Shown: positions 1-64,000 of the stretch, piece by piece
How the letters are laid out: every line of letters begins with the position of its first letter
How positions within the stretch are numbered: position 1 is the stretch's first letter
Virus record (IMG/VR): IMGVR_UViG_3300025120_010521
Direction: 5' to 3' (one strand)
DNA: 64,000 nucleotides
Origin: a virus
Lineage: Duplodnaviria; Caudoviricetes
Translations under genes and position numbers: made by a program
The notes under the pieces: model-generated
What the model was told of the DNA's origin: nothing
Databases searched by the model: none
What the model saw: the letters and a program-made list of their open reading frames with translations, nothing else

Positions 1-790
1 TTAGATTGTTTTTAAATGGGTGTGTTGTGACAGCAATATTTTTAAAATCATGTTGTAATAAATTTTGCAATGTCATTATCATTGCCCAATCTGTTTGTTT
101 TTTCATTAACATATCTTTGTTCCATACAGCAAAGCATACGTTGTTAGTTGAATCGTAGTTATAAATTGTTTTTGTTTTTTCGTATTCTAAATTAATTGTT
201 AATCGTATAAGCAATGAATTTCTTTCAACTCCTAATGTTGGCTTATGCCAAGAATTATTATTAGATATCATTATGTATCCATTATTTGGAATAAAGTTTG
301 TTTTGTATACTTGCTTATTATTTTTAGTAAAAGATGTTCCATATTCAGATAGAGAATTATCTGTTGGTAGATAAAGTTGAAGTGTTATTGTTGACAAACT
401 ATCTTTTTGATCTGAGTGTGCATTATCTACTTGATGTGGATATTCTGTATGAAATGTAATATTAATTTTTGTATTTTTTAATACTTTATGATCATAGTTA
501 AATTTATCTAATAAAGATTTTTTAAAACTATCATTATTAACATGTTGCCAAAGCTCTTCATAAAACAAATCTTGTTTTCTAATGTTTTCAAAAGTAACTA
601 TAGATGGATCTTGTCCTTCTTTAGGATATTCACTACTAGCAAATTTTGTTTTAAATGTTTCAATATCGTTTGATATTTTATTATAATGATCTAACGTAAA
701 AAGATTATTAAGATCATAAGCATCAACATGATCGTGTAATAGATCAAGTTGTTGTGCATCTTTTATTTTTTTATCAATATAGTCAAACAT
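1..790 (-). CDS. 2OG-Fe(II) oxygenase-like protein, 3' end truncated by the window edge (absent from ORF track)
   Basis: Manual translation from ATG at 790 (MFDYIDKKIK...) stays open to position 1. It contains an HxD motif (NAHSDQ), TLQLYLP, and a distal His (NNSWH..RNSL). Confidence 0.7.
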   Translation of the reverse strand, partial: MFDYIDKKIKDAQQLDLLHDHVDAYDLNNLFTLDHYNKISNDIETFKTKFASSEYPKEGQDPSIVTFENIRKQDLFYEELWQHVNNDSFKKSLLDKFNYDHKVLKNTKINITFHTEYPHQVDNAHSDQKDSLSTITLQLYLPTDNSLSEYGTSFTKNNKQVYKTNFIPNNGYIMISNNNSWHKPTLGVERNSLLIRLTINLEYEKTKTIYNYDSTNNVCFAVWNKDMLMKKQTDWAMIMTLQNLLQHDFKNIAVTTHPFKNNL

Positions 791-799
791 TATTTCTTT

Positions 800-874
800 T
801 GGCATTCCCTAGGAGAGTCGAACTCCTCTTTCCTGGATGAAAACCAGGTGTCCTAACCGATAGACGAAGGGAAC
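800..874 (-). tRNA. trnE: tRNA-Glu(TTC)
   Basis: Cloverleaf: acceptor GTTCCCT/AGGGAAT, anticodon arm CCTGG-TTTTCAT-CCAGG, T-loop TTCGA, encoded CCA. Confidence 0.95.
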
Positions 875-882
875 ACATCCAT

Positions 883-1104
883 TTACTTAGATTGATATTT
901 TAGATCAATCTTTGCTTGGCTATATGCATAATATATTGTACCTATTAGAAATATAAATCCAATAGCAACAATATGTCCCCATGCATCATTCTGCATTTGC
1001 GAACCTGCAAATTTGCCAATTTCAATACCTGCCCATGCAAATCCAAATACTGCAATTATAAACAGTAGTGCTTGGCCAAAATGTTTTAAAAAGTGTTTCA
1101 TCAT
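883..1104 (-). CDS. small two-TM membrane protein
   Basis: 73 aa with two hydrophobic segments; GAGAGG SD and a sigma70-like promoter upstream. Confidence 0.7.
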   Translation of the reverse strand: MMKHFLKHFGQALLFIIAVFGFAWAGIEIGKFAGSQMQNDAWGHIVAIGFIFLIGTIYYAYSQAKIDLKYQSK

Positions 1105-1142
1105 AGTAACCTCTCTTTTTGTTAAGTTATTATATGTGTACT

Positions 1143-1170
1143 ATAATAGCACGATACTATATATTGTCAA
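1143..1170 (-). promoter_or_regulatory. sigma70-type promoter TTGACA-N16-TATTAT
   Basis: Near-consensus -35/-10 boxes upstream of the 883-1104 gene and tRNA-Glu. Confidence 0.6.
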
Positions 1171-2368
1171 GAACTTCTTTTAATACTGGTGCAACTTTTT
1201 CTAACGATTGATTTCTTGACTTATCTACTTCTACTGTATATTCTACAAATTTTTTATTATGATTAGTCCAATCTTCTGCCATCATATAATTTATAAGTCC
1301 TTCAACTTTGTCTTGTTTAATCCAAGGTTGTAATCGTTTTGCCGCTTCTTCTTTTAAGTTTTGTGGCAGTACTCTAACATTTAGATAATCAGGATGATCA
1401 AGTATGTTTAAATATGGAAAATAACCAAACTGCATTGTGTATTCAAATAATTCATTTAAATCTAGTACATTATATATTTGTACTGTAGAATGGACTTGTA
1501 CTCTCATTTTACCTTGTTTTTCCATTTCAGCGAATGCTGATAAATTTTTATGTACAGATTTCCAGTTAGTTGGATATCTAATGTATCTGTTTAATTGATC
1601 ATACCCGTCAATTGATGCATTTATTTTTATTTTTTTAAAATGTTTCCAGTATTCAATCATTTTTGGTGGAATATTAGTTAAATTTGTATTGTACTTTAGA
1701 ATAATATCTTTAGCTTTGTTTAGCTCAATACAGCGATCAAATAACTTATACTGCTCAAGTGCAAGTGTAGGTTCACCACCTGTAAGATATATTTCTTCTA
1801 CAGTATCAATAATAGGCATTAAATTTTCCCAAGTTTTTTCATTTGTTGGCCAATTCATATGTGCTAATCTATCACGTTCTTCTTGAGGAATATCAGTTCC
1901 GTCATATGATGTTTTTGTATTCCATTCTTCAACCCATTGGTTTGAAGCCCAAGGATTGCACATCCTACATTTTAAATTACATAAATTACCTAAACGTAGA
2001 TCAACATATACTCCTTTTACTGGTGCTGAACCATCTTCTTTAGTATTTTTTAATGCATCATTAATATGATCTTTATACGATTCATTATACCCTTGACGTG
2101 CTGACTTAATTCCTGTTGCTTCTTCTCTCCAACATCTTACACACATTTTTGGTTTTTTGCCATTTAATAAATCTAATCTTAATTTTTTATATACTTCTGT
2201 ATTCCAAATATCCTTTGGAGAATTTTTATAAATTTTATAAGGTGTTCCTGATTCATCAGTAATAAAGTTTTGTCCCGGTGTTGAATTGCAACACACTCTA
2301 TAGTTGCCACTTGAGTTCGTAGCAACATGCATCCACGGTAATATACAAAATGTATCAGACTGTTTCAT
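1157..2368 (-). CDS. radical SAM protein with N-terminal SPASM/twitch-like domain
   Basis: CNLKCRMC (CxxxCxxC) and LTGGEP; N-terminal CILPW...CC...CVRC cluster. Confidence 0.9.
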   Translation of the reverse strand: MKQSDTFCILPWMHVATNSSGNYRVCCNSTPGQNFITDESGTPYKIYKNSPKDIWNTEVYKKLRLDLLNGKKPKMCVRCWREEATGIKSARQGYNESYKDHINDALKNTKEDGSAPVKGVYVDLRLGNLCNLKCRMCNPWASNQWVEEWNTKTSYDGTDIPQEERDRLAHMNWPTNEKTWENLMPIIDTVEEIYLTGGEPTLALEQYKLFDRCIELNKAKDIILKYNTNLTNIPPKMIEYWKHFKKIKINASIDGYDQLNRYIRYPTNWKSVHKNLSAFAEMEKQGKMRVQVHSTVQIYNVLDLNELFEYTMQFGYFPYLNILDHPDYLNVRVLPQNLKEEAAKRLQPWIKQDKVEGLINYMMAEDWTNHNKKFVEYTVEVDKSRNQSLEKVAPVLKEVLDNI

Positions 2369-3653
2369 AATTTCTCTTAAATAATTCTTTCAATTGCGGT
2401 ACTATTTGTTTAATATCAGTTTTTCTAATATTATCTAAATCTAATGTAAATTGAACAAACTCCTTTAAATACTTTTTCTTTTCTTCAGTACTATAGTAAT
2501 TATCATTTTTTAATCCACTAATAATATTTTTAAAGCCAATACTTCCTTGTGGTTTTTCATTATCATCATATTGCCACCAATCATCTAGTGGAAGTTGCTC
2601 ATTAACTAATAACTTTACTGCTTGTTGTTTAATTTTATTAGGTAGTACATGAAAACTAAGATATCTTGGATTAACAACAACATTTTTAAAATATATTTCA
2701 TTTGTTGGCTTACGTATTTTTAAATACCATTTCCAAATATTTGCAATATCAAATATGTTATATGCTTGAACTGTTACTGTGTAGATTATCATTGTATTTG
2801 CTAACATATTGAAATTTTTAATATTATCTTCTAACTGGTTAATTGTAAAATTATCTCCACCTCTTATATATTGGTATAATTCTCCTGTTCCTTCTATACT
2901 AATATGTAGTTTTACCATCTTAAAGTTTTTTGCAATTTTATATAATCTATCATTAAAGATTGTACCATTAGTGTTTATATCAAGTATAACATCTTTAGCA
3001 ATTCCCCATTTGATAAATTGTTCCATTATTTGATAATTTTGTTCTTCCATTAATGGCTCTCCGCCAGTTAATTTTAAGAATTGTAAATTTTTAAAATGTT
3101 CTTTTTTATCTAATAAATTTTTGATAATATCAAATTCTAATTTTTCATATTTGCCTATTTCTCTATCTGGCATCCATGATGGAAACTTTTCTTTTAACTG
3201 TATTTCATCTTTTATCCAAGTACTAGATATTAAACCTGAACACATTCTACATTTTAAATTACATTTGTTTGATGGATTAATTTCCAAATACCAAATATCC
3301 GGATCTGAGTTAGTTTTGTATGTTGCCTTTTGTATTTGTTCAGGCTCAAAATTACTATAAAAATATTGTCTTCTTGAGCTTCCACTTGTTTGTTCTTTTT
3401 TCAAACACTTTATACAAACTGGATTATCAAACTTACTGTTACTCCAGCTATCTCTTAATTTAACTGCTTTATCTAAATACCACATTTCTGATAAAGTATT
3501 TTCATAAAGATTACCATATGGCTCTGTTGCTACTGCATCTGCATAAACATTTCCTGTCCAGTCAATAGTAAGACTATGCCATGGTGCAAGACATTTTTTG
3601 TTAATTGTCTTGTGCCAATCCCAATCTCTATCAAAGTAATCTTTATTAATCAT
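2355..3653 (-). CDS. radical SAM protein with N-terminal SPASM/twitch-like domain
   Basis: CNLKCRMC and LTGGEP; N-terminal CLAPW...CIKC. Confidence 0.9.
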   Translation of the reverse strand: MINKDYFDRDWDWHKTINKKCLAPWHSLTIDWTGNVYADAVATEPYGNLYENTLSEMWYLDKAVKLRDSWSNSKFDNPVCIKCLKKEQTSGSSRRQYFYSNFEPEQIQKATYKTNSDPDIWYLEINPSNKCNLKCRMCSGLISSTWIKDEIQLKEKFPSWMPDREIGKYEKLEFDIIKNLLDKKEHFKNLQFLKLTGGEPLMEEQNYQIMEQFIKWGIAKDVILDINTNGTIFNDRLYKIAKNFKMVKLHISIEGTGELYQYIRGGDNFTINQLEDNIKNFNMLANTMIIYTVTVQAYNIFDIANIWKWYLKIRKPTNEIYFKNVVVNPRYLSFHVLPNKIKQQAVKLLVNEQLPLDDWWQYDDNEKPQGSIGFKNIISGLKNDNYYSTEEKKKYLKEFVQFTLDLDNIRKTDIKQIVPQLKELFKRNYETV

Positions 3654-4735
3654 TAAAAATAATTTTCCTGGTTACCTTTACGTCTAACGTCAGATGTTAA
3701 ACAATGTACTCCGCCATCCCAAAAATATTGATGTCTGAATTTCCAATATATAGGAGTAACTCCATTTTTTTCTAACTGTGCAAATACTTCTTTATCTGTT
3801 CCTGTGCAAATAACTTTATCTTCTGATATGCTTAAAACATTTACATCAAATACTGTTTCATCTACGTATCCAATCCAATGAGATAACCAACGTTCAATAT
3901 AGTCTTTGTAAAATCTTTGTTTACGTGTTGTTTTAAAATCTTCTGGAAATTTTGTTCCAGACTGTGCAATAATGCAATCCCAAGATTTTAATTTTTCTGG
4001 TATCCAATCTTTTTTCCATGTTAATAGTAATCCAGGTTTGATTAATGCAATCTTACCATCTACATGTCCACCGACTGGTACTTCATTAAATGTAAATTCA
4101 GATAGCTGTTGTTTATACCAATTTAAACCCTGTTCTGTACCTTTTCCTTTTACAGGATCTTTTTGGTTAGACTGTGAATGAAATATATCTTTACCGCATT
4201 TAATTAAATTTGCAGAATGAAATAATACTTCTCCATTACGCCAATATTCGTGATATGTTTTTTGATTTAGTTGTGGCTGTGGCATAGATACCCATTCAGC
4301 CCCATACGTATTATATTCTTTTAATATATCTCTAGAACATAATGTTTCTAAAAATCTTGAATAATCTTTTGTATATGCTTCGATAATTTTATTTCCAAAA
4401 CACCCAATCAAATCTCTTGGCTGTAAAGGTTGATTTATATATTCTATTTCAAACCCGCCTACATTATATTTTTGCAAAGGATTGTGCAACGGTTTTGGTC
4501 GCTGTACGATAACACTTTCTTTTTTTAGTATATCAACAAGTACTTCTAAATCTTCTGCCGTTTCAGTTAATACTTTTTTTAATAAGTCTTTTGCTTCTTG
4601 ACTAAACTTATCACTATGATCAAACGTATCAGCATTATACGGTGTTCCGACTATTACTTCTTCTAGCTTTTGAAACTCTGAATATGTTTGTACTAAAGGT
4701 TTATCTGCAAAAAACTCGTCATAATTATTAACCAT
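3653..4735 (-). CDS. amidinotransferase (pentein fold, glycine/inosamine-phosphate amidinotransferase-like)
   Basis: LEEVIVG start, PRD, GHVDG and C-terminal GGVHC catalytic motifs. Confidence 0.88.
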   Translation of the reverse strand: MVNNYDEFFADKPLVQTYSEFQKLEEVIVGTPYNADTFDHSDKFSQEAKDLLKKVLTETAEDLEVLVDILKKESVIVQRPKPLHNPLQKYNVGGFEIEYINQPLQPRDLIGCFGNKIIEAYTKDYSRFLETLCSRDILKEYNTYGAEWVSMPQPQLNQKTYHEYWRNGEVLFHSANLIKCGKDIFHSQSNQKDPVKGKGTEQGLNWYKQQLSEFTFNEVPVGGHVDGKIALIKPGLLLTWKKDWIPEKLKSWDCIIAQSGTKFPEDFKTTRKQRFYKDYIERWLSHWIGYVDETVFDVNVLSISEDKVICTGTDKEVFAQLEKNGVTPIYWKFRHQYFWDGGVHCLTSDVRRKGNQENYF

Positions 4736-5292
4736 TATTTTTCAAACTCCTTACTATCATAATTACTATCTCGGTATCTTCTTTTAACTATACCGTCATA
4801 ATATTTTTTATCCCATTTATCATAATACTTTGTATTTTGATGTACCCATTCTGATTTTTCATTTAAATCACTTAATACTTGTAATTGTATAATTGCTAAA
4901 CCTTTATTGCCAGAACCAATTCCAGCAACAGGACCTTTTTCTGTGCCTACTGACTTTTGCTTGTCTTCTGCTGTATAGGATGTATAGATATAAAGATCTT
5001 GCTTAACTGCTTTTTGTTGATTATCCGTTTCCCATTTTTCAAGTTGTTCTAATGAATAATCTTTTGGATCTGCAATTAGCATAACTAACTGTTTTCCTTT
5101 TGGATAGTTTAACATTTTAGCATCAGCTTGTTCAAATAAATCAGTTTTTGTCCAAACTACATCAATTTCGTCTCGTTTAAATCCCATCTTTGCAAATGGG
5201 CAAACAGCCATACCGTTAAGTTCTGGTCGCGACTTTGTTACATGATCTTTCATGTCTTGCCATTTTTTTTCTAATTTAGATTGTTCCGCCAT
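4735..5292 (-). CDS. hypothetical protein with VCPFA motif (DUF1415-like, tentative)
   Basis: Probable start is MAEQ at 5292 (track gives 5310); translationally coupled within the cluster. Confidence 0.55.
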   Translation of the reverse strand: MAEQSKLEKKWQDMKDHVTKSRPELNGMAVCPFAKMGFKRDEIDVVWTKTDLFEQADAKMLNYPKGKQLVMLIADPKDYSLEQLEKWETDNQQKAVKQDLYIYTSYTAEDKQKSVGTEKGPVAGIGSGNKGLAIIQLQVLSDLNEKSEWVHQNTKYYDKWDKKYYDGIVKRRYRDSNYDSKEFEK

Positions 5293-6745
5293 CTGCAAGT
5301 TCTTTTTCAAGTTTTTTATCTATACTTTCACCTGCATCTGTTTGAACTAAAGTGTCTTTTGTTTCATCTAACAAATCAGCCATTTCAGGAAAAACTTCTG
5401 CAAAGTTTGTATTTCTTTGTTTATCAAATTTTATTATGTATTCTCTAAACTGAGGCATACGTTGTGACCAGTCTTCACTCATCATAAACTTAACCATACC
5501 TTGCAATCTTTTAATACCATAATTTGCATCAATAAATTTTTCTTTTGACGGTGCTCCCGACAACTGCCAATTTTCTTCTAGCCAAGGATAAAATTCCTCA
5601 TACTTTTGTTTTACTTTATCTTTAAACCATTGTGGAAATACTTTTACATTTAATTGTCCAGGCCAGTATACAAAATGATAATTGATCATGCCAGCACCAA
5701 AAGGCCATATGTTAATTTTTTTAAAGTTTTGTTTTAATTTCCATTTAATAAAATCTGGAACGTAATAAATGTTTAACGCCTGTACAGCACACGCCACAGT
5801 AACTTCAATGTTATCACCTGTATTATCTAACAAATGAAACTGTTTTACTGTATGATCCCATTTACTTGGGTACCTAATATAATCGTTCATTTCACCAATT
5901 GAATCTACTGAATAATGAAATATTACTTTTTTAAAATGACTCCATATTTCAAATAATCTTGGTGGCATTTCTAATCCATTTGAATTATATCTTATTTCAA
6001 TTTGTTTAGCATATCCGCGTTTAATAACTTCTTCTAATAGTGTATAGTGTTCTTCAATAATAGTTGACTCACCACCTGCAAAATATAATTGATACATGTG
6101 AGGTATTTGTTCATACAATTGATCCCAAAATTTTGGATTGTCTTTATGCCAGTTATATGTTGCACCGTCATTTTTTCCTTTATTATCCCAACCCATTGTT
6201 TGTTTTAAATCTTTATTTTCAATAGTAGGATAAACATCTAACCAATCCTTAATCCATAATGATGAATCATGTGGCGAACACATAATACATTTTAGATTAC
6301 ATTTAGATCCCATACGTAAATCCAAGTATCTAATTTTAGGAGGTATACCACCATCTTCTGCTGTTTCACCTATAATTTCATCAATAGAATAAATGCTTGT
6401 CCATTTGTCTGTTTCCCATTGACGTTTACTTAAATGTCCTGCCGCTTCTTCTTTGTAGCACTTTAAACATGATGCAGGCATTTCGCCATTAAGCATCTGC
6501 TTACGAACATTTTTCATATAGTCGTTGTTCCAGGCTTCCATTAAATTTGAATTGTTTAAATTAGCTGGTTTACCATTTTCAGTTTTTAATACACCTACTT
6601 GCCCACCATGTTTTTTATCGTTAGTTGCACCTACTGAACTTGCGTTAGCCGTACAGCATACTCGCATATTACCGTCTGGTCTTGTTGATAAATGCATCCA
6701 AGGTAAAGCACAAAATGTTTTTGATGGTAAATTTTTTTCACTCAT
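5276..6745 (-). CDS. radical SAM protein with N-terminal SPASM/twitch-like domain
   Basis: CNLKCIMC and FAGGE; N-terminal CALPW...CC...CLKC. Confidence 0.9.
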   Translation of the reverse strand: MSEKNLPSKTFCALPWMHLSTRPDGNMRVCCTANASSVGATNDKKHGGQVGVLKTENGKPANLNNSNLMEAWNNDYMKNVRKQMLNGEMPASCLKCYKEEAAGHLSKRQWETDKWTSIYSIDEIIGETAEDGGIPPKIRYLDLRMGSKCNLKCIMCSPHDSSLWIKDWLDVYPTIENKDLKQTMGWDNKGKNDGATYNWHKDNPKFWDQLYEQIPHMYQLYFAGGESTIIEEHYTLLEEVIKRGYAKQIEIRYNSNGLEMPPRLFEIWSHFKKVIFHYSVDSIGEMNDYIRYPSKWDHTVKQFHLLDNTGDNIEVTVACAVQALNIYYVPDFIKWKLKQNFKKINIWPFGAGMINYHFVYWPGQLNVKVFPQWFKDKVKQKYEEFYPWLEENWQLSGAPSKEKFIDANYGIKRLQGMVKFMMSEDWSQRMPQFREYIIKFDKQRNTNFAEVFPEMADLLDETKDTLVQTDAGESIDKKLEKELADGGTI

Positions 6746-6746
6746 T

Positions 6747-7844
6747 TTATATATTTACCTCCTCAAACTGAGCACCAAATGGATCAAATTCTGTACCACA
6801 TTTTACTGAACAAACTTTTAATTTTCCATCGCCACCATTACAAGAAGTTTTTTTCCAACTTGATTTTATGTTATTAAAAAATTCACCTTCTAACACTTTT
6901 TTAAATCCATGTTTTAATACTGACAATTCATCTAGCCCACCTACGTTATCAATGAATCTCCAAATTTGATTTTCACCTGGCTTTTCCCACCACTTGTACA
7001 TTTGTCCTGCTACCCAACAACACGGCATTAAGTGTCCTGTTGCACTAACATAAACGTTCATGTCTTTTAAAACTTTGCAATTAATACTAGCTTTGTCATA
7101 ATAGTTGTTCATTGTTCCATATTTTTCTTTTAAAATATCTTCTTTCTTAAGAGCTTTGTTTACATATTTTTCATCTGGCTTCGTAAGTTTTTGTGTTTCT
7201 TTTCCTTTACGATTTACGCCTTGGTGTTCTTGTTTTCCTTTTGCTTGGACATTACTAAAAAATCTACCTGTTTTTTTACTCATAAACTTTTCAAAACCCA
7301 TAATCTCTGATAATGCTTTTGCTTCTTCTACTTGATGTTGATTATGACCAAATATTAAATAATCCCATCTTGCTCTACCGCCTGCTCCAATAAATGCTTC
7401 AGCTGAATCCATACATATATCCCAATTAACATTTTGTCTATACAGATGATTAGTATCTTTTAATCCATCTAAGCTAAAGATTACATGGCCTTTGCGACCT
7501 ATTACTTTTGCAAGTTCACTCCACCATTCTGGTTTTTTAGCACCAGCATTGGTATTCATACTTAACCATAAATTTGAATTCTGACTACGCAAATATTCCA
7601 TTACTTCCAATGAATCTTTTGCTACTACAGGATCGCCCAAGTTTCCACACATAAACAAACTGTCTAATTGTTTTACTAAATCAGGTTGGAAAATTTGTTT
7701 ACAATCATCTAATGATAATTCATCTAAGTTTATGTTTGGATTTAAATCTCCGCCGTTTATATTACGATCACACTGTAAACAAGCCGCTTGGCATTTTGCT
7801 GTAATTTCTAAATGAACTGTTCTAATATCACTATATGCATACAT
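6747..7844 (-). CDS. radical SAM protein with C-terminal twitch-like domain
   Basis: CQAACLQC near the N-terminus; C-terminal INCK...PCCW...CSVKC. Confidence 0.88.
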   Translation of the reverse strand: MYAYSDIRTVHLEITAKCQAACLQCDRNINGGDLNPNINLDELSLDDCKQIFQPDLVKQLDSLFMCGNLGDPVVAKDSLEVMEYLRSQNSNLWLSMNTNAGAKKPEWWSELAKVIGRKGHVIFSLDGLKDTNHLYRQNVNWDICMDSAEAFIGAGGRARWDYLIFGHNQHQVEEAKALSEIMGFEKFMSKKTGRFFSNVQAKGKQEHQGVNRKGKETQKLTKPDEKYVNKALKKEDILKEKYGTMNNYYDKASINCKVLKDMNVYVSATGHLMPCCWVAGQMYKWWEKPGENQIWRFIDNVGGLDELSVLKHGFKKVLEGEFFNNIKSSWKKTSCNGGDGKLKVCSVKCGTEFDPFGAQFEEVNI

Positions 7845-7845
7845 C

Positions 7846-8841
7846 TTACTTGATTCCTATTATCATGTATCTTGTATACTTACCAAGAACCAGTTCACCT
7901 CCATAAAGATGTGTTGTCATAGGAGCAATTGATTTAAAATGATCAACGTTATCTACACAATTAATATGTTCTGGTAGTTCTTTGTAGTCATTTGATTGTA
8001 AAATACACAATTTTCCGTTAGGAATATTATTCCACCATTCACTCCAATTCTCAATATGCTCACAACTTGTATTAATAATTGTATTTGGTTTATCAAAAAG
8101 TTCACGTGCTGTACCGTTTGATCTTAATGTTGTATATTGGTATTCATTAAAATTAATTTTATGTATATCTTGTGTAGTTGCTTTAAATTTCCATTCATCC
8201 ATTACCCATGGTTTGTTAATAGATTCTGCAATTCTCCAACAAGACTCATCTATATCAAAACTTCTTATCTTATCTAAATGTACTTTTTTAGATTCAAATA
8301 GCATAGTTGCTAATGTACCATACCAACCTGCACACAAAAATACAGTACCTAAATGCATACCAATTTTTTCAACTTCAGATACCAACCATTTTTTACTATG
8401 CAATTGCCCTCTAGCAAATGCATCTTTTATATCACTTTTAGGAAAGTTTCTTAAAGTTTTTATTAATGTATCTAGTGTTTCACTTTTAACAAATAATGAT
8501 AATGTTCTTCTTAATACTTCAATATCATCACCTTTGTTAATAACTGAGTTGCGAATTAGATCAATGTTTTCGTTTCCATCAATTGCTTGTATTACTCTAA
8601 ATATTGAATGTATATTTTTTTCTAAAACTGCTTTACGAAGTTCATTGAACAAATGTCGTGTTTTTGTATTTGTGCCAATCAAACGAAATATACTTGATAA
8701 ATCTTGATCCAAGACTGCTCTTCTTAGATCTTTTAATTCATCTACATTGTCATACAATAATTCAAATCTATCTAATAACTCGTATGTCTCTAGATGAGAT
8801 TTGGATTTTGTTGAACTGTTGTTCGAGCCATCCAAAGTCAT
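7846..8841 (-). CDS. putative class I SAM-dependent methyltransferase with helical N-terminal region
   Basis: FLCAGWYG (motif I-like), IRSFDID (acidic motif II), INTSCEH. Start is uncertain (74-nt overlap with the upstream gene). Confidence 0.6.
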   Translation of the reverse strand: MTLDGSNNSSTKSKSHLETYELLDRFELLYDNVDELKDLRRAVLDQDLSSIFRLIGTNTKTRHLFNELRKAVLEKNIHSIFRVIQAIDGNENIDLIRNSVINKGDDIEVLRRTLSLFVKSETLDTLIKTLRNFPKSDIKDAFARGQLHSKKWLVSEVEKIGMHLGTVFLCAGWYGTLATMLFESKKVHLDKIRSFDIDESCWRIAESINKPWVMDEWKFKATTQDIHKINFNEYQYTTLRSNGTARELFDKPNTIINTSCEHIENWSEWWNNIPNGKLCILQSNDYKELPEHINCVDNVDHFKSIAPMTTHLYGGELVLGKYTRYMIIGIK

Positions 8842-9499
8842 TTATCTTGCTTAATGCCTCCATGTTGTTTTTGTTTGCTTCACCATATTCTCTACCAGCA
8901 ATTGCACCTGCTATAGCAAATTCGCCAAATCCTCTATCGCCGCCAACACTACACCATATATTTAAACGTTGTTCGGTTTCAGCATCTTTTTGTTTATCAA
9001 TAACTTTACTTGCAAGTTTAGTACATTCTCTAAATGCTGATTTAAATGTGTTAAAAGGATCAGTATTAAATGCTGTAATATTACTTATCGATGGCATAGC
9101 TTTAAAGGCACCTTTTTGTCCTTCTTTGTTTGCAACTGATGTTGTAAAATCAATTCGCCAATCATTAGCTTCACGCAACGCCTGAGTTGGAAATAATTTA
9201 ACTCCGCCATATCCGTATACTAGATCGTTTATAGGATTTTTACATCTCCAAACATGTACACAATGCTCATCCCATGAGCTAGGTTTAAATGAAAAATCAA
9301 AGTCTTCGTTAAGTTCAGCATCGGCATCGACTACATAAAAACTTTTAGTATATGCCAATTCTGCACATTTTTTGTGTGCTTCAAATATTCCTTTTACACC
9401 TTGTACTCTACGAGCATAGGGAAACTTACTAATAAGTTTTTCCCATGTTTGTTCAGCATAGGGTTCTTTGTAACTTAAATGAAATATATCTAATGCCAT
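8768..9499 (-). CDS. putative glycosyltransferase (GT-A-like)
   Basis: FYVVDADA DxD motif after GIFEAHKKCA, and GYGGVKL. Confidence 0.6.
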   Translation of the reverse strand: MALDIFHLSYKEPYAEQTWEKLISKFPYARRVQGVKGIFEAHKKCAELAYTKSFYVVDADAELNEDFDFSFKPSSWDEHCVHVWRCKNPINDLVYGYGGVKLFPTQALREANDWRIDFTTSVANKEGQKGAFKAMPSISNITAFNTDPFNTFKSAFRECTKLASKVIDKQKDAETEQRLNIWCSVGGDRGFGEFAIAGAIAGREYGEANKNNMEALSKINDFGWLEQQFNKIQISSRDIRVIR

Positions 9500-9517
9500 G
9501 TGTTTATTATACTTGTT

Positions 9518-9718
9518 TTATTTAAAATAATCAAGAGGAAATGAATAAATTCCTAGTGTTTGGATATCTGGATATCTTAATTTTACAATAACATATTGTT
9601 CATCAGTTACTGCAACAATACTATCTGCGTGATTAGGAATATAAGTTCTTGGAATTGTTTTATCTTGTGAAAACTTTTCATGTCGATCGTAGTCTTCGTA
9701 TCCAACTAACGTGTACAC
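9518..9718 (-). CDS. hypothetical protein
   Basis: 66-aa ORF coupled to the clpP stop codon. Confidence 0.55.
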   Translation of the reverse strand: MYTLVGYEDYDRHEKFSQDKTIPRTYIPNHADSIVAVTDEQYVIVKLRYPDIQTLGIYSFPLDYFK

Positions 9719-10299
9719 TACCTGCTTTCAACAATTTTATCAATTAGGCCAAACTCTAATGCTTGATCCGGATTCATGTAATTATCACGTTCCATTGCAT
9801 CTTCGACTGTTTTAAGATCTTTACCACAGTGTTTTACATACAGGTTATTTAATCTTTTCTTTGTATCTAAGATATCTTTTGCATGTATTTCAATATCTGT
9901 TGCTTGTCCTTGAAATCCTGCTGATGGCTGATGTATCATTATTTTTGAATTTGGTAATGATATCCTTTTACCAGGTGCTCCTGCCATTAGTAACAATGAC
10001 CCTGCACTTGCAGATAAACCAATACTTACTGTTGATATATCAGGTTTTACATATTGCATAGTATCATACATTGCCAACCCTGCTGTTACCGAACCGCCTG
10101 GCGAATTGATATACATGTAAATGTCTTTATCTTTAGAATCTGATTCTAAAAATAATAATTGGGCACAAACTAAACTTGATGTTGCATCATCAATTGGGCC
10201 AGTTATAAAAATAATTCTTTCTTTAAGTAAACGTGAAAAAATATCGTAACTTCTTTCACCTCTTGACGATTGTTCAACAACCATTGGTACTAGATTCAT
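9718..10299 (-). CDS. clpP: ATP-dependent Clp protease proteolytic subunit
   Basis: [34 protein letters not shown], catalytic S (SASAG), H (IHQP) and D (ERD). Start adjusted to the ATG spaced from AGGAG. Confidence 0.97.
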
Positions 10300-10309
10300 A
10301 TTCATCTCC

Positions 10310-11806
10310 TTAGACATTAAATTCAACTCCTTGTGCCAATGGCAAGTCTGTTGAGTAGTTTACAGTTACCGTACTTCTACGCATGTATTGTTTCCATGCA
10401 TCAGAACCACTTTCTCTTCCACCTCCAGTGTGTTTTTCACCACCAAAGGCACCGCCAATTTCAGCCCCACTAGGACCAATATTAACATTTACAATACCAC
10501 AATCAGATCCATTTGCTCCAATAAACAATTCCGCTTCTTGTAAATCTTTTGTAAAGATACAACTGCTTAAACCTTGTGGTACATTATTGTTAATTGCTAT
10601 TGCTTCTGCTAGTTCATCATATGGTATGATATAAAGCAAAGGTGCAAAAGTTTCTGTTTTTGTAATTTCTTCTGCTTTAGTTAATTCAACTATTGCTGGT
10701 GTTACATATACACCATCACGTTCTAATTTTGTTCCGCCAGTAACAGTTCCAATACCTTGTTGCTCACATTGTGCTATTGTTTCTTTCATATTTTCATATG
10801 CTTGTTCACTAACTAACGGTCCCACTAGTGTGTTGCTGTCTAAAGGATCGCCAACTGTAATTTTTGCATAATATTTTTTAAGAATTTTTACTAGCTGTTC
10901 ATGTATTGATCTATGCACAATAACTCTACGCAATGTTGTGCATCTTTGTCCTGCTGTTCCTACAGCACTAAACAGTATGCCTCTAATTGCTAATTTCATA
11001 TCTGCATTTGGTGTAACTATCATTGCATTGTTACCACCAAGTTCCATTAATACTCTGCCAAATCTTTCAGTAACTTGTTTACCTAGTGCTTGACCCATTT
11101 CTGTTGACCCTGTTAATGAAACAAGATTAATATGTTTGTCTTGTGCTAACCATTCTGCATGTTCGTTTTTACCTATAACAAGTTCTAATATATTTTGTGC
11201 TTGAGCTATACCAGAACGTTCTACTGCTTTTTTAAATATTGCCTCACAAGCAAAAGATACTAAAGGTGTTTTAGGCGATGGTTTCCAAATTGTTGTATTA
11301 CCGCAAACTGTTGCAATAGCAAAGTTCCAACTCCATACTGCTACAGGAAAATTAAATGCTGAAACTACTCCAACAACTCCTAACGGATTCCACATTTCTT
11401 GCATACGGTGACCAGGTCTTTCACTTGGCATTGTTAGTCCGTATAACTGTCTTGATAAACCAACTGCAAAATCACAGATATCAATCATTTCTTGAACTTC
11501 ACCTAAACCTTCTTGAAATATTTTACCATTTTCAATAGTAACTAATCTTCCAAGCTCATTTTTATACTTACGAAGTTCTTCTCCAAATAATCTAATTAAT
11601 TCACCTCTTTGCGGTGCAGGAACTGTTCTCCAATCAATTTGTGCTTGTTTAACATTAAGTACTTTTGCTTCATACTCTTGCCTAGTAGTATGTTTTACTG
11701 TGGCAATTTCAGTAGCATCGATTGGGGATACTACTGATTCACCATTTTGTACTGTATATAAATTTTGATCTACGCCTATAGATTCTAATATCTGTTTTGT
11801 GTTCAT
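10310..11806 (-). CDS. aldehyde dehydrogenase, family 7 (piperideine-6-carboxylate/aminoadipate-semialdehyde dehydrogenase-like)
   Basis: [47 protein letters not shown]. Confidence 0.92.
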
Positions 11807-11809
11807 AAA

Positions 11810-12028
11810 TTATTTTTCAAAATATTTTTCAATAACTTCAAGTTGATCATGATATTGAGCAATTATCGCCAATTCTTTTTCAATTGCTTCAAGAATGTCT
11901 GGATGTTCTCCAATACCTGCTGAATTTTTAAGATACACTTCAACATTCATTGCATGTTTGGCAATATGTCCTTTTGCGTGTTCTTTAATTGCTTGTATCA
12001 TGTTCTCTCTATTGTACTCGTTTGCCAT
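11810..12028 (-). CDS. conserved small phage protein
   Basis: 72 aa, KHAMNVEVYL...GIGEHPDI; type of small protein I recall from marine T4-like phages. AGGAG SD. Confidence 0.75.
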   Translation of the reverse strand: MANEYNRENMIQAIKEHAKGHIAKHAMNVEVYLKNSAGIGEHPDILEAIEKELAIIAQYHDQLEVIEKYFEK

Positions 12029-12118
12029 TTGCTTTCTCCTATGTAATACTCTCTGTCATTACACCGGACTTGTAAACCCCTAAGGTGCTTACGCCAATGT
12101 CTTATTATACACTATTTA

Positions 12119-12427
12119 TTAGAAAATGCCAAGAGCTAATTTTGCCTCTTCACTCATCATTTCCTGTGAAAACGGAGGGTCAAATGTTGTTTCAATAAAA
12201 CATGAATCAACACCCTCAACAGTTTCGGCCGCATTTTTGATGTCTGCTACAATTTGGTCTGCCGCTGGACAAAAAGCCGATGTTAGTGTATGTGTAACTG
12301 CTACTTTAGGTAGTTCTGATATATCAATGTTATAAATTAGTCCAAGATCATATATATTAATAGATATTTCAGGATCATAACACTGTCTAAGATTTTCTAT
12401 AATTTTTTCTTTTATTGCTTCTGTCAT
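12119..12427 (-). CDS. sufT: DUF59 / SufT-like Fe-S assembly protein
   Basis: CYDPEISINIYDLGLIY, TLTSAFCP, FDPPFSQEMMSEEAKLALG. Confidence 0.88.
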   Translation of the reverse strand: MTEAIKEKIIENLRQCYDPEISINIYDLGLIYNIDISELPKVAVTHTLTSAFCPAADQIVADIKNAAETVEGVDSCFIETTFDPPFSQEMMSEEAKLALGIF

Positions 12428-12996
12428 ACTGCTTCAACTGTATGTACTTCGGGTATATAATGTTTTAACATATTTTCAATGCCCATCTTAAGTGTTGCTG
12501 TCGAACTTGGACATCCTGAACAAGCACCATACATTTCTAAATACACAGTTCCTTTATCAAAACTATGAAAAATAATATCGCCACCATCCATTGCTACTGC
12601 TGGTCTAACACGTTCATCAAGTAATTGTGTAATTCTTTTTGTAATTTTATCTGTACCTGCATCATTGTTGATTGTTTCACAAGCAGGTTTTGTTTCTTCA
12701 ATAATAAATGGTTTATCATGGTAGTTCTGAATTTCAGAAATTACTAATGATTTAAGATCTTCCCATTCAACTGTATCAAGTTTTCCTATAGTAATAAAAT
12801 CAGATCCAAAAAATACATCTTGAACTCCTTCAATTTTAAAAAGATTATATGCTAATGGTGATTCTTCTACCGGATTATCTTTAGGATCTTTTTTATAAAA
12901 TAACGGAGACTTAATCCCTCTTATTTCTCTACCTGGTAGAAATTTAAGTGCGTTTGGATTAGGTGTTGGCTCTGTTTGTATCATCATTGTCATCAT
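12424..12996 (-). CDS. nfuA: NfuA/NifU-type Fe-S carrier
   Basis: TEPTPNPNALKF Nfu_N domain and VRPAVAMDGGDI...GACSGCPSS (CxxC). Confidence 0.93.
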   Translation of the reverse strand: MMTMMIQTEPTPNPNALKFLPGREIRGIKSPLFYKKDPKDNPVEESPLAYNLFKIEGVQDVFFGSDFITIGKLDTVEWEDLKSLVISEIQNYHDKPFIIEETKPACETINNDAGTDKITKRITQLLDERVRPAVAMDGGDIIFHSFDKGTVYLEMYGACSGCPSSTATLKMGIENMLKHYIPEVHTVEAV

Positions 12997-13004
12997 ATAC
13001 CTTT

Positions 13005-13032
13005 ATTATAGCTTATTTAATATTTTTGTCAA
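13005..13032 (-). promoter_or_regulatory. sigma70-type promoter TTGACA-N16-TATAAT
   Basis: Consensus hexamers upstream of nfuA-sufT. Confidence 0.7.
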
Positions 13033-13035
13033 GTG

Positions 13036-14001
13036 CTACTTTAATTGAGATTCAAATTCTCTTAGACGTTTATATACACTAGCCAATTCAATAATTGTTG
13101 GCCATGCTTTTAAAAGATATTGCATTGAGCCTTCAACTCTTCCAAATGCTCTTATAATTTGTTGCATAACTCCAAGTGTTACTACACCTGCTACAATGGC
13201 TGGTGCTAAAAATACATAAGCAGACAATACGTTTGCTTGTAAGTATGCCATACGTCCTACATTAAAGTATAGATATCGTATATAACTTAAAAAATGAATA
13301 CTACGAACATCTGCAAATAGTTCATCGATTCTTTTTGGTCTTACATTACCATCATCTTCTGCGATAACTAATATTTTTCTATAGGCCGCTTCTTTCTTTT
13401 GTAAGTCATATTCTACGCCTACTAGTCTAAGTATCCATCCTAGTCCTATTAAGAATGCAGTACCACCAAGTGTCCAAACTAATGCACCAGTAATTAAACC
13501 GTATTGCCAATCACCAAAAAAGAAAATTGGTATACCAACTGATAAACCTAATAAGATAGGAACAAATTGAATTAGAACCATTACTGATTCAATAAAACTT
13601 GTGCCTAAGCCTTCCATAATTCTTGTAAACTTAATTGTGTCTTCTTGTACCCTTTGTGACGCACCTTCTATATTTCTTGCTTTATCATAAACACTATGAT
13701 ACCACTCTACCATTGCTGTACGCCATCTAAATAAAAAGTGTGCTGTAAAAAAACTAATTGCAACGTACAACGCAATATAAATTCCTGCTAGTGTAATAAA
13801 TGATAATAGACTTGCAAAATATTCTTCTATTGTAACTGCATTAGGAGTAGCAAGTGCTTTTTGTATCATGTCATAAAATACACCAAACCATTCATTTATT
13901 TTTACATCTATTTTAACTTGTACCCAAAGTGAAGAAAGAATGATTGCTGAGCCAAGCCATGCCCACAATAACCACTTTCTGATTGTAAAGAATTTAAACA
14001 T
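13036..14001 (-). CDS. sbmA: SbmA/BacA-family peptide uptake transporter
   Basis: VKINEWFGVFYDMIQKAL, FRWRTAM, IEGASQRVQEDT, QKKEAAYRK, RAFGRVEGSMQYL. Confidence 0.88.
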   Translation of the reverse strand: MFKFFTIRKWLLWAWLGSAIILSSLWVQVKIDVKINEWFGVFYDMIQKALATPNAVTIEEYFASLLSFITLAGIYIALYVAISFFTAHFLFRWRTAMVEWYHSVYDKARNIEGASQRVQEDTIKFTRIMEGLGTSFIESVMVLIQFVPILLGLSVGIPIFFFGDWQYGLITGALVWTLGGTAFLIGLGWILRLVGVEYDLQKKEAAYRKILVIAEDDGNVRPKRIDELFADVRSIHFLSYIRYLYFNVGRMAYLQANVLSAYVFLAPAIVAGVVTLGVMQQIIRAFGRVEGSMQYLLKAWPTIIELASVYKRLREFESQLK

Positions 14002-14004
14002 TGA

Positions 14005-14316
14005 TTAAACTTTTTCTATTGTGCAGTTTAAAGGATGTCCTTGTGACCTTGCCTGTGCTGTAGTTTCAATTGCTTTTTGCTCTGCAATTTCATGTGAGTA
14101 TGTACCTGCTATGCCTTTACCATCTTCATGTATTTTTAACATAACAGCTTCTGCATCTTGTGGTGATTTTCTAAAGATTGTTTTAAGGATTTCTGTAACA
14201 AAGTCCATAGGAGTATAATCGTCGTTTAGTAAGTACACATGGTATAAACTTGGTTCAGTAATTGTAGTTTGTGTACTTGTTGAAGCTTGTACGTTTGCAT
14301 TTCCTTGTTCTGTCAT
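14005..14316 (-). CDS. clpS: Clp protease adaptor (N-end rule)
   Basis: VYLLNDDYTPMDFV, VMLKIHEDGKG, EIAEQK, HPL. Confidence 0.95.
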   Translation of the reverse strand: MTEQGNANVQASTSTQTTITEPSLYHVYLLNDDYTPMDFVTEILKTIFRKSPQDAEAVMLKIHEDGKGIAGTYSHEIAEQKAIETTAQARSQGHPLNCTIEKV

Positions 14317-14327
14317 TACTTTTCCTT

Positions 14328-14897
14328 TTATTGTATATTTTTTTCTAATATTATAGCATCTGGCAAAATGTAAGGAATAAACTCTTGTCTATCTTCTCTT
14401 TGATTTCCAGTATGTGTTTCCATTTGTTCTTTGCCCTCATCTTCTTTTATTAAAGTGATTGGCATTGGTTGTCCTTTTCTCATCTCTTCCATTTTTGCAA
14501 CTTGTTCATGCATTTCTCTATTGTATTGTATAACATAAACACGTGGTTGTCTACCATTAATTGCATGTGCTACAATATCTACCCATGATTTTCCTTCTAC
14601 ACCTTTATTATTGTCAATTAACCAAAGATAAATTGCTCCGGAACCTGGCTTTTTTATTTCAGGTTCTTCAACATGAGACCCAATCATAATATATTTTTCA
14701 TTATCTGGCCATTGGTGATATGGATATCCATACATAGTTTTTAATCCAATCCATGCACTAAGAATTGAAAATAATATTATTGTTGTTAATAAAGCCTTTA
14801 AATACCATTTTGTACCAGTTGATGCAATAAAAATCCAAAGTACAGTTGCACCAATCATCATTAAAAGTAAAACTAAAAATACATGTCCTTGTATCAT
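14328..14897 (-). CDS. membrane protein (two N-terminal TMs plus soluble domain), third gene of the MotA/ExbB-like triad
   Basis: Two hydrophobic helices; tightly coupled to the two upstream genes. Confidence 0.65.
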   Translation of the reverse strand: MIQGHVFLVLLLMMIGATVLWIFIASTGTKWYLKALLTTIILFSILSAWIGLKTMYGYPYHQWPDNEKYIMIGSHVEEPEIKKPGSGAIYLWLIDNNKGVEGKSWVDIVAHAINGRQPRVYVIQYNREMHEQVAKMEEMRKGQPMPITLIKEDEGKEQMETHTGNQREDRQEFIPYILPDAIILEKNIQ

Positions 14898-14898
14898 T

Positions 14899-15579
14899 CT
14901 ATAATCCTCCAGGTGCCCATGAAACTCCAGAACTTGTTGATGATTCTTCTTCTACTCTTCCAACTATTCCATAAGTTAAAGTGTTGAAATTATCTACAGA
15001 CCCATCTTCGTTTACTGTAAATCTTACAACCGTTGTTTCTTCACCTTTTCTTCCTAAAAATACTTCTCTTGCATATACAACATTATATGGGTTTATTTTT
15101 TCAACTTGTACTTGAATTGGTAACGGCACATAATTTTTTTCACCTATTTGCTCTACAGCAATTTTTTTGTTATACCAATGTACATTAACAATATATTCTC
15201 CTGGTATAATACCTCTTATTGTAACCATTTCTTCATTACGATAAACTACAATTGGTTTACCTTTAGGATCATAAACTGTATCATTTGATGTACCTAAATC
15301 ATCTCTGTTTAAACTCATTAAACCAACATCTTTTGATTTGAACCCTACATAGTTACCTAGTGGATCTCTCATCCATAAGTCAACATCAGAAGGTGAATCT
15401 TCTGGCCAATGTATCTTAACAATAAATTCTGCAACTACTTCTACGTTTGATTTTTTTGCTACAGGATTAATTAAAATAAATGCCATTACAAATAAAAATA
15501 CGAATCCAACAAGTGTGTTAAATAACAAATCAATAAAAGCTACTTGTGAACCGTAACTACGATGACGATTGGTTGCCAT
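14899..15579 (-). CDS. ExbD/MotB-like single-TM protein with YfaP-like soluble domain
   Basis: AFIDLLF (intramembrane Asp) followed by a TM helix, then WPEDSPSDVDLW...RDDLG...PGEYIVNVHWY. Confidence 0.6.
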   Translation of the reverse strand: MATNRHRSYGSQVAFIDLLFNTLVGFVFLFVMAFILINPVAKKSNVEVVAEFIVKIHWPEDSPSDVDLWMRDPLGNYVGFKSKDVGLMSLNRDDLGTSNDTVYDPKGKPIVVYRNEEMVTIRGIIPGEYIVNVHWYNKKIAVEQIGEKNYVPLPIQVQVEKINPYNVVYAREVFLGRKGEETTVVRFTVNEDGSVDNFNTLTYGIVGRVEEESSTSSGVSWAPGGL

Positions 15580-15581
15580 TT

Positions 15582-16145
15582 TTAGTTACCTTTCTGCTCT
15601 ACAACTCGCTCAACTAATCTTTCTGCTTGTAATGTTCTGTAACGTTCAAGATCTTGATCTAATCTAAAGTATTGAACTTTAAGAATTGTACTTGTAATTA
15701 AACCAGTCAGTGTTGTATATAGTGCAGTGGACATGCCAACTGCCATACTTGCCAATGCAGTTTGTACTGATGAAACGTTTGCAATGTTAATTCCTGTGAA
15801 AGCGCCTGCCAACATAAGAATAAAACCTGCTACTGTTCCTATCAAACCAAGTGTTAATAATACATCTGATGCAAACCAACCTGGTTCGTGTCTTGTATCT
15901 AAATTTTCTAATTTGTGTAACTCGCCATTTGCAAGTTGACTTAACTTCCAACTTTCGTAACCACAATGTAATGTCATTGAATAAAAAATGAAAAGAATAA
16001 AGAAAGATAATTTAGTTTTGTCATTATTCCATAAGTCTTCGTGTACACCAAAACCAGCCAATACAACTGTTAGTGCTATTATAAGTGTAAAAAACCACCA
16101 CCATTTAAGGAAGATACTATGTTTTTTTAGTTTTGTAAGTGCCAT
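15582..16145 (-). CDS. MotA/TolQ/ExbB proton-channel family protein
   Basis: LGLIGTVAG and ALYTTLTGL signatures; four hydrophobic helices. Confidence 0.8.
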   Translation of the reverse strand: MALTKLKKHSIFLKWWWFFTLIIALTVVLAGFGVHEDLWNNDKTKLSFFILFIFYSMTLHCGYESWKLSQLANGELHKLENLDTRHEPGWFASDVLLTLGLIGTVAGFILMLAGAFTGINIANVSSVQTALASMAVGMSTALYTTLTGLITSTILKVQYFRLDQDLERYRTLQAERLVERVVEQKGN

Positions 16146-16187
16146 GAAATTGTTTCCTTAATATATAGTTATTTATCGTATTCAAAC

Positions 16188-16217
16188 GAAACCCCGGCTA
16201 TGTTTTGCCAGGGCTCC
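16188..16217 (-). terminator. GC-rich hairpin after hsp20 (putative intrinsic terminator)
   Basis: GAGCCCTGGC-AAAACATA-GCCGGGGTTTC followed by GTTTG; the U-tract is short. Confidence 0.6.
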
Positions 16218-16241
16218 GCATAAAGTATTATGTTTTTAAAG

Positions 16242-16682
16242 TTACTTAATATCAATAGTTTTTGGCTTTTTGCTTTCTGGAATAATTCTTTCCAGTGACA
16301 CACGAAGCAAACCATCTTTAAGTTCAGCACCTTTTACTTCTACATCATCTGCAATCGTAAATGCTTTTGTAAATTGTCTTTTAGAGATTCCTTTATGGAT
16401 AACTCCGTCAGTAGACTCTTTATCTTCATCAGATTTTACAGATTTAATAGTAAGTGTATTTTCAGCATACTCTACATTGATGTCTTTTTTGCCAAATCCA
16501 GCAAGTGCGACTTCTATATCGTAGGTATTATCACCTGTCCTTACAATATTGTAAGGTGGGTAATTTGTCATAGGTGCTGTGAAAACGTCTCCATCAAACA
16601 TTGATTCAAAATGATTGAAAACTTCATCAAACCCAATAGTTACAGGACGTAACTGATTAAAAATAGATAGATTTCTTGTCAT
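16242..16682 (-). CDS. small heat shock protein (Hsp20/IbpA family)
   Basis: NYPPYNIV, EVALAGF, IHKGISKRQF, AELKDGLL, KPKTIDIK; GGAGG SD. Confidence 0.95.
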   Translation of the reverse strand: MTRNLSIFNQLRPVTIGFDEVFNHFESMFDGDVFTAPMTNYPPYNIVRTGDNTYDIEVALAGFGKKDINVEYAENTLTIKSVKSDEDKESTDGVIHKGISKRQFTKAFTIADDVEVKGAELKDGLLRVSLERIIPESKKPKTIDIK

Positions 16683-16808
16683 AATAACTCCTCCTTTTAA
16701 GCAAGTTGTTTTAATGTAGATCCTATCAAAGCAATCTACATTTATATTTATACAGTTTACTGTATATATATTATATAAGCATGAATTTTAAAAAGTCAAG
16801 AGTCTAAT

Positions 16809-17051
16809 TTATTTTTTTTCTATTTTTTCTGAAAAAAGTTCAATTTTTTGGCCAGGTCCAACTTTACTAGGTAAATCACCATATGTTTCTGCATATTTTT
16901 TTATTACTTCTATATAGAATACAGTAGAATTATGGTGACATTTTTTATTAATTTCTGATAATCCATTATTTGTGCTATCAATGTGAGTTGCTAAAGCCCT
17001 TGCGGCCTCTTTTTGTAGTGTACGTAAATCTAATGTTTCTAAATCTATCAT
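16809..17051 (-). CDS. hypothetical protein
   Basis: 80-aa ORF in operon orientation. Confidence 0.65.
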   Translation of the reverse strand: MIDLETLDLRTLQKEAARALATHIDSTNNGLSEINKKCHHNSTVFYIEVIKKYAETYGDLPSKVGPGQKIELFSEKIEKK

Positions 17052-17052
17052 A

Positions 17053-17328
17053 TTATTTCTTTAACTTATTTAATACACGATCATTTGCTGATATTCTTGT
17101 TTTTATCATATATCCTTTTGCACCATTATATGGATTTTGCATATAAGATTCATTTACCCAATAATATTTAAAAAAAATCATATCTCCGTCATCAAGTTTT
17201 ACTGGATACCAGGCAAAACATTTTCTCCATCTTGAATTCCATTGTGGTAAATTCATTTTTTGCTTACCCCAATTTCCTAGATAGTTGACATCTATAATTT
17301 GTATGTTTCTTGATAACCACTGCAACAT
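17053..17328 (-). CDS. hypothetical protein (Trp-rich)
   Basis: 91-aa ORF with WRKCFAWYPV. Confidence 0.6.
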   Translation of the reverse strand: MLQWLSRNIQIIDVNYLGNWGKQKMNLPQWNSRWRKCFAWYPVKLDDGDMIFFKYYWVNESYMQNPYNGAKGYMIKTRISANDRVLNKLKK

Positions 17329-17353
17329 TTTTTTTCATACCTTTTAATCTTTG

Positions 17354-17430
17354 TGGCGGGAGTGAAGGGACTCGAACCCTCGGCCTTCCGCGTGACAGGC
17401 GGACGCTCTAACCAACTGAGCTACACCCCC
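17354..17430 (-). tRNA. trnD: tRNA-Asp(GTC)
   Basis: Cloverleaf: GGGGGTG/CACTCCC acceptor, TCCGC-CTGTCAC-GCGGA anticodon arm, TTCGA, CCA. Its 5' 10 nt overlap the end of sufD. Confidence 0.96.
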
Positions 17431-17996
17431 ATTAGAGGTTCTCCCATTCTATTCTTGATATCTTGATAAAATGCTTCAATCAAAATCTCAATGGCTTTTG
17501 ATTCAGGTATACCTCTACTTCTAAGATAAAATACCTGCTCTTGATCCAGTGGACCTGTTGTTGCACCATGTGAACATATTGTATCATCATTTTTGATATC
17601 TAGTTCTGGTTTTGAAAATGCAAAAGAATCATCATCTAATAATAAATTTTTATTCAACATATGACTTTCACATCCTGTTACACCTTTTGGAATGGTAATC
17701 TTTCCTTCAAAAGAACTTTCACAGTCCTTATTTACGAATCTAAAATCTTGATCACATTTAGACTTCTTGCCTTTGTGTGTTACTTTTGTAACGACCTTCG
17801 GATCTCTTCCTTCATTATGGAACAAGCCATACATTTCACAAGAAGCGTTCTCTTCTAAATCTATATTAATCTTTACATCAACACCAGCACGATCATGGAA
17901 AAATAATCTAGCGAATGAGTTTGGTTTCAAAGTGTAATTTAAAACTGCGTCCTTTTCTAAGTTTATAGTTTCTGTGTGAGTATTTTTTATTTCCAT
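17421..17996 (-). CDS. sufD: SufD-like Fe-S assembly protein (short, C-terminal part only)
   Basis: SKPELDIKNDDTICSHGATTGPLDQEQVFYLRSRGI; 191 aa. Confidence 0.85.
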   Translation of the reverse strand: MEIKNTHTETINLEKDAVLNYTLKPNSFARLFFHDRAGVDVKINIDLEENASCEMYGLFHNEGRDPKVVTKVTHKGKKSKCDQDFRFVNKDCESSFEGKITIPKGVTGCESHMLNKNLLLDDDSFAFSKPELDIKNDDTICSHGATTGPLDQEQVFYLRSRGIPESKAIEILIEAFYQDIKNRMGEPLMGV

Positions 17997-19444
17997 TATC
18001 CCACAGAACCTTCCATGCTAACTTCTAATAATTTGTTGGCTTCGACAGCAAACTCCATAGGAAGTTTTTGGAATACTTCTTTACAAAATCCTGATACTAG
18101 TAAGTTGGTTGCATCTTCTTCGTTTAAACCTCTTGCTCTCATGTAGAATAATTGATCTTCATCTATCTTAGATGTTGTGGCTTCGTGATTACAAGTACTC
18201 TTTCTTGTTTTACTATCAATGTAAGGAATAGTTATAGCAGAACATTCATTGCCCATCATTAAAGAATCACAGGCAGTAAAGTTTTTGGCTCCTGTGGCAC
18301 GTTTACCAATTTGAACTAATCCTCTGTAAGTGTTAGTGGATTTACCTGCTGAAATACCCTTTGAGATTATTGTGCTTTTGGTATTTTTTCCTATGTGTAT
18401 CATTTTAGTGCCTGTGTCTGCCATTTGATATCCATTTGTTAATGCAACTGAAAAGAATTCTCCAACAGAGTTATCTCCTTTTAGTATACATGAAGGATAC
18501 TTCCATGTCAATCTACTTCCTGTTTCAAACTGTGTCCAAGTTATACGAGAGTTTTCTCCTTTACACAAACCTCTTTTAGTTACAAAATTATAAATACCAC
18601 CTTTGCCTGTTTCAGGATCTCCTGGATACCAATTTTGTATTGTTGAATATTTTATTTCTGCATCTTTCATAGCAATTAATTCTACGTTGGCCGCATGTAA
18701 TTGATTTTCGTCACGCATTGGTGCTGTACAGCCTTCTAAATAACTTACATAACTACCTTCATCAGCAACAATCAGTGTTCTTTCGAACTGTCCTGTGTTT
18801 GAAGCATTTATTCTAAAGTATGTTGATAGTTCCATTGGACATCTTGTGTTCTTAGGAATGTAACAAAATGTACCATCTGAAAATACTGCTGAATTAAGTG
18901 TAGCAAAATAATTATCTGAACGTGGAATAACTGTGCCTAAATATTTTTTAACAAGGTCAGGATATTTTTCTACTGCTTCACCAAATGAACAAAATATAAT
19001 TCCTTTTTCTAATAATTCTTTATGATACGTTGTTGCTACAGATACAGAATCAAATACAGCATCTACTGCCACTCCTGCCAATGCCGCTTGTTCTGATGTA
19101 GGAATACCTAACTTTTCAAATGTAGCAAGTACTTCAGGATCAACTTCATCCATTGACTCTAGTTTTGGTTTTGGTTTAGAATAATAACTTAATCCCTGAT
19201 AATCTATAGGATCAATTTCAAGTGTTGACCAATCTGGTTCTTTCATTTCTGTCCAACGTTTATATGCTTTTAACCTATAGTCCAACAACCATTCCGGCTC
19301 TTTTTTCATTTTTGAAAGTCTTGTAACTATTTCTTCGTTGAGACCTGGTTCAAATGTTTCACTTTCCACATTGGTAACGAATCCAGCACTATATTCTTTA
19401 GATAAGTTATCTTCAATTTTTTTTCTATCTTTTACTTTTGGCAT
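17996..19444 (-). CDS. sufB: Fe-S cluster assembly protein SufB
   Basis: [51 protein letters not shown]. The true start is MPKVK at 19444; the track's 24-aa extension is read through tRNA-Val. Confidence 0.96.
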
Positions 19445-19455
19445 ACTACTATTTA

Positions 19456-19531
19456 TGGTGGGTAATACAGGACTCGAACCTATGACCCTCTCGGTGTAAA
19501 CGAGATGCTCTACCAACTGAGCTAATCACCC
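19456..19531 (-). tRNA. trnV: tRNA-Val(TAC)
   Basis: Cloverleaf: GGGTGAT/ATTACCC acceptor, TCTCG-TTTACAC-CGAGA anticodon arm, TTCGA, CCA. Its 5' 10 nt overlap the end of speD. Confidence 0.96.
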
Positions 19532-19902
19532 TTAATATTGATTTCTGTTAAGCCTCGTTCTCTATTCAAATACTTGTACTCAACTTTTACAGGATCAAAT
19601 TGTTTAATTTCTTCAAATATAACATCTGTTGGTAAACTACCACAAGTATATACGTCAAGTTGTAATAATCCTGGATCTGTTTCGTCCCAACAATGTAATG
19701 CTATATGAGATGTTTCAATAATCACTAAACCAGTTAAGCCTCTATTACCAGGCATGTTTAGATATGTTGTAATTGGTCCTTGACATATTTGCATACCAAT
19801 TTTTGCTACTAAATCTGTTAACCATGTATGAGCCCATTTTTGATTAGTAGGTGGTTTTTTTACTTCAGCTCTAACTATTAGATGTTTGTGTTCAACTGTC
19901 AT
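19522..19902 (-). CDS. speD: S-adenosylmethionine decarboxylase proenzyme (prokaryotic short type)
   Basis: [18 protein letters not shown]...LDVYTCG. Start set at the ATGA overlap with the upstream stop. Confidence 0.85.
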
Positions 19903-21263
19903 TTTAAAACTAATGGACAATATTCTTCGATTGCCATATTCCTATTTTTATCTAAAACTTTATTAAACTTAACAAAATCATCATAGTACTTTTTATGCTT
20001 GTTATCATTTAGGCAACTTGTTAACCAATGAATAACATTATTAAACTGTGTTTCTAATCTATATCTATCTTCTTCACTATGCATTGTGCTTTTTAATAAG
20101 TCTACATTTACTTTTTTTATTTTTTTTATACTTTCATCTAATATACTAACAGGTAATACATTAGAATGCAAGTGTTTAGGCCATTGTAATCTTGATGTGT
20201 GCCAATTACATTTTAACTCATTAACTATCCATGTTCCTGTTTCTGCCAAATATGGAGTATTTAATGCTTGAACTGTTGTTGTAGCTTTTATTTCTACTTT
20301 ACTTCCAAGTTCTTTTCTTACTATTGCTAGATTTTCTTTTAATAACCAACTATCAGCACCATGTCTTATATATTCATTTCTTTTTGGATCACCATCAATA
20401 CTAATTGTAAGTTTAATACTTTTAAATTTTTTCCAAAGTTCAATAATATCCATTTTTTTACTAAAGTTTAACTTGCTAAGATTAGTACTATATTTTAAAA
20501 TAATATTTTCAGTCTTTATGTTTTCTTGTTCGCCTAGTATCTTTAAAATTTTAAATACTAAAGGATCTAATAAAGGTTCACCGCCTGCAAATTCTACTTC
20601 ATCTAATGACGGGGCAAGTTCTTTAAATTCTTCAATAAAGTTTTTCTGTTGTTCAAATAAATTGATTAGCGGACTTTTATGCATGTTGAAACGTTTAATA
20701 TCATTTTCAACCGGGCCTCTATCTCCTTCCGGATAAAACTCTTTTACACTATCCCAATCTGCCATCCAAGGTGTAGAATCTTTTGGCCAACACATTCTAC
20801 ATTTAAAATTACATAAATTTGATGGCTTTAATTCTAATACTGGAATTGTAAAAGGAAATGTATCTGATTTATTATTTGAATAGTCTATCCAATCTTTTAC
20901 ATTTTTAGAGTATCTATCTATTCTTGTAATATTTTGTCCTTGACGTAAACTCATTATACCTTTATTTTCCATTGACCAACAATTTACACATTCAGGTAAA
21001 TTATTTTTGTTGCCACTAATCATATCTTGTCTAATTTTGTTCATACGGTCACTATACCATATATCTTTAAATGTAGTATCTGAAGCATCTGCTATTTTTT
21101 GAGACCTACAGCACAAACGTATTTGTCCGTTTGGTGTTGTACTTAAATGCATAAAAGGTTGTATACAGAACGTATCAGTATTTAAATCATTATCAAGTTT
21201 TTTAGATAATTGATTTATCTTATCAACTGAGTATTTTTGTTGTTCGTCATTAGAGTTAGCCAT
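19899..21263 (-). CDS. radical SAM protein with N-terminal SPASM/twitch-like domain
   Basis: CNFKCRMC and FAGGEP; N-terminal CIQPF...LCC...CVNC. Probable start MANS (track gives 21278). Confidence 0.88.
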   Translation of the reverse strand: MANSNDEQQKYSVDKINQLSKKLDNDLNTDTFCIQPFMHLSTTPNGQIRLCCRSQKIADASDTTFKDIWYSDRMNKIRQDMISGNKNNLPECVNCWSMENKGIMSLRQGQNITRIDRYSKNVKDWIDYSNNKSDTFPFTIPVLELKPSNLCNFKCRMCWPKDSTPWMADWDSVKEFYPEGDRGPVENDIKRFNMHKSPLINLFEQQKNFIEEFKELAPSLDEVEFAGGEPLLDPLVFKILKILGEQENIKTENIILKYSTNLSKLNFSKKMDIIELWKKFKSIKLTISIDGDPKRNEYIRHGADSWLLKENLAIVRKELGSKVEIKATTTVQALNTPYLAETGTWIVNELKCNWHTSRLQWPKHLHSNVLPVSILDESIKKIKKVNVDLLKSTMHSEEDRYRLETQFNNVIHWLTSCLNDNKHKKYYDDFVKFNKVLDKNRNMAIEEYCPLVLK

Positions 21264-21291
21264 ACATTTTACCTTCAAAAAGTAAGCCTAA

Positions 21292-22041
21292 CTACTTTTT
21301 TTTAAAAATTGGAATTGGGTCCATTTTATGTAGATTCAGCTTTCTTATGCTATGATATTTATCTAGTAAATCTATGTCTGGTCCAATTGCAATAGCACCT
21401 TTTTCGTCTAGTTCCATTGCTCTTTCCATTTGTTCATAAGATAAACCGCCTAGCTGATCTTTATCTGTTCTACCATCTTCCCATAACCCATCGGTTGGAG
21501 GTGCATCAATTATTTCTTGTAGGACACCTAAATCTTTTCCTAGTTGCCAAACTTCTGATTTCATTAGGTCTGCTAATGGAGATATATCAACTCCGCCATC
21601 ACCATATTTTGTATAAAAACCTACTCCAAAGTCTTCTACTTTATTACCTGTGCCTACAACAAGTCCTTTTTTAGCACCCGATATATGATGTAGTGTAAGC
21701 ATTCTAAGTCTTGCTTTTGTGTTTGCAAATGCATGTTCACTGCCGTAATCATTAAATGTATCTAACCAAAATCTTTCATAAGTCCTATTTAGATCAATTA
21801 CTTCATGTGTTACATTGTTAAATTTTTCTTCTAACCAAGATCCATGATCCATACTTAAATCATGTTGATCTTCAATTTGGTTTATTGGCATAGAGACTGC
21901 AATGGTTTTCATTCTAGTCATAGCACACAATGTACTGACTACTGACGAATCAATGCCTCCTGATATTCCTACTACTAATGTTTTACGATTATTTTCGTTG
22001 GCGTATCTTTTTATCCATTTAGAAATGTCGTCTTGTATCAT
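21292..22041 (-). CDS. nadE: NH3-dependent NAD+ synthetase
   Basis: GISGGIDSSV, ANTKARLRM, GTGNKVE, FYTKYGDGGVDISPLADL, APPTDGLW. Confidence 0.95.
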   Translation of the reverse strand: MIQDDISKWIKRYANENNRKTLVVGISGGIDSSVVSTLCAMTRMKTIAVSMPINQIEDQHDLSMDHGSWLEEKFNNVTHEVIDLNRTYERFWLDTFNDYGSEHAFANTKARLRMLTLHHISGAKKGLVVGTGNKVEDFGVGFYTKYGDGGVDISPLADLMKSEVWQLGKDLGVLQEIIDAPPTDGLWEDGRTDKDQLGGLSYEQMERAMELDEKGAIAIGPDIDLLDKYHSIRKLNLHKMDPIPIFKKK

Positions 22042-22047
22042 GGAGTA

Positions 22048-22404
22048 TTATCTCCTTTTGACTTTTTTCTTTGGAGTGCCGTATTCAGCCGCCTCGGCTT
22101 CTTTCCTTAATTTAAAAGCTCTTCTTATTGCACGTTTTTTATCTTCACGTTTTACAAAAGATGGCTTCATGTAGTATCTTCTATCACGAAGTTCTTGCAT
22201 GACTCCTTCTTTTAATAACATCTTTTTAAGTTTACGCATAGCTTTTTCAACGTTGTTGTCAACAACTGCAACAGCCATACCTGGTAACTTAGGTGGACGT
22301 GGTCTTCTCTCTTTGAAATCTCTTTTGTTAGAATTAGAATTATATTCTATATCAAAAGATTTTACATCAATTTTTTGTCTAGGTTTTCCTGTTTTCATAT
22401 TCAT
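22048..22404 (-). CDS. rpsU: ribosomal protein bS21 with long basic N-terminal extension
   Basis: VVDNNVEKAMRKLKK...RDRRYYMKPSFVKR bS21 core. Confidence 0.88.
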   Translation of the reverse strand: MNMKTGKPRQKIDVKSFDIEYNSNSNKRDFKERRPRPPKLPGMAVAVVDNNVEKAMRKLKKMLLKEGVMQELRDRRYYMKPSFVKREDKKRAIRRAFKLRKEAEAAEYGTPKKKVKRR

Positions 22405-22413
22405 AATACTCTT

Positions 22414-22441
22414 ATATTAACATCTTTACAATATTTGTCAA
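22414..22441 (-). promoter_or_regulatory. sigma70-type promoter TTGACA-N16-TAATAT
   Basis: Perfect -35 box upstream of rpsU-nadE; weaker -10 box. Confidence 0.5.
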
Positions 22442-22998
22442 CTCTTTTTTGTATCACTATCTTTATCTTTAGTAATAACAGCTATAATTCTGTTTCCAGC
22501 TTGTTTTGGTGGTGAATCATATTTAGTTTGCTCTAATTTTTTAACCATCATATTAATTTGATCAATGAACATTCTGCCGTTTGGTATTTCTCTACCTCGT
22601 AGCTTCATAACTATTTTTACCTTATCTCCATCGTTAATAAACTCTTGAGCTTTTTTAAGTTTAACATTAAGATCATGTACATCAATATTTGGCCTAAATT
22701 GTAATTCACGTAACTCTATTCTATTTTGTCTTTCAAGTTTTTTCTTTTGCTTGTCTTTTTTTTGTTTTTCATAGTTCCATTTTCCAAAATCCATAATACG
22801 ACATACAGGCGGATCAGCTTTTACTGTTGTGCATATAAGATCTAAATTACTTTCTTTTGCTTTTGAAAGTGCTGTTTTATTATCAACTATTCCAATAAAT
22901 GCTCCATCTGGGTCAATAAGTCTAACTTTTGGAAATGTAATTGCTGAATTTAACAATACACTTGGTTGTTGATTTCTGTAACGAAATGGTTTTTTCAC
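22438..22998 (-). CDS. infC: translation initiation factor IF-3
   Basis: VRLIDPDG, LDLI..ADPPVCRIMDFGK, ELQFRPNIDVHD, GDKVKIVMKLRGRE. Confidence 0.94.
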   Translation of the reverse strand: MKKPFRYRNQQPSVLLNSAITFPKVRLIDPDGAFIGIVDNKTALSKAKESNLDLICTTVKADPPVCRIMDFGKWNYEKQKKDKQKKKLERQNRIELRELQFRPNIDVHDLNVKLKKAQEFINDGDKVKIVMKLRGREIPNGRMFIDQINMMVKKLEQTKYDSPPKQAGNRIIAVITKDKDSDTKKS

Positions 22999-24254
22999 TA
23001 TGCTCCGTTTTTCTTATCTACTGTTTTGTAAATTAGCATTGGTGACTTACTTTCTGTTATTACTGTATCATTAATTACAATTTTTTCAACATCTTGTTGT
23101 TTTAGTAATGGCAATTCATATTGTAATTCTAATAGAATTTTTTCAAGAACAGAACGTAATCCTCTAGCACCAATTTTCTTTTCTAATGCTTCACTGGCTA
23201 CAACTTCTATAGCTTCTTTTGTAAATTCTAATTTTACTCCATCTAACTTAAACATTTTTTCAAATTGTTTTAACACTGCGTTTTTTGGCTTGGTTAAAAC
23301 GTGTATAAGGTCTGTATGCGTTAAACTATGACATGCTACTACAACTGGCAGTCGACCTACCATTTCTGGTATAAGACCAAATTTAACAACATCATCCGGT
23401 TGTACTTTTGATAATATTTGATCAAATTCTTCTTGTGACTCAAAGTTAGACATAAATCCCATTGATGTGTTTACATTTAATCTACGTTTAACAATTTCAT
23501 CCAAACCAACAAATGCTCCACCACATATAAACAAAATATTTGTAGTATCAACTTCAATTAAATCTTGTTGTGGATGTTTTCTTCCTCCTTGTGGCGGAAC
23601 TCTAACAGTTGTACCTTCAAGTAATTTTAATAATGCTTGTTGTACACCTTCACCTGATACATCTCTTGTAATTGATGTGTTTTCTGACTTACGTGACTTT
23701 TTGTCTATTTCGTCAATATATACAATACCTCGTTGGGCACGGTCAACATCAAAATCACAACTTTGTAACAGTCTTAGAATAATATTTTCAACATCATCAC
23801 CAACATAACCACTTTCAGTTAATGTTGTTGCATCTGCTTGGGCAAATGGTACATCTAAATAATCTGCAACTTTCTGAGCCAACAATGTTTTACCGCAACC
23901 ACTTGGCCCAGCTAATAATACATTTGACTTTTCTAATTCTACTCCGTCAACAACAGGATTATTTAATCTTTTATAATGATTATAAACTGCAACACTTAAA
24001 ACTTTTTTTGCTTGTTCTTGTCCAATTACATGTTCATCTAAATGTAATTTTAATTCATCAGGTATAATAACTTTTAAGGCTTTAGTTTCTTTGCCGTCTG
24101 CTTTTTGAATATCGTTTTCTTCTAATATTGAATAGCATAAGTCTACACATTCATTACATATATAAACTTTAGGTCCTGCAATTAGTTTTGTAACTTTAGA
24201 TCTTTCTTTACCACAGAACGAACAACTGTAGGAATCATCTTTTTTCTTAACCAT
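22998..24254 (-). CDS. clpX: ATP-dependent Clp protease ATP-binding subunit
   Basis: CSFCGK zinc domain, GPSGCGKT Walker [30 protein letters not shown]. Confidence 0.97.
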
Positions 24255-24255
24255 T

Positions 24256-24600
24256 CTAATCCTTCTTGTCTATTTTACCAACATAAGGTTTAATCCAACC
24301 AACCGGCTTTGGCTTATCCTTTGATTTTTTTAAACTGTCAGCTTTTATTGTTTTATTTATAATAGCACGATTTTGCTCAATGTCAATCTCTTTTTTAAAT
24401 TCTTTCATAGACAATCTAAGGTCTTCTTTAAATTTCATTATTATTTCTGGCCTACCTAAAAGTTGACTTACTTGTATTTGTTCTTTAGGTTTTATTTCTA
24501 TTTCTTCAACCTTAATTTGTTTGTGAGTTATTTCTTTTTTCTCTGGAATTATATTAACATTATCTTCAATATTTAATTGAATTCTGTCATTCGCGGTCAG
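24256..24600 (-). CDS. open frame probably continuing the upstream 24597-25991 protein (-1 frame); first ATG only at 24438
   Basis: The frame is open from the A9 run (about 24611) to the stop at 24256, and the 54 codons before the first ATG look protein-like. Confidence 0.55.
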
Positions 24601-25991
24601 TCTTTTTTTTTCTTAACGTCATCATTTGATTTGACATTTATCGACTCATCGATGTTAATAACTGTTTTTTCTGGTTTTTCTTTTGCTATTTGATTCTGAT
24701 ATTCTAATTGCTCTTGTAATTCTTGTTCTGTTTGTGAAAGTTTTTCACGAAATTCATCTAGTTCAACTTCATGTCTTTTTTTTAGATCATCAATAACTTC
24801 ATCATCTAAATTAGATTGGTTATCATCTTGTTTAGGTTCTTCACTAGTAGAATACTTTTTTACTAATTCTGGATCATATTGTTTTTCAAACCCTCTACCA
24901 AAGCGTCTAATAAACGACATGTTTGCCGCAATTAAAAGTAATACAGCAAGTGGATCAAATACAAATATGATAATAATAATTACCCAACGTACTGCCGCTT
25001 CTAATAAATTTTGATTTGCTTCTTGTCCATACACGAATTCAGCAATATATTTTAATGGACCAACTTCAACTTCTAATTGTGCTTGTTTGCTAATTAATAC
25101 AATTTTATCTTCATTAACTGTGTCAATTTTATCTTGTTCAGCTTCAATTTGATCTTCTAGTGCAATAATTTTACCGTCAATATCACCTGTCTTTGTGTTT
25201 GCTTGGCCTTTGTAATCTTGTATTATTGTTTCAATACTTTTAATTTGATCAGTATATTTAGAATCGACTCCAGCAAGATCTTCTTTTAATTTAGTTTGTG
25301 TTTGTACTATTATCTTTTGAGCCGCTGATGCTACAGCAAGTTCATTTGCTGTTGCTTTTGCTATTGCTTCATCTAAACCTTTTTTACTAAATGATCCTTT
25401 AAAACGTTCTTGTGCCGCGGCAATGTCTGCTTCTTTACGTTCTTGTGCTTGTACAAGTCTATTGTTTTGTAATTCAATATCTTTATCTGCTTGATCTCTT
25501 AATGTTTGTTTTTCACTGTCAATACGTGCATATAGTTTATCTAGTTCTACAAGCTCTTTATCAATTAAATTATCAACTCTAACATCTTCGCCTTTTGATA
25601 ATCTTTGAATATCTAAAGACCAACGTTCTATTCTATTTTCTGAACGTAATAACTTTTCTTCAATGGTTGCTAATTTTTCTGTACCAATTGTACCTAATGA
25701 TGTTTGCTCAACATGTGCTTTGGATAAAAAACCAAATATACCCATTGACGTAATAAACATTAATACTACTACTGCTATAGACAAATATGATTTAATAAGA
25801 ATTGGCGTTACTTTCCAATTTTGGTATAGCCATGAAGCTGTAACAAGTTTTCCAACTTCTAATACTGAACCCATAACCATAATTGGAATCGCCGCACCTG
25901 CAAAGATTGCCGCCAAACCTAGTATGGAATAATATATTGCAACTGCTGAAATACTTAGGGCAGTCACCAATGTTAATAGCGCCATAAACAT
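24597..25991 (-). CDS. membrane-anchored coiled-coil protein
   Basis: N-terminal TM cluster (ALSISAVAIYYS...LEVGKLV), long coiled coil, EVGPLKYIA, VFDPLAVLLLIAAN. Confidence 0.75.
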   Translation of the reverse strand: MFMALLTLVTALSISAVAIYYSILGLAAIFAGAAIPIMVMGSVLEVGKLVTASWLYQNWKVTPILIKSYLSIAVVVLMFITSMGIFGFLSKAHVEQTSLGTIGTEKLATIEEKLLRSENRIERWSLDIQRLSKGEDVRVDNLIDKELVELDKLYARIDSEKQTLRDQADKDIELQNNRLVQAQERKEADIAAAQERFKGSFSKKGLDEAIAKATANELAVASAAQKIIVQTQTKLKEDLAGVDSKYTDQIKSIETIIQDYKGQANTKTGDIDGKIIALEDQIEAEQDKIDTVNEDKIVLISKQAQLEVEVGPLKYIAEFVYGQEANQNLLEAAVRWVIIIIIFVFDPLAVLLLIAANMSFIRRFGRGFEKQYDPELVKKYSTSEEPKQDDNQSNLDDEVIDDLKKRHEVELDEFREKLSQTEQELQEQLEYQNQIAKEKPEKTVINIDESINVKSNDDVKKKKD

Positions 25992-26014
25992 AATAATATT
26001 ATTTATATGAAATT

Positions 26015-26383
26015 TTAGCCATTCTTTGGCTTGTTATTGAATACCATTGTAAGATACATTTCAGTTTCACCTGTGTTTGTTATATAATGTTCTTCTTTTC
26101 CATCATATAAAATAACAGATCCTTGTTGGATTTTGAAAGTATTTTTACCAATTGTTATAGTTCCAGTCCCTGAATGAATATAATAAATTTCATCATTGTT
26201 TGGGTGCGAATGACTGAAGGACTTTTTACCAGGTTGAATTGTTATGCCTCCAAGTGATAGTGTTTCTAATTGGTTTGTTTCAACTACAGAATAACTTTTA
26301 TTTTCATCTGTAGTTTCACCATTAATTTTATAATCTTTAAAAATGTTAATTTCAAACTTTTCTTTTAATACATCATCTATCAT
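26015..26383 (-). CDS. cupin domain protein
   Basis: HSHPNNDEIYYIHSGTG and H...NTG cupin motifs. Confidence 0.85.
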   Translation of the reverse strand: MIDDVLKEKFEINIFKDYKINGETTDENKSYSVVETNQLETLSLGGITIQPGKKSFSHSHPNNDEIYYIHSGTGTITIGKNTFKIQQGSVILYDGKEEHYITNTGETEMYLTMVFNNKPKNG

Positions 26384-27039
26384 ATTGTTTCTTTCATTTG
26401 AAAACTATCAGTAAATTTTAAAAACCAATTCATAAATTCATTTTGATTTATTACCCATTTTAACTTCTCTTCGTTTGAAAAGTCATTTTGTCTCACAGAC
26501 AATTTGCCATTAATTTTGTAATTTGGAATATCTTCAAACCATATTAGTTTTTCAATTTTTAATACTTTTTGTTTTTCTTCTAAATCTTTTAGCCTGTAAA
26601 CCATATCATCAAACCATTCTTTTTTATAATAAAAATCTTCGCTTAACCCATTTTTTGATTTTGATTCTGGATCAAAGTTTACCCACTCATTAGTAGTCCA
26701 ACCAACTCCATAACTTATAAATTGTCCTAGTAAATCTTTTCTTTTTACAAGAATCACAGGCGCTTCTGATATGTAATCAAATATATGTTTGCTCATATCT
26801 GGACCTGGATGCATTTTCCAAATAGTTTTATCTTTGAGGGTTGCTATTCTTAATTTTGTTTCTTTGTCAATTCCTTCAACATCACCAAGTTTTGGCCATC
26901 CAGGATGGTCTGGTTCAAAATGTTCAAACCCTTTATCTTCTGATAATGCTGTATACTCTAGATATTCGTTTGAATACCATCTAGTAATAAAACTAGATCC
27001 ACTCCTCGGTGTACCTAAAATAATTTTGTGGTTTTTCAT
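26380..27039 (-). CDS. sulfotransferase-like protein
   Basis: ILGTPRSGSS resembles the 5'-PSB loop; KRKDLLGQFIS resembles the 3'-PB region. Confidence 0.6.
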   Translation of the reverse strand: MKNHKIILGTPRSGSSFITRWYSNEYLEYTALSEDKGFEHFEPDHPGWPKLGDVEGIDKETKLRIATLKDKTIWKMHPGPDMSKHIFDYISEAPVILVKRKDLLGQFISYGVGWTTNEWVNFDPESKSKNGLSEDFYYKKEWFDDMVYRLKDLEEKQKVLKIEKLIWFEDIPNYKINGKLSVRQNDFSNEEKLKWVINQNEFMNWFLKFTDSFQMKETI

Positions 27040-27488
27040 TACACTTTATAGATAGCTGAATTGGCACCATGTTCCATGCATTCGCAACTAATTACGTAGC
27101 ATCTGTTATTTGTTGCTTCTCTAATAAGTCCATCTGCATATTCAAAGGCATGTTGAGCAAACTTTTCTGCTCCTACACCATCAAACAATCTAACTTCTGC
27201 AAGATCTTTATCTTGTAGTTCCATAAATGTTGACAAGTGTGGATCATTCTTATCTAAACAAAGTTTGTGATCAAAATGATCTTCAAGCCACTTTTTTAAG
27301 GGCTTTAATCCGCCAAAGTCAACTGCCCAATTTTTATTATCAAGCTCTGTACATCCAAAAGTAAATTTAAATGCTAAACTATAACCATGTAGTAGGTGAC
27401 AGTGGGAATGATCTGCGTTTGGTTGTCTGAATACTGCACTCAACCCAATGTTGTGTCCGTAATGTTTTGTACTATAGTAATTTGCCAT
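27039..27488 (-). CDS. queD: 6-carboxy-5,6,7,8-tetrahydropterin synthase (QueD/PTPS family)
   Basis: SHCHLLHGY, WAVDFGGLK, FDHK, CECMEH. Confidence 0.88.
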   Translation of the reverse strand: MANYYSTKHYGHNIGLSAVFRQPNADHSHCHLLHGYSLAFKFTFGCTELDNKNWAVDFGGLKPLKKWLEDHFDHKLCLDKNDPHLSTFMELQDKDLAEVRLFDGVGAEKFAQHAFEYADGLIREATNNRCYVISCECMEHGANSAIYKV

Positions 27489-27549
27489 ATGTATCTCCTG
27501 TTTCTAACGGCAGAGTGTTTTGTGAGGGTTGACGTTGAGTCCTCAAATG

Positions 27550-27599
27550 CAAAGTGCGTTGTAGCATACTGTTAATAATACACTAAACAACGCACTTTG
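27550..27599. repeat. perfect 13-bp inverted repeat straddling the queD promoter
   Basis: CAAAGTGCGTTGT (27550-27562) and ACAACGCACTTTG (27587-27599), 24-nt spacer. Confidence 0.9.
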
Positions 27600-27603
27600 T
27601 CAA
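27575..27603 (-). promoter_or_regulatory. sigma70-type promoter TTGACA-N17-TATTAT upstream of queD
   Basis: Perfect -35 box, 17-nt spacer, 5/6 match at -10. Confidence 0.7.
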
Positions 27604-27608
27604 GAAGA

Positions 27609-27827
27609 TTACTTATGTGGGTCAAAATCTTTAGTTATTTTAGATTCTTTACCCTTAAAGTAGTGTTTTGATGGTTCGTAGGATAACCATCTCTTAAAGT
27701 GTTTCACGTTGTCCGACTGGTCGGCTGGCTCTCTTAATGATCTTCGCTGTTTACTGAATACAGCACCGAACATAAGGATCCCGTCGCCCATGGACCTAAA
27801 TATTTTTTCCATAGACTTATTCTCCAA
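27609..27827 (-). CDS. hypothetical small protein
   Basis: 72-aa ORF with GGAG SD upstream. Confidence 0.55.
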   Translation of the reverse strand: MENKSMEKIFRSMGDGILMFGAVFSKQRRSLREPADQSDNVKHFKRWLSYEPSKHYFKGKESKITKDFDPHK

Positions 27828-27910
27828 TTGTTAATTGGGATCGGCTTACCGTCTTTTGATGTAATCTGAGGCGTTGGGCTTACTACCAAATGTACTTATA
27901 TTTTTTTCTC

Positions 27911-27937
27911 AAAAGAAGCCTATAATAGGCCGTTTTT
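27911..27937 (-). terminator. small hairpin with T-rich tail
   Basis: GCCTA-TTA-TAGGC followed by TTCTTTT directly after the 27938-28108 ORF. Confidence 0.5.
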
Positions 27938-28108
27938 TTAAAGATAAAATCTGTTGTACAATGAACGAAAACTTCTTCCGTTAAATTGACGTCTGTCTAG
28001 TTCACGTTGACGTCTTTCTAGGTCAGCAAGATCTTTTGATTTTGACAGATATACTTCTTCATCTGTCATTGATAATCTGTGTAACCAATTCTTTATTGCT
28101 TTAATCAT
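27938..28108 (-). CDS. DUF3563-like small protein, 56 aa (absent from ORF track)
   Basis: MIKAIKNWLHRLSMTDEEVYLSKSKDLADLERRQRELD...; the YLxxSxDxxDLERR pattern is as I recall for DUF3563. ATGA coupling. Confidence 0.7.
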   Translation of the reverse strand: MIKAIKNWLHRLSMTDEEVYLSKSKDLADLERRQRELDRRQFNGRSFRSLYNRFYL

Positions 28109-28260
28109 TTAACCTTTTTTCCTTCTTTCAACATTTGGTAAGCATACAATGGGTCGTTTCTAAATTCTGTTATTGCATACTGCCACAATGGGTCTGATGT
28201 CTTCTTACTATTTGCAGGAGCACTTATTAAGCTACTCCAAAGTCCTCTTAAATATTTCAT
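28105..28260 (-). CDS. hypothetical 51-aa protein (absent from ORF track)
   Basis: MKYLRGLWSSLISAPANSKKTSDPLWQYAITEFRNDPLYAYQMLKEGKKVK; TAATG and ATGA coupling on both sides. Confidence 0.65.
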   Translation of the reverse strand: MKYLRGLWSSLISAPANSKKTSDPLWQYAITEFRNDPLYAYQMLKEGKKVK

Positions 28261-28316
28261 TACTTGTTCTTTCTCTTACTGATCCAATCGATCTCTTCTT
28301 CCGTATAAGGCCACAT
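28260..28316 (-). CDS. 18-aa micro-ORF MWPYTEEEIDWISKRKNK (absent from ORF track)
   Basis: Strong AGGAGG SD; stop codon overlaps the next start (TAATG). Confidence 0.6.
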   Translation of the reverse strand: MWPYTEEEIDWISKRKNK

Positions 28317-28489
28317 TGCCTGATCTCCTCTGTCATTAATGATAGATTATGTGATTTGTGTGGTATTGCTACCAAACTTATTTATAGCTAATATAACACA
28401 AAAAATAAGATTTACAACTGTTTTTAACGCAAAGCAGGTATGCAATTTTGATATAGCTAGTTACTTAATGCTATGCAATTTTATTATAT

Positions 28490-28912
28490 CTACTCTTTTA
28501 TAGATATACTCATAGAACGACATGATCCTTCTACCTGAGCCATTGCTTGTTCTATAGTAAAAGCATTCATATCTTCCATTTTTTCTTCGGCTATTTTTTT
28601 AATTTGTGCTTTAGTAATATACTTAATTGTATTACGCCCTGGTGTTTTACCACCTTTTTTAAGACCAACTGCTTTTAATATAAAATATGTAACAGGTGGT
28701 TTATTGAGAGTAAATTTAAAACTCTTGTCTTTATAAACTGTAATTAGACAAGGTATTGGACCTTCTAAGGCTTTTGTTTTATCATTAAAGCTCTTACAAA
28801 ATTCCATTATATTAACACCACGTTGACCTAGTGCAGGTCCAACTGGTGGGGCTGGTTTAGCCTGTCCAGCCTCTATTATTAATTTCAGAGTACCAGTTAC
28901 TTCTTTTGCCAT
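28490..28912 (-). CDS. rplK: ribosomal protein uL11
   Basis: [53 protein letters not shown]; GGAGG SD. Confidence 0.95.
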
Positions 28913-28931
28913 AAACCTCCAAGGTTATGTA

Positions 28932-29183
28932 TTATGCTGATTCAGTATTTGATTCAGCAGGTGTTTCGTCAGCAGTTGCTTCAGTTAATTTTAACTGAGT
29001 TGCAACAGGCTTACCGTTATGTTCAGCAACAATATACTCCATTGCTTGGCCTTGATCTACTTTTGTTATTCCTGCATCTTTAAATGCTGAAACGTGAACA
29101 AATACATCATTGCCACCTTCATCCGGTACTATGAATCCAAAACCTTTTGAAGCATTGTACCATTTTAATTTACCTGTACTCAT
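28932..29183 (-). CDS. cspA: cold-shock domain protein
   Basis: GKLKWYNASKGFGFI (RNP1) and DVFVHVSA (RNP2). Confidence 0.95.
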   Translation of the reverse strand: MSTGKLKWYNASKGFGFIVPDEGGNDVFVHVSAFKDAGITKVDQGQAMEYIVAEHNGKPVATQLKLTEATADETPAESNTESA

Positions 29184-29413
29184 CTGTACTCCTTATTATA
29201 GTATACTCTGTAAGCACCATTTGTAGGCAGTAACTCACAGTGTTTTAAGCTATCATTGGCGTCAACCCATAGCTCAAATTCTTCTTTAATCTTACCTTGT
29301 CCTGTAATAACAGTAACATACTTAAGACCTTGATGCTTGTTTTCATGAACAAACTTTGTAAATTCTCTCCAAGCATCTTGTACATAATAACCATGTAAAT
29401 CTAAACTATACAT
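29180..29413 (-). CDS. stand-alone Smr domain protein
   Basis: LDLHG...A, VITGQG, NGAYRV. Confidence 0.85.
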   Translation of the reverse strand: MYSLDLHGYYVQDAWREFTKFVHENKHQGLKYVTVITGQGKIKEEFELWVDANDSLKHCELLPTNGAYRVYYNKEYR

Positions 29414-29442
29414 TATTATATACTAACATTATTTATAGTATC

Positions 29443-29853
29443 CTATATTTTATCAGCTTCTAATAACCTTTTACGGTTCTCTAAATGCTGATCTTCTATA
29501 GCATCTTTACTTTGTCCATTATATAATACTGCATACGATTCGTCAACCATTATTTTATTAATAGTTGTATCTTTCCAAACTAGCTCTCCTAATATTCGTC
29601 CAAACTTGCCTGTTTTGTCTTTATGTGTTCTAAGTGTTGCTGTACTACCCACTGGATAATGGTCTTTTACAAATTGTTTAGATAATAATCCAAACTTTTT
29701 TTCTTCTAAATCTCTTGTTCTTGACTCGGGGGTATCTATACCTAAAAGACGTACTCGTTCTTTGTGCATCCAAATTCCAAATCCTAAGTCAATATCAACG
29801 TCAACTGTATCTCCATCAACTACTCTTAATATTGTACATTTATATTCGTGCAT
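29443..29853 (-). CDS. thermonuclease (SNase-like)
   Basis: VVDGDTVD, RVRLLGIDTPE, GKFGRIL. Confidence 0.9.
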   Translation of the reverse strand: MHEYKCTILRVVDGDTVDVDIDLGFGIWMHKERVRLLGIDTPESRTRDLEEKKFGLLSKQFVKDHYPVGSTATLRTHKDKTGKFGRILGELVWKDTTINKIMVDESYAVLYNGQSKDAIEDQHLENRKRLLEADKI

Positions 29854-30565
29854 AATTCTTTATCCCTCCTATTGTATTTTTTATACTGTTATCATAAAAG
29901 GATTTTGTTTTTTTATCAATTTCAGTATCTGCATTTATTGTAATATGATACCTAACTTCATCACTAAGATTCTGTATCATATGATAATTTTCAGTATTTA
30001 GTTTAATTGCAGATCCCTCTTTAAAAGGAACTACACCAATATAGTCATAATCTTTAAGTTTTGTTTTATCCATTGGATTAGGATAAAACATTACAACTTT
30101 ACATTTTGTTGGATTGTTAAGTGCTAGATTAATTTGCCCAGATACTTCGTTGTGTTGTAATTCACTATAACCGTTTGGCTCTAAAGCCATTATTTTAATA
30201 TCGTGCAACTTTACTAAATTAACTGTATTTGGAAAAACATCTTTTAGCCAAGATGTCATTGCTGGACAATTTTTAATAATATTTTCGTTCCATGTCTTAT
30301 CACTGTATACAGAAATATATTTCCAGCCTTTACCATATTCAGTTTCAAAATTAGAAAATAATTTTTCTTGTTCTATAATTTTAGATAGCCAGGTTTGCCA
30401 ACTATAACTTACATCCATCTCTATCCAAGGGAAGTGATATTTCTTAACTGCTGTAGTATAATCGTATTCTGGTTCAGAATCTAATAATGGTTTAATTTTA
30501 AAATGGTCTCTATTAACCATTGGCAATTTCCAGGCATCGGTGCCTAAATAATCAGGAATAAACAT
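29840..30565 (-). CDS. Asp/Asn beta-hydroxylase-like cupin/2OG protein
   Basis: IMALEPNG..., INLALNNP, EGSAIKLN...HMIQN...RYHI; the metal ligands look divergent. Confidence 0.5.
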   Translation of the reverse strand: MFIPDYLGTDAWKLPMVNRDHFKIKPLLDSEPEYDYTTAVKKYHFPWIEMDVSYSWQTWLSKIIEQEKLFSNFETEYGKGWKYISVYSDKTWNENIIKNCPAMTSWLKDVFPNTVNLVKLHDIKIMALEPNGYSELQHNEVSGQINLALNNPTKCKVVMFYPNPMDKTKLKDYDYIGVVPFKEGSAIKLNTENYHMIQNLSDEVRYHITINADTEIDKKTKSFYDNSIKNTIGGIKNYARI

Positions 30566-30573
30566 TTTTTATT

Positions 30574-30756
30574 TTATATGTTTTGGAATTGGCTTTTTGT
30601 TTCTATTGTTGTAATTTTATCTTTTAACCAAAGTTTGTGTTTTTTCATTACTATCAATTTATTTTCATCTGATTGATTGTTATCTAACATTCGTTCTATA
30701 GCTGTGTGTAGTTTGTTATGTTCAGATCTTAATCGGTCTAGTTCTGAATTAGACAT
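30574..30756 (-). CDS. DUF465/YdcH-like small coiled-coil protein
   Basis: LRSEHNKLH...MKKHKLWLKDKI pattern. Confidence 0.7.
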   Translation of the reverse strand: MSNSELDRLRSEHNKLHTAIERMLDNNQSDENKLIVMKKHKLWLKDKITTIETKSQFQNI

Positions 30757-30759
30757 ATA

Positions 30760-30945
30760 TTACTCTTCACTCTCTTCACTGTTAAACGATACTACAACTT
30801 TTGCGCCTTTGTCGTCTAATTCGTAAACAAGGTTTCCAGTTGCTTCTCCGTTACCTAATTCTCCAGTATCATAAAGATATTGTGCAAATGCATCTACTAC
30901 TTGTTGGTTTGTTAGCTTAAATATTTTTTTGTTTTTTTCTGACAT
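30760..30945 (-). CDS. hypothetical protein
   Basis: 61-aa ORF in operon orientation. Confidence 0.65.
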   Translation of the reverse strand: MSEKNKKIFKLTNQQVVDAFAQYLYDTGELGNGEATGNLVYELDDKGAKVVVSFNSEESEE

Positions 30946-30974
30946 AATATATCCCGTTCTTTTTTATTTATCAC

Positions 30975-31466
30975 TTATAGATAATTTCTTATCTGTATAA
31001 GTCTTGATAACATTTTCGTGTCTTCTGTATTGTATAATTTCTGCAGTTTTTCTGCATATCGACACTTATCCATAAATTCCTTATACTCACTATTACTATC
31101 TTCTGTTGTATGCAACCATTCTTCTTTAAACTGACTGTAGGTTGTATCAATGTTCTTCCATGCTTCAGTTCGTTGTGTTCTTAAATCAACCCACCAATTA
31201 TATAGTATTTTAATTTCAGTTAGTGCTAACTGGTATGTTTGATCATTTGTTTTTTGTGAATACAACCAATCTAAACCTTGTATACCTTTTTCCTTATTTT
31301 TATAAGTGTTATCAGACGTTCCGGTATATATTTGTGCAATTTGATATTCAACAAAATTTTGTAAATGAGTAAAACTGTCATAGAGTATTTGATCACCTGT
31401 TGACATTGTTTCTGCAATGTCTGGTGCTGTACTAAACCATTGGCGAATAATGTTTACTAATGACAT
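30975..31466 (-). CDS. hypothetical protein
   Basis: 163-aa ORF containing LYNWW. Confidence 0.65.
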   Translation of the reverse strand: MSLVNIIRQWFSTAPDIAETMSTGDQILYDSFTHLQNFVEYQIAQIYTGTSDNTYKNKEKGIQGLDWLYSQKTNDQTYQLALTEIKILYNWWVDLRTQRTEAWKNIDTTYSQFKEEWLHTTEDSNSEYKEFMDKCRYAEKLQKLYNTEDTKMLSRLIQIRNYL

Positions 31467-31496
31467 AACTTATTGTAGCATAAAAGTAAGGTTAGA

Positions 31497-32357
31497 TCAA
31501 TCGTCTTTTTTAACTAAAGTAAATTGCTCTGCTATGTTACCTTGGAATTGGTATGATCCATAATGGTCTAAATTAACAGAAGGATCCATCCAAATTTCTC
31601 CACCTATTTTTTGCCAACGTCTACAAAACGTAAAATCTTCTGATAGATATCTATTTGTATCTGGATCAATCATAGTATCAAACATTGCATAAAAATATGG
31701 ATTTAATATAGGATCTGTATTAAGATCATTTGTGTATCTAGTTTCGGAATATTCTTTAACCATTTTATCTATAACTTCACGTTTAATCATCATAAATCCT
31801 GTTCCAGCATCTAGTACAGGTATTAATCCTTCCACTAGTGGAATTTCTTGTGTTTCCATATGATTACGTTTGATGTTTAATACATACGACGCTTGAAATT
31901 TTGCAAGTTCTAACGGGTCAGTTGGTTTTTGATCTATTGCAACCCCATGCACTGCTTGCCAGTTAATTGATTTTTTAGGATATGCTCCTGTAACAATATC
32001 TTTATTTCTATGTAATAATTTTACTACGTCTTGAGGATTAAATCCAATATCTGCGTCAATAAACATTAGATGAGTATAATTTGGATTTTGTAAAAACATT
32101 GCTAGTAAAGTATTTCTAGCTCTAGTAACAAGACTTTCATTTGAAAGTGTTGCTAGTGTAAAATTTAGCCCATAGTGTTTAAAAAGAATTGATAACCCTG
32201 TCATTGCTTTTAGATAAGGTTCTCCAACCATTCCGCCATAACAAGGTGTTGCAACCATAACGTGAGCTTTTCTTAACTCTTCCATGTCAACGTCAATACG
32301 TGTATTCATGTTTTGACTTAATGGTTCATTTAATTTGTTTTTATCTTTTTTACTCAT
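31497..32357 (-). CDS. glycosyltransferase-like protein (GT-A)
   Basis: VATPCYGG, SLVTRARN, MFIDADI (DxD), GTGFMMIKR, YLSEDFTFC. Confidence 0.75.
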   Translation of the reverse strand: MSKKDKNKLNEPLSQNMNTRIDVDMEELRKAHVMVATPCYGGMVGEPYLKAMTGLSILFKHYGLNFTLATLSNESLVTRARNTLLAMFLQNPNYTHLMFIDADIGFNPQDVVKLLHRNKDIVTGAYPKKSINWQAVHGVAIDQKPTDPLELAKFQASYVLNIKRNHMETQEIPLVEGLIPVLDAGTGFMMIKREVIDKMVKEYSETRYTNDLNTDPILNPYFYAMFDTMIDPDTNRYLSEDFTFCRRWQKIGGEIWMDPSVNLDHYGSYQFQGNIAEQFTLVKKDD

Positions 32358-32360
32358 TTA

Positions 32361-32726
32361 TTAATCTCCTGTTCCAGGGTTTTCAGAAAGTAAATCTCTT
32401 TTGGATTTTTGGTCTGGCATATTAGCTGGACTGTATTCTTCTGCTTCTGGTAACGCATCTTTCTTTTTTGTTATATTTGGCCATTTCTTTGCATACTCAG
32501 TATTTATATGAACCCAATAGTCTAATTCACTTTTTGCAATATTTGGGTCTGTATCTGCCACAATTGCATCTACCGGACATTCTGGTTCACACACTCCACA
32601 ATCAATACATTCATCTGGGTTGATTGCTAAAAAATTTTCACCTTCGTAAAAACAATCAACAGGACAAACTTCTACACAGTCTGTATGTTTACATTTTATA
32701 CACTCGTCTTTTACTATGTATGTCAT
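32361..32726 (-). CDS. fdxA: 7Fe-type ferredoxin with C-terminal extension
   Basis: [21 protein letters not shown]...[17 protein letters not shown]. Confidence 0.95.
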
Positions 32727-32732
32727 ACTGAT

Positions 32733-32761
32733 ATAATACTACAAATACCCATGTTAGTCAA
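32733..32761 (-). promoter_or_regulatory. sigma70-type promoter TTGACT-N17-TATTAT
   Basis: Near consensus, directly upstream of fdxA. Confidence 0.6.
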
Positions 32762-32764
32762 GAT

Positions 32765-33391
32765 TTAAACAAGTATATCTGATATAGATGGTTTTGGTTT
32801 ATCTTGATGTTTTTCATGATTAGATATTGTAGATTGAGAATAACCAAAGCCTGCCATTACCGCTGGTTCACCTTCAATACCTAAAAAGTCTTTTAAATAA
32901 TTTTTGTCAAAACAAGCACAAAATCCAGTCTGTATTCCAAGAAGTTCTGCTGTAAGTACAGTATTCCAACAAGACAAACCAACATCTAAGTAATCGTTAT
33001 TGATTGGGTCTCCATCGGCAAAATACCAAACTAAAACTAAAGGTGCTAATAGTTGACCATTAATTTTTGATGACAGTATTCCTTTGCTTTGCCAGTCACA
33101 TGCTTCATTATATGATCTAGGACTGCGTATTACCATTTCTTCACTATTATCCTCGTATCTAACATTTTGTTTAGATACTGTACAAACATAATCGTATAAA
33201 TCAAGTTTTGCTTTTCGATGACTTAATCCTTGTCCTAGTACTTTAACTTTAAAGTTATATCTATTATTACATGATGGTGTTTTGTTTACAGCTTCTGTAA
33301 TTTTTGTTATATGATCTGAATTTATAGGATGTCCGTCAAAATCCTTAACTGTTGACCTTTGTTGTAATATATTTTCTAATTGTTCTAACAT
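32765..33391 (-). CDS. nitroreductase family protein
   Basis: QRSTVKDFD, KTPSCNN, AELLGIQTGFCACF, GFGY. Confidence 0.8.
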   Translation of the reverse strand: MLEQLENILQQRSTVKDFDGHPINSDHITKITEAVNKTPSCNNRYNFKVKVLGQGLSHRKAKLDLYDYVCTVSKQNVRYEDNSEEMVIRSPRSYNEACDWQSKGILSSKINGQLLAPLVLVWYFADGDPINNDYLDVGLSCWNTVLTAELLGIQTGFCACFDKNYLKDFLGIEGEPAVMAGFGYSQSTISNHEKHQDKPKPSISDILV

Positions 33392-33436
33392 GCAAATATT
33401 TATAAGTTAAGTGTTGCTATTATATACTTTTATTTC

Positions 33437-33526
33437 TGGCGGAGAGAGTGAGATTCGAACTCACGAAAGAGTTGCCCCTTTGCCGGTTTTCAAGACCGGT
33501 GCTTTCAACCGCTCAGCCATCTCTCC
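33437..33526 (-). tRNA. trnS: tRNA-Ser(TGA)
   Basis: GGAGAGA/TCTCTCC acceptor, CCGGT-CTTGAAA-ACCGG anticodon arm, long variable arm, TTCGAAT, CCA. Confidence 0.96.
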
Positions 33527-33538
33527 GTATAATAATAC

Positions 33539-34084
33539 TTATGTCATCATAGGTTGTGATAACTTGTCTAGTACTTCTTCTTTAAACAGTTTACAACCTT
33601 TGGCAACATTCTTTGCCCAATCATCTGATGCATTGCTATCAGCTGAATCGGAAATATACTTGTAACATAAAAATTCAACTTCATACTTTTTACAAACTTT
33701 TGCAATTGCATATGATTCCATATCAACAACATCACAATCTATTTTTGGTTTTGATGTTACAAAAGTGTCGCCTGTACCGCAAACAACATCAGGCTGTCCT
33801 AACATGATATCTTTTTCATATGGGGTTTGACCAAGTTTAAAATTTAAAGGCCTTGCATCCATATCTCTATCAACAAATCCAGTAACTTGCACTAATCCGT
33901 TTATATTAGGTTTTATAGATCCTGCTGTGCCGTAGTTAATAATTAATTTTGGTTTATAATCTTTTATGATTTGTGTTGTAGTTGTTGCGGCATTAATTTT
34001 ACCAACGCCTGTAAAAAATACATCAGTGTAGTAAAGGCCTTCAATTTCTTCGGGTATTGCACATAATACAATTGTATTAATCAT
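33539..34084 (-). CDS. mtnN: 5'-methylthioadenosine/S-adenosylhomocysteine nucleosidase
   Basis: TGVGKINAA, INYGTAG, GTGDTFV, VDMESYAIA, KYISDSAD. Confidence 0.9.
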   Translation of the reverse strand: MINTIVLCAIPEEIEGLYYTDVFFTGVGKINAATTTTQIIKDYKPKLIINYGTAGSIKPNINGLVQVTGFVDRDMDARPLNFKLGQTPYEKDIMLGQPDVVCGTGDTFVTSKPKIDCDVVDMESYAIAKVCKKYEVEFLCYKYISDSADSNASDDWAKNVAKGCKLFKEEVLDKLSQPMMT

Positions 34085-34085
34085 T

Positions 34086-35006
34086 TTATGTAAATTTCTT
34101 TATAGTCTGTAATAAACCAAATCCGGCAATACCTGCCATAATTAAATGCTTCATACAAGGATCACTCATTAGTCCATCTAATAGACCAGCTATTGCGGCA
34201 TTGGTGATTATTTGTATTGCTGATGCTAAATTTTTTAAATCCGCTAATATCATTTGTGCTAATTGTATAATATGTCCAATTATTCCTGTAACAAGATTTA
34301 ATATACCAAGTGCTTGGCTAATAAAATTTAGTATTTGATTTAATACTCCTGCACCTTTAGATAATGCACCAAATATATCATCAATAAATGCACAAGGCCC
34401 TGTGCCTACTGCGGCCGCGGACCCTAACGATGTACTAAGAGCATTTATACCTTGTCCAATTGATAACATTTGTCCAATTGGTTTTGGTAAATGTCCTGTA
34501 GGTAAACTAAATGTTGGTCCTCCTTGTACTCCCATAAATGAAAAAGGATTTGAGTTTCCATAATCTGTTTGATCTACACCACTTTGTATATTTGTATGTC
34601 TGTTAAAATCATTTAATATTCCATCAACTTTGCTTAATTCAAGAACTTCAGCATCAGATAACTTTCTTGCGGCGCCGCCACTTTCAATCATACTGCCTGG
34701 CACTGTTGCTCTAGTAGAATAGTTAGGATCATTCCATCCAGCTGGTAAACTGTTTAGTCCTACCCAACCATTACTATTACCATCATACAAGTTTGATTTA
34801 ATTTTAGAAATATTTTCTGTGTGTGGATTTTTAAATGCCGCCATAGTTTTAATATCATTGCCCCAAAGATCTTTTCCATCTTTTGTATCAAATAATCCAT
34901 TTGTTAGACTTTCTTTTGCAATAGGTCCTAAACTTTGACTAATAGCCGACCCTTCGAATCCTTTATATAATCCTTGATCTTCACCTGGTAATATTGTTTG
35001 TGCCAT
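34086..35006 (-). CDS. hypothetical protein, possibly virion-associated
   Basis: Gly/Ser-rich with an amphipathic C-terminal helical region; lies directly downstream of the PAAR gene. Confidence 0.55.
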   Translation of the reverse strand: MAQTILPGEDQGLYKGFEGSAISQSLGPIAKESLTNGLFDTKDGKDLWGNDIKTMAAFKNPHTENISKIKSNLYDGNSNGWVGLNSLPAGWNDPNYSTRATVPGSMIESGGAARKLSDAEVLELSKVDGILNDFNRHTNIQSGVDQTDYGNSNPFSFMGVQGGPTFSLPTGHLPKPIGQMLSIGQGINALSTSLGSAAAVGTGPCAFIDDIFGALSKGAGVLNQILNFISQALGILNLVTGIIGHIIQLAQMILADLKNLASAIQIITNAAIAGLLDGLMSDPCMKHLIMAGIAGFGLLQTIKKFT

Positions 35007-35015
35007 TTTTATTCC

Positions 35016-35306
35016 TTAACTATTTGCTATCACGTTTGGTGATCCTGCATTTACTTTTATTCCACAACTGTAAGTATCGCCAATTCTTCCAACTGGCTGA
35101 TTATTTACATATACATTTGGAGATCCACTTGCAAGTATTGTTGAGTGAGGTACGCAAAGTATAAAACCATGCGGAGTATTAGAATCACCTACTCTGTGTA
35201 CAGGTATATGATTAGCCAATACGTTTGGCGACCCTGTTGCACACGATCCTGGTGCACAAGGTGGATGATTTGTATCTGCATCACCTATTCTTGCTACATG
35301 TGGCAT
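35016..35306 (-). CDS. PAAR-domain spike-tip protein (T4 gp5.4-like)
   Basis: VARIGD...H, GSPNV repeats, PVHRVGD..H, PVGRIGD...CG. Confidence 0.9.
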   Translation of the reverse strand: MPHVARIGDADTNHPPCAPGSCATGSPNVLANHIPVHRVGDSNTPHGFILCVPHSTILASGSPNVYVNNQPVGRIGDTYSCGIKVNAGSPNVIANS

Positions 35307-35334
35307 TTTGCTTCTCCTATTATATTAGTATTTA

Positions 35335-35643
35335 TTACGTAACTAATGACGGTGTGCTAGGAGTAACAAGTTTTGATGTACTTTGTGTGTAAGCATCTTT
35401 GGCCTGTTTGTTAGCCAAAACTGCTGTAATTATAGTACTTTTTAAAAAATCAAAAGTTGCTTCAGGATCAGCCATAATCACGTATGCTGTCATTCCAACA
35501 CCTTGTTGAGTCATTGCTAGTGCTAGTGGCTTAGATACTTTGTAAGAAGTATCAGTTTCTTCTATTAATTTACCAATTACTTCATCACTACCAACAGTAC
35601 GAAATACTACAATGTCATCTTTGTTTAGTTTTTGTTTTAACAT
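35335..35643 (-). CDS. conserved hypothetical protein (small beta-barrel-like)
   Basis: DIVVFRTVGSDEVIGKL...VSKPL. Confidence 0.65.
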   Translation of the reverse strand: MLKQKLNKDDIVVFRTVGSDEVIGKLIEETDTSYKVSKPLALAMTQQGVGMTAYVIMADPEATFDFLKSTIITAVLANKQAKDAYTQSTSKLVTPSTPSLVT

Positions 35644-35646
35644 GTT

Positions 35647-36444
35647 TTACTTTCTATTTTCAAAATATGGAATAAAAATATCATCAACAATCTTTTTCCA
35701 ATGTTTACTATTTAGATGCTTACCATCTGCATAATAATTTTTATCGTTTTGCGACTTGTTTATATAATCACGTATATTTTTATATCCTATTTGTTTGTTT
35801 ATACATTTTATATTATACTTACTTATTATTGATTTGTCAATACTACTACTAAAATTAAACCATGTATGATCTATATTTTTACTATCAAGGTATCCTGATA
35901 TTAGCACACAAACACTGAACAATTGATCTTCATAATAACCTTTGTTCCTATATACATTTATTCTTGTAGATTGCTGTAAAATTGACGCTGGTAACTGATT
36001 TTTAAACTTTTGAAATTTTTCTAATTTAATAGGATTAATGTCAGTGTCTCCATTATTTATTTTATAAAGATAATCTTCTTGAGAAAAAGTTTGATCCTCA
36101 TTATATCCTTTTTCATTATATTCAATCCAATGTTTATCATTTAAGACATCTCCTGATTGATACCTATTGTCTTCAACTGCAAACTCATATCTATCACGTG
36201 ATGGAATTTCTAAAAGAATAAAGTCTGGATTTATATCTTTTACTACGGAAATAATTCTAGCTGGATATGACTGTATTCCATATGATCCTAACGCACGATT
36301 GTAATAACTTTTGTAGCCTAGTTTTGTAGAAAGGTACTCTGACCATCTCTGTTCATTTTTCCAATCAACATAATGATCAGTGTCAATATTACTTCTGCAT
36401 TTTTCTTGAGTATGGCTTGTACCAATCGCCACAAACTTTTTCAT
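35647..36444 (-). CDS. SGNH/GDSL-like hypothetical protein
   Basis: AIGTSHT near the N-terminus, NRALGSYG, and C-terminal DGKH. Confidence 0.5.
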   Translation of the reverse strand: MKKFVAIGTSHTQEKCRSNIDTDHYVDWKNEQRWSEYLSTKLGYKSYYNRALGSYGIQSYPARIISVVKDINPDFILLEIPSRDRYEFAVEDNRYQSGDVLNDKHWIEYNEKGYNEDQTFSQEDYLYKINNGDTDINPIKLEKFQKFKNQLPASILQQSTRINVYRNKGYYEDQLFSVCVLISGYLDSKNIDHTWFNFSSSIDKSIISKYNIKCINKQIGYKNIRDYINKSQNDKNYYADGKHLNSKHWKKIVDDIFIPYFENRK

Positions 36445-36446
36445 AA

Positions 36447-37547
36447 TTACAATTCAAAGTTTTCAAAAGTTTTATCATCGACATCTTGTTTTAGTCCGCC
36501 AATAATATATGATTCTACTTCAGTTTCTTGTGGTGCAACTTGCAATCCAGCACTTGACAACCAGTTTGCTGTCCAAGGTAAAGGATTAGCATTTGCTGGT
36601 ATATCATATATTGGATCATAGCCAATTGCTTTTAATCTTTTATTTGCAATCCATTCAACGTAACTGCCTAAAAGTTTTTCATTTAAACCAATAATTGAGC
36701 CATCTTTAAATAAATGTCTTGCCCATGCTTTTTCTTCTTCAACACAGTTTCTAAACATTTCAATTACAGTTTTATCTAAACCTTTAATTGCTTTTGTCAT
36801 ACCAGCATCATCATTTTTATGCCAGTTTTTAATAACCTGTGTTGATAGGTTTAAATGAGTTGCTTCATCACGTGCAATAAGCGAAATAATTTTTGCTGAG
36901 CCTTCCATAAGTTTAAGCTCACCAAATGCAAAAGTACAAGCAAAAGAAACATAAAATCTTAAACCTTCTAAGATGTTTACATTAATCATTGCAAGGTATA
37001 ATGCTTTTTTAACTTCTATAATATCACCTTCACCTTTAACAAAATAATTTTCAGCCATTTTAGAAAACCTATCATAATTTTCTGTAACTGAAACTGCACG
37101 TTTTAAAATTTCTTCATCATTTAAAATTGTGTCAAATACTTCACTTGGATCAGCATATACGTTTTTCATAATATGTGTATATGAACGTGAGTGTATTGTT
37201 TCAAAAAAGTCCCAAGTAACAATACATCCTTCTAATTCTGGATTTGATACATAAGGTAAAAAAGCCAAACTTGGTCCACGTCCTTGAACTGAATCAAGGA
37301 GTGTTTGATATTTTAAGTTTGATGTAAAAATATGCTTTTGTTCTGGTCTAAATGTTTGATAGTCAGCACGATCTTTTTGTAATGAGACTTCTTCAGGTCT
37401 CCAAAAATATCCAAGCATAGTTTGGTTAAGTTTATCTAAAGCAGGATATTTAAATACGTCATATCTCTGCACACTCTGATCTGCCCCAAAAAACATAGGT
37501 TCTTTGGTAAAATCTACTTCATTTCTATTGAATACTGTTTTTGCCAT
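36447..37547 (-). CDS. nrdB: ribonucleotide reductase class Ia beta subunit
   Basis: FWRPEEV, LLDSVQGR, ETIHSRSYTHI, EGLRFYVSF, RDEATH, VAPQETE. Confidence 0.97.
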   Translation of the reverse strand: MAKTVFNRNEVDFTKEPMFFGADQSVQRYDVFKYPALDKLNQTMLGYFWRPEEVSLQKDRADYQTFRPEQKHIFTSNLKYQTLLDSVQGRGPSLAFLPYVSNPELEGCIVTWDFFETIHSRSYTHIMKNVYADPSEVFDTILNDEEILKRAVSVTENYDRFSKMAENYFVKGEGDIIEVKKALYLAMINVNILEGLRFYVSFACTFAFGELKLMEGSAKIISLIARDEATHLNLSTQVIKNWHKNDDAGMTKAIKGLDKTVIEMFRNCVEEEKAWARHLFKDGSIIGLNEKLLGSYVEWIANKRLKAIGYDPIYDIPANANPLPWTANWLSSAGLQVAPQETEVESYIIGGLKQDVDDKTFENFEL

Positions 37548-37553
37548 ATTTCT

Positions 37554-37581
37554 ATTATATACTCTTTTACTACCTTGTCAA
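37554..37581 (-). promoter_or_regulatory. sigma70-type promoter TTGACA-N16-TATAAT
   Basis: Consensus hexamers between nrdA and nrdB. Confidence 0.65.
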
Positions 37582-37588
37582 TATTTAT

Positions 37589-39934
37589 TTAAATTGCACA
37601 CGAATCACATGCCTCATTGTCTTGTGATTGTTGCTGTTCTGCAACTCCTAATGCTTCGTCTAAAGTTGCAATATTTTCGTTATCAGTGATATTTGGTTCT
37701 TCTTCCATACCTTTGAAATCATAAGTGTTTTGATAGTATGATGTTTTCCAACCAAGTTTATATGTTGTTAAAAAATCTTTTGTTAATACACTCATAGGAA
37801 CTTCATTGTTGTCAAATTTTGTTGGATTGTAACTCCAGTTTCCACTGATTGCTTGATCAAAATATTTCTGCATTGCCGCTACAATATTAATGTATCCTTC
37901 GTTGTTAGGCATTTCCCATAATAATGTGTAATACTTTTTGTAGGTTTCGTACTGTGGTACTATTTGTTTTAATGGACCTTTTTTAGATTTTTTAACTGAC
38001 AAATAACCTCTTGGTGGTTCAATACCATTTGTTGCATTACCTACCACACTTGATGATTCCGAAGGCATTTGTGCTGAAAGTGTTGAGTGTCTTAATCCAT
38101 GTTCAACAATATCTTTTCTTAATGCTTCCCAATCCATATTTAATTTTGAAGATACAATTGTATCAACATCTTTTTTATATGTATCAATTGGTAGTATTCC
38201 TTTTGAATATTTTGTTTTTTTAAAATATGCACATGGACCTTTTTCTTTTGCAATAGTATTTGATGCTTTTAGCAAGTAATACTGAAATGCTTCTGACAGT
38301 TCATTTACCATCTGCCATGCTTGTTTGTCGCTGTACATAACTTTGTTTTTAGCCAAATAGTGTGCTAACCCAATATATCCAATACCAAGTGATCGTCTTG
38401 CTTTTGTACTAATTTCTGCCGCTTTTACAGGGTACTGCTGATGATCAATAATTTGTTCTAACCCACGTACACCTAAGTCGCAAAGTGTTTCTAACTCTTT
38501 TAAATCTTTAATTACACCAACATTAATAGCACTTAAAATACAAAGTGCAATTTCACCTTTGCCATCAATGTGTTGTAGAGGATCAGTTGGTAATGTAATT
38601 TCTTGACATAGATTTGACATACGTACTGTATCAAGAAATGAACTGTGATCATTTGTATGATCTATATTCATAATATATATTCTACCTGTTTCTGCACGTT
38701 CTTTTAATACATCGCCAATAAGTGTTCTTGCTGGTATAGTTTTCTTAGGAACTGATGTATCTTTTTCATATTTTTTATACAATGCATCAAATTTAGATGT
38801 ACCAAATGCTTCATACAATCCTGGCACTTCATGTGGTGAGAACAAAGTAATGTCTCCGCCTTTAATAAATCTTTCATAGAATATTTTTGATAGTTGAATT
38901 GAATAATCTAATTTACGCACTCTATTATCTTCTGTACCTTTATTATTTTTTAATACAAGAATGTCTTCAATTTCTTGATGCCATATTGGGAAGTGTACAG
39001 TTGCACTACCACCACGTACTCCATTTTGTGTACAACATCTAACAGTTGACTCAAACTTTTTAAGAAATGGGACAACGCCAGTGTGTGCTACTTCGCCTCC
39101 CCTAATACGTGAATTAATTCCACGTATTCTACCTGCATTAATTCCAATGCCGGCTCTTTGTGCAATATACTTGCCAATTGCCATGTCTGATGAAAAAATA
39201 GAATCTAATGTATCGTCAACATCAACTAGTACACATGATGCATATTGTTTTAATGGTGTGCGTACTCCTGCCATAACTGGCGTAGGAATATTAATTTTAA
39301 ATTTTGAAACTGCATCGTAATATCTTTTAATATAAGACATTCTTTTTTCTTTTGGATAGTCATGAAACAATGTTGCCGCAATTAACATATACATATACTG
39401 CGGTGTTTCAAAAACTTTACCAGAGCTTCTATCTTGTACAAGATATTTGTCGCTAACTTGTCTTAAACCTGCGTATGTAAAATCATAATCTCTATCATGT
39501 TTAATGTATGAATCTAATGTTTTGAATTCATCATCACTAAACCATTTCATAATGTTTGGGTCGTATAAACCTTTTTCAACGTTTCTACCAACCAAAAATT
39601 GTAATGGTACTTGATATGCATGATCAATGTGTTTACCAAATACTTCTTTTCTAATTGTAAATAGTAAAAGTCTTGAAGCTACATATTGATAATTTGGTGC
39701 TTCTAATGTAATTAAATCATTTGCTGATCTAATTAAAATTTCTTGAATTTGTTGTGTTGTCATTTGATTTGAAAACTGTAAACCAGAATTCATTTCAACT
39801 AATGACGGAGAAACTCCTGATAGACCCTCACAAGCCGCCTCTGTCATTTTGTGAACCTTGTTGACGTCTAAAGGTTCTTGTTGTCCATCTCTTTTTATGA
39901 TAAAAATTTCTTCTTGACTCTTTGTTGCGTTCAT
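37589..39934 (-). CDS. nrdA: ribonucleotide reductase class Ia alpha subunit
   Basis: ATP cone (IIKRDG), TPVMAGVRT, ASCVL, SNLCQEI, MPSESSS, C-terminal CDSC; no intein-sized insertion. Confidence 0.97.
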   Translation of the reverse strand: MNATKSQEEIFIIKRDGQQEPLDVNKVHKMTEAACEGLSGVSPSLVEMNSGLQFSNQMTTQQIQEILIRSANDLITLEAPNYQYVASRLLLFTIRKEVFGKHIDHAYQVPLQFLVGRNVEKGLYDPNIMKWFSDDEFKTLDSYIKHDRDYDFTYAGLRQVSDKYLVQDRSSGKVFETPQYMYMLIAATLFHDYPKEKRMSYIKRYYDAVSKFKINIPTPVMAGVRTPLKQYASCVLVDVDDTLDSIFSSDMAIGKYIAQRAGIGINAGRIRGINSRIRGGEVAHTGVVPFLKKFESTVRCCTQNGVRGGSATVHFPIWHQEIEDILVLKNNKGTEDNRVRKLDYSIQLSKIFYERFIKGGDITLFSPHEVPGLYEAFGTSKFDALYKKYEKDTSVPKKTIPARTLIGDVLKERAETGRIYIMNIDHTNDHSSFLDTVRMSNLCQEITLPTDPLQHIDGKGEIALCILSAINVGVIKDLKELETLCDLGVRGLEQIIDHQQYPVKAAEISTKARRSLGIGYIGLAHYLAKNKVMYSDKQAWQMVNELSEAFQYYLLKASNTIAKEKGPCAYFKKTKYSKGILPIDTYKKDVDTIVSSKLNMDWEALRKDIVEHGLRHSTLSAQMPSESSSVVGNATNGIEPPRGYLSVKKSKKGPLKQIVPQYETYKKYYTLLWEMPNNEGYINIVAAMQKYFDQAISGNWSYNPTKFDNNEVPMSVLTKDFLTTYKLGWKTSYYQNTYDFKGMEEEPNITDNENIATLDEALGVAEQQQSQDNEACDSCAI

Positions 39935-40050
39935 ACTCTCATATACCTTAATTCTTTTTATTCAGCACAATATTAATTATACTATCACAGCCACAATAAA
40001 AGCAATAGTTAAATTCAAATTAACAGAAAAAATCTGTTAACAACCTAAGG

Positions 40051-41340
40051 TTAGGCTGGCTGTAACCAACGTTCTATTTTATAAGATAGTTTGGCAATAG
40101 AAGCATTTGCATTTGCATATTTAAATTGCAATTTAGAACTGCTTATAGCCGCTGAGAATGTAACATCTGCTGTTGCATTTGTTTCAACATGCATATCGTT
40201 AATAGCTGTGTTTGTACCATCTGTGGTAATATATATAGTACCTGTTCTATAATTTGATCCTAAGGATAAACTATAATCTATTTTATAAACATTTGCTTCT
40301 GTTAACAAATATTCTAACACTGTACCGTTACCACTTGCGGTTAGTGTTGCTGTTTGCATTGATCCAATATATTGATTTGTTTGATACTGTGGATAACTTG
40401 CCTCAGTAAAAATTTCAACATTATTTGCCACCCTTGCAACTGCTGAACCTCTTTTTTTGTTAATATACTTTGTAACATTAAATGCTTGTCTTGGTGTATC
40501 CAAATCAATTTTTAAACTTGAATTAATTTCAATTGCTCTAACTGGTGTATGTATAGCAGAATTTTCACCTAAGAAAGTTCCATATGTTGTACTACCATTT
40601 ACAGATGTTGGAACATTAATTTTTCCATCTGTGCCATCAAAACAATCTGATGACCCTGTTGTTAATGCTGTATATTCTGAACCACTTGTATATTCAACAA
40701 AACCTGTTCCTGTTGTTGTATCAACATAAACTTGATTATTGTTTAAATCATTTTCTTGCCAATAGTTATAAGATGCAACTGCATTGTTACTTGCTTCCCA
40801 ATTAGCTCTTGCTCTTACGGCTTCCGTAATTCTTGCTTTTGTCCATTTACATACAAGTATCTTTGATCCAGTTTCTGGAATGTTTGGTGATTGAAATCTT
40901 AATATTCCATTACCGCCACTAAATGCTAATTCGTATTGTGTAGTTTCTAAAGTAGTTGGAATACCATTTACAAATTTAGTTACTACTATGTCACTTACTG
41001 TTGGTGAACTTAATGGATGGTTTGTTGGCATACCATTATTTGATCCTAGTGCAAAATCAGTAGTTGATCCATCACCGGAAAATACATTAGTACCAGAAAC
41101 TTTAAAAAGTAATATACCATTTGAAGCAACATTTCCGCCTAAGTCCTCTGTAACAAATGCTTTAATATTAAAAATATCATTTTTAACTTGCACATCTGTA
41201 TTAAGATTATCTTGATTTCCTACACCAATGTATAGTTCTCTTGTATCAAGTGCTAGACCAATTTCACCATCAGCTAAAGGCTGAGGTAAGTCTGCTTTTA
41301 AACCACGTCTGTTTTTAATTCTAGTATATGTTGTTGCCAC
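40051..41340 (-). CDS. putative virion structural protein
   Basis: N-terminal RIKNRRG...LPQPLADGEIGLALDTRELYIG; Thr/Ser/Gly-rich beta-type composition. Confidence 0.6.
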   Translation of the reverse strand: MATTYTRIKNRRGLKADLPQPLADGEIGLALDTRELYIGVGNQDNLNTDVQVKNDIFNIKAFVTEDLGGNVASNGILLFKVSGTNVFSGDGSTTDFALGSNNGMPTNHPLSSPTVSDIVVTKFVNGIPTTLETTQYELAFSGGNGILRFQSPNIPETGSKILVCKWTKARITEAVRARANWEASNNAVASYNYWQENDLNNNQVYVDTTTGTGFVEYTSGSEYTALTTGSSDCFDGTDGKINVPTSVNGSTTYGTFLGENSAIHTPVRAIEINSSLKIDLDTPRQAFNVTKYINKKRGSAVARVANNVEIFTEASYPQYQTNQYIGSMQTATLTASGNGTVLEYLLTEANVYKIDYSLSLGSNYRTGTIYITTDGTNTAINDMHVETNATADVTFSAAISSSKLQFKYANANASIAKLSYKIERWLQPA

Positions 41341-41360
41341 TGTACTACTCCAATATACTA

Positions 41361-42068
41361 CTATTTATTCATTTTGTAGTAAGTTTCAACTCTATCAAGC
41401 CACTTATCTGTAAATGTTTTAAATTCATTGCCTTCAACAACAAATTGTTGGTACTGATTATCATGTGTAACCATAAAAATAACGCCTTTTTGTATATTTG
41501 TGCCATATACTTCGTTGTGTGCTAGTGCATAAGCAGATGCCTGCATAAAATAATCATCAATCCATTCTTTTTTCTTAAATTTACGTGATGTTTTAAAGTC
41601 TCCTATAGCTGGTTCACCTTCATGTACACATATTAAGTCTGCTGTACCACCATATAGCCCAGGAAATGTTAAATGTGTTTCAATACCCCATACTTCATCA
41701 ACATTTTTAAGCCCATTTTCAATAACAGTTTCACTTAAATTTTTTGCTTGTACATATACTTGGTTTGTACCACTAGGACGCTCTACACCTTCAATATAAC
41801 ACTCTAGATGTTTGTGCATGATTGTACCTAAGTTTGCTGATTCAGTTACAATACGTTGAGCTTCTGTGGCTCCTACTCTTTTTTTCCAAGCATTTAGAGC
41901 CGTCATATCTTTAGTTTTGGATAGTATTGATGTTACTGACGGTACTGGATCACCCTTATCATTTACATAATAACGTTGACCGTCAACATTTTTTCTTTTA
42001 AATTCCTTATAATGAAATTTTTCAATTATTAACGATTTATTTTTTGCTTCTAGGTTTTCTTCCAACAT
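41361..42068 (-). CDS. PD-(D/E)xK exonuclease (Cas4/lambda-exo-like)
   Basis: PSVTSIL, GTIMH, YGGTADL, GDFKTS, YFMQASAYA. Confidence 0.85.
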   Translation of the reverse strand: MLEENLEAKNKSLIIEKFHYKEFKRKNVDGQRYYVNDKGDPVPSVTSILSKTKDMTALNAWKKRVGATEAQRIVTESANLGTIMHKHLECYIEGVERPSGTNQVYVQAKNLSETVIENGLKNVDEVWGIETHLTFPGLYGGTADLICVHEGEPAIGDFKTSRKFKKKEWIDDYFMQASAYALAHNEVYGTNIQKGVIFMVTHDNQYQQFVVEGNEFKTFTDKWLDRVETYYKMNK

Positions 42069-42183
42069 AATTCTTTATCACATTCTTGTTTCTTTTTATA
42101 ATTTTTTTCTTTTTAGCTTTAATTCTTTTAGCGGATGATTTAGAATTAGTTTTTCCTAGCAACCAGTCTATTATTTTTATCAT
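42037..42183 (-). CDS. 48-aa highly basic peptide (absent from ORF track)
   Basis: MIKIIDWLLGKTNSKSSAKRIKAKKKKIIKRNKNVIKNYVGRKPRSKK; AAGGAG SD and a perfect promoter upstream. Confidence 0.6.
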   Translation of the reverse strand: MIKIIDWLLGKTNSKSSAKRIKAKKKKIIKRNKNVIKNYVGRKPRSKK

Positions 42184-42203
42184 AACTATACTCCTTATAA
42201 GTC

Positions 42204-42232
42204 ATTATAACAATTTAAACTGTAAATGTCAA
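42204..42232 (-). promoter_or_regulatory. perfect sigma70 promoter TTGACA-N17-TATAAT
   Basis: Exact consensus hexamers and spacing. Confidence 0.8.
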
Positions 42233-42562
42233 TTAATTATCTATAGTAGATTTGGCCGATTGTGATGCCATTTTTGATACTTTATTTGCTGTATCTTCTT
42301 TGTCACTAAACTTTGAATTAGTAGCTGGGTTGTCTAAAATAACTTTATCACCAGTAATTGATTTAATTTTTCCATTTTTAAGTAGATAATTTCGTAATGC
42401 AGTGGTGTCTACATTTGATCCTAGGCCTTTTATTTGTTTTTGAAAATCATCCAACTTTATTTCATCTACATTATTAGCTACCATCATAATTAAAACTGAA
42501 TTAATATCAGAATCTAATTGATTGATGTATTTGTCTTCGCCGATAACTTCTTGAATTTTCAT
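42233..42562 (-). CDS. hypothetical protein
   Basis: 109 aa; starts MKIQE. Confidence 0.7.
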   Translation of the reverse strand: MKIQEVIGEDKYINQLDSDINSVLIMMVANNVDEIKLDDFQKQIKGLGSNVDTTALRNYLLKNGKIKSITGDKVILDNPATNSKFSDKEDTANKVSKMASQSAKSTIDN

Positions 42563-42565
42563 TGG

Positions 42566-43474
42566 TTAAGCCTTTTTGGCTCTACCTAATGGATCTTCAT
42601 CTGGTCCACTTGCTGAATCATCGCCACCAGTTAAATCATCTGCTGGTGCTTCTAAATCATCTTCGCCGCCCATGTCAGTGTCAGTTTCCATGTCACCTAA
42701 ATCTGAATCTGCTGGTGCCATATCTGACTGTGCTGGTGCTTCGCCAGTTAAAACTAATACTTCGTTGTTAACTGCTTCTTTGGCTGTTTTAATTGATGCA
42801 AGTAGTGTTTCTAATTGTGATGCAACTGCTGTGTTGAATGATGATGCCTTGTCTGCGCCATATTGATATGACATTTGATCAACAACTGCACCTAATTCAT
42901 CATTTTGCATTTTGCCCATTTGTTCAACCATGTCTTGTAATTCATCAACAAGACTTTTTGCCGCAATAACTATTTCAGCTTTTTCAACTTCTTGCTCTAA
43001 TAGAGTTTTTAATGAGTTAAATTTTTCTTCAACTTTATCTTTTGGCTTGTTGCCTTGTTTTTTAGCAATTGCTTTTTGTAAGCCTGCTGGTAGTTTTTTC
43101 TGTTTATCAGTAAGTTCTTCTTTTACTTCTTTGCTTTTGCCCATAGCTTTTTTAATTGCTTTATCTTTAGCCGCCATGTAATCATCTGAATCAATATCAC
43201 CATCTTTATCATGATCTTTTTTGTTTGCTTCGATCATATTTTCAATAGCTTCTGCTAGTAATACATGCTTCATATATTTTGGATTTGTATTTGCTGTATT
43301 AAATGGTAAAGATGCTTCAAGCTCTTTTAATTTTGTCTTAAGATCTTTTTTAACATCATATAATTTTTTGATGTCGATCGTGTCATACACTTTGAACCCG
43401 TATAACGTGTCAAGTGTTTCGTTAATCTTTGCTAACTTTTCGTTAGCTGGTTTTTCAAACTCTGATATATTCAT
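42566..43474 (-). CDS. acidic coiled-coil protein, putative head/scaffold component
   Basis: Starts MNISE; highly acidic C-terminus ending PLGRAKKA. Confidence 0.6.
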   Translation of the reverse strand: MNISEFEKPANEKLAKINETLDTLYGFKVYDTIDIKKLYDVKKDLKTKLKELEASLPFNTANTNPKYMKHVLLAEAIENMIEANKKDHDKDGDIDSDDYMAAKDKAIKKAMGKSKEVKEELTDKQKKLPAGLQKAIAKKQGNKPKDKVEEKFNSLKTLLEQEVEKAEIVIAAKSLVDELQDMVEQMGKMQNDELGAVVDQMSYQYGADKASSFNTAVASQLETLLASIKTAKEAVNNEVLVLTGEAPAQSDMAPADSDLGDMETDTDMGGEDDLEAPADDLTGGDDSASGPDEDPLGRAKKA

Positions 43475-43516
43475 AATGTTTCTACCTTACTTAACTTATT
43501 TATACTTTTCTTTATT

Positions 43517-44245
43517 TTATTCGGTATTTTTTCTAAACAGATCTGTAATTTTGCCCTTACATTTTAGTGCTAGATCACGATTTTTTTCAAATTCAAGCTG
43601 GTTTTTAGTTTCTCTTGCAATTTCGTCTGATTTTTTAGCGTCAAAATACATTTTTTTGTGATGTGATGCTGTATTTGAGTATTGTACGTAATCATTATAC
43701 ATTTCATGAAGCTCAATCATTCTATGATCTGTGTGTAAAACTTCATCATTTAAGTAATTTACTAAACAAAAAGCCATTTCGTATAGCTTAATATCTTTAG
43801 TTATAGTTTTTTCAGTACTTAAATTAATAATATCATATAGATATCTTTTTTTGAACGGGCATATCTTAATTAAATAATTTCCTACTTTTACGCCATGCTC
43901 TGTTTTTTCAGTAGTTAGTGCTTTTTTAAAACGTGGGTTTCCTGCACTAATTTCTACTACTTCTTTTAGTACTGATTTATCAAGTTTGTTTAAATTACTA
44001 ACCAAAGACTTTGCAGTGTTTAAATTTTTTTCTTTATTATCTATTACTTCTTTTTTAGATACTTTATCAAGTTTTTTTTCTACTGCATTTAAAAATTCGC
44101 TACTGCCTTTAACTGCTTCTCCCCATTTATTCATAATACACCAAAATCTATAGTGTTCTCTTAGGTCACGGGCAGTCATACCGTCAGTTAATTCATCAAC
44201 ATGTGCGGCGACTTCGTATCTTTGTTTTCTTTTCTGTCTAAACAT
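43517..44245 (-). CDS. hypothetical protein
   Basis: 242-aa ORF. Confidence 0.7.
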   Translation of the reverse strand: MFRQKRKQRYEVAAHVDELTDGMTARDLREHYRFWCIMNKWGEAVKGSSEFLNAVEKKLDKVSKKEVIDNKEKNLNTAKSLVSNLNKLDKSVLKEVVEISAGNPRFKKALTTEKTEHGVKVGNYLIKICPFKKRYLYDIINLSTEKTITKDIKLYEMAFCLVNYLNDEVLHTDHRMIELHEMYNDYVQYSNTASHHKKMYFDAKKSDEIARETKNQLEFEKNRDLALKCKGKITDLFRKNTE

Positions 44246-44260
44246 AAGTTTATTATACTA

Positions 44261-44761
44261 TTATTTTTTGTTTTTTGCAACTATATCTGCAAACTTTATT
44301 ATTTTAGCAAATTCTGGATCATTTTGCAACTTCTTTATTGACCCTGATATTTCTTTATCAACATCTTTTTGCATTTTGTCTGCTTGAGTAGATGCTGTTC
44401 CTTGTGTGTCTTGTGTAGATTGTGTAGGCTTTGTTTTTTCTGTATCTTGTGTTTTAATAGTTGTATTTCCTTGTGTGTTACCTGCAGAAGCAGTATTTTT
44501 TGCTACTGTTTTACTTGTATATTCATCAAGTAACGTTTTTACAACATCATCTAGCTGTTCATATCCAGATTGTAGTATTTCTTTTGCACTTTCTGGATCT
44601 TCTTCGTCAACAGCTTTTGCTAAACTCATATAATCTTTAAGACCTAATGGTTCTGTTAATGATTTAATAACACTTGTAGGCATGTGTACTAATTTACTAA
44701 CTTGATTAGTAAATGCTTTTGGATCATCAATTGTGTTTAATATATCGTCTTTTAAGCTCAT
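44261..44761 (-). CDS. hypothetical protein with Thr/Gln-rich linker
   Basis: 166-aa ORF. Confidence 0.7.
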   Translation of the reverse strand: MSLKDDILNTIDDPKAFTNQVSKLVHMPTSVIKSLTEPLGLKDYMSLAKAVDEEDPESAKEILQSGYEQLDDVVKTLLDEYTSKTVAKNTASAGNTQGNTTIKTQDTEKTKPTQSTQDTQGTASTQADKMQKDVDKEISGSIKKLQNDPEFAKIIKFADIVAKNKK

Positions 44762-44769
44762 GCTAATAT

Positions 44770-45066
44770 TTACCTTCTTCTTAAAGCCTTATTCATTGCC
44801 GCTACACGTCTAGAAGCTGGATTGAATCGTTTAGTTCTTAATGTTTTTCTAATAATTCGTTGACCCATTTTTGCTCTAGTTTTTTTAAGTGTAAATCTTT
44901 TTTTAATATCTAATGGTGCTGAACATACACTTGGGTTTGATACAATACGTCCTTTTTTTCTGCCAAAAGAACAACGATATTTTTTAACCACTTTATTTCC
45001 TTTGCGGCCAAAAATCAATCTTGATTCTGGTAAATCAGTTACGTTGTCAATTTCAGCAATAAACAT
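44770..45066 (-). CDS. basic hypothetical protein
   Basis: 98 aa, Arg/Lys-rich, KKYRCSFGRKKGRIVS..SVC. Confidence 0.7.
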   Translation of the reverse strand: MFIAEIDNVTDLPESRLIFGRKGNKVVKKYRCSFGRKKGRIVSNPSVCSAPLDIKKRFTLKKTRAKMGQRIIRKTLRTKRFNPASRRVAAMNKALRRR

Positions 45067-45067
45067 T

Positions 45068-45328
45068 TTACGATGCCCTGTAAACTATTGTGAATAATGT
45101 TGTTAATAATGTAAGAAATAATGTACCCATTGACCAAATAATAATTCTTTCAATTTTAGTAAATTGTTTTTCAGTATTTTCTTCCATTCTATCCATACGT
45201 ATATCAACTTTATCAAATCTTTTTTGTATTTCTTCATGTCTTTCATGAGATACAACAACATGTGTTTCTAAACTTTGTGTCTCTAAACTTGCTAAATCTT
45301 TTGGTACTCTTTGTGGCTTGTTATCCAT
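45068..45328 (-). CDS. coiled-coil plus single C-terminal TM protein (XhlA/holin-like)
   Basis: LETH...RHEEIQKRFDK coiled coil followed by one TM helix. Confidence 0.55.
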   Translation of the reverse strand: MDNKPQRVPKDLASLETQSLETHVVVSHERHEEIQKRFDKVDIRMDRMEENTEKQFTKIERIIIWSMGTLFLTLLTTLFTIVYRAS

Positions 45329-45329
45329 T

Positions 45330-45734
45330 TTATAATGTCTCCGACTGTGTAAATTCTAAATTAATCGACCCTGTTGTTGCCAACGTACCACCGTTTAACA
45401 CAACTCCATCCATAGAAGCTTCTAATCTGCCTAATGGATTTACACCTTGTGCAAAAACATCAGGGTGTTCAACAGCAAATTTAAAAATATAGCCATTGCC
45501 TGTTAGTGTTGGTGCACCATTGGCATTTAAATCAGCAACATTTACAGGATCATTTGAAATAATTACCTGTGAAAACATTGCAATCATTTGAACTATTGCA
45601 TCAAAGTCTTTTTGTGTAGCATCTGCATAGCTACCAGTTTGTGAAATATCAACTGTTGTATACATAATATAAAACTGTAGGTTACTACTAATAAATTCGC
45701 CACCTCTTGCTGATCCATTAATTCTTACTGTCAT
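45330..45734 (-). CDS. putative virion structural protein
   Basis: 134 aa, Gly/Thr/Ala-rich; lies in the putative late-gene block. Confidence 0.55.
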   Translation of the reverse strand: MTVRINGSARGGEFISSNLQFYIMYTTVDISQTGSYADATQKDFDAIVQMIAMFSQVIISNDPVNVADLNANGAPTLTGNGYIFKFAVEHPDVFAQGVNPLGRLEASMDGVVLNGGTLATTGSINLEFTQSETL

Positions 45735-47716
45735 TATTTTTTCTTCCTTAAATCAAAGTTTTTCATTTTATCTGCGTAAGATGGACCTTTACCTCTTCCT
45801 AATTTATATCCAATATATGCTCCTGCTAACGCCGCCCCAGTTGCCATTGCTTTTGATGTTTTTACTTTTTCGCCATCAACATAATCACGTTCACGTGATA
45901 GTTTTTGTAAGTACGACATCATTGACGACTTAGGTGCGTTTGCTCTAAAGTAGTTATATAAACTTGAAACTAAAGTTCTTTTTTCTCTTGTTTTTAAATT
46001 TTCCCAATCACCTGCTAATCTTTTCATTGATCTTAATTTACTATCATTAACAAATAACATTGACTGCAATTGCATTAGCATTCTTTTTTCTGCATCTGCA
46101 TTTGCTCCAGATGATGCAATGTGATTTAAAAATGTTTTAATCTGTGTCATATTAGGACGCATTCTTTTTAATAATATTTCACTATTCTTTTCATCTGCAA
46201 ATTTTGTAATTGATCCTTTACCAAATAAGGCGTGTAACATTACGTACAAATCTGTACCATTTGATCTAAAGTAATCAAAGTTGCCATAGCTAATAGTTCT
46301 ATTTGCATAGGTACTTGCTACAGAAGAATATTTAAATTCTCTATTTAAAACTTGAAGTGCAATCATATGTGCAAAAGCATTATCAGCCATATCACGTGCT
46401 GAGTAATCAGATACTCCGTGACGAGATCTAAACATTCTTGCTTCTGTCATTAAATCATTTACAAAATCTAAATTTATTGTTTCGCTTTTCATAAAATTTT
46501 TCCTACTAAAGTCTAATCTATCTACAACTTTTACTGCACTACCAATATGATCAATTGCAACAAATCCTTCTGGATCTCTAACTTTTAGCTCTCCTTCTAC
46601 TTCTTCAAAACTATCAATTGCTTTAATGTTTGATAGTTTCTTGTATAAGACGTCTTTTATAGCACCTAATTTAAGCCACAGTGCGTAAAAACTCATCATA
46701 TTACTCTTATTAGTATTTAAGTAATTTAAGCCAATTTGTAGTGCATTTAGACGTCTTTGTCCTGCAGGGCCATCACGTCCTGTTTTTAATGATGTTATTT
46801 TTTCTTCTGCTCTACGTGTGTAGTCTTGTACAAATTGATTGTAAAACTGTTGAGGATCTTGTTGTATAGAATTCTGTTTTATATTTGTATTCATATTTGC
46901 CGCAATGTTTATTTTTAAATCATTGCCTGCATCTGAGCCATCTAAAAATTCAAAAGCATTACCAATTGTTCCTAAATATTTTTGGGCGTCAGCAATTGCT
47001 GAATCAACTGCTTCTGATTCTTGTGCCGTCATAGTTGCCATTCCTGAAAAATCTTTTATATATGCATCATCAAACCAAACATCTGCAGTTTCATTTAATT
47101 CAGATAAGTCAACTTTAAATGATGCTGACATTTTATCTAAACTTTCACCATCGTATGACGTATGGAAAACAATACCAACTTTTGCAGATTTCATTTTTTG
47201 TGCTAGTTGTGAATCGCTTGGTACTGCGTATGTAATTGTATTTGGTCTAAATGTAATGTATGATTTGCCTTCAAATGATCTTTCTTGTAAATCACCTTGT
47301 GTAAACATTAAGTCACCTTGAAGTACATTTTGTATATTTAATTTTGATAAATGTTGTAATACTGTATTAAGTTTTTGACGTAATCCGCTTTTATCGTTAT
47401 CGCCTGCATCTGCATGATTTTGTTGAATATCATTTGCTGACTTATTTAATTTTGGGGACTTTGCAAAAACACCTTTAGTGCCTACAAAAAATTTGCCGTC
47501 GCTTGGATCACGTCCGCAAACTATTGCAGGAGACCCATCCCATTTTGTAGTAACATTAAATTTTTTTGGTGAATGACCTTTTACTATTGTTGATAAGTTT
47601 TTTAAAAAACGTATGGCTTCTACAGCACCTTTTTTACCTTTGAATAAAGATAAATCTTCAAGATGTGTTAAGTGTGTGTTTACGTCTTCTGTAATATTAA
47701 GTTCTGTCAGGTTCAT
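45734..47716 (-). CDS. conserved phage protein with ligase-type nucleotidyltransferase motifs plus C-terminal extension
   Basis: THLTHLEDL, TTKWDG (KxDG motif I), QGDLMF, PEGFV, VKVVDR. Confidence 0.65.
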   Translation of the reverse strand: MNLTELNITEDVNTHLTHLEDLSLFKGKKGAVEAIRFLKNLSTIVKGHSPKKFNVTTKWDGSPAIVCGRDPSDGKFFVGTKGVFAKSPKLNKSANDIQQNHADAGDNDKSGLRQKLNTVLQHLSKLNIQNVLQGDLMFTQGDLQERSFEGKSYITFRPNTITYAVPSDSQLAQKMKSAKVGIVFHTSYDGESLDKMSASFKVDLSELNETADVWFDDAYIKDFSGMATMTAQESEAVDSAIADAQKYLGTIGNAFEFLDGSDAGNDLKINIAANMNTNIKQNSIQQDPQQFYNQFVQDYTRRAEEKITSLKTGRDGPAGQRRLNALQIGLNYLNTNKSNMMSFYALWLKLGAIKDVLYKKLSNIKAIDSFEEVEGELKVRDPEGFVAIDHIGSAVKVVDRLDFSRKNFMKSETINLDFVNDLMTEARMFRSRHGVSDYSARDMADNAFAHMIALQVLNREFKYSSVASTYANRTISYGNFDYFRSNGTDLYVMLHALFGKGSITKFADEKNSEILLKRMRPNMTQIKTFLNHIASSGANADAEKRMLMQLQSMLFVNDSKLRSMKRLAGDWENLKTREKRTLVSSLYNYFRANAPKSSMMSYLQKLSRERDYVDGEKVKTSKAMATGAALAGAYIGYKLGRGKGPSYADKMKNFDLRKKK

Positions 47717-47969
47717 CTTTGCTGTTCACTTTTCTTATGCCACGCTCAAATTTTGCAGGATCTGAACTCTTAATGCTGTTAATTAATCGTCTAGATAATT
47801 CACCAGCAGTGTTTTCATCATAAGATTCGTACAGCATGTCAATTAGATTTAGAGCAGATGATATTACGTGACTAGCACGTGACTCAATTAGTGCTTCTCT
47901 ATTGTCTTGAGGGACTGCCTGAGAAATTTCTTCTAATATGGATTTAGTGTGTCTTTTCATGATCATCAA
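47697..47969 (-). CDS. conserved hypothetical protein
   Basis: MKRHTKSILEEI...RRLINSIK..DPAKFERGIRK. Confidence 0.75.
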   Translation of the reverse strand: MMIMKRHTKSILEEISQAVPQDNREALIESRASHVISSALNLIDMLYESYDENTAGELSRRLINSIKSSDPAKFERGIRKVNSKDEPDRT

Positions 47970-48000
47970 CTCTTTACTTTCCTATACACTTATTTATACT

Positions 48001-48034
48001 AAAAAGAAGCCTATATAAACTCATACTATAGGTC
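48001..48034 (-). terminator. putative intrinsic terminator overlapping the helicase stop codon
   Basis: CCTATA...TATAGG stem followed by CTTCTTTTT. Confidence 0.5.
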
Positions 48035-49450
48035 GCTTTCGCTAGAATATTGATGTCGTTTTGATTTTAGTATACTACGTAGGTTTGCTACTTGTTCAAC
48101 CTTTTCAGCCACCTGTGCGCCTTGATTTTCAGGTTTTTTAGGTGTTATTGTGCTAGTTCTTTTCTTTATACTAGTTGCCATATTAGATGTAGTCATATTG
48201 TCATCTTCAGCTAGTTGTTCTTCTGTTAAGTCTGTAATTCTTAAGGTATCTATATTAAATGCCAAGTTAATTTTAGTTCCAACACCACCACTTGATCTTG
48301 TTTTCATAAGTTGGATCAGATATCTTCCACGTTCACGCATAGCTCTACTTGTTTGAATACCTATGACATTATCTGCTGTTTGTATTTTACTCAAACCACC
48401 TGCAATATGCGAATGATCAAACTCTGTTTCTTCAACACTAGCTCTGTTTAACTGAGATGCTGTGGCTAGTACAATCTGTTGTTCAACTGCTAAATTACGC
48501 AATTCTTCAGATACATATTTGTCTTTGATAAACAAATCACTTGGCGAAACTCTTTTTGATATTGGCATTAACAAGTCTAAATAGTCAACACAGATACAAT
48601 CTGGTTTAGTGCCTGTCTGCACTTCATATTCTTTTAAGTAACTACGTAAATCATTTACTGTTGCACCACTACTCATATACTTTAATTGAAACTTACCAGA
48701 CTTTTGACCTTGCATTCTAACCATCAAGTCAATGTCATCAATTTTTTTAAATATTTCATTTGTTGATACACCTGTTGACATACTGTCAACTCTCATAGAA
48801 CTTAATTCTTCACTTAATTCAAATGTAAAATAGATTACATTCATTCCAACGTTTGCCCAGTTCAATGCAACGTTTTGTAAAAATAAACTTTTACCTGCAC
48901 CAGACTGTCCTGCAAAAATATTTAATTCACCTTTGTTAAATCCACCATATAGTTTTTGATCCAATGCTGACCATCCTGTACTCACTGTTCCATTGTTATC
49001 TTTAAGTGCTAACAATCTTGCTTTAGGATCAATAAAATAATCTGTACCTAAATCTTTTGTAAGTCCAATTCTTACTGCGTGTTTAATTTTCTCTTCTACT
49101 TGGCCATAATCGCCTTTTTCTAATAAATCAGCTGACTCTATAATTGCAAGTTCTAATGCCTTGTGCCTACAAAATGTTTCAAATTCATCAAAGAACCAAT
49201 TTTTATGTCTTTCATCTATTTCAACTTTTTTAAGTTCTACTCCACAAGTTGCTTTTATCTGTTCTATAGTTGGCAGTGAATTATATTGTTCTGAATGCTC
49301 TTGCATAAACTTAACAGCACTAGCTAGTTTACGTGAAAAGTATTCTACCTTAACAATATTTTTTACTCTGACAAACAGTTCAGGATCTGTAACAGAAAAC
49401 TCTAAAAATAGTTTCTGTAGCTCTTCGTTATAATCTTTTAAATCATTCAT
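48026..49450 (-). CDS. replicative DNA helicase (DnaB/T4 gp41-like)
   Basis: AGQSGAGKS Walker A, FELSE, VDYLDLL, TASQLNR, QTADNVIG, MKTR. Confidence 0.92.
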   Translation of the reverse strand: MNDLKDYNEELQKLFLEFSVTDPELFVRVKNIVKVEYFSRKLASAVKFMQEHSEQYNSLPTIEQIKATCGVELKKVEIDERHKNWFFDEFETFCRHKALELAIIESADLLEKGDYGQVEEKIKHAVRIGLTKDLGTDYFIDPKARLLALKDNNGTVSTGWSALDQKLYGGFNKGELNIFAGQSGAGKSLFLQNVALNWANVGMNVIYFTFELSEELSSMRVDSMSTGVSTNEIFKKIDDIDLMVRMQGQKSGKFQLKYMSSGATVNDLRSYLKEYEVQTGTKPDCICVDYLDLLMPISKRVSPSDLFIKDKYVSEELRNLAVEQQIVLATASQLNRASVEETEFDHSHIAGGLSKIQTADNVIGIQTSRAMRERGRYLIQLMKTRSSGGVGTKINLAFNIDTLRITDLTEEQLAEDDNMTTSNMATSIKKRTSTITPKKPENQGAQVAEKVEQVANLRSILKSKRHQYSSESDL

Positions 49451-49468
49451 TATGTTTACTATACAATA

Positions 49469-50086
49469 TTAATTTTCATTTCGCAAGTGTTTCCAGCTGT
49501 AAGGAAACTCCTCATTACAGAATTCGTCAATTGAATCTGCTATTTCTCTTGTTTCTTTTTGAGTATCTTCAGCACATCTTAATTCACACACTCTGGCAAA
49601 TGCATATAATGTTCCACTCCAATACCACTCTGTCATCATATTCTGTGGCAATACCATTCTTGCTAATTCAGGGGCAATGCCTTTGGCCAGCATATCGTTG
49701 TAGGTTGTATTAGCATTTTTTATTGTATTAGCGATATTGTACTCAATTGTTTCACTGCTACTACCTTGTTTTTTATCTTCAGCTCGTAATCTCCAATTAG
49801 TAGGCATATAGTATTCTGGTTCATAATCAACATAACGTCTGCTGATTTCGTTCCAACTTAAACCCACTTGGTGTTTAACTAATTGCCTTGCAACAAAGAT
49901 TGGTGCTTTAATTCTAAACTGTACACTACAATGTGCAAACGGAGACCAATGATTGTGTTTTGCTAAAAATGATATTAACTTTTCATCTGATGCTTCAAAC
50001 ACTTCTTTGTTTTTTCCAAAGCTCACTCTTGCGGCATTTACTACAGTTAGGTCTGAACCCATTTTATCAATTAACGTAACTTCCAC
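49469..50086 (-). CDS. thyX: flavin-dependent thymidylate synthase
   Basis: VVNAARVSF, HWSPF, RQLVKH, NEISRRY, ARMVLP, LRC...TQKE. Confidence 0.95.
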   Translation of the reverse strand: MEVTLIDKMGSDLTVVNAARVSFGKNKEVFEASDEKLISFLAKHNHWSPFAHCSVQFRIKAPIFVARQLVKHQVGLSWNEISRRYVDYEPEYYMPTNWRLRAEDKKQGSSSETIEYNIANTIKNANTTYNDMLAKGIAPELARMVLPQNMMTEWYWSGTLYAFARVCELRCAEDTQKETREIADSIDEFCNEEFPYSWKHLRNEN

Positions 50087-50400
50087 TAATTTATACCTAA
50101 CACTTTTTGCAATTCGCCATCTTGATACATTTCTTTTATGATATCACAACCGCCAATAAATTCTCCATTAACATAAAGTTGTGGTATAGTTGGCCAATCA
50201 CTGAAAACTTTAATACCTTCTCTAAGATTTTGATCCGCTAATACATCTACACCTGCAAACTCAACTTTTAAACCTTTTAGTATATTTGCAACTGCCATAG
50301 AAAATCCACATTGCGGTGCATCTGGTGTGCCTTTCATAAACAAGCATATATTGTTTTTTTCAATATTGTTTTGTATAAAGTTTTTAGTTTCTTCATTCAT
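50086..50400 (-). CDS. grxD: monothiol glutaredoxin (Grx4 family)
   Basis: FMKGTPDAPQCGFS, WPTIPQLYVNGEFIGGCDI. Confidence 0.96.
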   Translation of the reverse strand: MNEETKNFIQNNIEKNNICLFMKGTPDAPQCGFSMAVANILKGLKVEFAGVDVLADQNLREGIKVFSDWPTIPQLYVNGEFIGGCDIIKEMYQDGELQKVLGIN

Positions 50401-50411
50401 ACTAGTACTCC

Positions 50412-51017
50412 TTAATAAGTTGAAACAATTTTATCTGCAATACCGTACTTAACTGCTTCTTTGGCACTTAACCAAACATCTTCAGCAGGTAATAGTATTT
50501 CTCTAATTTTCTTTTCGCTTAAACCAGTACACTTTTTATAATGATCTATCATCCTTGCTGTACTTAATTCAAACTCTTTTACTCTTGCAAATAGTTCGTG
50601 TTCTTTACCTACACTGCCCCAACTGTATTGATGTGATAGTATAGATGTGTTTGGTGTAATAACCCTACGACCTTTTGTACCACTCATAAATGTTAATAGT
50701 CCACATGATGCAATCATACCAAGTCCTACTGTTTTCACAGGAATTGCTGATCCTTTCATTGTGTCTATCAATGCAAATGCTGAATGTACTTGTCCACCCG
50801 GCGAATTAATTACCAATGTTAATTCTTTTGGTCTTGATGAATCTGGTAATAGATTTTTTTCTATTATTGCTTGTATAACTGGTTTAGTTGTATTGCTATC
50901 AAACCCATCACTAAAATACATAATACCAGCTTCCCACATTAACATTCCTGGTTGTAATGGTGGTTGTTTTGGATCTGGTCCTGATTTTTTCTTATTGTCT
51001 TTTTCTAAATTAGCCAT
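50412..51017 (-). CDS. second, divergent ClpP-family protease
   Basis: INSPGG, IASCG (Ser), SHQ (His), AEDVW (Asp), YGIADKI. Confidence 0.88.
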   Translation of the reverse strand: MANLEKDNKKKSGPDPKQPPLQPGMLMWEAGIMYFSDGFDSNTTKPVIQAIIEKNLLPDSSRPKELTLVINSPGGQVHSAFALIDTMKGSAIPVKTVGLGMIASCGLLTFMSGTKGRRVITPNTSILSHQYSWGSVGKEHELFARVKEFELSTARMIDHYKKCTGLSEKKIREILLPAEDVWLSAKEAVKYGIADKIVSTY

Positions 51018-51025
51018 TTTTTCTC

Positions 51026-52015
51026 CTACGCAATCTTTCTTAATACTTTTATTTTTGTTTTATTATTTACCCGACTGTCTATAATACTTTTTACTGTGAA
51101 CAACTGTCCATAGTGTTTTACAGCATCTGCACAGTCTTTAATATGCTCTTGCCATGGCGGAAAACTTACAGACCAGCCATTGTCAACTGCTTGATCAATC
51201 AACGTTGACCCTGCGGCATCTCTGTCTGGACATACAATAATTTCTCCATCAAATTCTTTTATTAAATCAATCTGCACTTGATTTAGTTTATTGTGTAGTA
51301 CTGCTAATCCATCAATACTTAATGCATCTAGTACACCTTCTACTACAATCAAATATTTTCTTTTCTTAGTTAACACATCCATATTATACATATAATTTGG
51401 TTGCGAGTTAGTAAAATACTTTGGTTTGTTTTTGTTATTATCAATTAATCTTGACGTATAGCCAACAGTACTACCATTATAGTAGAATGGTACAATAAAT
51501 CTTCTATTCAAATCTAAATATGTATCATTACACCAATAAAAATCACCAAAATGATCTAGCCCTCTATCAATAATATGTTTATACACCCATATTGCATCTT
51601 CTGATGGAGTATCTTGTTTTATTATTTCTATCAACGGCTTGGCACCTTTTGGCAATTGTATTTCTTTCCAACTAACTTTTGGTTTTGGTTTTTCTTCTTG
51701 TTGTGGATTATTTTCTTTTTCACGTATAGCTAAAAGTTGTAATCTTCGTACTTCGTTATCAGGAACTCCAATACCACGTAATAGTCCAACTAGTTTTTTA
51801 CCAAACGTTCTACCTGGTTTATAACTAGTACTAAATCCACAGTTAAAACAGTGATAAACCATTCCATCAACAAATCTAAATCCGCCTCTTGAACGTGTAT
51901 CTGGTCTTGTTTGACCGTTGGTTGTACACATTGGACAATTAATTGTTGTCCACCCAGAAGGAGTCTTTTTCCTTTTACCTGGCATATGAGTAATAATTGT
52001 GTTTTGTAGTTCCAT
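51026..52015 (-). CDS. DNA primase (T4 gp61-like)
   Basis: CPMC...HCFNC zinc finger; TOPRIM VEGVLDA and CPDRDAAG. Confidence 0.9.
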   Translation of the reverse strand: MELQNTIITHMPGKRKKTPSGWTTINCPMCTTNGQTRPDTRSRGGFRFVDGMVYHCFNCGFSTSYKPGRTFGKKLVGLLRGIGVPDNEVRRLQLLAIREKENNPQQEEKPKPKVSWKEIQLPKGAKPLIEIIKQDTPSEDAIWVYKHIIDRGLDHFGDFYWCNDTYLDLNRRFIVPFYYNGSTVGYTSRLIDNNKNKPKYFTNSQPNYMYNMDVLTKKRKYLIVVEGVLDALSIDGLAVLHNKLNQVQIDLIKEFDGEIIVCPDRDAAGSTLIDQAVDNGWSVSFPPWQEHIKDCADAVKHYGQLFTVKSIIDSRVNNKTKIKVLRKIA

Positions 52016-52051
52016 GTGTTATATATTATAACACTTTTGCCAAAAAGTCAA

Positions 52052-53203
52052 TTAAATCTTATAGGTATTATTCCCTACTTTAACTCCAGATAATCCATCT
52101 AATTGTTGTTTGAATCTATTTGGCTTTCCTTTAATTGCTTGTCCTATTTCTGTACAAACATCCGCTGGTGATATTCTATGTGTGCTTGCCATATCTAATA
52201 TGCTAAGAGTTCTATCATATATAGTTGTAATTAATTTAAAAGATTCTTGCTCATCTCTTGATTTTAAGATAACGCCTGCTGATCTAAATACTCCGCCGGC
52301 ATTTGCAATTGTATCTGGAACATATAATATTTTATGATCAAGTAATTGTTGTTTAGCATTTAACGGATCAACTACATCTAATTGATTATTAGCCGCACCG
52401 CAAATAATCTTGCAGTTCATATTAGAGATTCTTGATACTCTTATATCATTTCCCATTGCACAAGGAGAATATATGTCAACTTCTTTTTTATGTATTTCGT
52501 TGTGATCCACTACTTCAATTTTAAAAGGATATTTTTTTTGTAAATCATTAATGTATTGTATTTTATCATCATTTTTATCTGCAACAATTAAAGTGGCTCC
52601 ATCATCTAAAACATAATTTGCTAATTGATAACCTACTTTACCTATTCCTTTTATAGCAATTTTTAATCCATTTAAAGAATCTTTTTCTAATTTAAATTTT
52701 ACTCCTGCCTTCATTGCATTATAAACTCCAAATGCTGTACATGAGCTTCCAATATCTGGATCTGAATACGTTGTAGTAAAGTCTGTATATCTTCTTAAAT
52801 TTTGTAGCATGTCAAAGTTAAATCCAACATCAAGACCTCCATAATAATCACCATTGAGATAATTAATAAGTTCACCAAGGTAAGGATAAATTCTTTTTTC
52901 ATCTACACCAAACGCACCAATATCTTTATGATAAGATTGTTGTACTACAGTTTTTCCACCACTTAATTTAATACCTGATACCATACATTTTTCAGTCATT
53001 GCTTCTGAAAGTTTTTGTACATCTAAATATGGTCTTTGATTATCTTTATAATTAAAATATCGTATACCACCAAAGGCAGGACCATTTTCTAATGTATGAA
53101 TTGCAATATAGGCACTGAAGTTACTTTGTTCATGATATCCATGAACCACTCTCTCAAAACCATGTGTTTTGATTTCTTTGATATCCATTTGCTGGATTGG
53201 CAT
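52052..53203 (-). CDS. Glu/Leu/Phe/Val dehydrogenase (leucine dehydrogenase-like)
   Basis: GPAFGGIR, GGKTV, CTAFGV, GIGKVG Rossmann motif, PCAMG, GAANNQL, ANAGG. Confidence 0.9.
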   Translation of the reverse strand: MPIQQMDIKEIKTHGFERVVHGYHEQSNFSAYIAIHTLENGPAFGGIRYFNYKDNQRPYLDVQKLSEAMTEKCMVSGIKLSGGKTVVQQSYHKDIGAFGVDEKRIYPYLGELINYLNGDYYGGLDVGFNFDMLQNLRRYTDFTTTYSDPDIGSSCTAFGVYNAMKAGVKFKLEKDSLNGLKIAIKGIGKVGYQLANYVLDDGATLIVADKNDDKIQYINDLQKKYPFKIEVVDHNEIHKKEVDIYSPCAMGNDIRVSRISNMNCKIICGAANNQLDVVDPLNAKQQLLDHKILYVPDTIANAGGVFRSAGVILKSRDEQESFKLITTIYDRTLSILDMASTHRISPADVCTEIGQAIKGKPNRFKQQLDGLSGVKVGNNTYKI

Positions 53204-53204
53204 G

Positions 53205-54041
53205 TTAATTCCTAACTAAGACTTTTGTAATTTTTCCTACGTCAGCGACCGCTGTTGGCAAATAAATTACTCGTATCCATTTTGCCATACTTTTAAAATT
53301 ATATGATGCTAGTGTTGTTGAGTTAGTTAATGAAACATAATCATTTGATTGCCCGTCTAACTTTATATGGAACCATTCTGTGTGTGATGTAGTATTTGCT
53401 GTACTTTCCATAGAACCTTCAACAATAAAATCTCCATCAAATCCATTTGAATACAATGCTATTGTATGACTAGCTGATGTTAAGTTTCTTTCACTTGCTC
53501 CTGAAACTGCACTTGAATAATACCAAGTTTCTCCTGTTGCTGACTTTCCTATATTTTGTTTTGTCCAGTTTGGATTGGCAGAATCAAATTTAATTTCTTC
53601 TGTGTTTCTTGGATTTGAATTAATACCTTCAACTACTTCTAAAGTGCCGTTTACAGCTTCATTAAGGTCTGTATACACTGCTTGTTGCTCTGAACTAGTA
53701 TTTGTCGTATATAATGAATAGTTATAAAATGTACCTGCAACATTATCAATTGCCGACGCTGGTAAGTTTAGCTGTGCTAAACCTTTTGCCGCACCTGTTA
53801 CTGTTAATGGTCTCGAAAGTATTGATTCATTTGTGTTTACATCGATTACGTTAAATGTTACAGTTAAATTAGTTAAATCAACTGCTTTTCTATCATTGTC
53901 TTTTAACGCAAACTTCACAGTGTTATCAATACCTTGATACAATTTTATAGTTTTATCATACATTGTTGTACTACCTTGACTTGCACTCGTATTTACTATC
54001 ACTGTATGAGTATCGTCATATACATATACCGTTACTGTCAT
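53205..54041 (-). CDS. putative virion/baseplate-associated protein
   Basis: IKLYQGIDNTVKF Ig-like start; beta-rich composition. Confidence 0.55.
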   Translation of the reverse strand: MTVTVYVYDDTHTVIVNTSASQGSTTMYDKTIKLYQGIDNTVKFALKDNDRKAVDLTNLTVTFNVIDVNTNESILSRPLTVTGAAKGLAQLNLPASAIDNVAGTFYNYSLYTTNTSSEQQAVYTDLNEAVNGTLEVVEGINSNPRNTEEIKFDSANPNWTKQNIGKSATGETWYYSSAVSGASERNLTSASHTIALYSNGFDGDFIVEGSMESTANTTSHTEWFHIKLDGQSNDYVSLTNSTTLASYNFKSMAKWIRVIYLPTAVADVGKITKVLVRN

Positions 54042-54120
54042 ACTATGGTTTCCTTAAACTTACATATATTTATGTTGCTAAATAGAATTAGTGAGTATAT
54101 AATAAAGAAATATTTTGAGC

Positions 54121-54492
54121 ATGGATTATAACGAATTGTCAGATAAGTTTCCCTTTTTATCGTGTATAAAGCACGGTTTAAACGAATATGTTGGTATTAT
54201 ACAAAATCAAGACGATTTTGTAACTAGTATCTACATCTATGACGACATTCCTTCAGAACAACTTAAAGCAGATTTTTTAAGATTAGGTGATGTATGGTGG
54301 TGGGAATCAAACAGAGTAATTCCTATTAATATATTTTTAGCAGGTGAGTTTTCTTTATATCAAAATTGGCTTAAAACTTTTACTACTAAAGATATTAAAA
54401 TGATATTTGGTCCAACTACTAGCTTAAATAATATTGTAAGAAAAAGAATTAAAAGACGTCAAATACAATTAATCAAAAAAACTAACGGTTAA
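54121..54492 (+). CDS. conserved hypothetical phage protein
   Basis: FPFLSC...EYVGII...WWWESNR.IPINIFL; divergently transcribed single gene (track starts at TTG 54115). Confidence 0.75.
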   Translation: MDYNELSDKFPFLSCIKHGLNEYVGIIQNQDDFVTSIYIYDDIPSEQLKADFLRLGDVWWWESNRVIPINIFLAGEFSLYQNWLKTFTTKDIKMIFGPTTSLNNIVRKRIKRRQIQLIKKTNG

Positions 54493-55070
54493 ACAATAAG
54501 ATTAGATAGCAAATTTAATTGTACACAAATTGCCAATGCGTATCCAATTGCATGGCTTTTCTTAAAATAGTATGAATTATCTTTTGGTTTTTTCCAAACA
54601 TTTTCATTTATATCATCCCAGTTTTGTTTAAGTAAATGTCTTTTTGCTGGACGTATAATTGCTAGTACTGCCGCTAATTGCTCTACTGACTTTGGTTTTA
54701 ATGTACTAAGAATATCAAAATGATTATGTATATGAAATAGTTGTTCTACTATTTCTTTATGCTCTAATAAACTCCAGTCTGGTTCTTGATCTATTAGTTT
54801 TTGTAAATGATTCTCATCTTTTACTTTTTCATATACTCCTACATTTAATATATCTAATTTAAAATATCCTCTATCTTCAGCTTCTTTATAGTCAACGTTT
54901 GCTGTTTTAGTAAATGGATGTAATGGTATATCTGTAAAATAAACTCCAGTGTTATGTTTTTTAATTTCACCGTTGTTTATAATACTAGCAGGAATATGTT
55001 TCAGTTTTTCTAATAAAACATCTCTGTCTTTAACATCAATATCAATATCTGTTTTTACTATATTTGTCAT
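54489..55070 (-). CDS. miniature DNA polymerase III alpha (DnaE)-like protein
   Basis: DIDID, KHNTGVY, YFKLDILN, LAIIRPA, FKKSHAIGY. Confidence 0.7.
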   Translation of the reverse strand: MTNIVKTDIDIDVKDRDVLLEKLKHIPASIINNGEIKKHNTGVYFTDIPLHPFTKTANVDYKEAEDRGYFKLDILNVGVYEKVKDENHLQKLIDQEPDWSLLEHKEIVEQLFHIHNHFDILSTLKPKSVEQLAAVLAIIRPAKRHLLKQNWDDINENVWKKPKDNSYYFKKSHAIGYALAICVQLNLLSNLIV

Positions 55071-55528
55071 TCTTGATTATGTCTTGTATCTTTTTGTTGT
55101 TTAATATGTTCTATTTGTTTTTCAGTTAGTCCTGCATTTTCATATTCTTCTTCTTCTGTCATTGGAAAATTTAATGTCATTTGAGTATCATAACCTGTTA
55201 AAGATTCAAAGTCTGGTTCAAAAGTAGTTGTTCCATAATCACTTATAGATATGCCTCCGCCTGTATAACTAACGTCAAAAGTATAGTCATTGTCTTCTTC
55301 AAGACCAACACCATATGACGATCGCTGTAATTGTGATATCTTATTATTGACTTCATTCATACTTTTTTTCCAGTCGTCTAATTTTTTTCTTTGTCTTAAA
55401 ATTTCATCTTTGTGTATTAAATGTACTAAAGTTTTTAATTCTTCCCATTTTTCTTTTACACTTTCGTTATCAGTTTTGTTAGCAACTCTGGCTACAATCT
55501 CTGGAATCCCATCATTATATTTTGTCAT
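55067..55528 (-). CDS. hypothetical protein
   Basis: 153-aa ORF with acidic C-terminal half. Confidence 0.65.
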   Translation of the reverse strand: MTKYNDGIPEIVARVANKTDNESVKEKWEELKTLVHLIHKDEILRQRKKLDDWKKSMNEVNNKISQLQRSSYGVGLEEDNDYTFDVSYTGGGISISDYGTTTFEPDFESLTGYDTQMTLNFPMTEEEEYENAGLTEKQIEHIKQQKDTRHNQE

Positions 55529-56205
55529 TATAGACCTGCCTTTTCTAGCACCTGTTCAACAAATCGAACATCTGGTTGTGCCATTTGGAACTTGGCTGTC
55601 CAATAGTCAGGATCAATATAATCATGTATTAGTCCAACCTGTTCATTATTAAAACTCTCTAATAGCTTAACACCACTTTCACAATTATACAATACCCAAG
55701 GTGACAGTTTTCCAGATCTAATAAAATGTACTGCTCTATTTGGTGTTATACTTTCTAAACAATCATTAAAATTGCTACCATTATCAATACCCCAACGTTT
55801 CATTATAATGACTGCTCTTTCTACTGCCGTTTGAGCTGATTCATTTTTTAAATGTTCTTTAATATATTTTTCATACACAGAATCTAAATGCCACCTATCA
55901 ATCTTTATCATATTTTTCAACAAGTAATCAACATACTTGCTAGGATCATCCACATGTACATCATACAAGTATCTACCAAATTTTGTAAATGCTGTGTAAT
56001 ATTTGCTTTTTGCAAAGTCATCATATGATCTATCTTTTTGTGTTTGTGGCATTGTTGATTTATAAAAGTATTGATATGATCTAAATGCTAATTGTACAAA
56101 ACGTTCATCTTGTTGTTGATAACGTCTTTTTGGTTCGCACAGATGTACCGATAACGTTGTTTCTTTTGTAAATTTTTTTCCACAATACTTACACTCAAAC
56201 ATCAC
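55528..56205 (-). CDS. C2H/C zinc-finger hypothetical protein
   Basis: CKYCGKKF...HLCEPKRR; FIRSGKLSPW. Confidence 0.7.
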   Translation of the reverse strand: MMFECKYCGKKFTKETTLSVHLCEPKRRYQQQDERFVQLAFRSYQYFYKSTMPQTQKDRSYDDFAKSKYYTAFTKFGRYLYDVHVDDPSKYVDYLLKNMIKIDRWHLDSVYEKYIKEHLKNESAQTAVERAVIIMKRWGIDNGSNFNDCLESITPNRAVHFIRSGKLSPWVLYNCESGVKLLESFNNEQVGLIHDYIDPDYWTAKFQMAQPDVRFVEQVLEKAGL

Positions 56206-56684
56206 TTACCTATTTCTTTTATTTCTTTGTCAGTCCATCCTTGTTGACGTGCTAACTTTTTAAACCCATCAACATCATTAATTTGCTTTAATGCTTCTAC
56301 TTCATCGTTTTTAGCATGTGGAAAACACTCTGCTAATAACTTATCTATGCCAGTTTTTTTACCTTTACCTTTGGGTGCTTTTACCCATGGGTGAAACATT
56401 TTCTTTTTAATGCCTGCAAGTGATAGTAACTTCCAAAACATTTCTGAATCACCTTCATGTTTTTGTGTAGTACCAAAATGTTTGTTTGCAAATTCATTTA
56501 CAGAAAGTATGTAGTGTTCTTTAAATGCTTTTTGACCTTGAACATTACTTGTAAATCTCATTGCAGTATATGGCGAAAATGTTTTCTTTTCTTCGTCATC
56601 AAGTGTGTTATACCATTTTGAGTTTGCCATATCGATGTTGTATAACATTTGATTTAAATTTATTTTTTTAGTAGTTGTTGCCAC
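56202..56684 (-). CDS. putative clamp-loader small subunit (T4 gp62-like)
   Basis: FSPYTAMRF...VNEFANKHF...KH...WKLL; resemblance recalled from memory; replication-gene context. Confidence 0.45.
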   Translation of the reverse strand: MATTTKKINLNQMLYNIDMANSKWYNTLDDEEKKTFSPYTAMRFTSNVQGQKAFKEHYILSVNEFANKHFGTTQKHEGDSEMFWKLLSLAGIKKKMFHPWVKAPKGKGKKTGIDKLLAECFPHAKNDEVEALKQINDVDGFKKLARQQGWTDKEIKEIGK

Positions 56685-56851
56685 TATACCATTTCCTCTA
56701 TAATACCTAATATTTCAGCAAGTATGAACAGTACTCCTGCAAATAAAAAATTACCGTAGATTAAAAACCCTGCGGCTGTTATCCTTATTACACTCTTTAC
56801 TATGCTTACTATAAAATGACCCATACCTGGATCTACTTTTGCTATCTTCAT
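56684..56851 (-). CDS. 55-aa membrane protein (absent from ORF track)
   Basis: MKIAKVDPGMGHFIVSIVKSVIRITAAGFLIYGNFLFAGVLFILAEILGIIEEMV; exactly fills the gap and is coupled at both ends. Confidence 0.75.
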   Translation of the reverse strand: MKIAKVDPGMGHFIVSIVKSVIRITAAGFLIYGNFLFAGVLFILAEILGIIEEMV

Positions 56852-57348
56852 ATTAAATCTCCTACTTGTATTACATCAGGAATTTGATTAAGCTCTTTTG
56901 CAAAGTAAACACAATCTGGTTTGCTTCCTACGTTTAATGGAGCTGTTAATATATGTCCATTTTTAAGTTTAGGAAAAAACCATTTTACTTCCTGAAATAC
57001 ATTTACTATTTTAACTTCTTTAAAGTCATGTGTATACCCTGAAAATGGATTATATACATAAGCTTCAAATCCTCTATCATTTAGACTAGTTAATGGAACC
57101 ATTTCACATTGCCCCATTTCTTTTTCACCAATTAGTATACTCCAATCCATTGGCATTTCTAATGTTTGTCCTCCAATGTCAAGAATCACTGCTGGTGCAT
57201 TAAACGATTCTAAAAATATAAGTGGAATATAAAAATAATCTAATGATTTGGGATTAGTACAATCCAATACACAATATTGTAGATCATCTACTTCATTTGG
57301 TACTGCATTTAAATTATACGTATTATTATCGACTGTTAATATGTTCAT
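56848..57348 (-). CDS. conserved hypothetical protein
   Basis: MNILTVDN...FYIPLIFLESFNAPA...WFFPKLKNG. Confidence 0.75.
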   Translation of the reverse strand: MNILTVDNNTYNLNAVPNEVDDLQYCVLDCTNPKSLDYFYIPLIFLESFNAPAVILDIGGQTLEMPMDWSILIGEKEMGQCEMVPLTSLNDRGFEAYVYNPFSGYTHDFKEVKIVNVFQEVKWFFPKLKNGHILTAPLNVGSKPDCVYFAKELNQIPDVIQVGDLI

Positions 57349-58802
57349 TCTATGTTTACTTTCTCAATTGTAAAAGGATAATTTGCTTCTTTATAAAATT
57401 TTTTTCTAGTTGTTAAATGACGTTTAGAAAATTTACAAGCAGATGTTATATCCCATATTTCTACATGGTCTTTGTCTTCTGCTCTTCTAATACCTCTTCC
57501 AATTGACTGTATTACTCTTACAAAAGATTTACCCGGTTCTATTAATACCAAATTAAATATTCTTGGTAAATTAATTCCTACTGCCGCAACACCATATGTA
57601 GCAATAATAACTTTATGTTGTTCTGTAGCAATTTCATCATATTCTTCTTCTCTATCTTCTAGTTTAGTTCTACCTTGAATGAAAACTGAATCAACAACTA
57701 TGTCTTCAAGTGCTTGTCCTGTTTTTATTCTATCAACTAAAATAAGTGTGTTTCCTTCTGCTCTCATTGTATCAACTAAATCAGCAATAAATTGTAACCG
57801 TGTTTGATTAGTTACCAAATACGTTTGTTCACCTGCATAAGTTGAAAATGCATTTGTTTCTTGTGTTTGGATTACATTTACATGACAATTCGCTAACACC
57901 CCTTTGCTTTGTAGTTCACTTGCTGATAATGTATTAATAACTTCACCAAGACTTGCTTGTAGTGATGCCATTTCATAATCTTCTTTTGGTATTGTTCCTG
58001 TAAGACCCCAACGTAAAGGTACTGTTGCAAATGGACCTGTTAAAAGTGTTTTAAGAACATCTGCTTTAGCTTGATGTACTTCGTCTACCATAACACATAC
58101 TACGCCTTCTAAAAAGTCACCTATGTTTACTTCTGCTTCAAATTTTTTAGTCTTCTTAAGCATGTTATTTAAACTTTGCCAAGTACAAACTGTGTGTTGT
58201 TTATCAAATTCTTTTCTTTCACCGTAGTATACTCCAACATCTAAACCAAGTGTTTTATAATCTAATTCTGTTTGTGTAACTAACGACTTGTTAGGAACAA
58301 TAACAATTGATCTTCCATATGGTTCAATTAACTGTGACAGTGTTGCTGTAATAATTGTTTTACCAGCACCTGTGGCAATTTCTTGTAAACATTGTGGATT
58401 TTCTAAAAATTTGTTTATAGTTTCTACTTGATAATCTCTTAATACAATTGGTTGCCCAGCCAATGGATGCTTTGGTCCCCAAGTCTTTTTAAAATGTAAA
58501 CTTTCATCAATTTTTTCAAATTTAAATTCATGTACATTTCTATTATCTTCTATATCGATTTCATAATCTTGATCTTCAATAACTGGAAGTATTCTATCTA
58601 ATAAGTTTAAATATGTTCTGCCACCTATATCACAAAAACGTATATTTCCATCCCATCTACCTAATTTATAAGCAGGTAAATGATATGCATATGGTAAAAA
58701 GAATTTAAGTTTATCAGAAATTTTACGTCTTGTAATAACATCAAGACCTTCAAACTTCACATTGACTTCATCTTTTATAACTAACTTCGCGACTTTAGAC
58801 AT
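57345..58802 (-). CDS. uvsW: superfamily 2 DNA helicase (UvsW-like)
   Basis: LRDYQ, ATGAGKT, DEVH, GLTGT, QSIGRGIR. Confidence 0.9.
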   Translation of the reverse strand: MSKVAKLVIKDEVNVKFEGLDVITRRKISDKLKFFLPYAYHLPAYKLGRWDGNIRFCDIGGRTYLNLLDRILPVIEDQDYEIDIEDNRNVHEFKFEKIDESLHFKKTWGPKHPLAGQPIVLRDYQVETINKFLENPQCLQEIATGAGKTIITATLSQLIEPYGRSIVIVPNKSLVTQTELDYKTLGLDVGVYYGERKEFDKQHTVCTWQSLNNMLKKTKKFEAEVNIGDFLEGVVCVMVDEVHQAKADVLKTLLTGPFATVPLRWGLTGTIPKEDYEMASLQASLGEVINTLSASELQSKGVLANCHVNVIQTQETNAFSTYAGEQTYLVTNQTRLQFIADLVDTMRAEGNTLILVDRIKTGQALEDIVVDSVFIQGRTKLEDREEEYDEIATEQHKVIIATYGVAAVGINLPRIFNLVLIEPGKSFVRVIQSIGRGIRRAEDKDHVEIWDITSACKFSKRHLTTRKKFYKEANYPFTIEKVNIE

Positions 58803-58844
58803 AACTTTATAATAACTTATTTTAAGAAAAAATGCAAGTGTTTA

Positions 58845-59486
58845 CTAATTAAAATTAGATACAATTTGGCCTCTTATATCAACTGGTAAGTCTTTATAGT
58901 ATCCTTCTTTGTGTATCTTTAGAATAATTTGTTTTAATCTATTAGTATATTCTTTACCAAGCTCACTCCATGCTACTAAAAAATTTGACAATGTTGTTGC
59001 ATTTGTGTATCCATACATTTTAATTTCCCAACTTCTTGCATTTCTAAATTCTTCATATGCAGGATGATTATTTAAAATTTGTATATAATCTTGTATACAA
59101 GAACAAAGTGATTTGTATTTACGAACTCCCCAGTTTGCATTTGGTCTGCCTTTTGCTTTCATATGTGGTATATTGTCTAAGTCCCAAGTTCTTATGCCAA
59201 AGAAATTATTTCCTTCTTTAGCAAATCTAGATTGGCCCCATGCACTTTCATATGCCGCCATAGCAACAATTAAATCAAATGGTACTTGTTTTTCTAAAGG
59301 ATATGATTGATAATTACTATATAATCCTTCAACACATCTAAAAATTTGTTTTACAAACTGTTCGTTAGTTTCAATTGTATTTTTTTCTATTTCAATAGTA
59401 ACATTATCATTAGCTAATGTTTGAGGGAAAAACACTATTGCTAAAGAAATTACCATTCCTATTATTCCTACTTTTAAAAGTTTCAT
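58845..59486 (-). CDS. glucosaminidase-domain peptidoglycan hydrolase (Bax/FlgJ-like) with N-terminal signal/anchor
   Basis: AMAAYESAWGQSRFAKEGNNFFGIR, LNNHPAYEEFR. Confidence 0.85.
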   Translation of the reverse strand: MKLLKVGIIGMVISLAIVFFPQTLANDNVTIEIEKNTIETNEQFVKQIFRCVEGLYSNYQSYPLEKQVPFDLIVAMAAYESAWGQSRFAKEGNNFFGIRTWDLDNIPHMKAKGRPNANWGVRKYKSLCSCIQDYIQILNNHPAYEEFRNARSWEIKMYGYTNATTLSNFLVAWSELGKEYTNRLKQIILKIHKEGYYKDLPVDIRGQIVSNFN

Positions 59487-59493
59487 AATACTA

Positions 59494-59521
59494 ACTATAA
59501 CATATTTAGTTGGTTTGTCAA
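59494..59521 (-). promoter_or_regulatory. sigma70-type promoter TTGACA-N16-TATAGT
   Basis: Upstream of the glucosaminidase gene, in a divergent intergenic region. Confidence 0.55.
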
Positions 59522-59560
59522 TGGTTATTTAAATAAATATTTAGGTAGAAAGTAGCAATT

Positions 59561-60229
59561 ATGGTGGATTTTTCAGTTCTTAAGATAAAAAATTACAATG
59601 ATATTCCTGGAAAAATATCAGAAGAACAGTGTTTAGAAATAATTGAAATTGCAAAATCTATACCAAAAAATTCAACAGTGATCGAAATAGGATGTGCATG
59701 GGGAAAATCCTCATGGGCATGGATGCATGGCTTACCTAGTGGAACTAGATTCATTAGTATCGATCCTTTTAAAGATGACATTCCGGCAGTAAAACAAAAA
59801 GAATTAAAAAAACAACGTGACTTAAAAAAAGATAATCCTGTAATCCTTAGTATTTTAAAGTTTTGGGAAAGCACAACTGTGCATGATACTATTACCAAAG
59901 TACTTAAATATCACCCAAAAAGACAATTAATAGATCATCAAATATTTTGCGGAACGAGTGATGAATTTGATATATCAAACATTGACAGATTAGCATGTGT
60001 CTACATTGATGGCGATCATACATATGATTATGTAACAAGTGACTTAGAAAAATATGGAAGTATAAGCGAAATTATATGCGGTGATGATTACAAGCCATTA
60101 AATACTCCATTTTCTCACAAGCCTCTAGTTGGTGTTGTACACGCAGTTAATGATTATAGTAAAAAAACTAACAGAACTCTTTCAGTCAATTTAAAATCTA
60201 GTTTTTGGAAACTACTATTAGATAAATAA
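59561..60229 (+). CDS. class I SAM-dependent methyltransferase (Methyltransf_24-like)
   Basis: IEIGCAWGKS, ISIDPF, YIDGDHTY, ICGDDY. Confidence 0.85.
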   Translation: MVDFSVLKIKNYNDIPGKISEEQCLEIIEIAKSIPKNSTVIEIGCAWGKSSWAWMHGLPSGTRFISIDPFKDDIPAVKQKELKKQRDLKKDNPVILSILKFWESTTVHDTITKVLKYHPKRQLIDHQIFCGTSDEFDISNIDRLACVYIDGDHTYDYVTSDLEKYGSISEIICGDDYKPLNTPFSHKPLVGVVHAVNDYSKKTNRTLSVNLKSSFWKLLLDK

Positions 60230-60233
60230 TTGT

Positions 60234-60446
60234 ATGAAAATCAACGATCTCATAAGCGAATGGAAGGGCAAAGTGCCAACTTCTGTGTGTAGAAGTGATA
60301 AAAAACTTGGTGCTTCCGATGAGGCCAGTTGTAAATCACAGGGTTTACGTTCTAGAGATAGTGGTAAAAAACATGATGGTAAAACCCTAAGAGGCAAAAA
60401 AGTACGTGGCCAAAAGTATGGCGGACCTCTTAAAGATTATTCTTAA
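60234..60446 (+). CDS. small basic hypothetical protein, possibly head-internal
   Basis: MKINDLISE..., SCKSQGLRSR; ATAAATA motif upstream. Confidence 0.65.
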   Translation: MKINDLISEWKGKVPTSVCRSDKKLGASDEASCKSQGLRSRDSGKKHDGKTLRGKKVRGQKYGGPLKDYS

Positions 60447-60669
60447 ATTTATTTTTTAACTTATACAGTTCTTCGTTAAGCTCTTTTACCCTTTTATATA
60501 ATGAGTATTTTTCTTTAACTTCATCTGCTACAGATCTTTTTAAGTGTTGGATCTGATCATCTTTTGCAAGTAGAGATCTACGCATCTGTTCCATAGGATC
60601 ATTTTCATGATTCTTCCAACCGTATTGTTTTTTCTTATCTTGAGTTTTTGGTGTATAGTTCTGCGTCAT
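60430..60669 (-). CDS. hypothetical coiled-coil protein
   Basis: 79-aa ORF overlapping the uvsY stop codon. Confidence 0.6.
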   Translation of the reverse strand: MTQNYTPKTQDKKKQYGWKNHENDPMEQMRRSLLAKDDQIQHLKRSVADEVKEKYSLYKRVKELNEELYKLKNKFKNNL

Positions 60670-61111
60670 CTAATCCTGCTACCCTTAATTTTACAATATT
60701 GTTAATTTGGAATTGTTTTGCATCAATGGCTTTTAACAAACCAAGATATTTATTACGTACAAGAGCAAATTCATTTATAAGTTGGCTCATAGCAACAACC
60801 TCATCTTCACCATCAATATACTTTTCAGCATCTCTTGATGTTAAAGCTCTTTGGTATGCTTCTAAAAACTTTTTATAGTGCCTTGATCTAGTTCTACGTA
60901 ATTCTATGTTAAGATGTTCTAGTATGGCTTCAATTTCTTGTAACTGATTAAACCTATGTTCAACTACACCAGGTATATGCGAAGCATTACGTTCAATATT
61001 ACCTACTAATCCTGCTTCTACCCTAGCTTCATCAAGCTCTTTCATATAGTGATCAATACAATCTGGTAACTTACCTAGATCTTTTGAAACTAAACCATAC
61101 CAATTAATCAT
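60635..61111 (-). CDS. uvsY: recombination mediator (UvsY-like)
   Basis: FLEAYQRALTSRDAEKYIDGE...KAIDAKQFQINNIVKLRVAG; adjacent to uvsX. Confidence 0.75.
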   Translation of the reverse strand: MINWYGLVSKDLGKLPDCIDHYMKELDEARVEAGLVGNIERNASHIPGVVEHRFNQLQEIEAILEHLNIELRRTRSRHYKKFLEAYQRALTSRDAEKYIDGEDEVVAMSQLINEFALVRNKYLGLLKAIDAKQFQINNIVKLRVAGLDDAELYTKNSR

Positions 61112-61353
61112 TAATATTCCTCGCCTTCATCTTCACTGTATGGATCATCTTCTTCCATCTCACCGTAGACTTCATTGTATGCATCATGTAAATGACTTGA
61201 ATGTGAGAATACTTCTCGCCAATCTGATTCATCGGCGCCGTAATCATCAATTAAATTTACATAAGCAATTGCGGCATCTGATCTATCTTTTGCTGGAACA
61301 TAGTTTTTTAATTTATCCCATGCTTCAATTAATATTTGAATATCTTCAGTCAT
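61111..61353 (-). CDS. acidic hypothetical protein
   Basis: 80 aa with an acidic tail. Confidence 0.7.
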   Translation of the reverse strand: MTEDIQILIEAWDKLKNYVPAKDRSDAAIAYVNLIDDYGADESDWREVFSHSSHLHDAYNEVYGEMEEDDPYSEDEGEEY

Positions 61354-61357
61354 AATA

Positions 61358-62425
61358 TTATGCCTCCGCTTTAGCAGGTTCTTCTGCTTCTACCTCCGAC
61401 TTAACATTATCCCATTCTGCCATTATAAGATCAAGATGTTCACCTGTCCAATCTTTTCTATAATGTTTATGTTCTTTTCCAAATCGATCAACATATTTAA
61501 GTCTATTACCTTCTTTAACTAGCAATCCTTTGTTCTCACAAAGATCAACTAATCCACTATAAGGATCCATTCCTGCTTCATAAGGAATTTTAACCTGTAC
61601 AGATTCAAAAGGTTTATTAAATCTTGTTTTCATTACTTTAACTGCTGATCTAATACCTGTAACATTTGATATTTTGTTTCCGGATTCATCTTCTTTAAGT
61701 TTTAGTTTTTTCATAGCAACAACGACTGAACTTGCATATACAAATCCTTGTCCGCCACTAATTTTATCATCTGGATCAAACATGTCTTGTGATGCGTATG
61801 TATGATTTGTACAAACTAATCCTAAATTTAATTCAGCAAACATATTAACACAATTTCTTACAAGTGCTGTTAAGGCTTTTGGTTTTCTACCCATATCACC
61901 TTTCATATCACCTTTTTCAAATTGTGCAACATCTGTTGGAGTTAACAACATACCCAATGAATCAATTACAAACATAACTTTTGGTCTCTCACTTTGCTCT
62001 AAAGATCCATAGTCTGCTCTGTAATTTGATACAAACTCAGAAATAGTTTTTGCAACATCATCAATCATTGCAACGTTAATACGCATTAATTTTTCTGGGG
62101 ATGTATCTACTTCAAGTGCTTGTAACCAATTTTCATCTAATGCATTTTCTGAATCAAATACGATACAAAATATGCCTTGCTTTTGTGCATTTTTGATAAT
62201 ATTACCAGAAGCAATTAAACTCTTACCAGAACCTGATTCACCTGCTAACATTGTTACACGACCTAGTGGTATACCTCTATTAAAGTCGCCACTAATCAAA
62301 TAGTTTAAACAGTAGTTTCCCGTTGATATCCATGTGTCTGGATCAGAGTCAAAACCTGTAGAAATACCACCAATGCTTTTTGTTATTGACTTTCTAAATT
62401 TACTTACGTCAAATGGTCTTACCAT
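61358..62425 (-). CDS. uvsX: RecA-like recombinase (UvsX)
   Basis: AGESGSGKS, FDSENA, IDSLG, ISGGQGFVYASS, KTRF. Confidence 0.93.
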   Translation of the reverse strand: MVRPFDVSKFRKSITKSIGGISTGFDSDPDTWISTGNYCLNYLISGDFNRGIPLGRVTMLAGESGSGKSLIASGNIIKNAQKQGIFCIVFDSENALDENWLQALEVDTSPEKLMRINVAMIDDVAKTISEFVSNYRADYGSLEQSERPKVMFVIDSLGMLLTPTDVAQFEKGDMKGDMGRKPKALTALVRNCVNMFAELNLGLVCTNHTYASQDMFDPDDKISGGQGFVYASSVVVAMKKLKLKEDESGNKISNVTGIRSAVKVMKTRFNKPFESVQVKIPYEAGMDPYSGLVDLCENKGLLVKEGNRLKYVDRFGKEHKHYRKDWTGEHLDLIMAEWDNVKSEVEAEEPAKAEA

Positions 62426-62445
62426 AACTTCTCCTTACTATATTT

Positions 62446-62477
62446 GTAATAGTGCATGATTTCTCATGCACCACTAC
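62446..62477 (-). other. stable RNA hairpin with GAAA tetraloop between ssb and uvsX
   Basis: GTAGTG-GTGCATGA-GAAA-TCATGCAC-TATTAC; no downstream U-tract. Confidence 0.7.
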
Positions 62478-62488
62478 TATACTATATT

Positions 62489-63502
62489 TTACTTGTTTTG
62501 TCTAGCTCTAATCATAGCCAAAATATCATCTGCTGATGCTTTTGACTTATCATCTGTTGCTGTTGCTGTAGCAGTTGCCACTTCTGGCTGTGCCACAGGT
62601 GCTTCTACTTTTGCTTGTACAACAGGTGCTTCTACTTTTGCTTCTGCCTGTGGAGCAGGAGTTGGTGTAGCTGTTACTGTTGTTGTAGCAGTTGTAGATG
62701 CATTTGATTTAGATGACGCCATTCCAGGTGGTCTATAATGTTGACCAAATCTGCTTTCATCATATAATTCACCATCAACTGATGCTTTAAACATTTCTGC
62801 AATTATTTTTACATCTTCTGCAGAAGGTTTCTTAGGAAGATAATCACCTAAGTTGTGTAATCCGTGAGTATCAACTGCTGATCTTTCACTATCACTTACT
62901 GATCTTTCTTTGAAAGACCAAGTTGAAGTTGAATAATCTGCATACCCACCTTTTTGAGTTTTGGTTAATTTAAAGTCTCTACCTTTATCAATATCAGTTG
63001 GCAGATCTTCCATATCTGGATTCATCAATGCTGATCTAATAATGTTAAAAATTGACGGATTAATTACAAAACGTCTAATTGGATTCTCTGGTGTTGAATC
63101 TTCTTCAAGTGGAGAGTTAACAACAAAACCTTGGAAAATGTAAGAACGTTTTTTCCAATATTTTCTACCCATGTCTTCTAGACTTGGATCCTTAAACCAT
63201 GGACGAATTTCACTTAATACTGGACATGGTTCTCCCCACATCTCCATACAAGGAACTTGTACTGTCGTTGGTTTAGCTTCAGATGATCCTTTAATACCAG
63301 CAAATGGTAATCTGATCATTTGTCTTTCTACCCAAAAGAATGTATTGTTTGGATCTTTATCTGATAAAAATCTTAGTGTTGCTGTTGTGCCTTCAGGAAT
63401 ATTCCAGAACGGATAAATTGCGTTGTCGCCTCCTGAACTATTTGGTGAACGTTTTACTTCTTGTTCTTGAAGCTTTGCTCTTATTTCTGCTAAAGTTGCC
63501 AT
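62489..63502 (-). CDS. single-stranded DNA-binding protein (T4 gp32-like)
   Basis: LRFL.D, CPVL, GRDFKL, GYADYSTS, C-terminal ADDILAMIRAR. Confidence 0.9.
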   Translation of the reverse strand: MATLAEIRAKLQEQEVKRSPNSSGGDNAIYPFWNIPEGTTATLRFLSDKDPNNTFFWVERQMIRLPFAGIKGSSEAKPTTVQVPCMEMWGEPCPVLSEIRPWFKDPSLEDMGRKYWKKRSYIFQGFVVNSPLEEDSTPENPIRRFVINPSIFNIIRSALMNPDMEDLPTDIDKGRDFKLTKTQKGGYADYSTSTWSFKERSVSDSERSAVDTHGLHNLGDYLPKKPSAEDVKIIAEMFKASVDGELYDESRFGQHYRPPGMASSKSNASTTATTTVTATPTPAPQAEAKVEAPVVQAKVEAPVAQPEVATATATATDDKSKASADDILAMIRARQNK

Positions 63503-63518
63503 AATGTTTTCTCCTATA

Positions 63519-63558
63519 TTAGCCTATGTTAGCCTGTGTTAGTATATGTTAGCCTATA
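63519..63558 (-). repeat. four tandem imperfect 10-nt repeats in the ssb translation-initiation region
   Basis: Minus strand reads TATAGGCTAA CATATACTAA CACAGGCTAA CATAGGCTAA, then TATAGGAG (SD). Confidence 0.85.
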
Positions 63559-63590
63559 ATTAAATAATGTTTTAGTTAACATTATCTACT

Positions 63591-63619
63591 AGTATATTTA
63601 TGTTTTATGTATTTGTCAA
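63591..63619 (-). promoter_or_regulatory. sigma70-type promoter TTGACA-N17-TATACT for ssb
   Basis: Perfect -35 box, 17-nt spacer, 5/6 match at -10. Confidence 0.7.
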
Positions 63620-63646
63620 GTATTTTTTTGGAGAAATTTTAGAGAA

Positions 63647-63679
63647 AAAGAACCATAGTTCGAAAACCTTAGGTTCTTT
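63647..63679 (-). terminator. putative intrinsic terminator with TTCG loop
   Basis: AAAGAACC...GTT-TTCG-AAC...GGTTCTTT followed by TTCTC. Confidence 0.65.
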
Positions 63680-63693
63680 ATTGGGAGGGAACT

Positions 63694-64000
63694 TTAAAGA
63701 CCTGCTAGATCTTTAATTCTTTGGATATCTGAATCTTGTTCAGACTGTTCATTAACTTCGTAACCTGCATTTGATAATGCGTCAACAACAGCACTTTTTG
63801 GACTCATTGTGTGAATATTTACACCACCCTGCATCATTTCATTTGCATCGCATTGTGCTTTGATACCACCTTTTGCAAGATCATATTCCATATCTTTACA
63901 ATCTTTATCAGTAATACCTCTGTCCATATCGTAGTCGCCATCAACTTTAATTGTGTGCATGTGTGGTTCTGATTGTCCACCATATCCACTTGCTTCTGTT
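63694..64000 (-). CDS. hypothetical protein, 5' end truncated by the window edge
   Basis: The frame stays open upstream of ATG 63960 to the window end; it ends RIKDLAGL. Confidence 0.7.
   Translation of the reverse strand, partial: TEASGYGGQSEPHMHTIKVDGDYDMDRGITDKDCKDMEYDLAKGGIKAQCDANEMMQGGVNIHTMSPKSAVVDALSNAGYEVNEQSEQDSDIQRIKDLAGL

What the first reader, a model, noticed from the sequence alone, without database searches (positions are those of the whole stretch)
14328..16145. Three-gene MotA/ExbB-like ion-motor module in a phage
Seen: a coupled triad with its own ATAAATA motif. It comprises a four-TM protein with GLIGTV and ALYTT..GL signatures, a single-TM partner with an intramembrane Asp (FIDLLF) plus a YfaP-like soluble domain in place of an OmpA/peptidoglycan-binding domain, and a two-TM third protein. 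Established: MotAB, ExbBD, TolQR and ZorAB are 5:2 ion-driven rotary motors. Inference: an uncharacterised motor variant that the phage could use for superinfection exclusion, anti-phage sensing, membrane-potential control or energising uptake; sbmA lies just downstream.
Basis: partly seen in the sequence, partly recalled or inferred. Interest (0 to 1): 0.7.

Follow-up and report, generated by a model that had tools for sequence, protein, structure and literature searches.

The report
Phage-borne minimal ion-motor operon, host-shared
A marine T4-like phage carries, behind its own late-type promoter, a conserved three-gene membrane module (a stripped-down MotA/PomA-like channel, an ExbD/MotB-like Asp protein with a TerD-like beta-sandwich, and a 2-TM partner that in other phages is fused to a lysozyme); the same operon is a chromosomal gene set in several Alphaproteobacteria, so it is an uncharacterised branch of the ion-driven stator family rather than a phage invention or a TolQR/ExbBD copy.

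Summary
Three tightly coupled genes on the minus strand (A 15582-16145, B 14899-15579, C 14328-14897) follow a terminator hairpin and an ATAAATA motif. A passes Pfam MotA_ExbB. Its invariant G100/T104/A141/T144/T145 align with the Na+ site of PomA. B has one TM helix with an invariant Asp (D17) and a beta-sandwich. That sandwich is closest to TerD (Z 9.7) and to DUF2135-type models, by fold only. C has two TM helices, a small periplasmic domain and a conserved C-terminal motif.

The triad is not phage-specific. The same A-B-C order is a vertically inherited chromosomal locus in SAR116 and HIMB59-like bacteria and in soil Alphaproteobacteria (B found in 41 of 301 sampled species). It also occurs in 253 IMG/VR stretches and in 29 isolated Rhizobium/Sinorhizobium phage records, including 16-3.

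New clues: in one marine phage lineage C is fused to a GH24 lysozyme. The late-promoter motif precedes A in 27 of 62 viral loci. Clp genes are frequent neighbours.

Best reading: a stator-type ion-driven complex (possibly Na+-coupled) with periplasmic, cell-wall-directed output, expressed late. The 5:2 assembly and the function are untested. It is a new variant of a known kind. First readers noted the same module on two other DNAs in this scan.

The parts
16181..16224 (-). Terminator-like hairpin (13-bp core stem, 8-nt loop, U-rich tail) after hsp20. It separates hsp20 from the triad.
   Evidence: -25.5 kcal/mol, z -6.35, 0 of 200 shuffles as stable. The stem is kept with changed bases in L001, L004, L088 and L003. 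The simple terminator scan did not call it.
16170..16176 (-). ATAAATA, a T4 late-promoter-like motif 24 nt upstream of the A start codon.
   Evidence: The same motif lies 12-52 nt upstream of A in 9 of 9 viral loci inspected and in 27 of 62 non-redundant IMG/VR loci, against a background of 0.026 per 100 nt. Promoter function is inferred, not shown.
15582..16145 (-). A: a minimal 4-TM MotA/PomA/ExbB-family channel subunit (187 aa). The cytoplasmic loop is only about 28 aa and the tail about 27 aa.
   Evidence: Pfam PF01618, E 1.6e-8. The family profile hits PomA 8brd at E 8.6e-4 and MotA 8gqy at 5.8e-3. G100, T104, A141, T144 and T145 are invariant and align to PomA G154, T158, A182, T185 and T186.
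14899..15579 (-). B: an ExbD/TolR/MotB-like single-TM subunit with the invariant D17, then the conserved INPxAK motif, then a periplasmic beta-sandwich (residues ~48-200) of TerD/DUF2135-like fold.
   Evidence: Alignments. Model at pLDDT 72. TerD 2qz7_B at Z 9.7 over 134 aa, rmsd 3.7, with the next unrelated match at Z 5.9. Foldseek TerD-like at E 2.5e-5. Atlas DUF2135 clusters. No Pfam, PHROG, NCBIfam or PADLOC family.
14328..14897 (-). C: a TM hairpin (2-24, 31-56), a G-[WY]-P motif, a small alpha/beta domain, and an acidic disordered tail that ends in a conserved Y-x-[LM]-P...K motif.
   Evidence: Alignment A2. Model at pLDDT 66. The family profile finds 2312 cluster representatives. In other phages the whole of C is followed in frame by a GH24 lysozyme.
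14005..14316 (-). clpS, the conserved downstream neighbour in this phage clade. It is context, not shown to be part of the complex.
   Evidence: PF02617, E 5.6e-30. ClpS lies directly after C in 10 of 79 viral loci, and ClpP lies nearby in 18 of 79.
13036..14001 (-). An sbmA/bacA-like transporter gene (context).
   Evidence: PF05992, E 2.4e-133. It is linked to the triad only in the window's clade and a few others, and not in the cellular loci inspected.
16242..16682 (-). hsp20, the upstream neighbour (context).
   Evidence: PF00011, E 2.6e-17. Relatives carry hsp20 or dnaK at this position.

Best explanation
A, B and C form one inner-membrane machine of the MotAB/PomAB/ExbBD/TolQR class. By homology, A subunits surround B's TM helices. 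Ions pass between B-D17 and A's TM3/TM4 threonines. The ion may be Na+, because A keeps all three Thr of the PomA Na+ site. Ion flow drives a conformational or rotary cycle. A's cytoplasmic parts are minimal, so the work is done on the periplasmic side. It is done through B's TerD-like (probably Ca2+-type) beta-sandwich, which replaces the peptidoglycan-binding domain, and through C, a 2-TM protein whose domain and conserved tail face the periplasm. In one phage lineage C carries a GH24 muramidase at its end, so the likely target is the cell wall or envelope. The operon is a normal chromosomal gene set in several Alphaproteobacteria and has been taken up, or exchanged, by many of their phages. 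This phage transcribes it as a separate late unit, probably to couple envelope or cell-wall remodelling (possibly lysis timing) to the energised state of the membrane. Shown: gene structure, family membership of A, conserved residues, folds, distribution, fusions and the promoter motif. Inferred: assembly, ion, topology, output and the role in infection.
For: A is in PF01618. Its profile matches PomA and MotA TM3-TM4, with invariant G100/T104/A141/T144/T145 on PomA G154/T158/A182/T185/T186. In PomA those residues make Na+ site 2; the three Thr are conserved in all Na+ stators, and T158 and T185 are Ala in H+ MotA (PMC10374538). B-D17 is invariant in 14 and in 18 sequences. The order A-B-C with 1-4 nt gaps or overlaps is kept in all 66 genome loci that have upstream sequence (C detected by BLAST in about half of these; in SAR116 by motif and alignment) and in nearly all of the 79 viral loci, and in Rhizobium phages and 16-3. 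B's domain is TerD-like. C::GH24 fusions form at least 68 clusters at 50-93% identity, always as ClpP-A-B-C::lysozyme. The fusion point lies after the complete C plus a linker, which places C's C-terminus in the periplasm. SAR116 loci are syntenic, and triad and flanks are equally diverged at 76-80% nt identity, while B stays nearly identical in protein. The host genomes also keep ordinary TolQ/ExbB genes. Terminator plus late motif. Identical fragments of A, C and clpS occur in RNA libraries of two studies; this is weak evidence, because DNA carry-over is not excluded.
Against: There is no direct evidence of assembly, ion flow or any phenotype. B matches no ExbD/TolR/MotB model by sequence, so its stator role rests on position, topology and one Asp. 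The Thr triad also occurs in the soil homologues, so it may not mean Na+. C has no known fold and no identified target. Most phages and all cellular copies seen lack the lysozyme, so the fusion may reflect only neighbourhood in one lineage. The cellular loci inspected show no cell-wall genes nearby. The late-promoter role of ATAAATA is inferred from T4 and was not measured.
Confidence: 0.55

Rival explanations
1. Superinfection exclusion or an anti-phage envelope sensor, Zorya-like in logic. The motor senses envelope perturbation by an incoming phage and blocks it. Prophages and cells carry it as a defence island.
For: The distribution is patchy (41 of 301 sampled alphaproteobacterial species). 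The triad occurs in temperate 16-3-like phages, in the block that holds the att site and, ~7 kb on, the integrase. One soil genome has extra, more distant copies. The only named PADLOC or NCBIfam hits are ZorA models.
Against: The ZorA hits cover only the TM3-TM4 core, at 20-24 bits against a cut-off of 500. A lacks the long ZorA tail, and no effector gene (nuclease or similar) is linked. In SAR116 and HIMB59-like lineages the locus is fixed, syntenic and under strong purifying selection. Strictly lytic T4-like phages express it behind a late motif, which is late for exclusion.
Confidence: 0.15
2. A Ton/Tol-like energiser. C acts as a TonB/TolA analogue that carries force from the A/B motor to an outer-membrane partner (uptake, OM tethering or OM disruption).
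For: The layout is three genes: motor pair plus a third membrane-anchored periplasmic protein. C has a disordered tail with a conserved terminal motif that could dock a partner. Minimal cytoplasmic parts are typical of non-flagellar 'generic ion transporters' (PMC12505986).
Against: C has two TM helices, not one. It has no Pro-rich spacer and no TonB_C or TolA fold; only the TM hairpin matched anything. Its periplasmic part is only about 130 aa. No outer-membrane gene is linked in the cellular or viral loci inspected.
Confidence: 0.15
3. Not a motor but a gated ion leak or holin-like device. Late expression of A/B (with C) dissipates the membrane potential to trigger or time lysis.
For: The late-type promoter. 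C resembles T4-holin-style layouts: a short N-terminus, TM segments and a charged periplasmic part. A C::lysozyme lineage exists. 16-3-like phages have their lysozyme cassette 3-4 kb upstream.
Against: Cells keep the operon as a conserved chromosomal locus, which is hard to reconcile with a lethal function. The INPxAK segment after B's TM helix is invariant and could act as a plug, as in MotB, arguing for regulated rather than free conduction. No holin family was matched.
Confidence: 0.1

Closest known systems
PomAB / MotAB flagellar stator units (5:2 ion-driven rotary motors; PDB 8brd, 8gqy, 6ykm)
   Same: A has the 4-TM MotA topology. Its TM3/TM4 motifs align best with PomA, including all five Na+-site-2 positions. 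B follows A directly and has the single TM helix with the essential Asp.
   Different: A lacks the ~100-aa cytoplasmic torque-generating loop; here it is about 28 aa. B has no plug, linker or OmpA-like peptidoglycan-binding domain but a TerD-like beta-sandwich. A third subunit, C, is present. The carriers include non-flagellar lineages and phages.
ExbB-ExbD-TonB and TolQ-TolR-TolA
   Same: Three inner-membrane proteins in one operon: an ion-conducting pair plus a third periplasm-facing protein. B's motif (AFIDLLFN) resembles the ExbD/TolR TM motif (from memory of the E. coli sequences; not aligned here). The cytoplasmic domain is small and the output periplasmic.
   Different: The NCBIfam tolQ and exbB equivalogs score 19-20 bits against cut-offs above 200. 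A has 4 TM helices, not 3. No Pfam ExbD domain is found in B. C has 2 TM helices and no TonB/TolA domains. The host genomes have separate TolQ/ExbB genes.
Zorya ZorAB (anti-phage)
   Same: A MotAB-type core in a non-motility context related to phage biology. The only named database hits besides TolQ, ExbB and MotP.
   Different: No long ZorA tail, no ZorB peptidoglycan-binding domain, no ZorC/D/E effectors. The scores are far below the family cut-offs.
TerD-family Ca2+-binding beta-sandwich (PDB 2qz7, 2kxt) and DUF2135 (YfaP C-terminal domain)
   Same: B residues 48-207 superpose on TerD at Z 9.7 and 8.6, well above the next hits. DUF2135-bearing Atlas clusters are the nearest named predicted folds. 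B has invariant acidic and amide residues (D65, D67, D72, N99, D100, N115, E117; D93 and D94 are nearly invariant) that could form a metal site.
   Different: There is no significant sequence match to either family. TerD proteins are soluble and cytoplasmic and are not fused to a stator TM helix. Metal binding is untested.
Membrane-tethered (SAR-type) phage endolysins
   Same: In the related lineage a GH24 lysozyme is tethered to the inner membrane through C, next to an ion-sensitive complex. SAR endolysins are likewise held at the membrane and depend on its energisation.
   Different: The tether is a 2-TM protein with its own ~100-aa domain and sits in an operon with a stator pair. The window's own C has no lysozyme. 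No GH24 gene was found in these 64 kb.

Membership tests
MotA/TolQ/ExbB proton channel family (Pfam PF01618) | Score above the Pfam gathering threshold on the TM3-TM4 core | tested here: met
   A scores 34.8 bits against 22.9, E 1.6e-8, residues 98-168. Homologues in SAR116, Rhizobium phages and marine phages also pass.
MotA/TolQ/ExbB proton channel family (Pfam PF01618) | Pentameric ring around a dimer of the partner (5:2) | not testable with these tools
A 1:1:1 job gave no verdict.
Na+-type stator (PomA-like ion site) | Thr at the three positions T158, T185 and T186, plus the G154 and A182 backbone positions | tested here: met
   The HMM alignment to 8brd puts T104, T144, T145, G100 and A141 on these positions. 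All are invariant in 18 sequences. The meaning of the positions comes from PMC10374538. Ion use itself is untested.
TolQ / ExbB / MotP equivalogs (NCBIfam TIGR02796, TIGR02797, NF005237) | Full-length score above the curated cut-off | tested here: not met
   19.6 against 221, 18.9 against 206.2 and 13.2 against 373.
ExbD/TolR (PF02472) or MotB (plug + OmpA-like PF00691) | N-terminal single TM helix with a conserved Asp, encoded directly after the A gene | tested here: met
   D17 is invariant. Model helix 9-37. There is a 2-nt gap after A.
ExbD/TolR (PF02472) or MotB (plug + OmpA-like PF00691) | The family's periplasmic domain is recognisable | tested here: not met
   No such Pfam hit at E<=0.1 for B or at E<=5 for 14 members. 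The fold is a TerD-like beta-sandwich instead.
Zorya ZorA/ZorB | Long ZorA C-terminal tail, ZorB peptidoglycan-binding domain, linked ZorC/D/E genes, model cut-off reached | tested here: not met
   A is 187 aa. NF033917 scores 23.9 bits against 500. PADLOC hits cover only residues ~90-180. The neighbours are hsp20, clpS and sbmA.
TerD domain | TerD fold | tested here: met
   2qz7_B at Z 9.7 over 134 aa, rmsd 3.7; 2kxt at Z 8.6; the next match is at 5.9. Foldseek prob 1.0, E 2.5e-5. The model has only pLDDT 72.
TerD domain | Sequence membership and Ca2+-binding motifs | tested here: inconclusive
   No TerD chain or family was found by HMMER. Conserved acidic residues are present, but their geometry was not examined.
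DUF2135 (YfaP-like) | Pfam PF09906 match | tested here: not met
   One of 14 members at E 0.027, the window protein none. There is a fold-level likeness to DUF2135 clusters only (TM 0.45-0.54 by query).

The most novel reading that the evidence does not exclude
The triad is a new functional class of 5:2-type motor, possibly sodium-driven. Its job is to control cell-wall hydrolysis from the energised inner membrane. On this reading, phages of Alphaproteobacteria use it, in some lineages with the muramidase fused to subunit C, as a motor-gated lysis or wall-remodelling device that needs no classical holin. SAR116 and HIMB59-type bacteria use the same machine in normal envelope growth.
Probability: 0.2. 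Interest if true: 0.85.

Novelty: new variant of a known kind. Interest (0 to 1): 0.6.

Why it matters
Ion-driven 5:2 motors are known to power flagella, Ton uptake, Tol-Pal, gliding and Zorya defence. Each new output has changed how envelope energetics is understood. This family is large: 2312 clusters for C, 253 IMG/VR stretches for B, and B in 41 of 301 (~14%) sampled alphaproteobacterial species. It is retained in 1.1-2.2 Mb streamlined marine genomes and occurs in abundant marine T4-like phages and in cultivable Rhizobium phages. It has no name or function. Its stripped-down A subunit, PomA-type ion site, TerD-like periplasmic domain and lysozyme-fused third subunit give concrete hypotheses. 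These can be tested in tractable systems such as phage 16-3 on Sinorhizobium and the RHph phages on Rhizobium. If it links membrane energisation to cell-wall cleavage, it would bear on the poorly known lysis systems of marine phages.

Tried and rejected
1. DNA-level search of the triad against 50,697 phage records found no match. Only protein-level relatives exist.
2. PHROGs has no family for A, B or C.
3. No whole genome is held for the window.
4. Complex prediction with A+B+C at 1:1:1, using alignments and C as partner, scored 0.07 and 0.01 against a mark of 0.32. This is no verdict and is not evidence either way. A 5:2 job is not possible, because it needs 7 chains and exceeds 1000 residues.
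5. A search for longer forms of the window's own C found none. The ten longest of the top 150 C relatives have no Pfam domain. The fusions were found only by querying with the L028 form.
6. A structure search with the C model matched only the TM hairpin to generic helical hairpins.
7. The simple terminator scan reported 0 sites in 13000-17500. The hairpin was found by eye and by folding.
8. RNA contigs cover only parts of the triad. The uncovered parts say nothing, and DNA carry-over is not excluded.
9. The literature searches found no paper on this triad, on DUF2135, or on a TerD-stator link. The pelagimyophage paper mentions only T4 motA, the transcription factor.
10. The idea that phage and host share a sufB-linked block was rejected. 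SufB is 67% identical to the HIMB59-like SufB, but the gene order differs and SufB is highly conserved, so this is not informative.
11. The midpoint-rooted B tree does not resolve the direction of transfer between phages and cells.
Full report
WHAT IS THERE

The window is part of a T4-like marine myophage. Nearly all genes lie on the minus strand and GC is about 32%. It encodes a UvsW-like helicase, a gp41-type DnaB helicase, class I RNR and four tRNAs. No whole genome is held for it.

The three ORFs of the finding are exactly as described:
- A: 15582-16145, 187 aa.
- B: 14899-15579, 226 aa.
- C: 14328-14897, 189 aa.
- They are separated by 2 nt and 1 nt.

Upstream lies hsp20. Downstream lie clpS, an sbmA/bacA-like transporter and nfu. 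sufB and a short sufD-like ORF lie further upstream.

TRANSCRIPTION UNIT

A 13-bp hairpin with a U-rich tail lies between hsp20 and A (-25.5 kcal/mol, z -6.35). It is followed by ATAAATA at 16170-16176, 24 nt before the A start codon.

The hairpin keeps its pairing with changed bases in related contigs.

ATAAATA as a word is depleted in the window (24 against 52 expected). However, 21 of the 24 copies are on the coding strand, and 11 of those 21 lie within 60 nt upstream of an ORF.

The motif precedes A in 9 of 9 viral loci inspected by eye. It also precedes A in 27 of 62 non-redundant IMG/VR loci, where its background density is 0.026 per 100 nt.

By analogy with the T4 late promoter TATAAATA (established knowledge), the triad is a separate late transcription unit. 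That is inference; no transcript ends were measured.

Fragments identical to A, C and clpS occur in metatranscriptome assemblies of two studies. This is weak, because DNA carry-over cannot be excluded.

THE THREE PROTEINS

Protein A:
- It passes Pfam MotA_ExbB (34.8 bits against 22.9).
- It is far below every NCBIfam equivalog: tolQ 19.6/221, exbB 18.9/206, motP 13.2/373, ZorA 23.9/500.
- A profile of 18 homologues finds PomA first among solved structures (8brd, E 8.6e-4), then MotA (8gqy), and TolQ only at E 0.48.
- In that alignment the invariant residues G100, T104, A141, T144 and T145 fall on PomA G154, T158, A182, T185 and T186. These are the ligands of Na+ site 2. The three Thr are reported to be conserved in all Na+-driven stators, and T158 and T185 are Ala in H+-driven MotA (PMC10374538).
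- The topology is MotA-like with four TM segments. Two are strongly hydrophobic and two are weaker pore-type segments.
- The cytoplasmic loop is only about 28 residues in the phage and marine forms. It is about 85 residues in soil bacteria.

Protein B:
- It matches no family in Pfam, PHROGs, NCBIfam or PADLOC.
- It has a positively charged N-terminus and one TM helix (model residues 9-37). D17 is invariant in AFIDLLFN, and an invariant INPxAK motif follows the helix.
- The rest is a beta-sandwich. Its best solved matches are TerD proteins: 2qz7_B at Z 9.7 over 134 residues with rmsd 3.7, and 2kxt at Z 8.6. The next unrelated hits are at 5.9. Foldseek agrees.
- The nearest named predicted folds carry DUF2135, the YfaP domain.
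- Invariant acidic and amide residues (D65, D67, D72, N99, D100, N115, E117; D93 and D94 are nearly invariant) would suit a metal site like that of TerD. This is untested.

Protein C:
- It has a TM hairpin (2-24, 31-56) with a positively charged connecting loop.
- It then has a G-[WY]-P motif, a small alpha/beta domain and a 35-residue acidic disordered tail. The tail ends in a conserved Y-x-[LM]-P...K motif.
- Although very divergent (16-30% identity between clades), it is a genuine family. The profile finds 2312 representatives at 50% clustering, 1263 of them at E<=1e-10.

DISTRIBUTION

B has 486 close relatives in metagenomes and 253 matching stretches in IMG/VR. It also has homologues in 29 isolated phage records: 27 Rhizobium phages of at least three genome types, plus two records listed under Sinorhizobium. 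The temperate phage 16-3 (recorded as Rhizobium phage 16-3, a Sinorhizobium meliloti phage; p038 = A, p040 = B, p042 = C) is among them.

It is also cellular:
- 66 loci in species-representative genomes, essentially all Alphaproteobacteria. They include a complete Ca. Levibacter (SAR116) chromosome and contigs of 230-820 kb from soil.
- B is found in 41 of 301 sampled alphaproteobacterial species.

Wherever flanks exist, the order A-B-C is kept.

In SAR116 the locus is syntenic. The triad and its flanks are equally diverged (76-80% nucleotide identity), while B is almost invariant in protein. This indicates vertical inheritance under strong constraint.

In the HIMB59-like clade it sits between a periplasmic binding protein gene, an aspartate dehydrogenase gene and sufBCD.

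These genomes also have ordinary TolQ/ExbB genes, so the triad is an additional system.

The B tree does not resolve who gave it to whom.

CLUES TO FUNCTION

1. In one lineage of marine T4-like phages, the complete C is followed by a short acidic linker and a GH24 lysozyme. There are at least 68 clusters of 296-301 residues at 50-93% identity, all with PF00959. They always occur as ClpP-A-B-C::lysozyme. This fixes C's C-terminus in the periplasm and ties the module to peptidoglycan in at least that lineage.
2. The conserved late-type promoter.
3. A's tiny cytoplasmic surface argues against a cytoplasmic rotor and for a periplasmic output, as in Ton, Tol and gliding motors. This fits the 'generic ion transporter' group with assorted appended domains described in PMC12505986.
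4. Recurrent protease and chaperone neighbours. ClpS lies directly after C in 10 of 79 viral loci and ClpP lies nearby in 18 of 79. hsp20 or dnaK lies upstream. A trypsin-like peptidase lies directly before, or one small gene before, A in 16-3-like phages, whose lysozyme cassette is 3-4 kb upstream. This may be functional, or it may only reflect clustering of host-like genes.

INTERPRETATION

The best-supported reading is a stator-type, ion-driven complex made of an A ring around B helices (5:2 by analogy). C is a third membrane subunit, and the Thr triad makes Na+ coupling possible. Its periplasmic parts act on the cell wall or envelope. The phage expresses its copy late, plausibly to tie wall remodelling or lysis timing to the energised state of the membrane. 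I give the general reading about 0.55 and the specific lysis or wall-hydrolase coupling about 0.2.

Rivals:
- A defence or superinfection-exclusion device (0.15). It is weakened by vertical core inheritance, the absence of effectors and late expression.
- A Ton/Tol-like energiser with C as the TonB/TolA analogue (0.15). It is weakened by C's architecture and the absence of any linked outer-membrane gene.
- A gated leak or holin-like depolariser (0.1). It is weakened by chromosomal conservation.

COMPARISON AND NOVELTY

A is a member of PF01618. The system is not a member of the TolQR, ExbBD, MotAB/PomAB or Zorya families as curated. It works most like PomAB in the ion path and most like Ton/Tol in layout.

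I found no paper describing it. First readers of this scan noted the same module on two other DNAs and on this stretch in another window.

I rate it a new variant of a known kind, with interest 0.6. It is large, ecologically prominent, experimentally approachable through Rhizobium phages, and carries unusual features. Its function remains inferred.

Noticed in passing
window 17996-19516 and 19456-19531: The listed sufB ORF starts at a TTG that overlaps tRNA-Val (19456-19531). The first ~25 residues are probably read-through of the tRNA gene, and the real start is likely the ATG of MPKVKDRKK. SufB is 67% identical to that of a HIMB59-like bacterium.
   Followed up: partly
window 17421-17996: A short (191 aa) SufD-like ORF follows sufB directly, then tRNA-Asp. 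With nfu (12424-12996) and a SufT-like DUF59-type ORF (12119-12427), the phage carries a partial Fe-S assembly set.
   Followed up: no
window 2355-3653, 5276-6745, 19899-21278: Three paralogous radical SAM + SPASM proteins of 430-490 aa, plus an aldehyde dehydrogenase (10310-11806). This is an unusual auxiliary set for a T4-like phage.
   Followed up: no
window 40051-41340: The N-terminus of a 429-aa protein matches Mtd_N (major tropism determinant, PF18454, E 3e-5). It may be a receptor-binding protein or a target of a diversity-generating retroelement.
   Followed up: no
L084 8264-9022; L085 8613-9155; L072 2744-3034: In 16-3-like Rhizobium phages, homing endonuclease genes (Seg-like, HNH) or an unrelated small ORF (p039) are inserted between A, B and C. 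The triad is still kept.
   Followed up: partly
L029-L070 (SAR116 loci): Many single-cell contigs end within ~100 nt upstream of A, and synteny between species breaks there, whereas it is continuous downstream. This suggests a variable or repeated region bordering the triad.
   Followed up: partly
L062, L035, L031, L028, L027: Near-identical SAR116-type loci are filed under Cryomorphaceae, Rhodobacterales and Planktomarina bins. Phage fragments are filed as Chloroflexota (L028) and Legionellales (L027). These are likely binning errors.
   Followed up: partly
window 16216-16760 (hsp20): hsp20-like sequence reaches very high depth (up to ~1800) in one metatranscriptome (X17) at 90-95% likeness, far above the neighbouring genes. 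It may come from related phages or hosts.
   Followed up: no
L090-L095 (C at 4657-5463): One viral clade has an extended C of 220-270 aa. Representatives of comparable length have no Pfam domain.
   Followed up: partly
G002 (soil alphaproteobacterium, 7.1 Mb): C2:172091-172940, C8:410995-411844, C6:172450-173347: There are three further, more distant A-B pairs besides the main triad. Two have identical scores, so they may be repeated elements or prophages.
   Followed up: no

Follow-up and report, generated by a model that had tools for sequence, protein, structure and literature searches.

In mitochondria, where coding regions abut tRNA genes, RNase P and RNase Z cut a polycistronic precursor at the ends of its tRNAs, and polyadenylation turns a partial stop codon (U or UA) into a full one, an arrangement that was reportedly described as tRNA punctuation by Ojala, Montoya and Attardi in 1981. 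In the compact genomes of prokaryotes and phages, short same-strand overlaps between coding regions, of the ATGA and TAATG types, likewise let a gene share its stop or start codon with its neighbour, and these overlaps have been explained by deletion bias combined with tolerance. Coding regions that end inside a tRNA gene can be found in phage annotations as well. In the dense, shuffled tRNA region of coliphage T5, four coding regions end 6-24 nt inside the next tRNA gene on the same strand, namely, T5.057 in tRNA-Met, hegD in tRNA-Gln2, hegC in tRNA-Ser2 and T5.069 in tRNA-Asn; in T4 (NC_000866.4), no such overlap exists at the 3' end of segB, which stops 5 nt short of tRNA-Arg. A tRNA-Asp similarity search of GenBank records brought up such overlaps in two cyanophages. 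In S-RSM4 (FM207411), the gene annotated as cepT ends with ...CGT ATG GGG TTG TAG, the TAG occupying positions 8-10 of tRNA-Asp, and S-WAM2 (KU686211) contains the same cpeT/tRNA-Asp junction along with a gene annotated as an HNH endonuclease, whose stop codon falls on positions 8-10 of tRNA-Asn. The S-RSM4 and S-WAM2 junctions are visible only as annotation, no paper discussing them having been found in the open-access literature; nor did that literature yield any account of stop codons embedded in phage tRNAs or of non-stop mRNAs made by RNase P in this manner. For T4-like cyanophages, Sullivan et al. (2010, PMC3037559) reported an association of tRNA genes with non-syntenic regions and accessory genes.

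Here we describe a junction of this kind in a 64,000-nucleotide stretch of phage DNA (hereinafter, the window), where a sufD-like gene runs into a tRNA gene. The tRNA-Asp(GTC), with its CCA encoded, occupies positions 17354-17430 of the minus strand (ARAGORN; Rfam RF00005, 72.9 bits), that is, there is a bona fide tRNA gene downstream of sufD and on the same strand. The sufD-like open reading frame (17421-17996, minus strand) encodes a short protein of 191 aa with a SUFBD_core match (PF01458, E=5.9e-36). Read on the minus strand, this frame ends with ...GAA CCT CTA ATG GGG GTG TAG CTCAGTTGG..., so that no stop codon precedes the tRNA and the first one in frame lies within it. The final codons ATG GGG GTG and the TAG consist of a 2-nt spacer followed by tRNA nucleotides 1-10: the G of the last ATG codon is nucleotide 1 of tRNA-Asp (G1), GGG GTG are nucleotides 2-7, and the stop codon (17421-17423) coincides with the T-A-G at positions 8-10 (17423-17421). 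The assertion of the first-pass annotation that the sufD stop lies inside tRNA-Asp at these nucleotides, with the first 10 nt of the tRNA (17421-17430, minus strand) belonging to both genes, thus holds in every detail. From what is generally known of RNase P, its cleavage site is expected between 17431 and 17430.

The locus resembles mitochondrial punctuation in that the coding region abuts the tRNA without a spacer and in that excision of the tRNA would define mRNA ends. It differs in that the uncut RNA of the window has a complete stop codon inside the tRNA, and polyadenylation would not complete one after the cut, given that CUA AU with added A residues reads AUA AAA. Unlike in the ATGA and TAATG overlaps, the stop is here provided by conserved nucleotides of an RNA gene; the 1-nt overlap between the stop codon of sufB and the ATG of sufD, just upstream, does belong to that familiar type. 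In T5, the shared stops are located at tRNA positions 4-6, 12-14 and 21-24 rather than at 8-10, and several of the genes involved are homing endonucleases. With S-RSM4 and S-WAM2, by contrast, the geometry is identical: there is no own stop, a bridging codon reaches to tRNA nucleotide 1 and the acceptor stem contributes two codons, although the upstream genes are different, the hosts are cyanobacteria and a search of the two complete genomes gave no ClpP match.

Upstream of sufD lies sufB (17996-19444, minus strand), which encodes 482 aa from the ATG at 19444 and matches SUFBD_core (4.1e-80) and SufBD_N; directly 3' of tRNA-Asp lies a 91-aa frame (17053-17328, minus strand) that is present in one close relative (L004) and is not found in another (L056). 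Full-length SufD proteins comprise about 400 aa or more and include an N-terminal domain. The window protein, with its 191 aa, does not have this architecture: it contains the SufBD core domain (PF01458) but only the C-terminal part thereof, residues 45-176 aligning with profile positions 98-232. Short forms of SufD, 187-205 aa in length, comprise a conserved family that extends to contigs that are not phage-like, on which the gene adjoins an ABC ATPase gene in the position of sufC and, on one of them (L135), also a SufE gene. The short SufD proteins from L135 (1403-2002) and L136 (1010-1582), of 190-199 aa and sharing 55-58% identity with that of the phage, could point to the lineage of the donor or host; the L136 gene has its own stop codon. 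With their ...QIG or ...RLTGQ endings, these longer forms were considered as further cases of the gene running into a tRNA and were rejected, both genes lying next to an ABC ATPase gene with no tRNA.

A second junction of the same kind is located upstream of sufB. The window contains four tRNA genes, all on the minus strand and all above the Rfam threshold for tRNA (ARAGORN, Rfam). In tRNA-Val(TAC) (19456-19531; Rfam 68.9 bits), which starts with GGGTGATTAG at its 5' end, positions 8-10 (19524-19522) are T-A-G, and the gene for S-adenosylmethionine decarboxylase, speD (19522-19920, minus strand; PF02675), ends within this tRNA with AAG GGT GAT TAG, its stop being in the same register as that of sufD in tRNA-Asp. 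The sequence and the PF02675 match bear out the earlier claim that the two junctions share one geometry. In one of the relatives (L009), the speD homologue has its own TGA three residues earlier, so that the protein ends with ...TEIQL, against ...TEINIKGD in the window. The other two tRNAs serve as internal controls and, as had been claimed, show no overlap: positions 8-10 are TCG in tRNA-Glu(TTC) (800-874, minus strand), which no open reading frame enters, and TGG in tRNA-Ser(TGA) (33437-33526, minus strand), whose upstream gene has its own TAA and ends 12 nt ahead of the tRNA. At the other end of tRNA-Glu (800-805), the first ATG of the downstream frame (MPKEIM...) overlaps the last nucleotides of the tRNA and its CCA (..GGGAATGCCA..); a second ATG follows 15 nt further, and either may be the true start of this frame.

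We then compared the ends of sufD in nine related IMG/VR loci (L001-L009) and in L137. The junction is the same in L004 (98% amino acid identity to the window SufD) and in L137 (87%), and in the latter the synonymous sites upstream of it differ; the sequence of tRNA-Asp is identical in L004, L137 and L056. A public gene call of 107 aa in L137 (999-1322) starts within tRNA-Asp and is probably spurious, caused by ignoring the tRNA. In L001 and L002 (89%), sufD is followed by tRNA-Arg(GCG) instead; there, the TAG at positions 8-10 is out of frame, and the gene runs on to a TAG in the D-loop, at positions 21-23, which gives the C-terminus ...PLITARSSVG. Where there is no tRNA, sufD has a stop codon of its own: TAA in L003 (85%) and TAG in L005 (68%), each yielding a protein of 188 aa, and likewise an own stop in L006-L009 (47-60%), which have no tRNA at this site. 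The first-pass annotation had proposed, as one check, to see whether the in-frame overlap is conserved among related phages: it is kept in L004 and L137, despite the diverged synonymous sites upstream, and is absent in L003, L005 and L056.

The same contrast is seen in the protein databases. The ...MGV ending is limited to the near clade of the window protein (protein clusters P0001-P0004), whereas homologs with more than about 65% identity that do not have this ending are mostly 187-190 aa long, those in clusters P0005-P0014 having 187-188 aa. Orthologs located away from a tRNA (L003, L005 and P0005-P0014 for sufD, and L009 for speD) thus have their own stop at the equivalent position, and the bridging codon of the window gene stands exactly where the relatives have their stop. 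Because the relatives stop at 187-188 aa and only the near clade has MGV, the last three residues of the window protein are an add-on dictated by the tRNA.

The gene neighborhoods of the same relatives show that sufB-sufD behaves as a mobile accessory cassette, found in at least three contexts within one phage group. The window and L004 have it between tRNA-Val and tRNA-Asp; L001 and L002 have it upstream of tRNA-Arg; and in L003 and L005 (1553-3567), it is flanked by homologs of the window frames 54489-55070 and 54121-54492, adjoining a convergent gene. L056, whose 92-kb contig encodes proteins with 91-94% identity to those of the window, has the order nadE, speD overlapping tRNA-Val, 2 nt, tRNA-Asp, a homolog of the frame at 16809, and hsp20 (the site being at 690-870), without sufB, sufD, the radical SAM gene or the 91-aa frame. 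This difference may reflect either insertion of sufBD between tRNA-Val and tRNA-Asp or its deletion from L056; among the sampled loci, tRNA-Val and tRNA-Asp are adjacent in only two unique contexts. In L004, an additional tRNA-Lys(TTT) (1456-1531) is present between tRNA-Val and sufB and, because this locus is 98% identical to the window, the tRNA content evidently varies even between near-identical phages.

In order to place the junction in a wider context, we ran ARAGORN on 133 loci, mostly fetched by the 5' pattern of tRNA-Asp, and obtained 271 unique tRNA contexts, in 52 of which the tRNA lies close to the end of a same-strand open reading frame with 100 codons or more. In tRNA-Asp and in most of the other sampled tRNAs, U8-A9-G10 reads TAG. 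Among the 42 close junctions with such a tRNA, the upstream frame uses the TAG at positions 8-10 as its stop in 19 cases and a stop at tRNA position 21 in one, whereas it has its own stop in frame with the TAG in 6 and its own stop in another frame in 16; these loci are biased toward tRNA-Asp and are partly related to one another, so the proportions are rough. By contrast, in all 10 close junctions with tRNAs that do not have TAG at positions 8-10, the upstream gene has its own stop, and an overlap was never seen in this set (0/10). The 19 position-8 cases belong to six unrelated gene families, namely, sufD, speD, cpeT, an HNH-like frame (a label taken from the GenBank annotation, there being no Pfam match), DUF7212 and a 2OG-Fe(II) oxygenase, and involve three tRNA species, those for Asp, Val and Asn, the tRNA-Arg case being the one at position 21. 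The geometry, then, is independent of both the function of the gene and the identity of the tRNA. The cpeT/tRNA-Asp junction is kept at a median protein identity of 66%. The pattern in these sequences is that the own stop is lost when, and almost only when, the tRNA provides an immediate in-frame stop. For a real gene, such an overlap goes beyond chance, but it is frequent.

The window (31.8% G+C, with 69 of the 73 long open reading frames on the minus strand) looks like part of a large AT-rich marine phage that combines replication genes of the T4 type with numerous accessory genes: it encodes RecA/UvsX-like and gp32-like proteins and several radical SAM proteins and, by Pfam matches, bS21, the C-terminal domain of IF3, a full-length uL11, Hsp20, Nfu/NifU and a SufT-like FeS_assembly_P protein. 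The genes for translation, chaperone and Fe-S functions, including those for ClpP (9718-10317) and ClpX (22998-24254), are located at 22048-22794, 28490-28912, 16242-16682 and 12119-12996 in addition to these two. The statement of the first-pass annotation that the phage encodes its own ClpX, ClpP and Smr nuclease stands for the two Clp proteins, both of which are confirmed, while for Smr there is a candidate 80-aa frame near 29180-29413 that is consistent with this assignment through its LDLHG motif alone. CheckV estimated the 92-kb contig of L056 (G001) as 24% complete and the 66-kb contig of L004 (G002) as 8% complete, and, among more distant relatives, sufD-bearing contigs are as long as 243-328 kb; this may be a very large phage.

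Around sufBD, the genes are tightly packed and mostly on one strand. In the region 16700-22100, no terminator-like sites were found, and a scan for sigma-70 promoters gave 29 matches against 27.4 expected, that is, the chance level. The motif ATAAATA, which resembles the T4 late promoter, is depleted over the window as a whole (24 sites against 52 expected by shuffling), but 21 of the 24 sites are on the coding strand and many lie just 5' of gene starts, among them those at 16745-16751, 16170-16176 and 33397-33403. The site at 19450-19456 (minus strand) extends from the terminal A of the tRNA-Val CCA to 5 nt before the ATG of sufB. This distribution fits a role of the motif as a T4-like late promoter and, if the site at 19450-19456 functions as one, sufB, sufD and tRNA-Asp would be on one transcript. 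Seven metatranscriptome runs cover small shares of the region, as assembled contigs, which cannot show RNA ends, and none of these contigs spans the sufD/tRNA-Asp junction with at least 31 nt on each side.

Taken together, these observations are, in our view, probably best explained by gene packing and gene shuffling, with the sufD/tRNA-Asp overlap as a by-product rather than a dedicated switch. The sufBD cassette is wedged in among tRNA genes with hardly any spacer. Having no stop of its own, sufD is completed by a bridging codon formed from two spacer bases and G1, by Gly and Val codons from tRNA nucleotides 2-7, and by the stop at U8-A9-G10. With the TAG in frame, loss of the own stop would be tolerated, as the protein grows by three residues only, and, since further deletion would harm either the gene or the tRNA, the arrangement would be a stable end state. 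The first-pass annotation had already offered a simpler reading, in which the gene, after losing its stop, falls back on the first one in frame, and this reading fits every comparison made here, including the relatives without the tRNA, in which the protein stops at 187-188 aa, and those with tRNA-Arg, in which another TAG of that tRNA, again in frame, serves as the stop.

RNase P cuts at position 1 of the tRNA, and tmRNA rescues ribosomes from messages without a stop codon. If tRNA-Asp is co-transcribed with sufBD, as appears plausible, maturation of the tRNA would leave a sufD message that ends with ...CUA AU and has no stop, a deduction that we consider sound. Ribosomes on the cut message would stall after Leu188, exactly where the protein naturally ends, and would have to be rescued; tmRNA would tag a product of exactly the natural 188 residues. 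The uncut RNA encodes the 191-aa SufD with a normal stop, the protein of the relatives being 188 aa long. A ribosome that reaches the TAG would have to unfold the acceptor and D stems, hence translation of the end of the gene and cleavage of the tRNA would be mutually exclusive at any one moment. We read the stop-less message as a tolerated side-cost or, at most, as a slight brake on the output of sufD, and see no sign that it is put to use.

A far more specific function was proposed in the first-pass annotation, namely, a tRNA-punctuation switch in which each transcript would give either full SufD or mature tRNA together with an SsrA-tagged product to be degraded by the phage ClpXP, thereby tuning Fe-S assembly. 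Indeed, the geometry makes the two outcomes exclusive for any given RNA molecule, co-transcription is plausible given the one-strand packing, the lack of a terminator-like site and the late-promoter-like motif 5' of sufB, the phage encodes both ClpX and ClpP, and L004 and L137 retain the junction. Nevertheless, the proposal seems quite improbable to us. The overlap is absent in L003 (85% identity) and L005, where the same sufD has its own stop, and L056 has no sufBD at all between the same two tRNAs, which is the kind of outcome that the first-pass annotation itself had named in advance as contradicting it. Furthermore, the same geometry is found with cpeT, HNH, DUF7212, 2OG oxygenase and speD, and because it recurs with such unrelated genes, it is not tied to Fe-S assembly; it is also present in the complete genomes of S-RSM4 and S-WAM2, which have no ClpP match, and overlaps are confined to tRNAs that provide a stop in frame. 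The link between an Fe-S switch and the phage ClpXP thus finds no support. A looser variant of a regulatory role, in which the embedded tRNA would stabilize the 3' end of the sufBD message or serve as a handle for its processing, or ribosomes would delay tRNA maturation, with selection acting on RNA timing, is compatible with the exact bracketing of sufBD by tRNAs, with the overlap of the promoter-like motif and the CCA of tRNA-Val, and with the longevity of the junctions. However, a shared stop is not needed for a flush tRNA to serve this purpose, an own stop is retained at about half of the close junctions, and in the relatives sufBD works in a tRNA-free context, so we regard this possibility, too, as unlikely.

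The long persistence of the junctions, at 87% identity for sufD and about 66% for cpeT, could be explained by selection for the overlap as well as by a ratchet. Position-8 stops outnumber deeper in-frame stops by about six families to one, an excess that hints at selection on the frame but is explained equally well by selection against long C-terminal tails. That the sharing of the stop at U8-A9-G10 has been selected as a general device in tRNA-rich phages is a notion to which we attach little credence; were it true, maturation by RNase P would make the message stop-less, the amount of protein made per transcript would be capped and coupled to tRNA processing, and tmRNA rescue, in this phage together with its own ClpXP, would clear the products. 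As for the prosaic possibility that the junction is an artefact, that is, an error of assembly or reading frame, a sufD gene in decay or a tRNA pseudogene, the short SufD, with 191 aa and only the C-terminal part of the core, might at first sight suggest it. This explanation is barely credible given that the same junction is present in the independent assemblies L004 and L137 and in clusters P0001-P0004, two of which include 164 and 41 member sequences, that short SufD proteins of 187-205 aa comprise a conserved family, and that the tRNA, with its score of 72.9 bits, does not differ between relatives.

The sufD/tRNA-Asp overlap, then, adds a further case to a packing pattern that annotated phage genomes (T5, S-RSM4 and S-WAM2) already show, and it provides no evidence of a switch in Fe-S assembly, so that a tempting over-interpretation is removed. 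In the marine phages sampled here, about half of the close junctions with TAG at positions 8-10 of the tRNA use that TAG as the stop codon, which implies that annotation rules forbidding overlap between coding regions and tRNAs would mis-call such genes. More generally, the finding raises the question of whether phages routinely pay the cost of non-stop messages and tmRNA rescue for genes located upstream of co-transcribed tRNAs.

Follow-up and report, generated by a model that had tools for sequence, protein, structure and literature searches.

Stop codons of speD and a short sufD inside tRNA genes of a phage: a probable side effect of tight gene packing and a sufBD cassette in a tRNA row

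Introduction

Why should a protein-coding gene end on a stop codon that belongs to the tRNA gene behind it? The 64,000-nt stretch of viral DNA analyzed here (the window) raises this question twice, once for speD, whose stop lies in tRNA-Val, and once for a short sufD-like gene, whose stop lies in tRNA-Asp. The original prediction, made from the sequence, offered two readings. Processing of both tRNAs would excise a sufBD mRNA with defined ends and without the sufD stop; alternatively, the tRNAs mark the recombination ends of a captured sufBD module. Here we weigh these readings against related loci, a survey of phage tRNAs and RNA-library contigs, and find that the stops are probably a side effect of tight packing and of a cassette set in a tRNA row, and not an RNA-processing device.

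The window has a GC content of 32%, with almost all long ORFs on the minus strand, and its source looks like a T4-like giant marine phage, uncultured and very compact, whose genes all lie on one strand. The gene content is typical of large marine phages (ribonucleotide reductase, a DnaB-type helicase, a clamp-loader-like ATPase and several radical-SAM enzymes), and further accessory genes encode NAD synthase, IF3, bS21, ClpP, Hsp20 and an NfuA-like protein. One accessory-gene region (window 12427-12996, 13039-14001 and 22051-22998) holds an NfuA-like Fe-S carrier, an SbmA/BacA-like transporter, IF3 and an N-terminally extended bS21. Genes are densely arranged: 21 of 80 adjacent ORF pairs in the window overlap (26%), and in 46 of 80 the two ORFs are within 20 nt. 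Four tRNA genes, called by both ARAGORN and Rfam, lie among the ~81 ORFs of the 64-kb window. TAG is an ordinary stop codon here, ending 16 of the 81 ORFs, and with no suppressor tRNA in the window, its reassignment was ruled out.

No close relative was found among cultured phages: megablast of 24 kb returned only one 40-nt match, and blastn returned fragments of tRNA, speD and sufB. Microcystis phage MaAM05 was considered as a comparator and set aside as not comparable, its host-like sufBCDS operon having no tRNA context.

Results

Gene order and tRNA overlaps

The order first described, speD > tRNA-Val > sufB > sufD > tRNA-Asp, is borne out, all on the minus strand, with the following features:

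19902..19522, minus: speD, S-adenosylmethionine decarboxylase-like, 126 aa (Pfam PF02675, AdoMet_dc; phrog_3125)
19531..19456, minus: tRNA-Val(TAC) with encoded CCA (ARAGORN; Rfam RF00005, 68.9 bits)
19456..19450, minus: ATAAATA, late-promoter-like motif, its first A being the terminal A of the tRNA-Val CCA
19455..17431, minus: sufBD cassette, 2025 nt, an indel exactly between the tRNA-Val CCA and G1 of tRNA-Asp
19444..17996, minus: sufB, 482 aa (NCBIfam NF008773; Pfam SUFBD_core)
17996..17421, minus: short sufD-like gene, 191 aa, C-terminal half of the SufBD core (SufD models, below cut-off)
17430..17354, minus: tRNA-Asp(GTC) with encoded CCA (ARAGORN; Rfam RF00005, 72.9 bits)

speD starts at the ATG at 19902 and ends AAT ATT AAG GGT GAT TAG. 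The last base of its AAG codon (19531) is G1 of tRNA-Val, and its TAG (19524..19522) occupies tRNA positions 8-10, a placement that the minus-strand reading and the ARAGORN and Rfam tRNA limits confirm. The second such stop claimed for this locus is equally present in the sequence: sufD ends CCT CTA ATG GGG GTG TAG, and this TAG (17423..17421) is positions 8-10 of tRNA-Asp. In tRNAs, the acceptor stem spans positions 1-7 and is followed by U8, a purine at position 9 and G10. Both tRNAs are full cloverleaves of this canonical class, with a 7-bp acceptor stem, U8, purine 9 and G10, and their 5' ends read GGGTGAT-TA-GCTC (tRNA-Val) and GGGGGTG-TA-GCTC (tRNA-Asp).

Against Pfam PF02675, speD scores 49.3 bits, above the gathering score of 25, and it lies under the NCBIfam equivalog cut-off (46.6 vs 75.7). 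sufB is a full-length match above curated cut-offs (849.1 bits vs 717 for NF008773; 633 vs 346 for TIGR01980), and its TAA (17998..17996) overlaps the sufD ATG as TAATG. sufD covers model positions 120-266 of 275 only and remains under the SufD model cut-off (TIGR01981/NF008194; 137 bits vs 222). No sufC was seen in the window. Plausibly, suf-type genes of the phage supply Fe-S clusters for its many radical-SAM enzymes.

The half-size sufD and its sub-cut-off scores raise the question of artefact, with tRNAs that are decayed relics, or ORF ends that are mis-read, and no true overlap of functional genes. We consider this hardly credible. The tRNAs score 69-73 bits against an Rfam RF00005 gathering score of 29 bits and have canonical stems and CCA; tRNA-Asp is 100% identical across the window and the loci L003 and L034, three diverged genomes; and neither speD nor sufD has an earlier in-frame stop. 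The short sufD is moreover kept as an intact ORF of 188-196 aa in five further loci; with L001 and L002 identical over the sufD stretch, these loci give four distinct sequences.

Elsewhere in the window, the longest ORF downstream of tRNA-Glu (800-874), ORF 2..805, starts at an ATG in the final 6 nt of that tRNA; translation may instead begin at a second ATG ~15 nt farther on.

Origin of the speD overlap

Related loci were grouped by flank identity, which places the window with L034 and L003, L035 with L036, and L041 as the most distant. The speD end AAG GGT GAT TAG is common to the window, L003 and L034. In L035 and L036, speD reads ...ATT TAG, with its own stop three codons earlier and the G of that stop as tRNA position 1; in L041, 2 nt of its TAG stop belong to the first tRNA as well. 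The simplest history that these sequences suggest is that an ancestral speD ended on its own TAG touching G1 of the first tRNA, and that one T-to-A change (TAG to AAG) would then have added Lys-Gly-Asp, up to U8-A9-G10 (UAG) of tRNA-Val as the first in-frame stop. Because the overlap is also found in L034, where the sufBD cassette is absent, it is independent of sufBD.

In the window, speD borders a small tRNA row on the upstream side, and it adjoins tRNAs in more distant contigs too, its stop lying 0 to 18 nt upstream in L136 (1848-2210), L037 and L042; with L041, these are several otherwise dissimilar contigs that have speD at the upstream edge of a tRNA row, 0-18 nt away or overlapping.

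Stop positions in phage tRNAs

Both genes end at the same tRNA positions, and the original prediction had proposed to compare such stops with chance. We surveyed 162 IMG/VR loci comprising 600 distinct tRNA contexts, using ORFs of at least 80 aa as the gene proxy, a small sample that gave 15 overlaps, 9 of them annotated. TAG occupies positions 8-10 in 314 of 575 phage tRNA sequences outside the window's own family (55%). For an ORF entering a tRNA in a random frame, position 8 holds the first in-frame stop in 19% of all frames, or 28% of those that stop within the tRNA, at least three times the share of any other tRNA position. Positions 8-10 are therefore no coincidence, because U8-A9-G10 is the commonest first in-frame stop for an ORF that enters a tRNA.

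The overlaps themselves proved real, and their position is that of simple read-in: 4 of 15 independent ORF ends inside tRNAs lie at position 8, vs an expectation of 28%, and a fifth case (L175) was found outside that set. Genes ending on UAG 8-10 in other contigs are those of L145, L159, L082, L108 and L175. About 10% of the surveyed phage tRNAs with a close upstream CDS contain the stop of that CDS. In each of the two tRNAs concerned, tRNA-Val and tRNA-Asp, position 8 is the end of exactly one of the three frames, and the conditional chance of two position-8 junctions is about one in nine. The arrangement falls within chance and tight packing. A literature search found no published account of phage CDS stops inside tRNA genes.

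A movable sufBD cassette

Aligned with L034, the window carries an insert of exactly 19455..17431, and both breakpoints, 19455 and 17431, lie at gene borders. Synteny, which the original prediction had named as a check, confirms that sufBD is present or absent between tRNA-Val and tRNA-Asp. Empty sites in the IMG/VR loci L034, L035 and L036 read speD > tRNA-Val > 2 nt (TT or CT) > tRNA-Asp; in the 328-kb contig L041, the order is speD > Ile > Val > Asp with a Val-Asp spacer of 1 nt and again no sufBD there, and its sufB lies ~200 kb away in a different context and without sufD.

At least three further contexts hold the cassette, and in two of these no tRNA flanks it. L003 reads speD > Val > Lys > sufB > sufD > Asp and has a sufB leader that differs from that of the window. 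In L001 and L002, the cassette (89% identical at the DNA level) is preceded by an unrelated gene and followed by tRNA-Arg(GCG). In L004 and L005, it sits between homologues of window ORF 54489..55070 and of the next gene, with no flanking tRNA, and the spacer downstream of it is homologous to the window's empty site near 54.5 kb. The window's homology with L004, L005 and L006 sets in exactly at 19455, with the letters TAAATA. sufBD thus shows the two marks of a phage mosaic accessory-gene cassette, presence or absence between conserved flanks and occurrence at several genome positions. As a candidate promoter of its own, the cassette may have ATAAATA before sufB, although the first A comes from the tRNA and other cassettes share only TAAATA; no terminator-like site was found.

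Flank identities of the window are 86.5% and 91.3% to the sufBD-less L034 and 80.9% and 86.6% to L003. Because the flanks are nearer to L034, the cassette is patchily distributed and does not follow the backbone, a spread that fits exchange between co-infecting relatives. That sufBD was gained, and not precisely lost, is suggested by parsimony in an unrooted comparison and by the similar 2-nt spacers of the empty sites. Recombination between the two tRNAs as the cause of sufBD loss was ruled out, the empty sites keeping both tRNAs complete.

The right-hand junction bears on how sufD came to end in tRNA-Asp. In L004 and L005, sufD is 188 aa long and has its own TAA or TAG, with no tRNA alongside. 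The window codon at the position of that stop is AT plus G1 of tRNA-Asp, so the sufD stop appears to have been lost at or beside the junction. This junction is common to the window and L003, and in L001 and L002, sufD reads 23 nt into tRNA-Arg(GCG), up to a TAG in the D-loop. An out-of-frame TAATAA lies near the sufD 3' end in L001, and a frameshift there may be an alternative to stop loss at the junction itself; the sequences fit either. We propose that a 2.0-kb cassette of sufB and half-size sufD, mobile between sites in related phages, was set between tRNA-Val and tRNA-Asp, and that sufD, being without its own stop at or next to the right-hand junction, would hence end on UAG 8-10 of tRNA-Asp. 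The sufD overlap looks like a junction scar of a mobile sufBD cassette in the tRNA row.

The earlier suggestion that the tRNAs delimit a captured module is supported by synteny: empty Val-Asp sites, an interval running exactly from CCA to G1 and the other genome positions speak for it. The tRNAs are, however, no general ends of the module, since ARAGORN found no tRNA in the retrieved stretch of 29 of 32 sufB loci, and the intact tRNAs of the empty sites give no sign that the tRNAs themselves recombined.

Two more gene-sized indels distinguish the window from L034, a twitch-type radical-SAM/SPASM gene (19899-21278) before speD and a 91-aa ORF (17056-17328) after tRNA-Asp, so that three cassettes differ within 4.5 kb. 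L002, with sufBD by tRNA-Arg, and L034, whose Val-Asp site is empty, share a metagenome of origin and might be parts of one genome, in which case sufBD there would be relocated, not absent. Contigs that skip sufBD, from one DNA run and from RNA libraries, have sides of <31 nt at 90% likeness and possibly stem from other organisms; they were not counted.

Genes that run into tRNAs

We then compared the kinds of gene that end inside tRNAs. Among nine independent CDSs doing so, seven have PHROG matches, five being homing or HNH endonucleases and two auxiliary metabolic genes (cpeT-like and carbamoyltransferase). The control set, 20 random CDSs with ends 2-40 nt ahead of a tRNA, contains a single HNH endonuclease. 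The endonuclease enrichment (5/9 vs 1/20; Fisher p = 0.005), obtained from a small sample in which genes were called as ORFs, accords with the idea that genes whose stop lies inside a tRNA were inserted directly upstream of it.

This enrichment might also mean that tRNA genes are themselves the targets, and that a nuclease or integrase recognizing tRNA sequence placed the cassette, by SegB-type homing or at attachment sites. T4 SegB, which lies in a tRNA cluster and recognizes a conserved tRNA motif (PMC2330249), and the variable cargo of other tRNA rows (L163 and L165 vs L169) lend this some weight. We nevertheless judge it very unlikely here. Searches of Pfam, NCBIfam and PHROGs gave no nuclease match for sufB, sufD or the flanking small ORFs, and no endonuclease or integrase domain; in L004 and L005, the same cassette sits between two protein genes without a tRNA; and filled as well as empty sites have both tRNAs intact and no duplicated piece of either.

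Transcription and processing

On the coding strand, no terminator-like site was found in 16000..23000, which makes co-transcription of the locus likely. The region would be read as a long co-transcript, and sufBD may also start from the late-type ATAAATA. A ribosome ending speD or sufD would get to the UAG only by unwinding the 5' part of the tRNA, so ribosomes would terminate there while the tRNA part is still unprocessed; once the ribosome has departed, the tRNA would fold and RNase P would cut at G1. The upstream RNA left by this cut would have no stop and would go to decay or tmRNA rescue. Termination, RNase P cleavage and tmRNA rescue are established bacterial RNA biology. No bacterial mechanism is known to restore a lost stop codon. 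The CDS/tRNA overlap would be a tolerated cost, not a device.

An excised sufBD mRNA, as originally predicted, would be a logical consequence of RNase P cleavage if the locus is co-transcribed; as the purpose of the arrangement, it is not favored. A purposeful tRNA punctuation would hold that the tRNAs cut out a defined sufBD message and that the stops inside them couple or throttle output through tmRNA rescue. RNase P is established to cut tRNA 5' ends in mRNA-tRNA co-transcripts, all genes are co-oriented with no terminator-like site on their strand between 16000 and 23000, and only 11 nt separate the CCA from the sufB ATG. The sharing of the speD overlap by three genomes (window, L003 and L034) and of the sufD junction by two (window and L003) could likewise read as conservation, within one clade. 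Yet the overlaps toggle among close relatives, with speD ending on its own TAG in L035 and L036 and sufD on its own stop in L004 and L005; the retrieved stretches of 29 of 32 sufB loci have no tRNA that could punctuate; a stop at positions 8-10 is what neutral read-in predicts; and the window has only four tRNAs for ~80 genes. With the late-promoter-like ATAAATA directly before sufB, the 5' end of sufB could arise without tRNA processing. Taken together, we hold tRNA punctuation with a purpose to be unlikely, and probably the stops in tRNAs are a side effect of tight packing and of a cassette in the tRNA row.

A broader proposal, that UAG 8-10 is a universal backstop that lets stop-less cassettes settle upstream of tRNAs, with tRNA maturation setting enzyme output via non-stop RNA, tmRNA rescue and decay, appears to us quite unlikely.

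Metatranscriptome searches returned three runs with short sufB and sufD contigs, which are uninformative on ends, strand and processing. Two RNA-library contigs match the window without differences (17186..17377 and 17952..18161), with DNA carry-over possible; an RNA-library contig that stops at 17437, 7 nt before tRNA-Asp, comes from a single study and was given no weight.

The ATAAATA motif

As stated in the original prediction, ATAAATA starts on the terminal A of the tRNA-Val CCA (19456..19450); it ends 5 nt upstream of the sufB ATG. We take this motif to be akin to the T4-type late-promoter core. It is depleted two-fold in the window (24 found vs 52 expected); the coding strand carries 21 of the 24, most copies lie 5-35 nt ahead of an ORF start, and TATAAATA has the same strand bias. 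The motif is missing from L003, and L004, L005 and L006 have TAAATA only. In the window, late transcription of sufBD may begin independently at this motif, close to the ATG.

Two copies, 19450-19456 and 33397-33403 (minus), each closely follow a tRNA and precede an ATG by only 5 nt. Messages from these two copies would be nearly leaderless if ATAAATA is a T4-type late promoter.

Discussion

The nearest formal parallel is the tRNA punctuation of animal mitochondrial transcripts, reportedly described by Ojala, Montoya and Attardi in 1981. There, as here, tRNAs abut or overlap coding regions on a polycistronic strand, and cleavage would define mRNA ends and could remove part of a stop. Mitochondria differ, however, in having most genes flanked by tRNAs and in completing truncated stops through polyadenylation. 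In the window, four tRNAs among ~81 ORFs are far from flanking most or all mRNAs, a complete UAG lies inside the tRNA, and the overlaps vary among close relatives.

A closer relative is the T4 tRNA cluster, where segB is a mobile gene (Brok-Volchanskaya et al. 2008, PMC2330249) and where the tRNA region is inherited as a block between co-infecting relatives (PMC2330249). Both systems have a T4-type tRNA row interrupted by a gene that is present or absent among relatives. The T4 insert is itself a homing endonuclease, whereas sufBD has no recognizable nuclease and also occurs away from tRNAs. Other phage CDS/tRNA junctions (cpeT-like, HNH, homing-endonuclease and carbamoyltransferase genes) resemble those of the window in ending on UAG 8-10 or on a later tRNA stop and in being mostly accessory or mobile; the window differs in the genes involved and in having two junctions 2 kb apart, one of which closes a mobile cassette. 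Auxiliary genes for Fe-S cluster assembly are known from marine viromes (PMC8940887), which likewise have phage-borne suf-type genes; the window adds sufB with a half-size sufD, no sufC alongside, as a movable two-gene unit.

The locus reveals no new mechanism, and its uses are practical. For annotation, a phage CDS that seems to have no stop before a tRNA most often ends on U8-A9-G10, and CDS/tRNA overlaps may flag recently inserted or mobile genes. In giant marine phages with many radical-SAM enzymes, sufB with a short sufD emerges as a unit that moves, and the tRNA rows of these phages as sites of cargo gain and loss. The wider interest lies in the fate of messages whose stop is cut off by tRNA processing.

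Two further sets of contigs show variable gene ends or cargo beside tRNAs. In two cyanophage-like contigs, cpeT-like genes precede tRNAs, one (L145:3981-4502) ending on TAG 8-10 and the other (L130:6324-6776) 15 nt upstream, a second natural example of stop toggling. In L163 and L165, 2.46 kb between tRNA-Gly and tRNA-Asp hold genes for an SNase-like nuclease and for a radical-SAM enzyme whose SPASM part seems to have been split off, and their relative L169 keeps the tRNAs contiguous.
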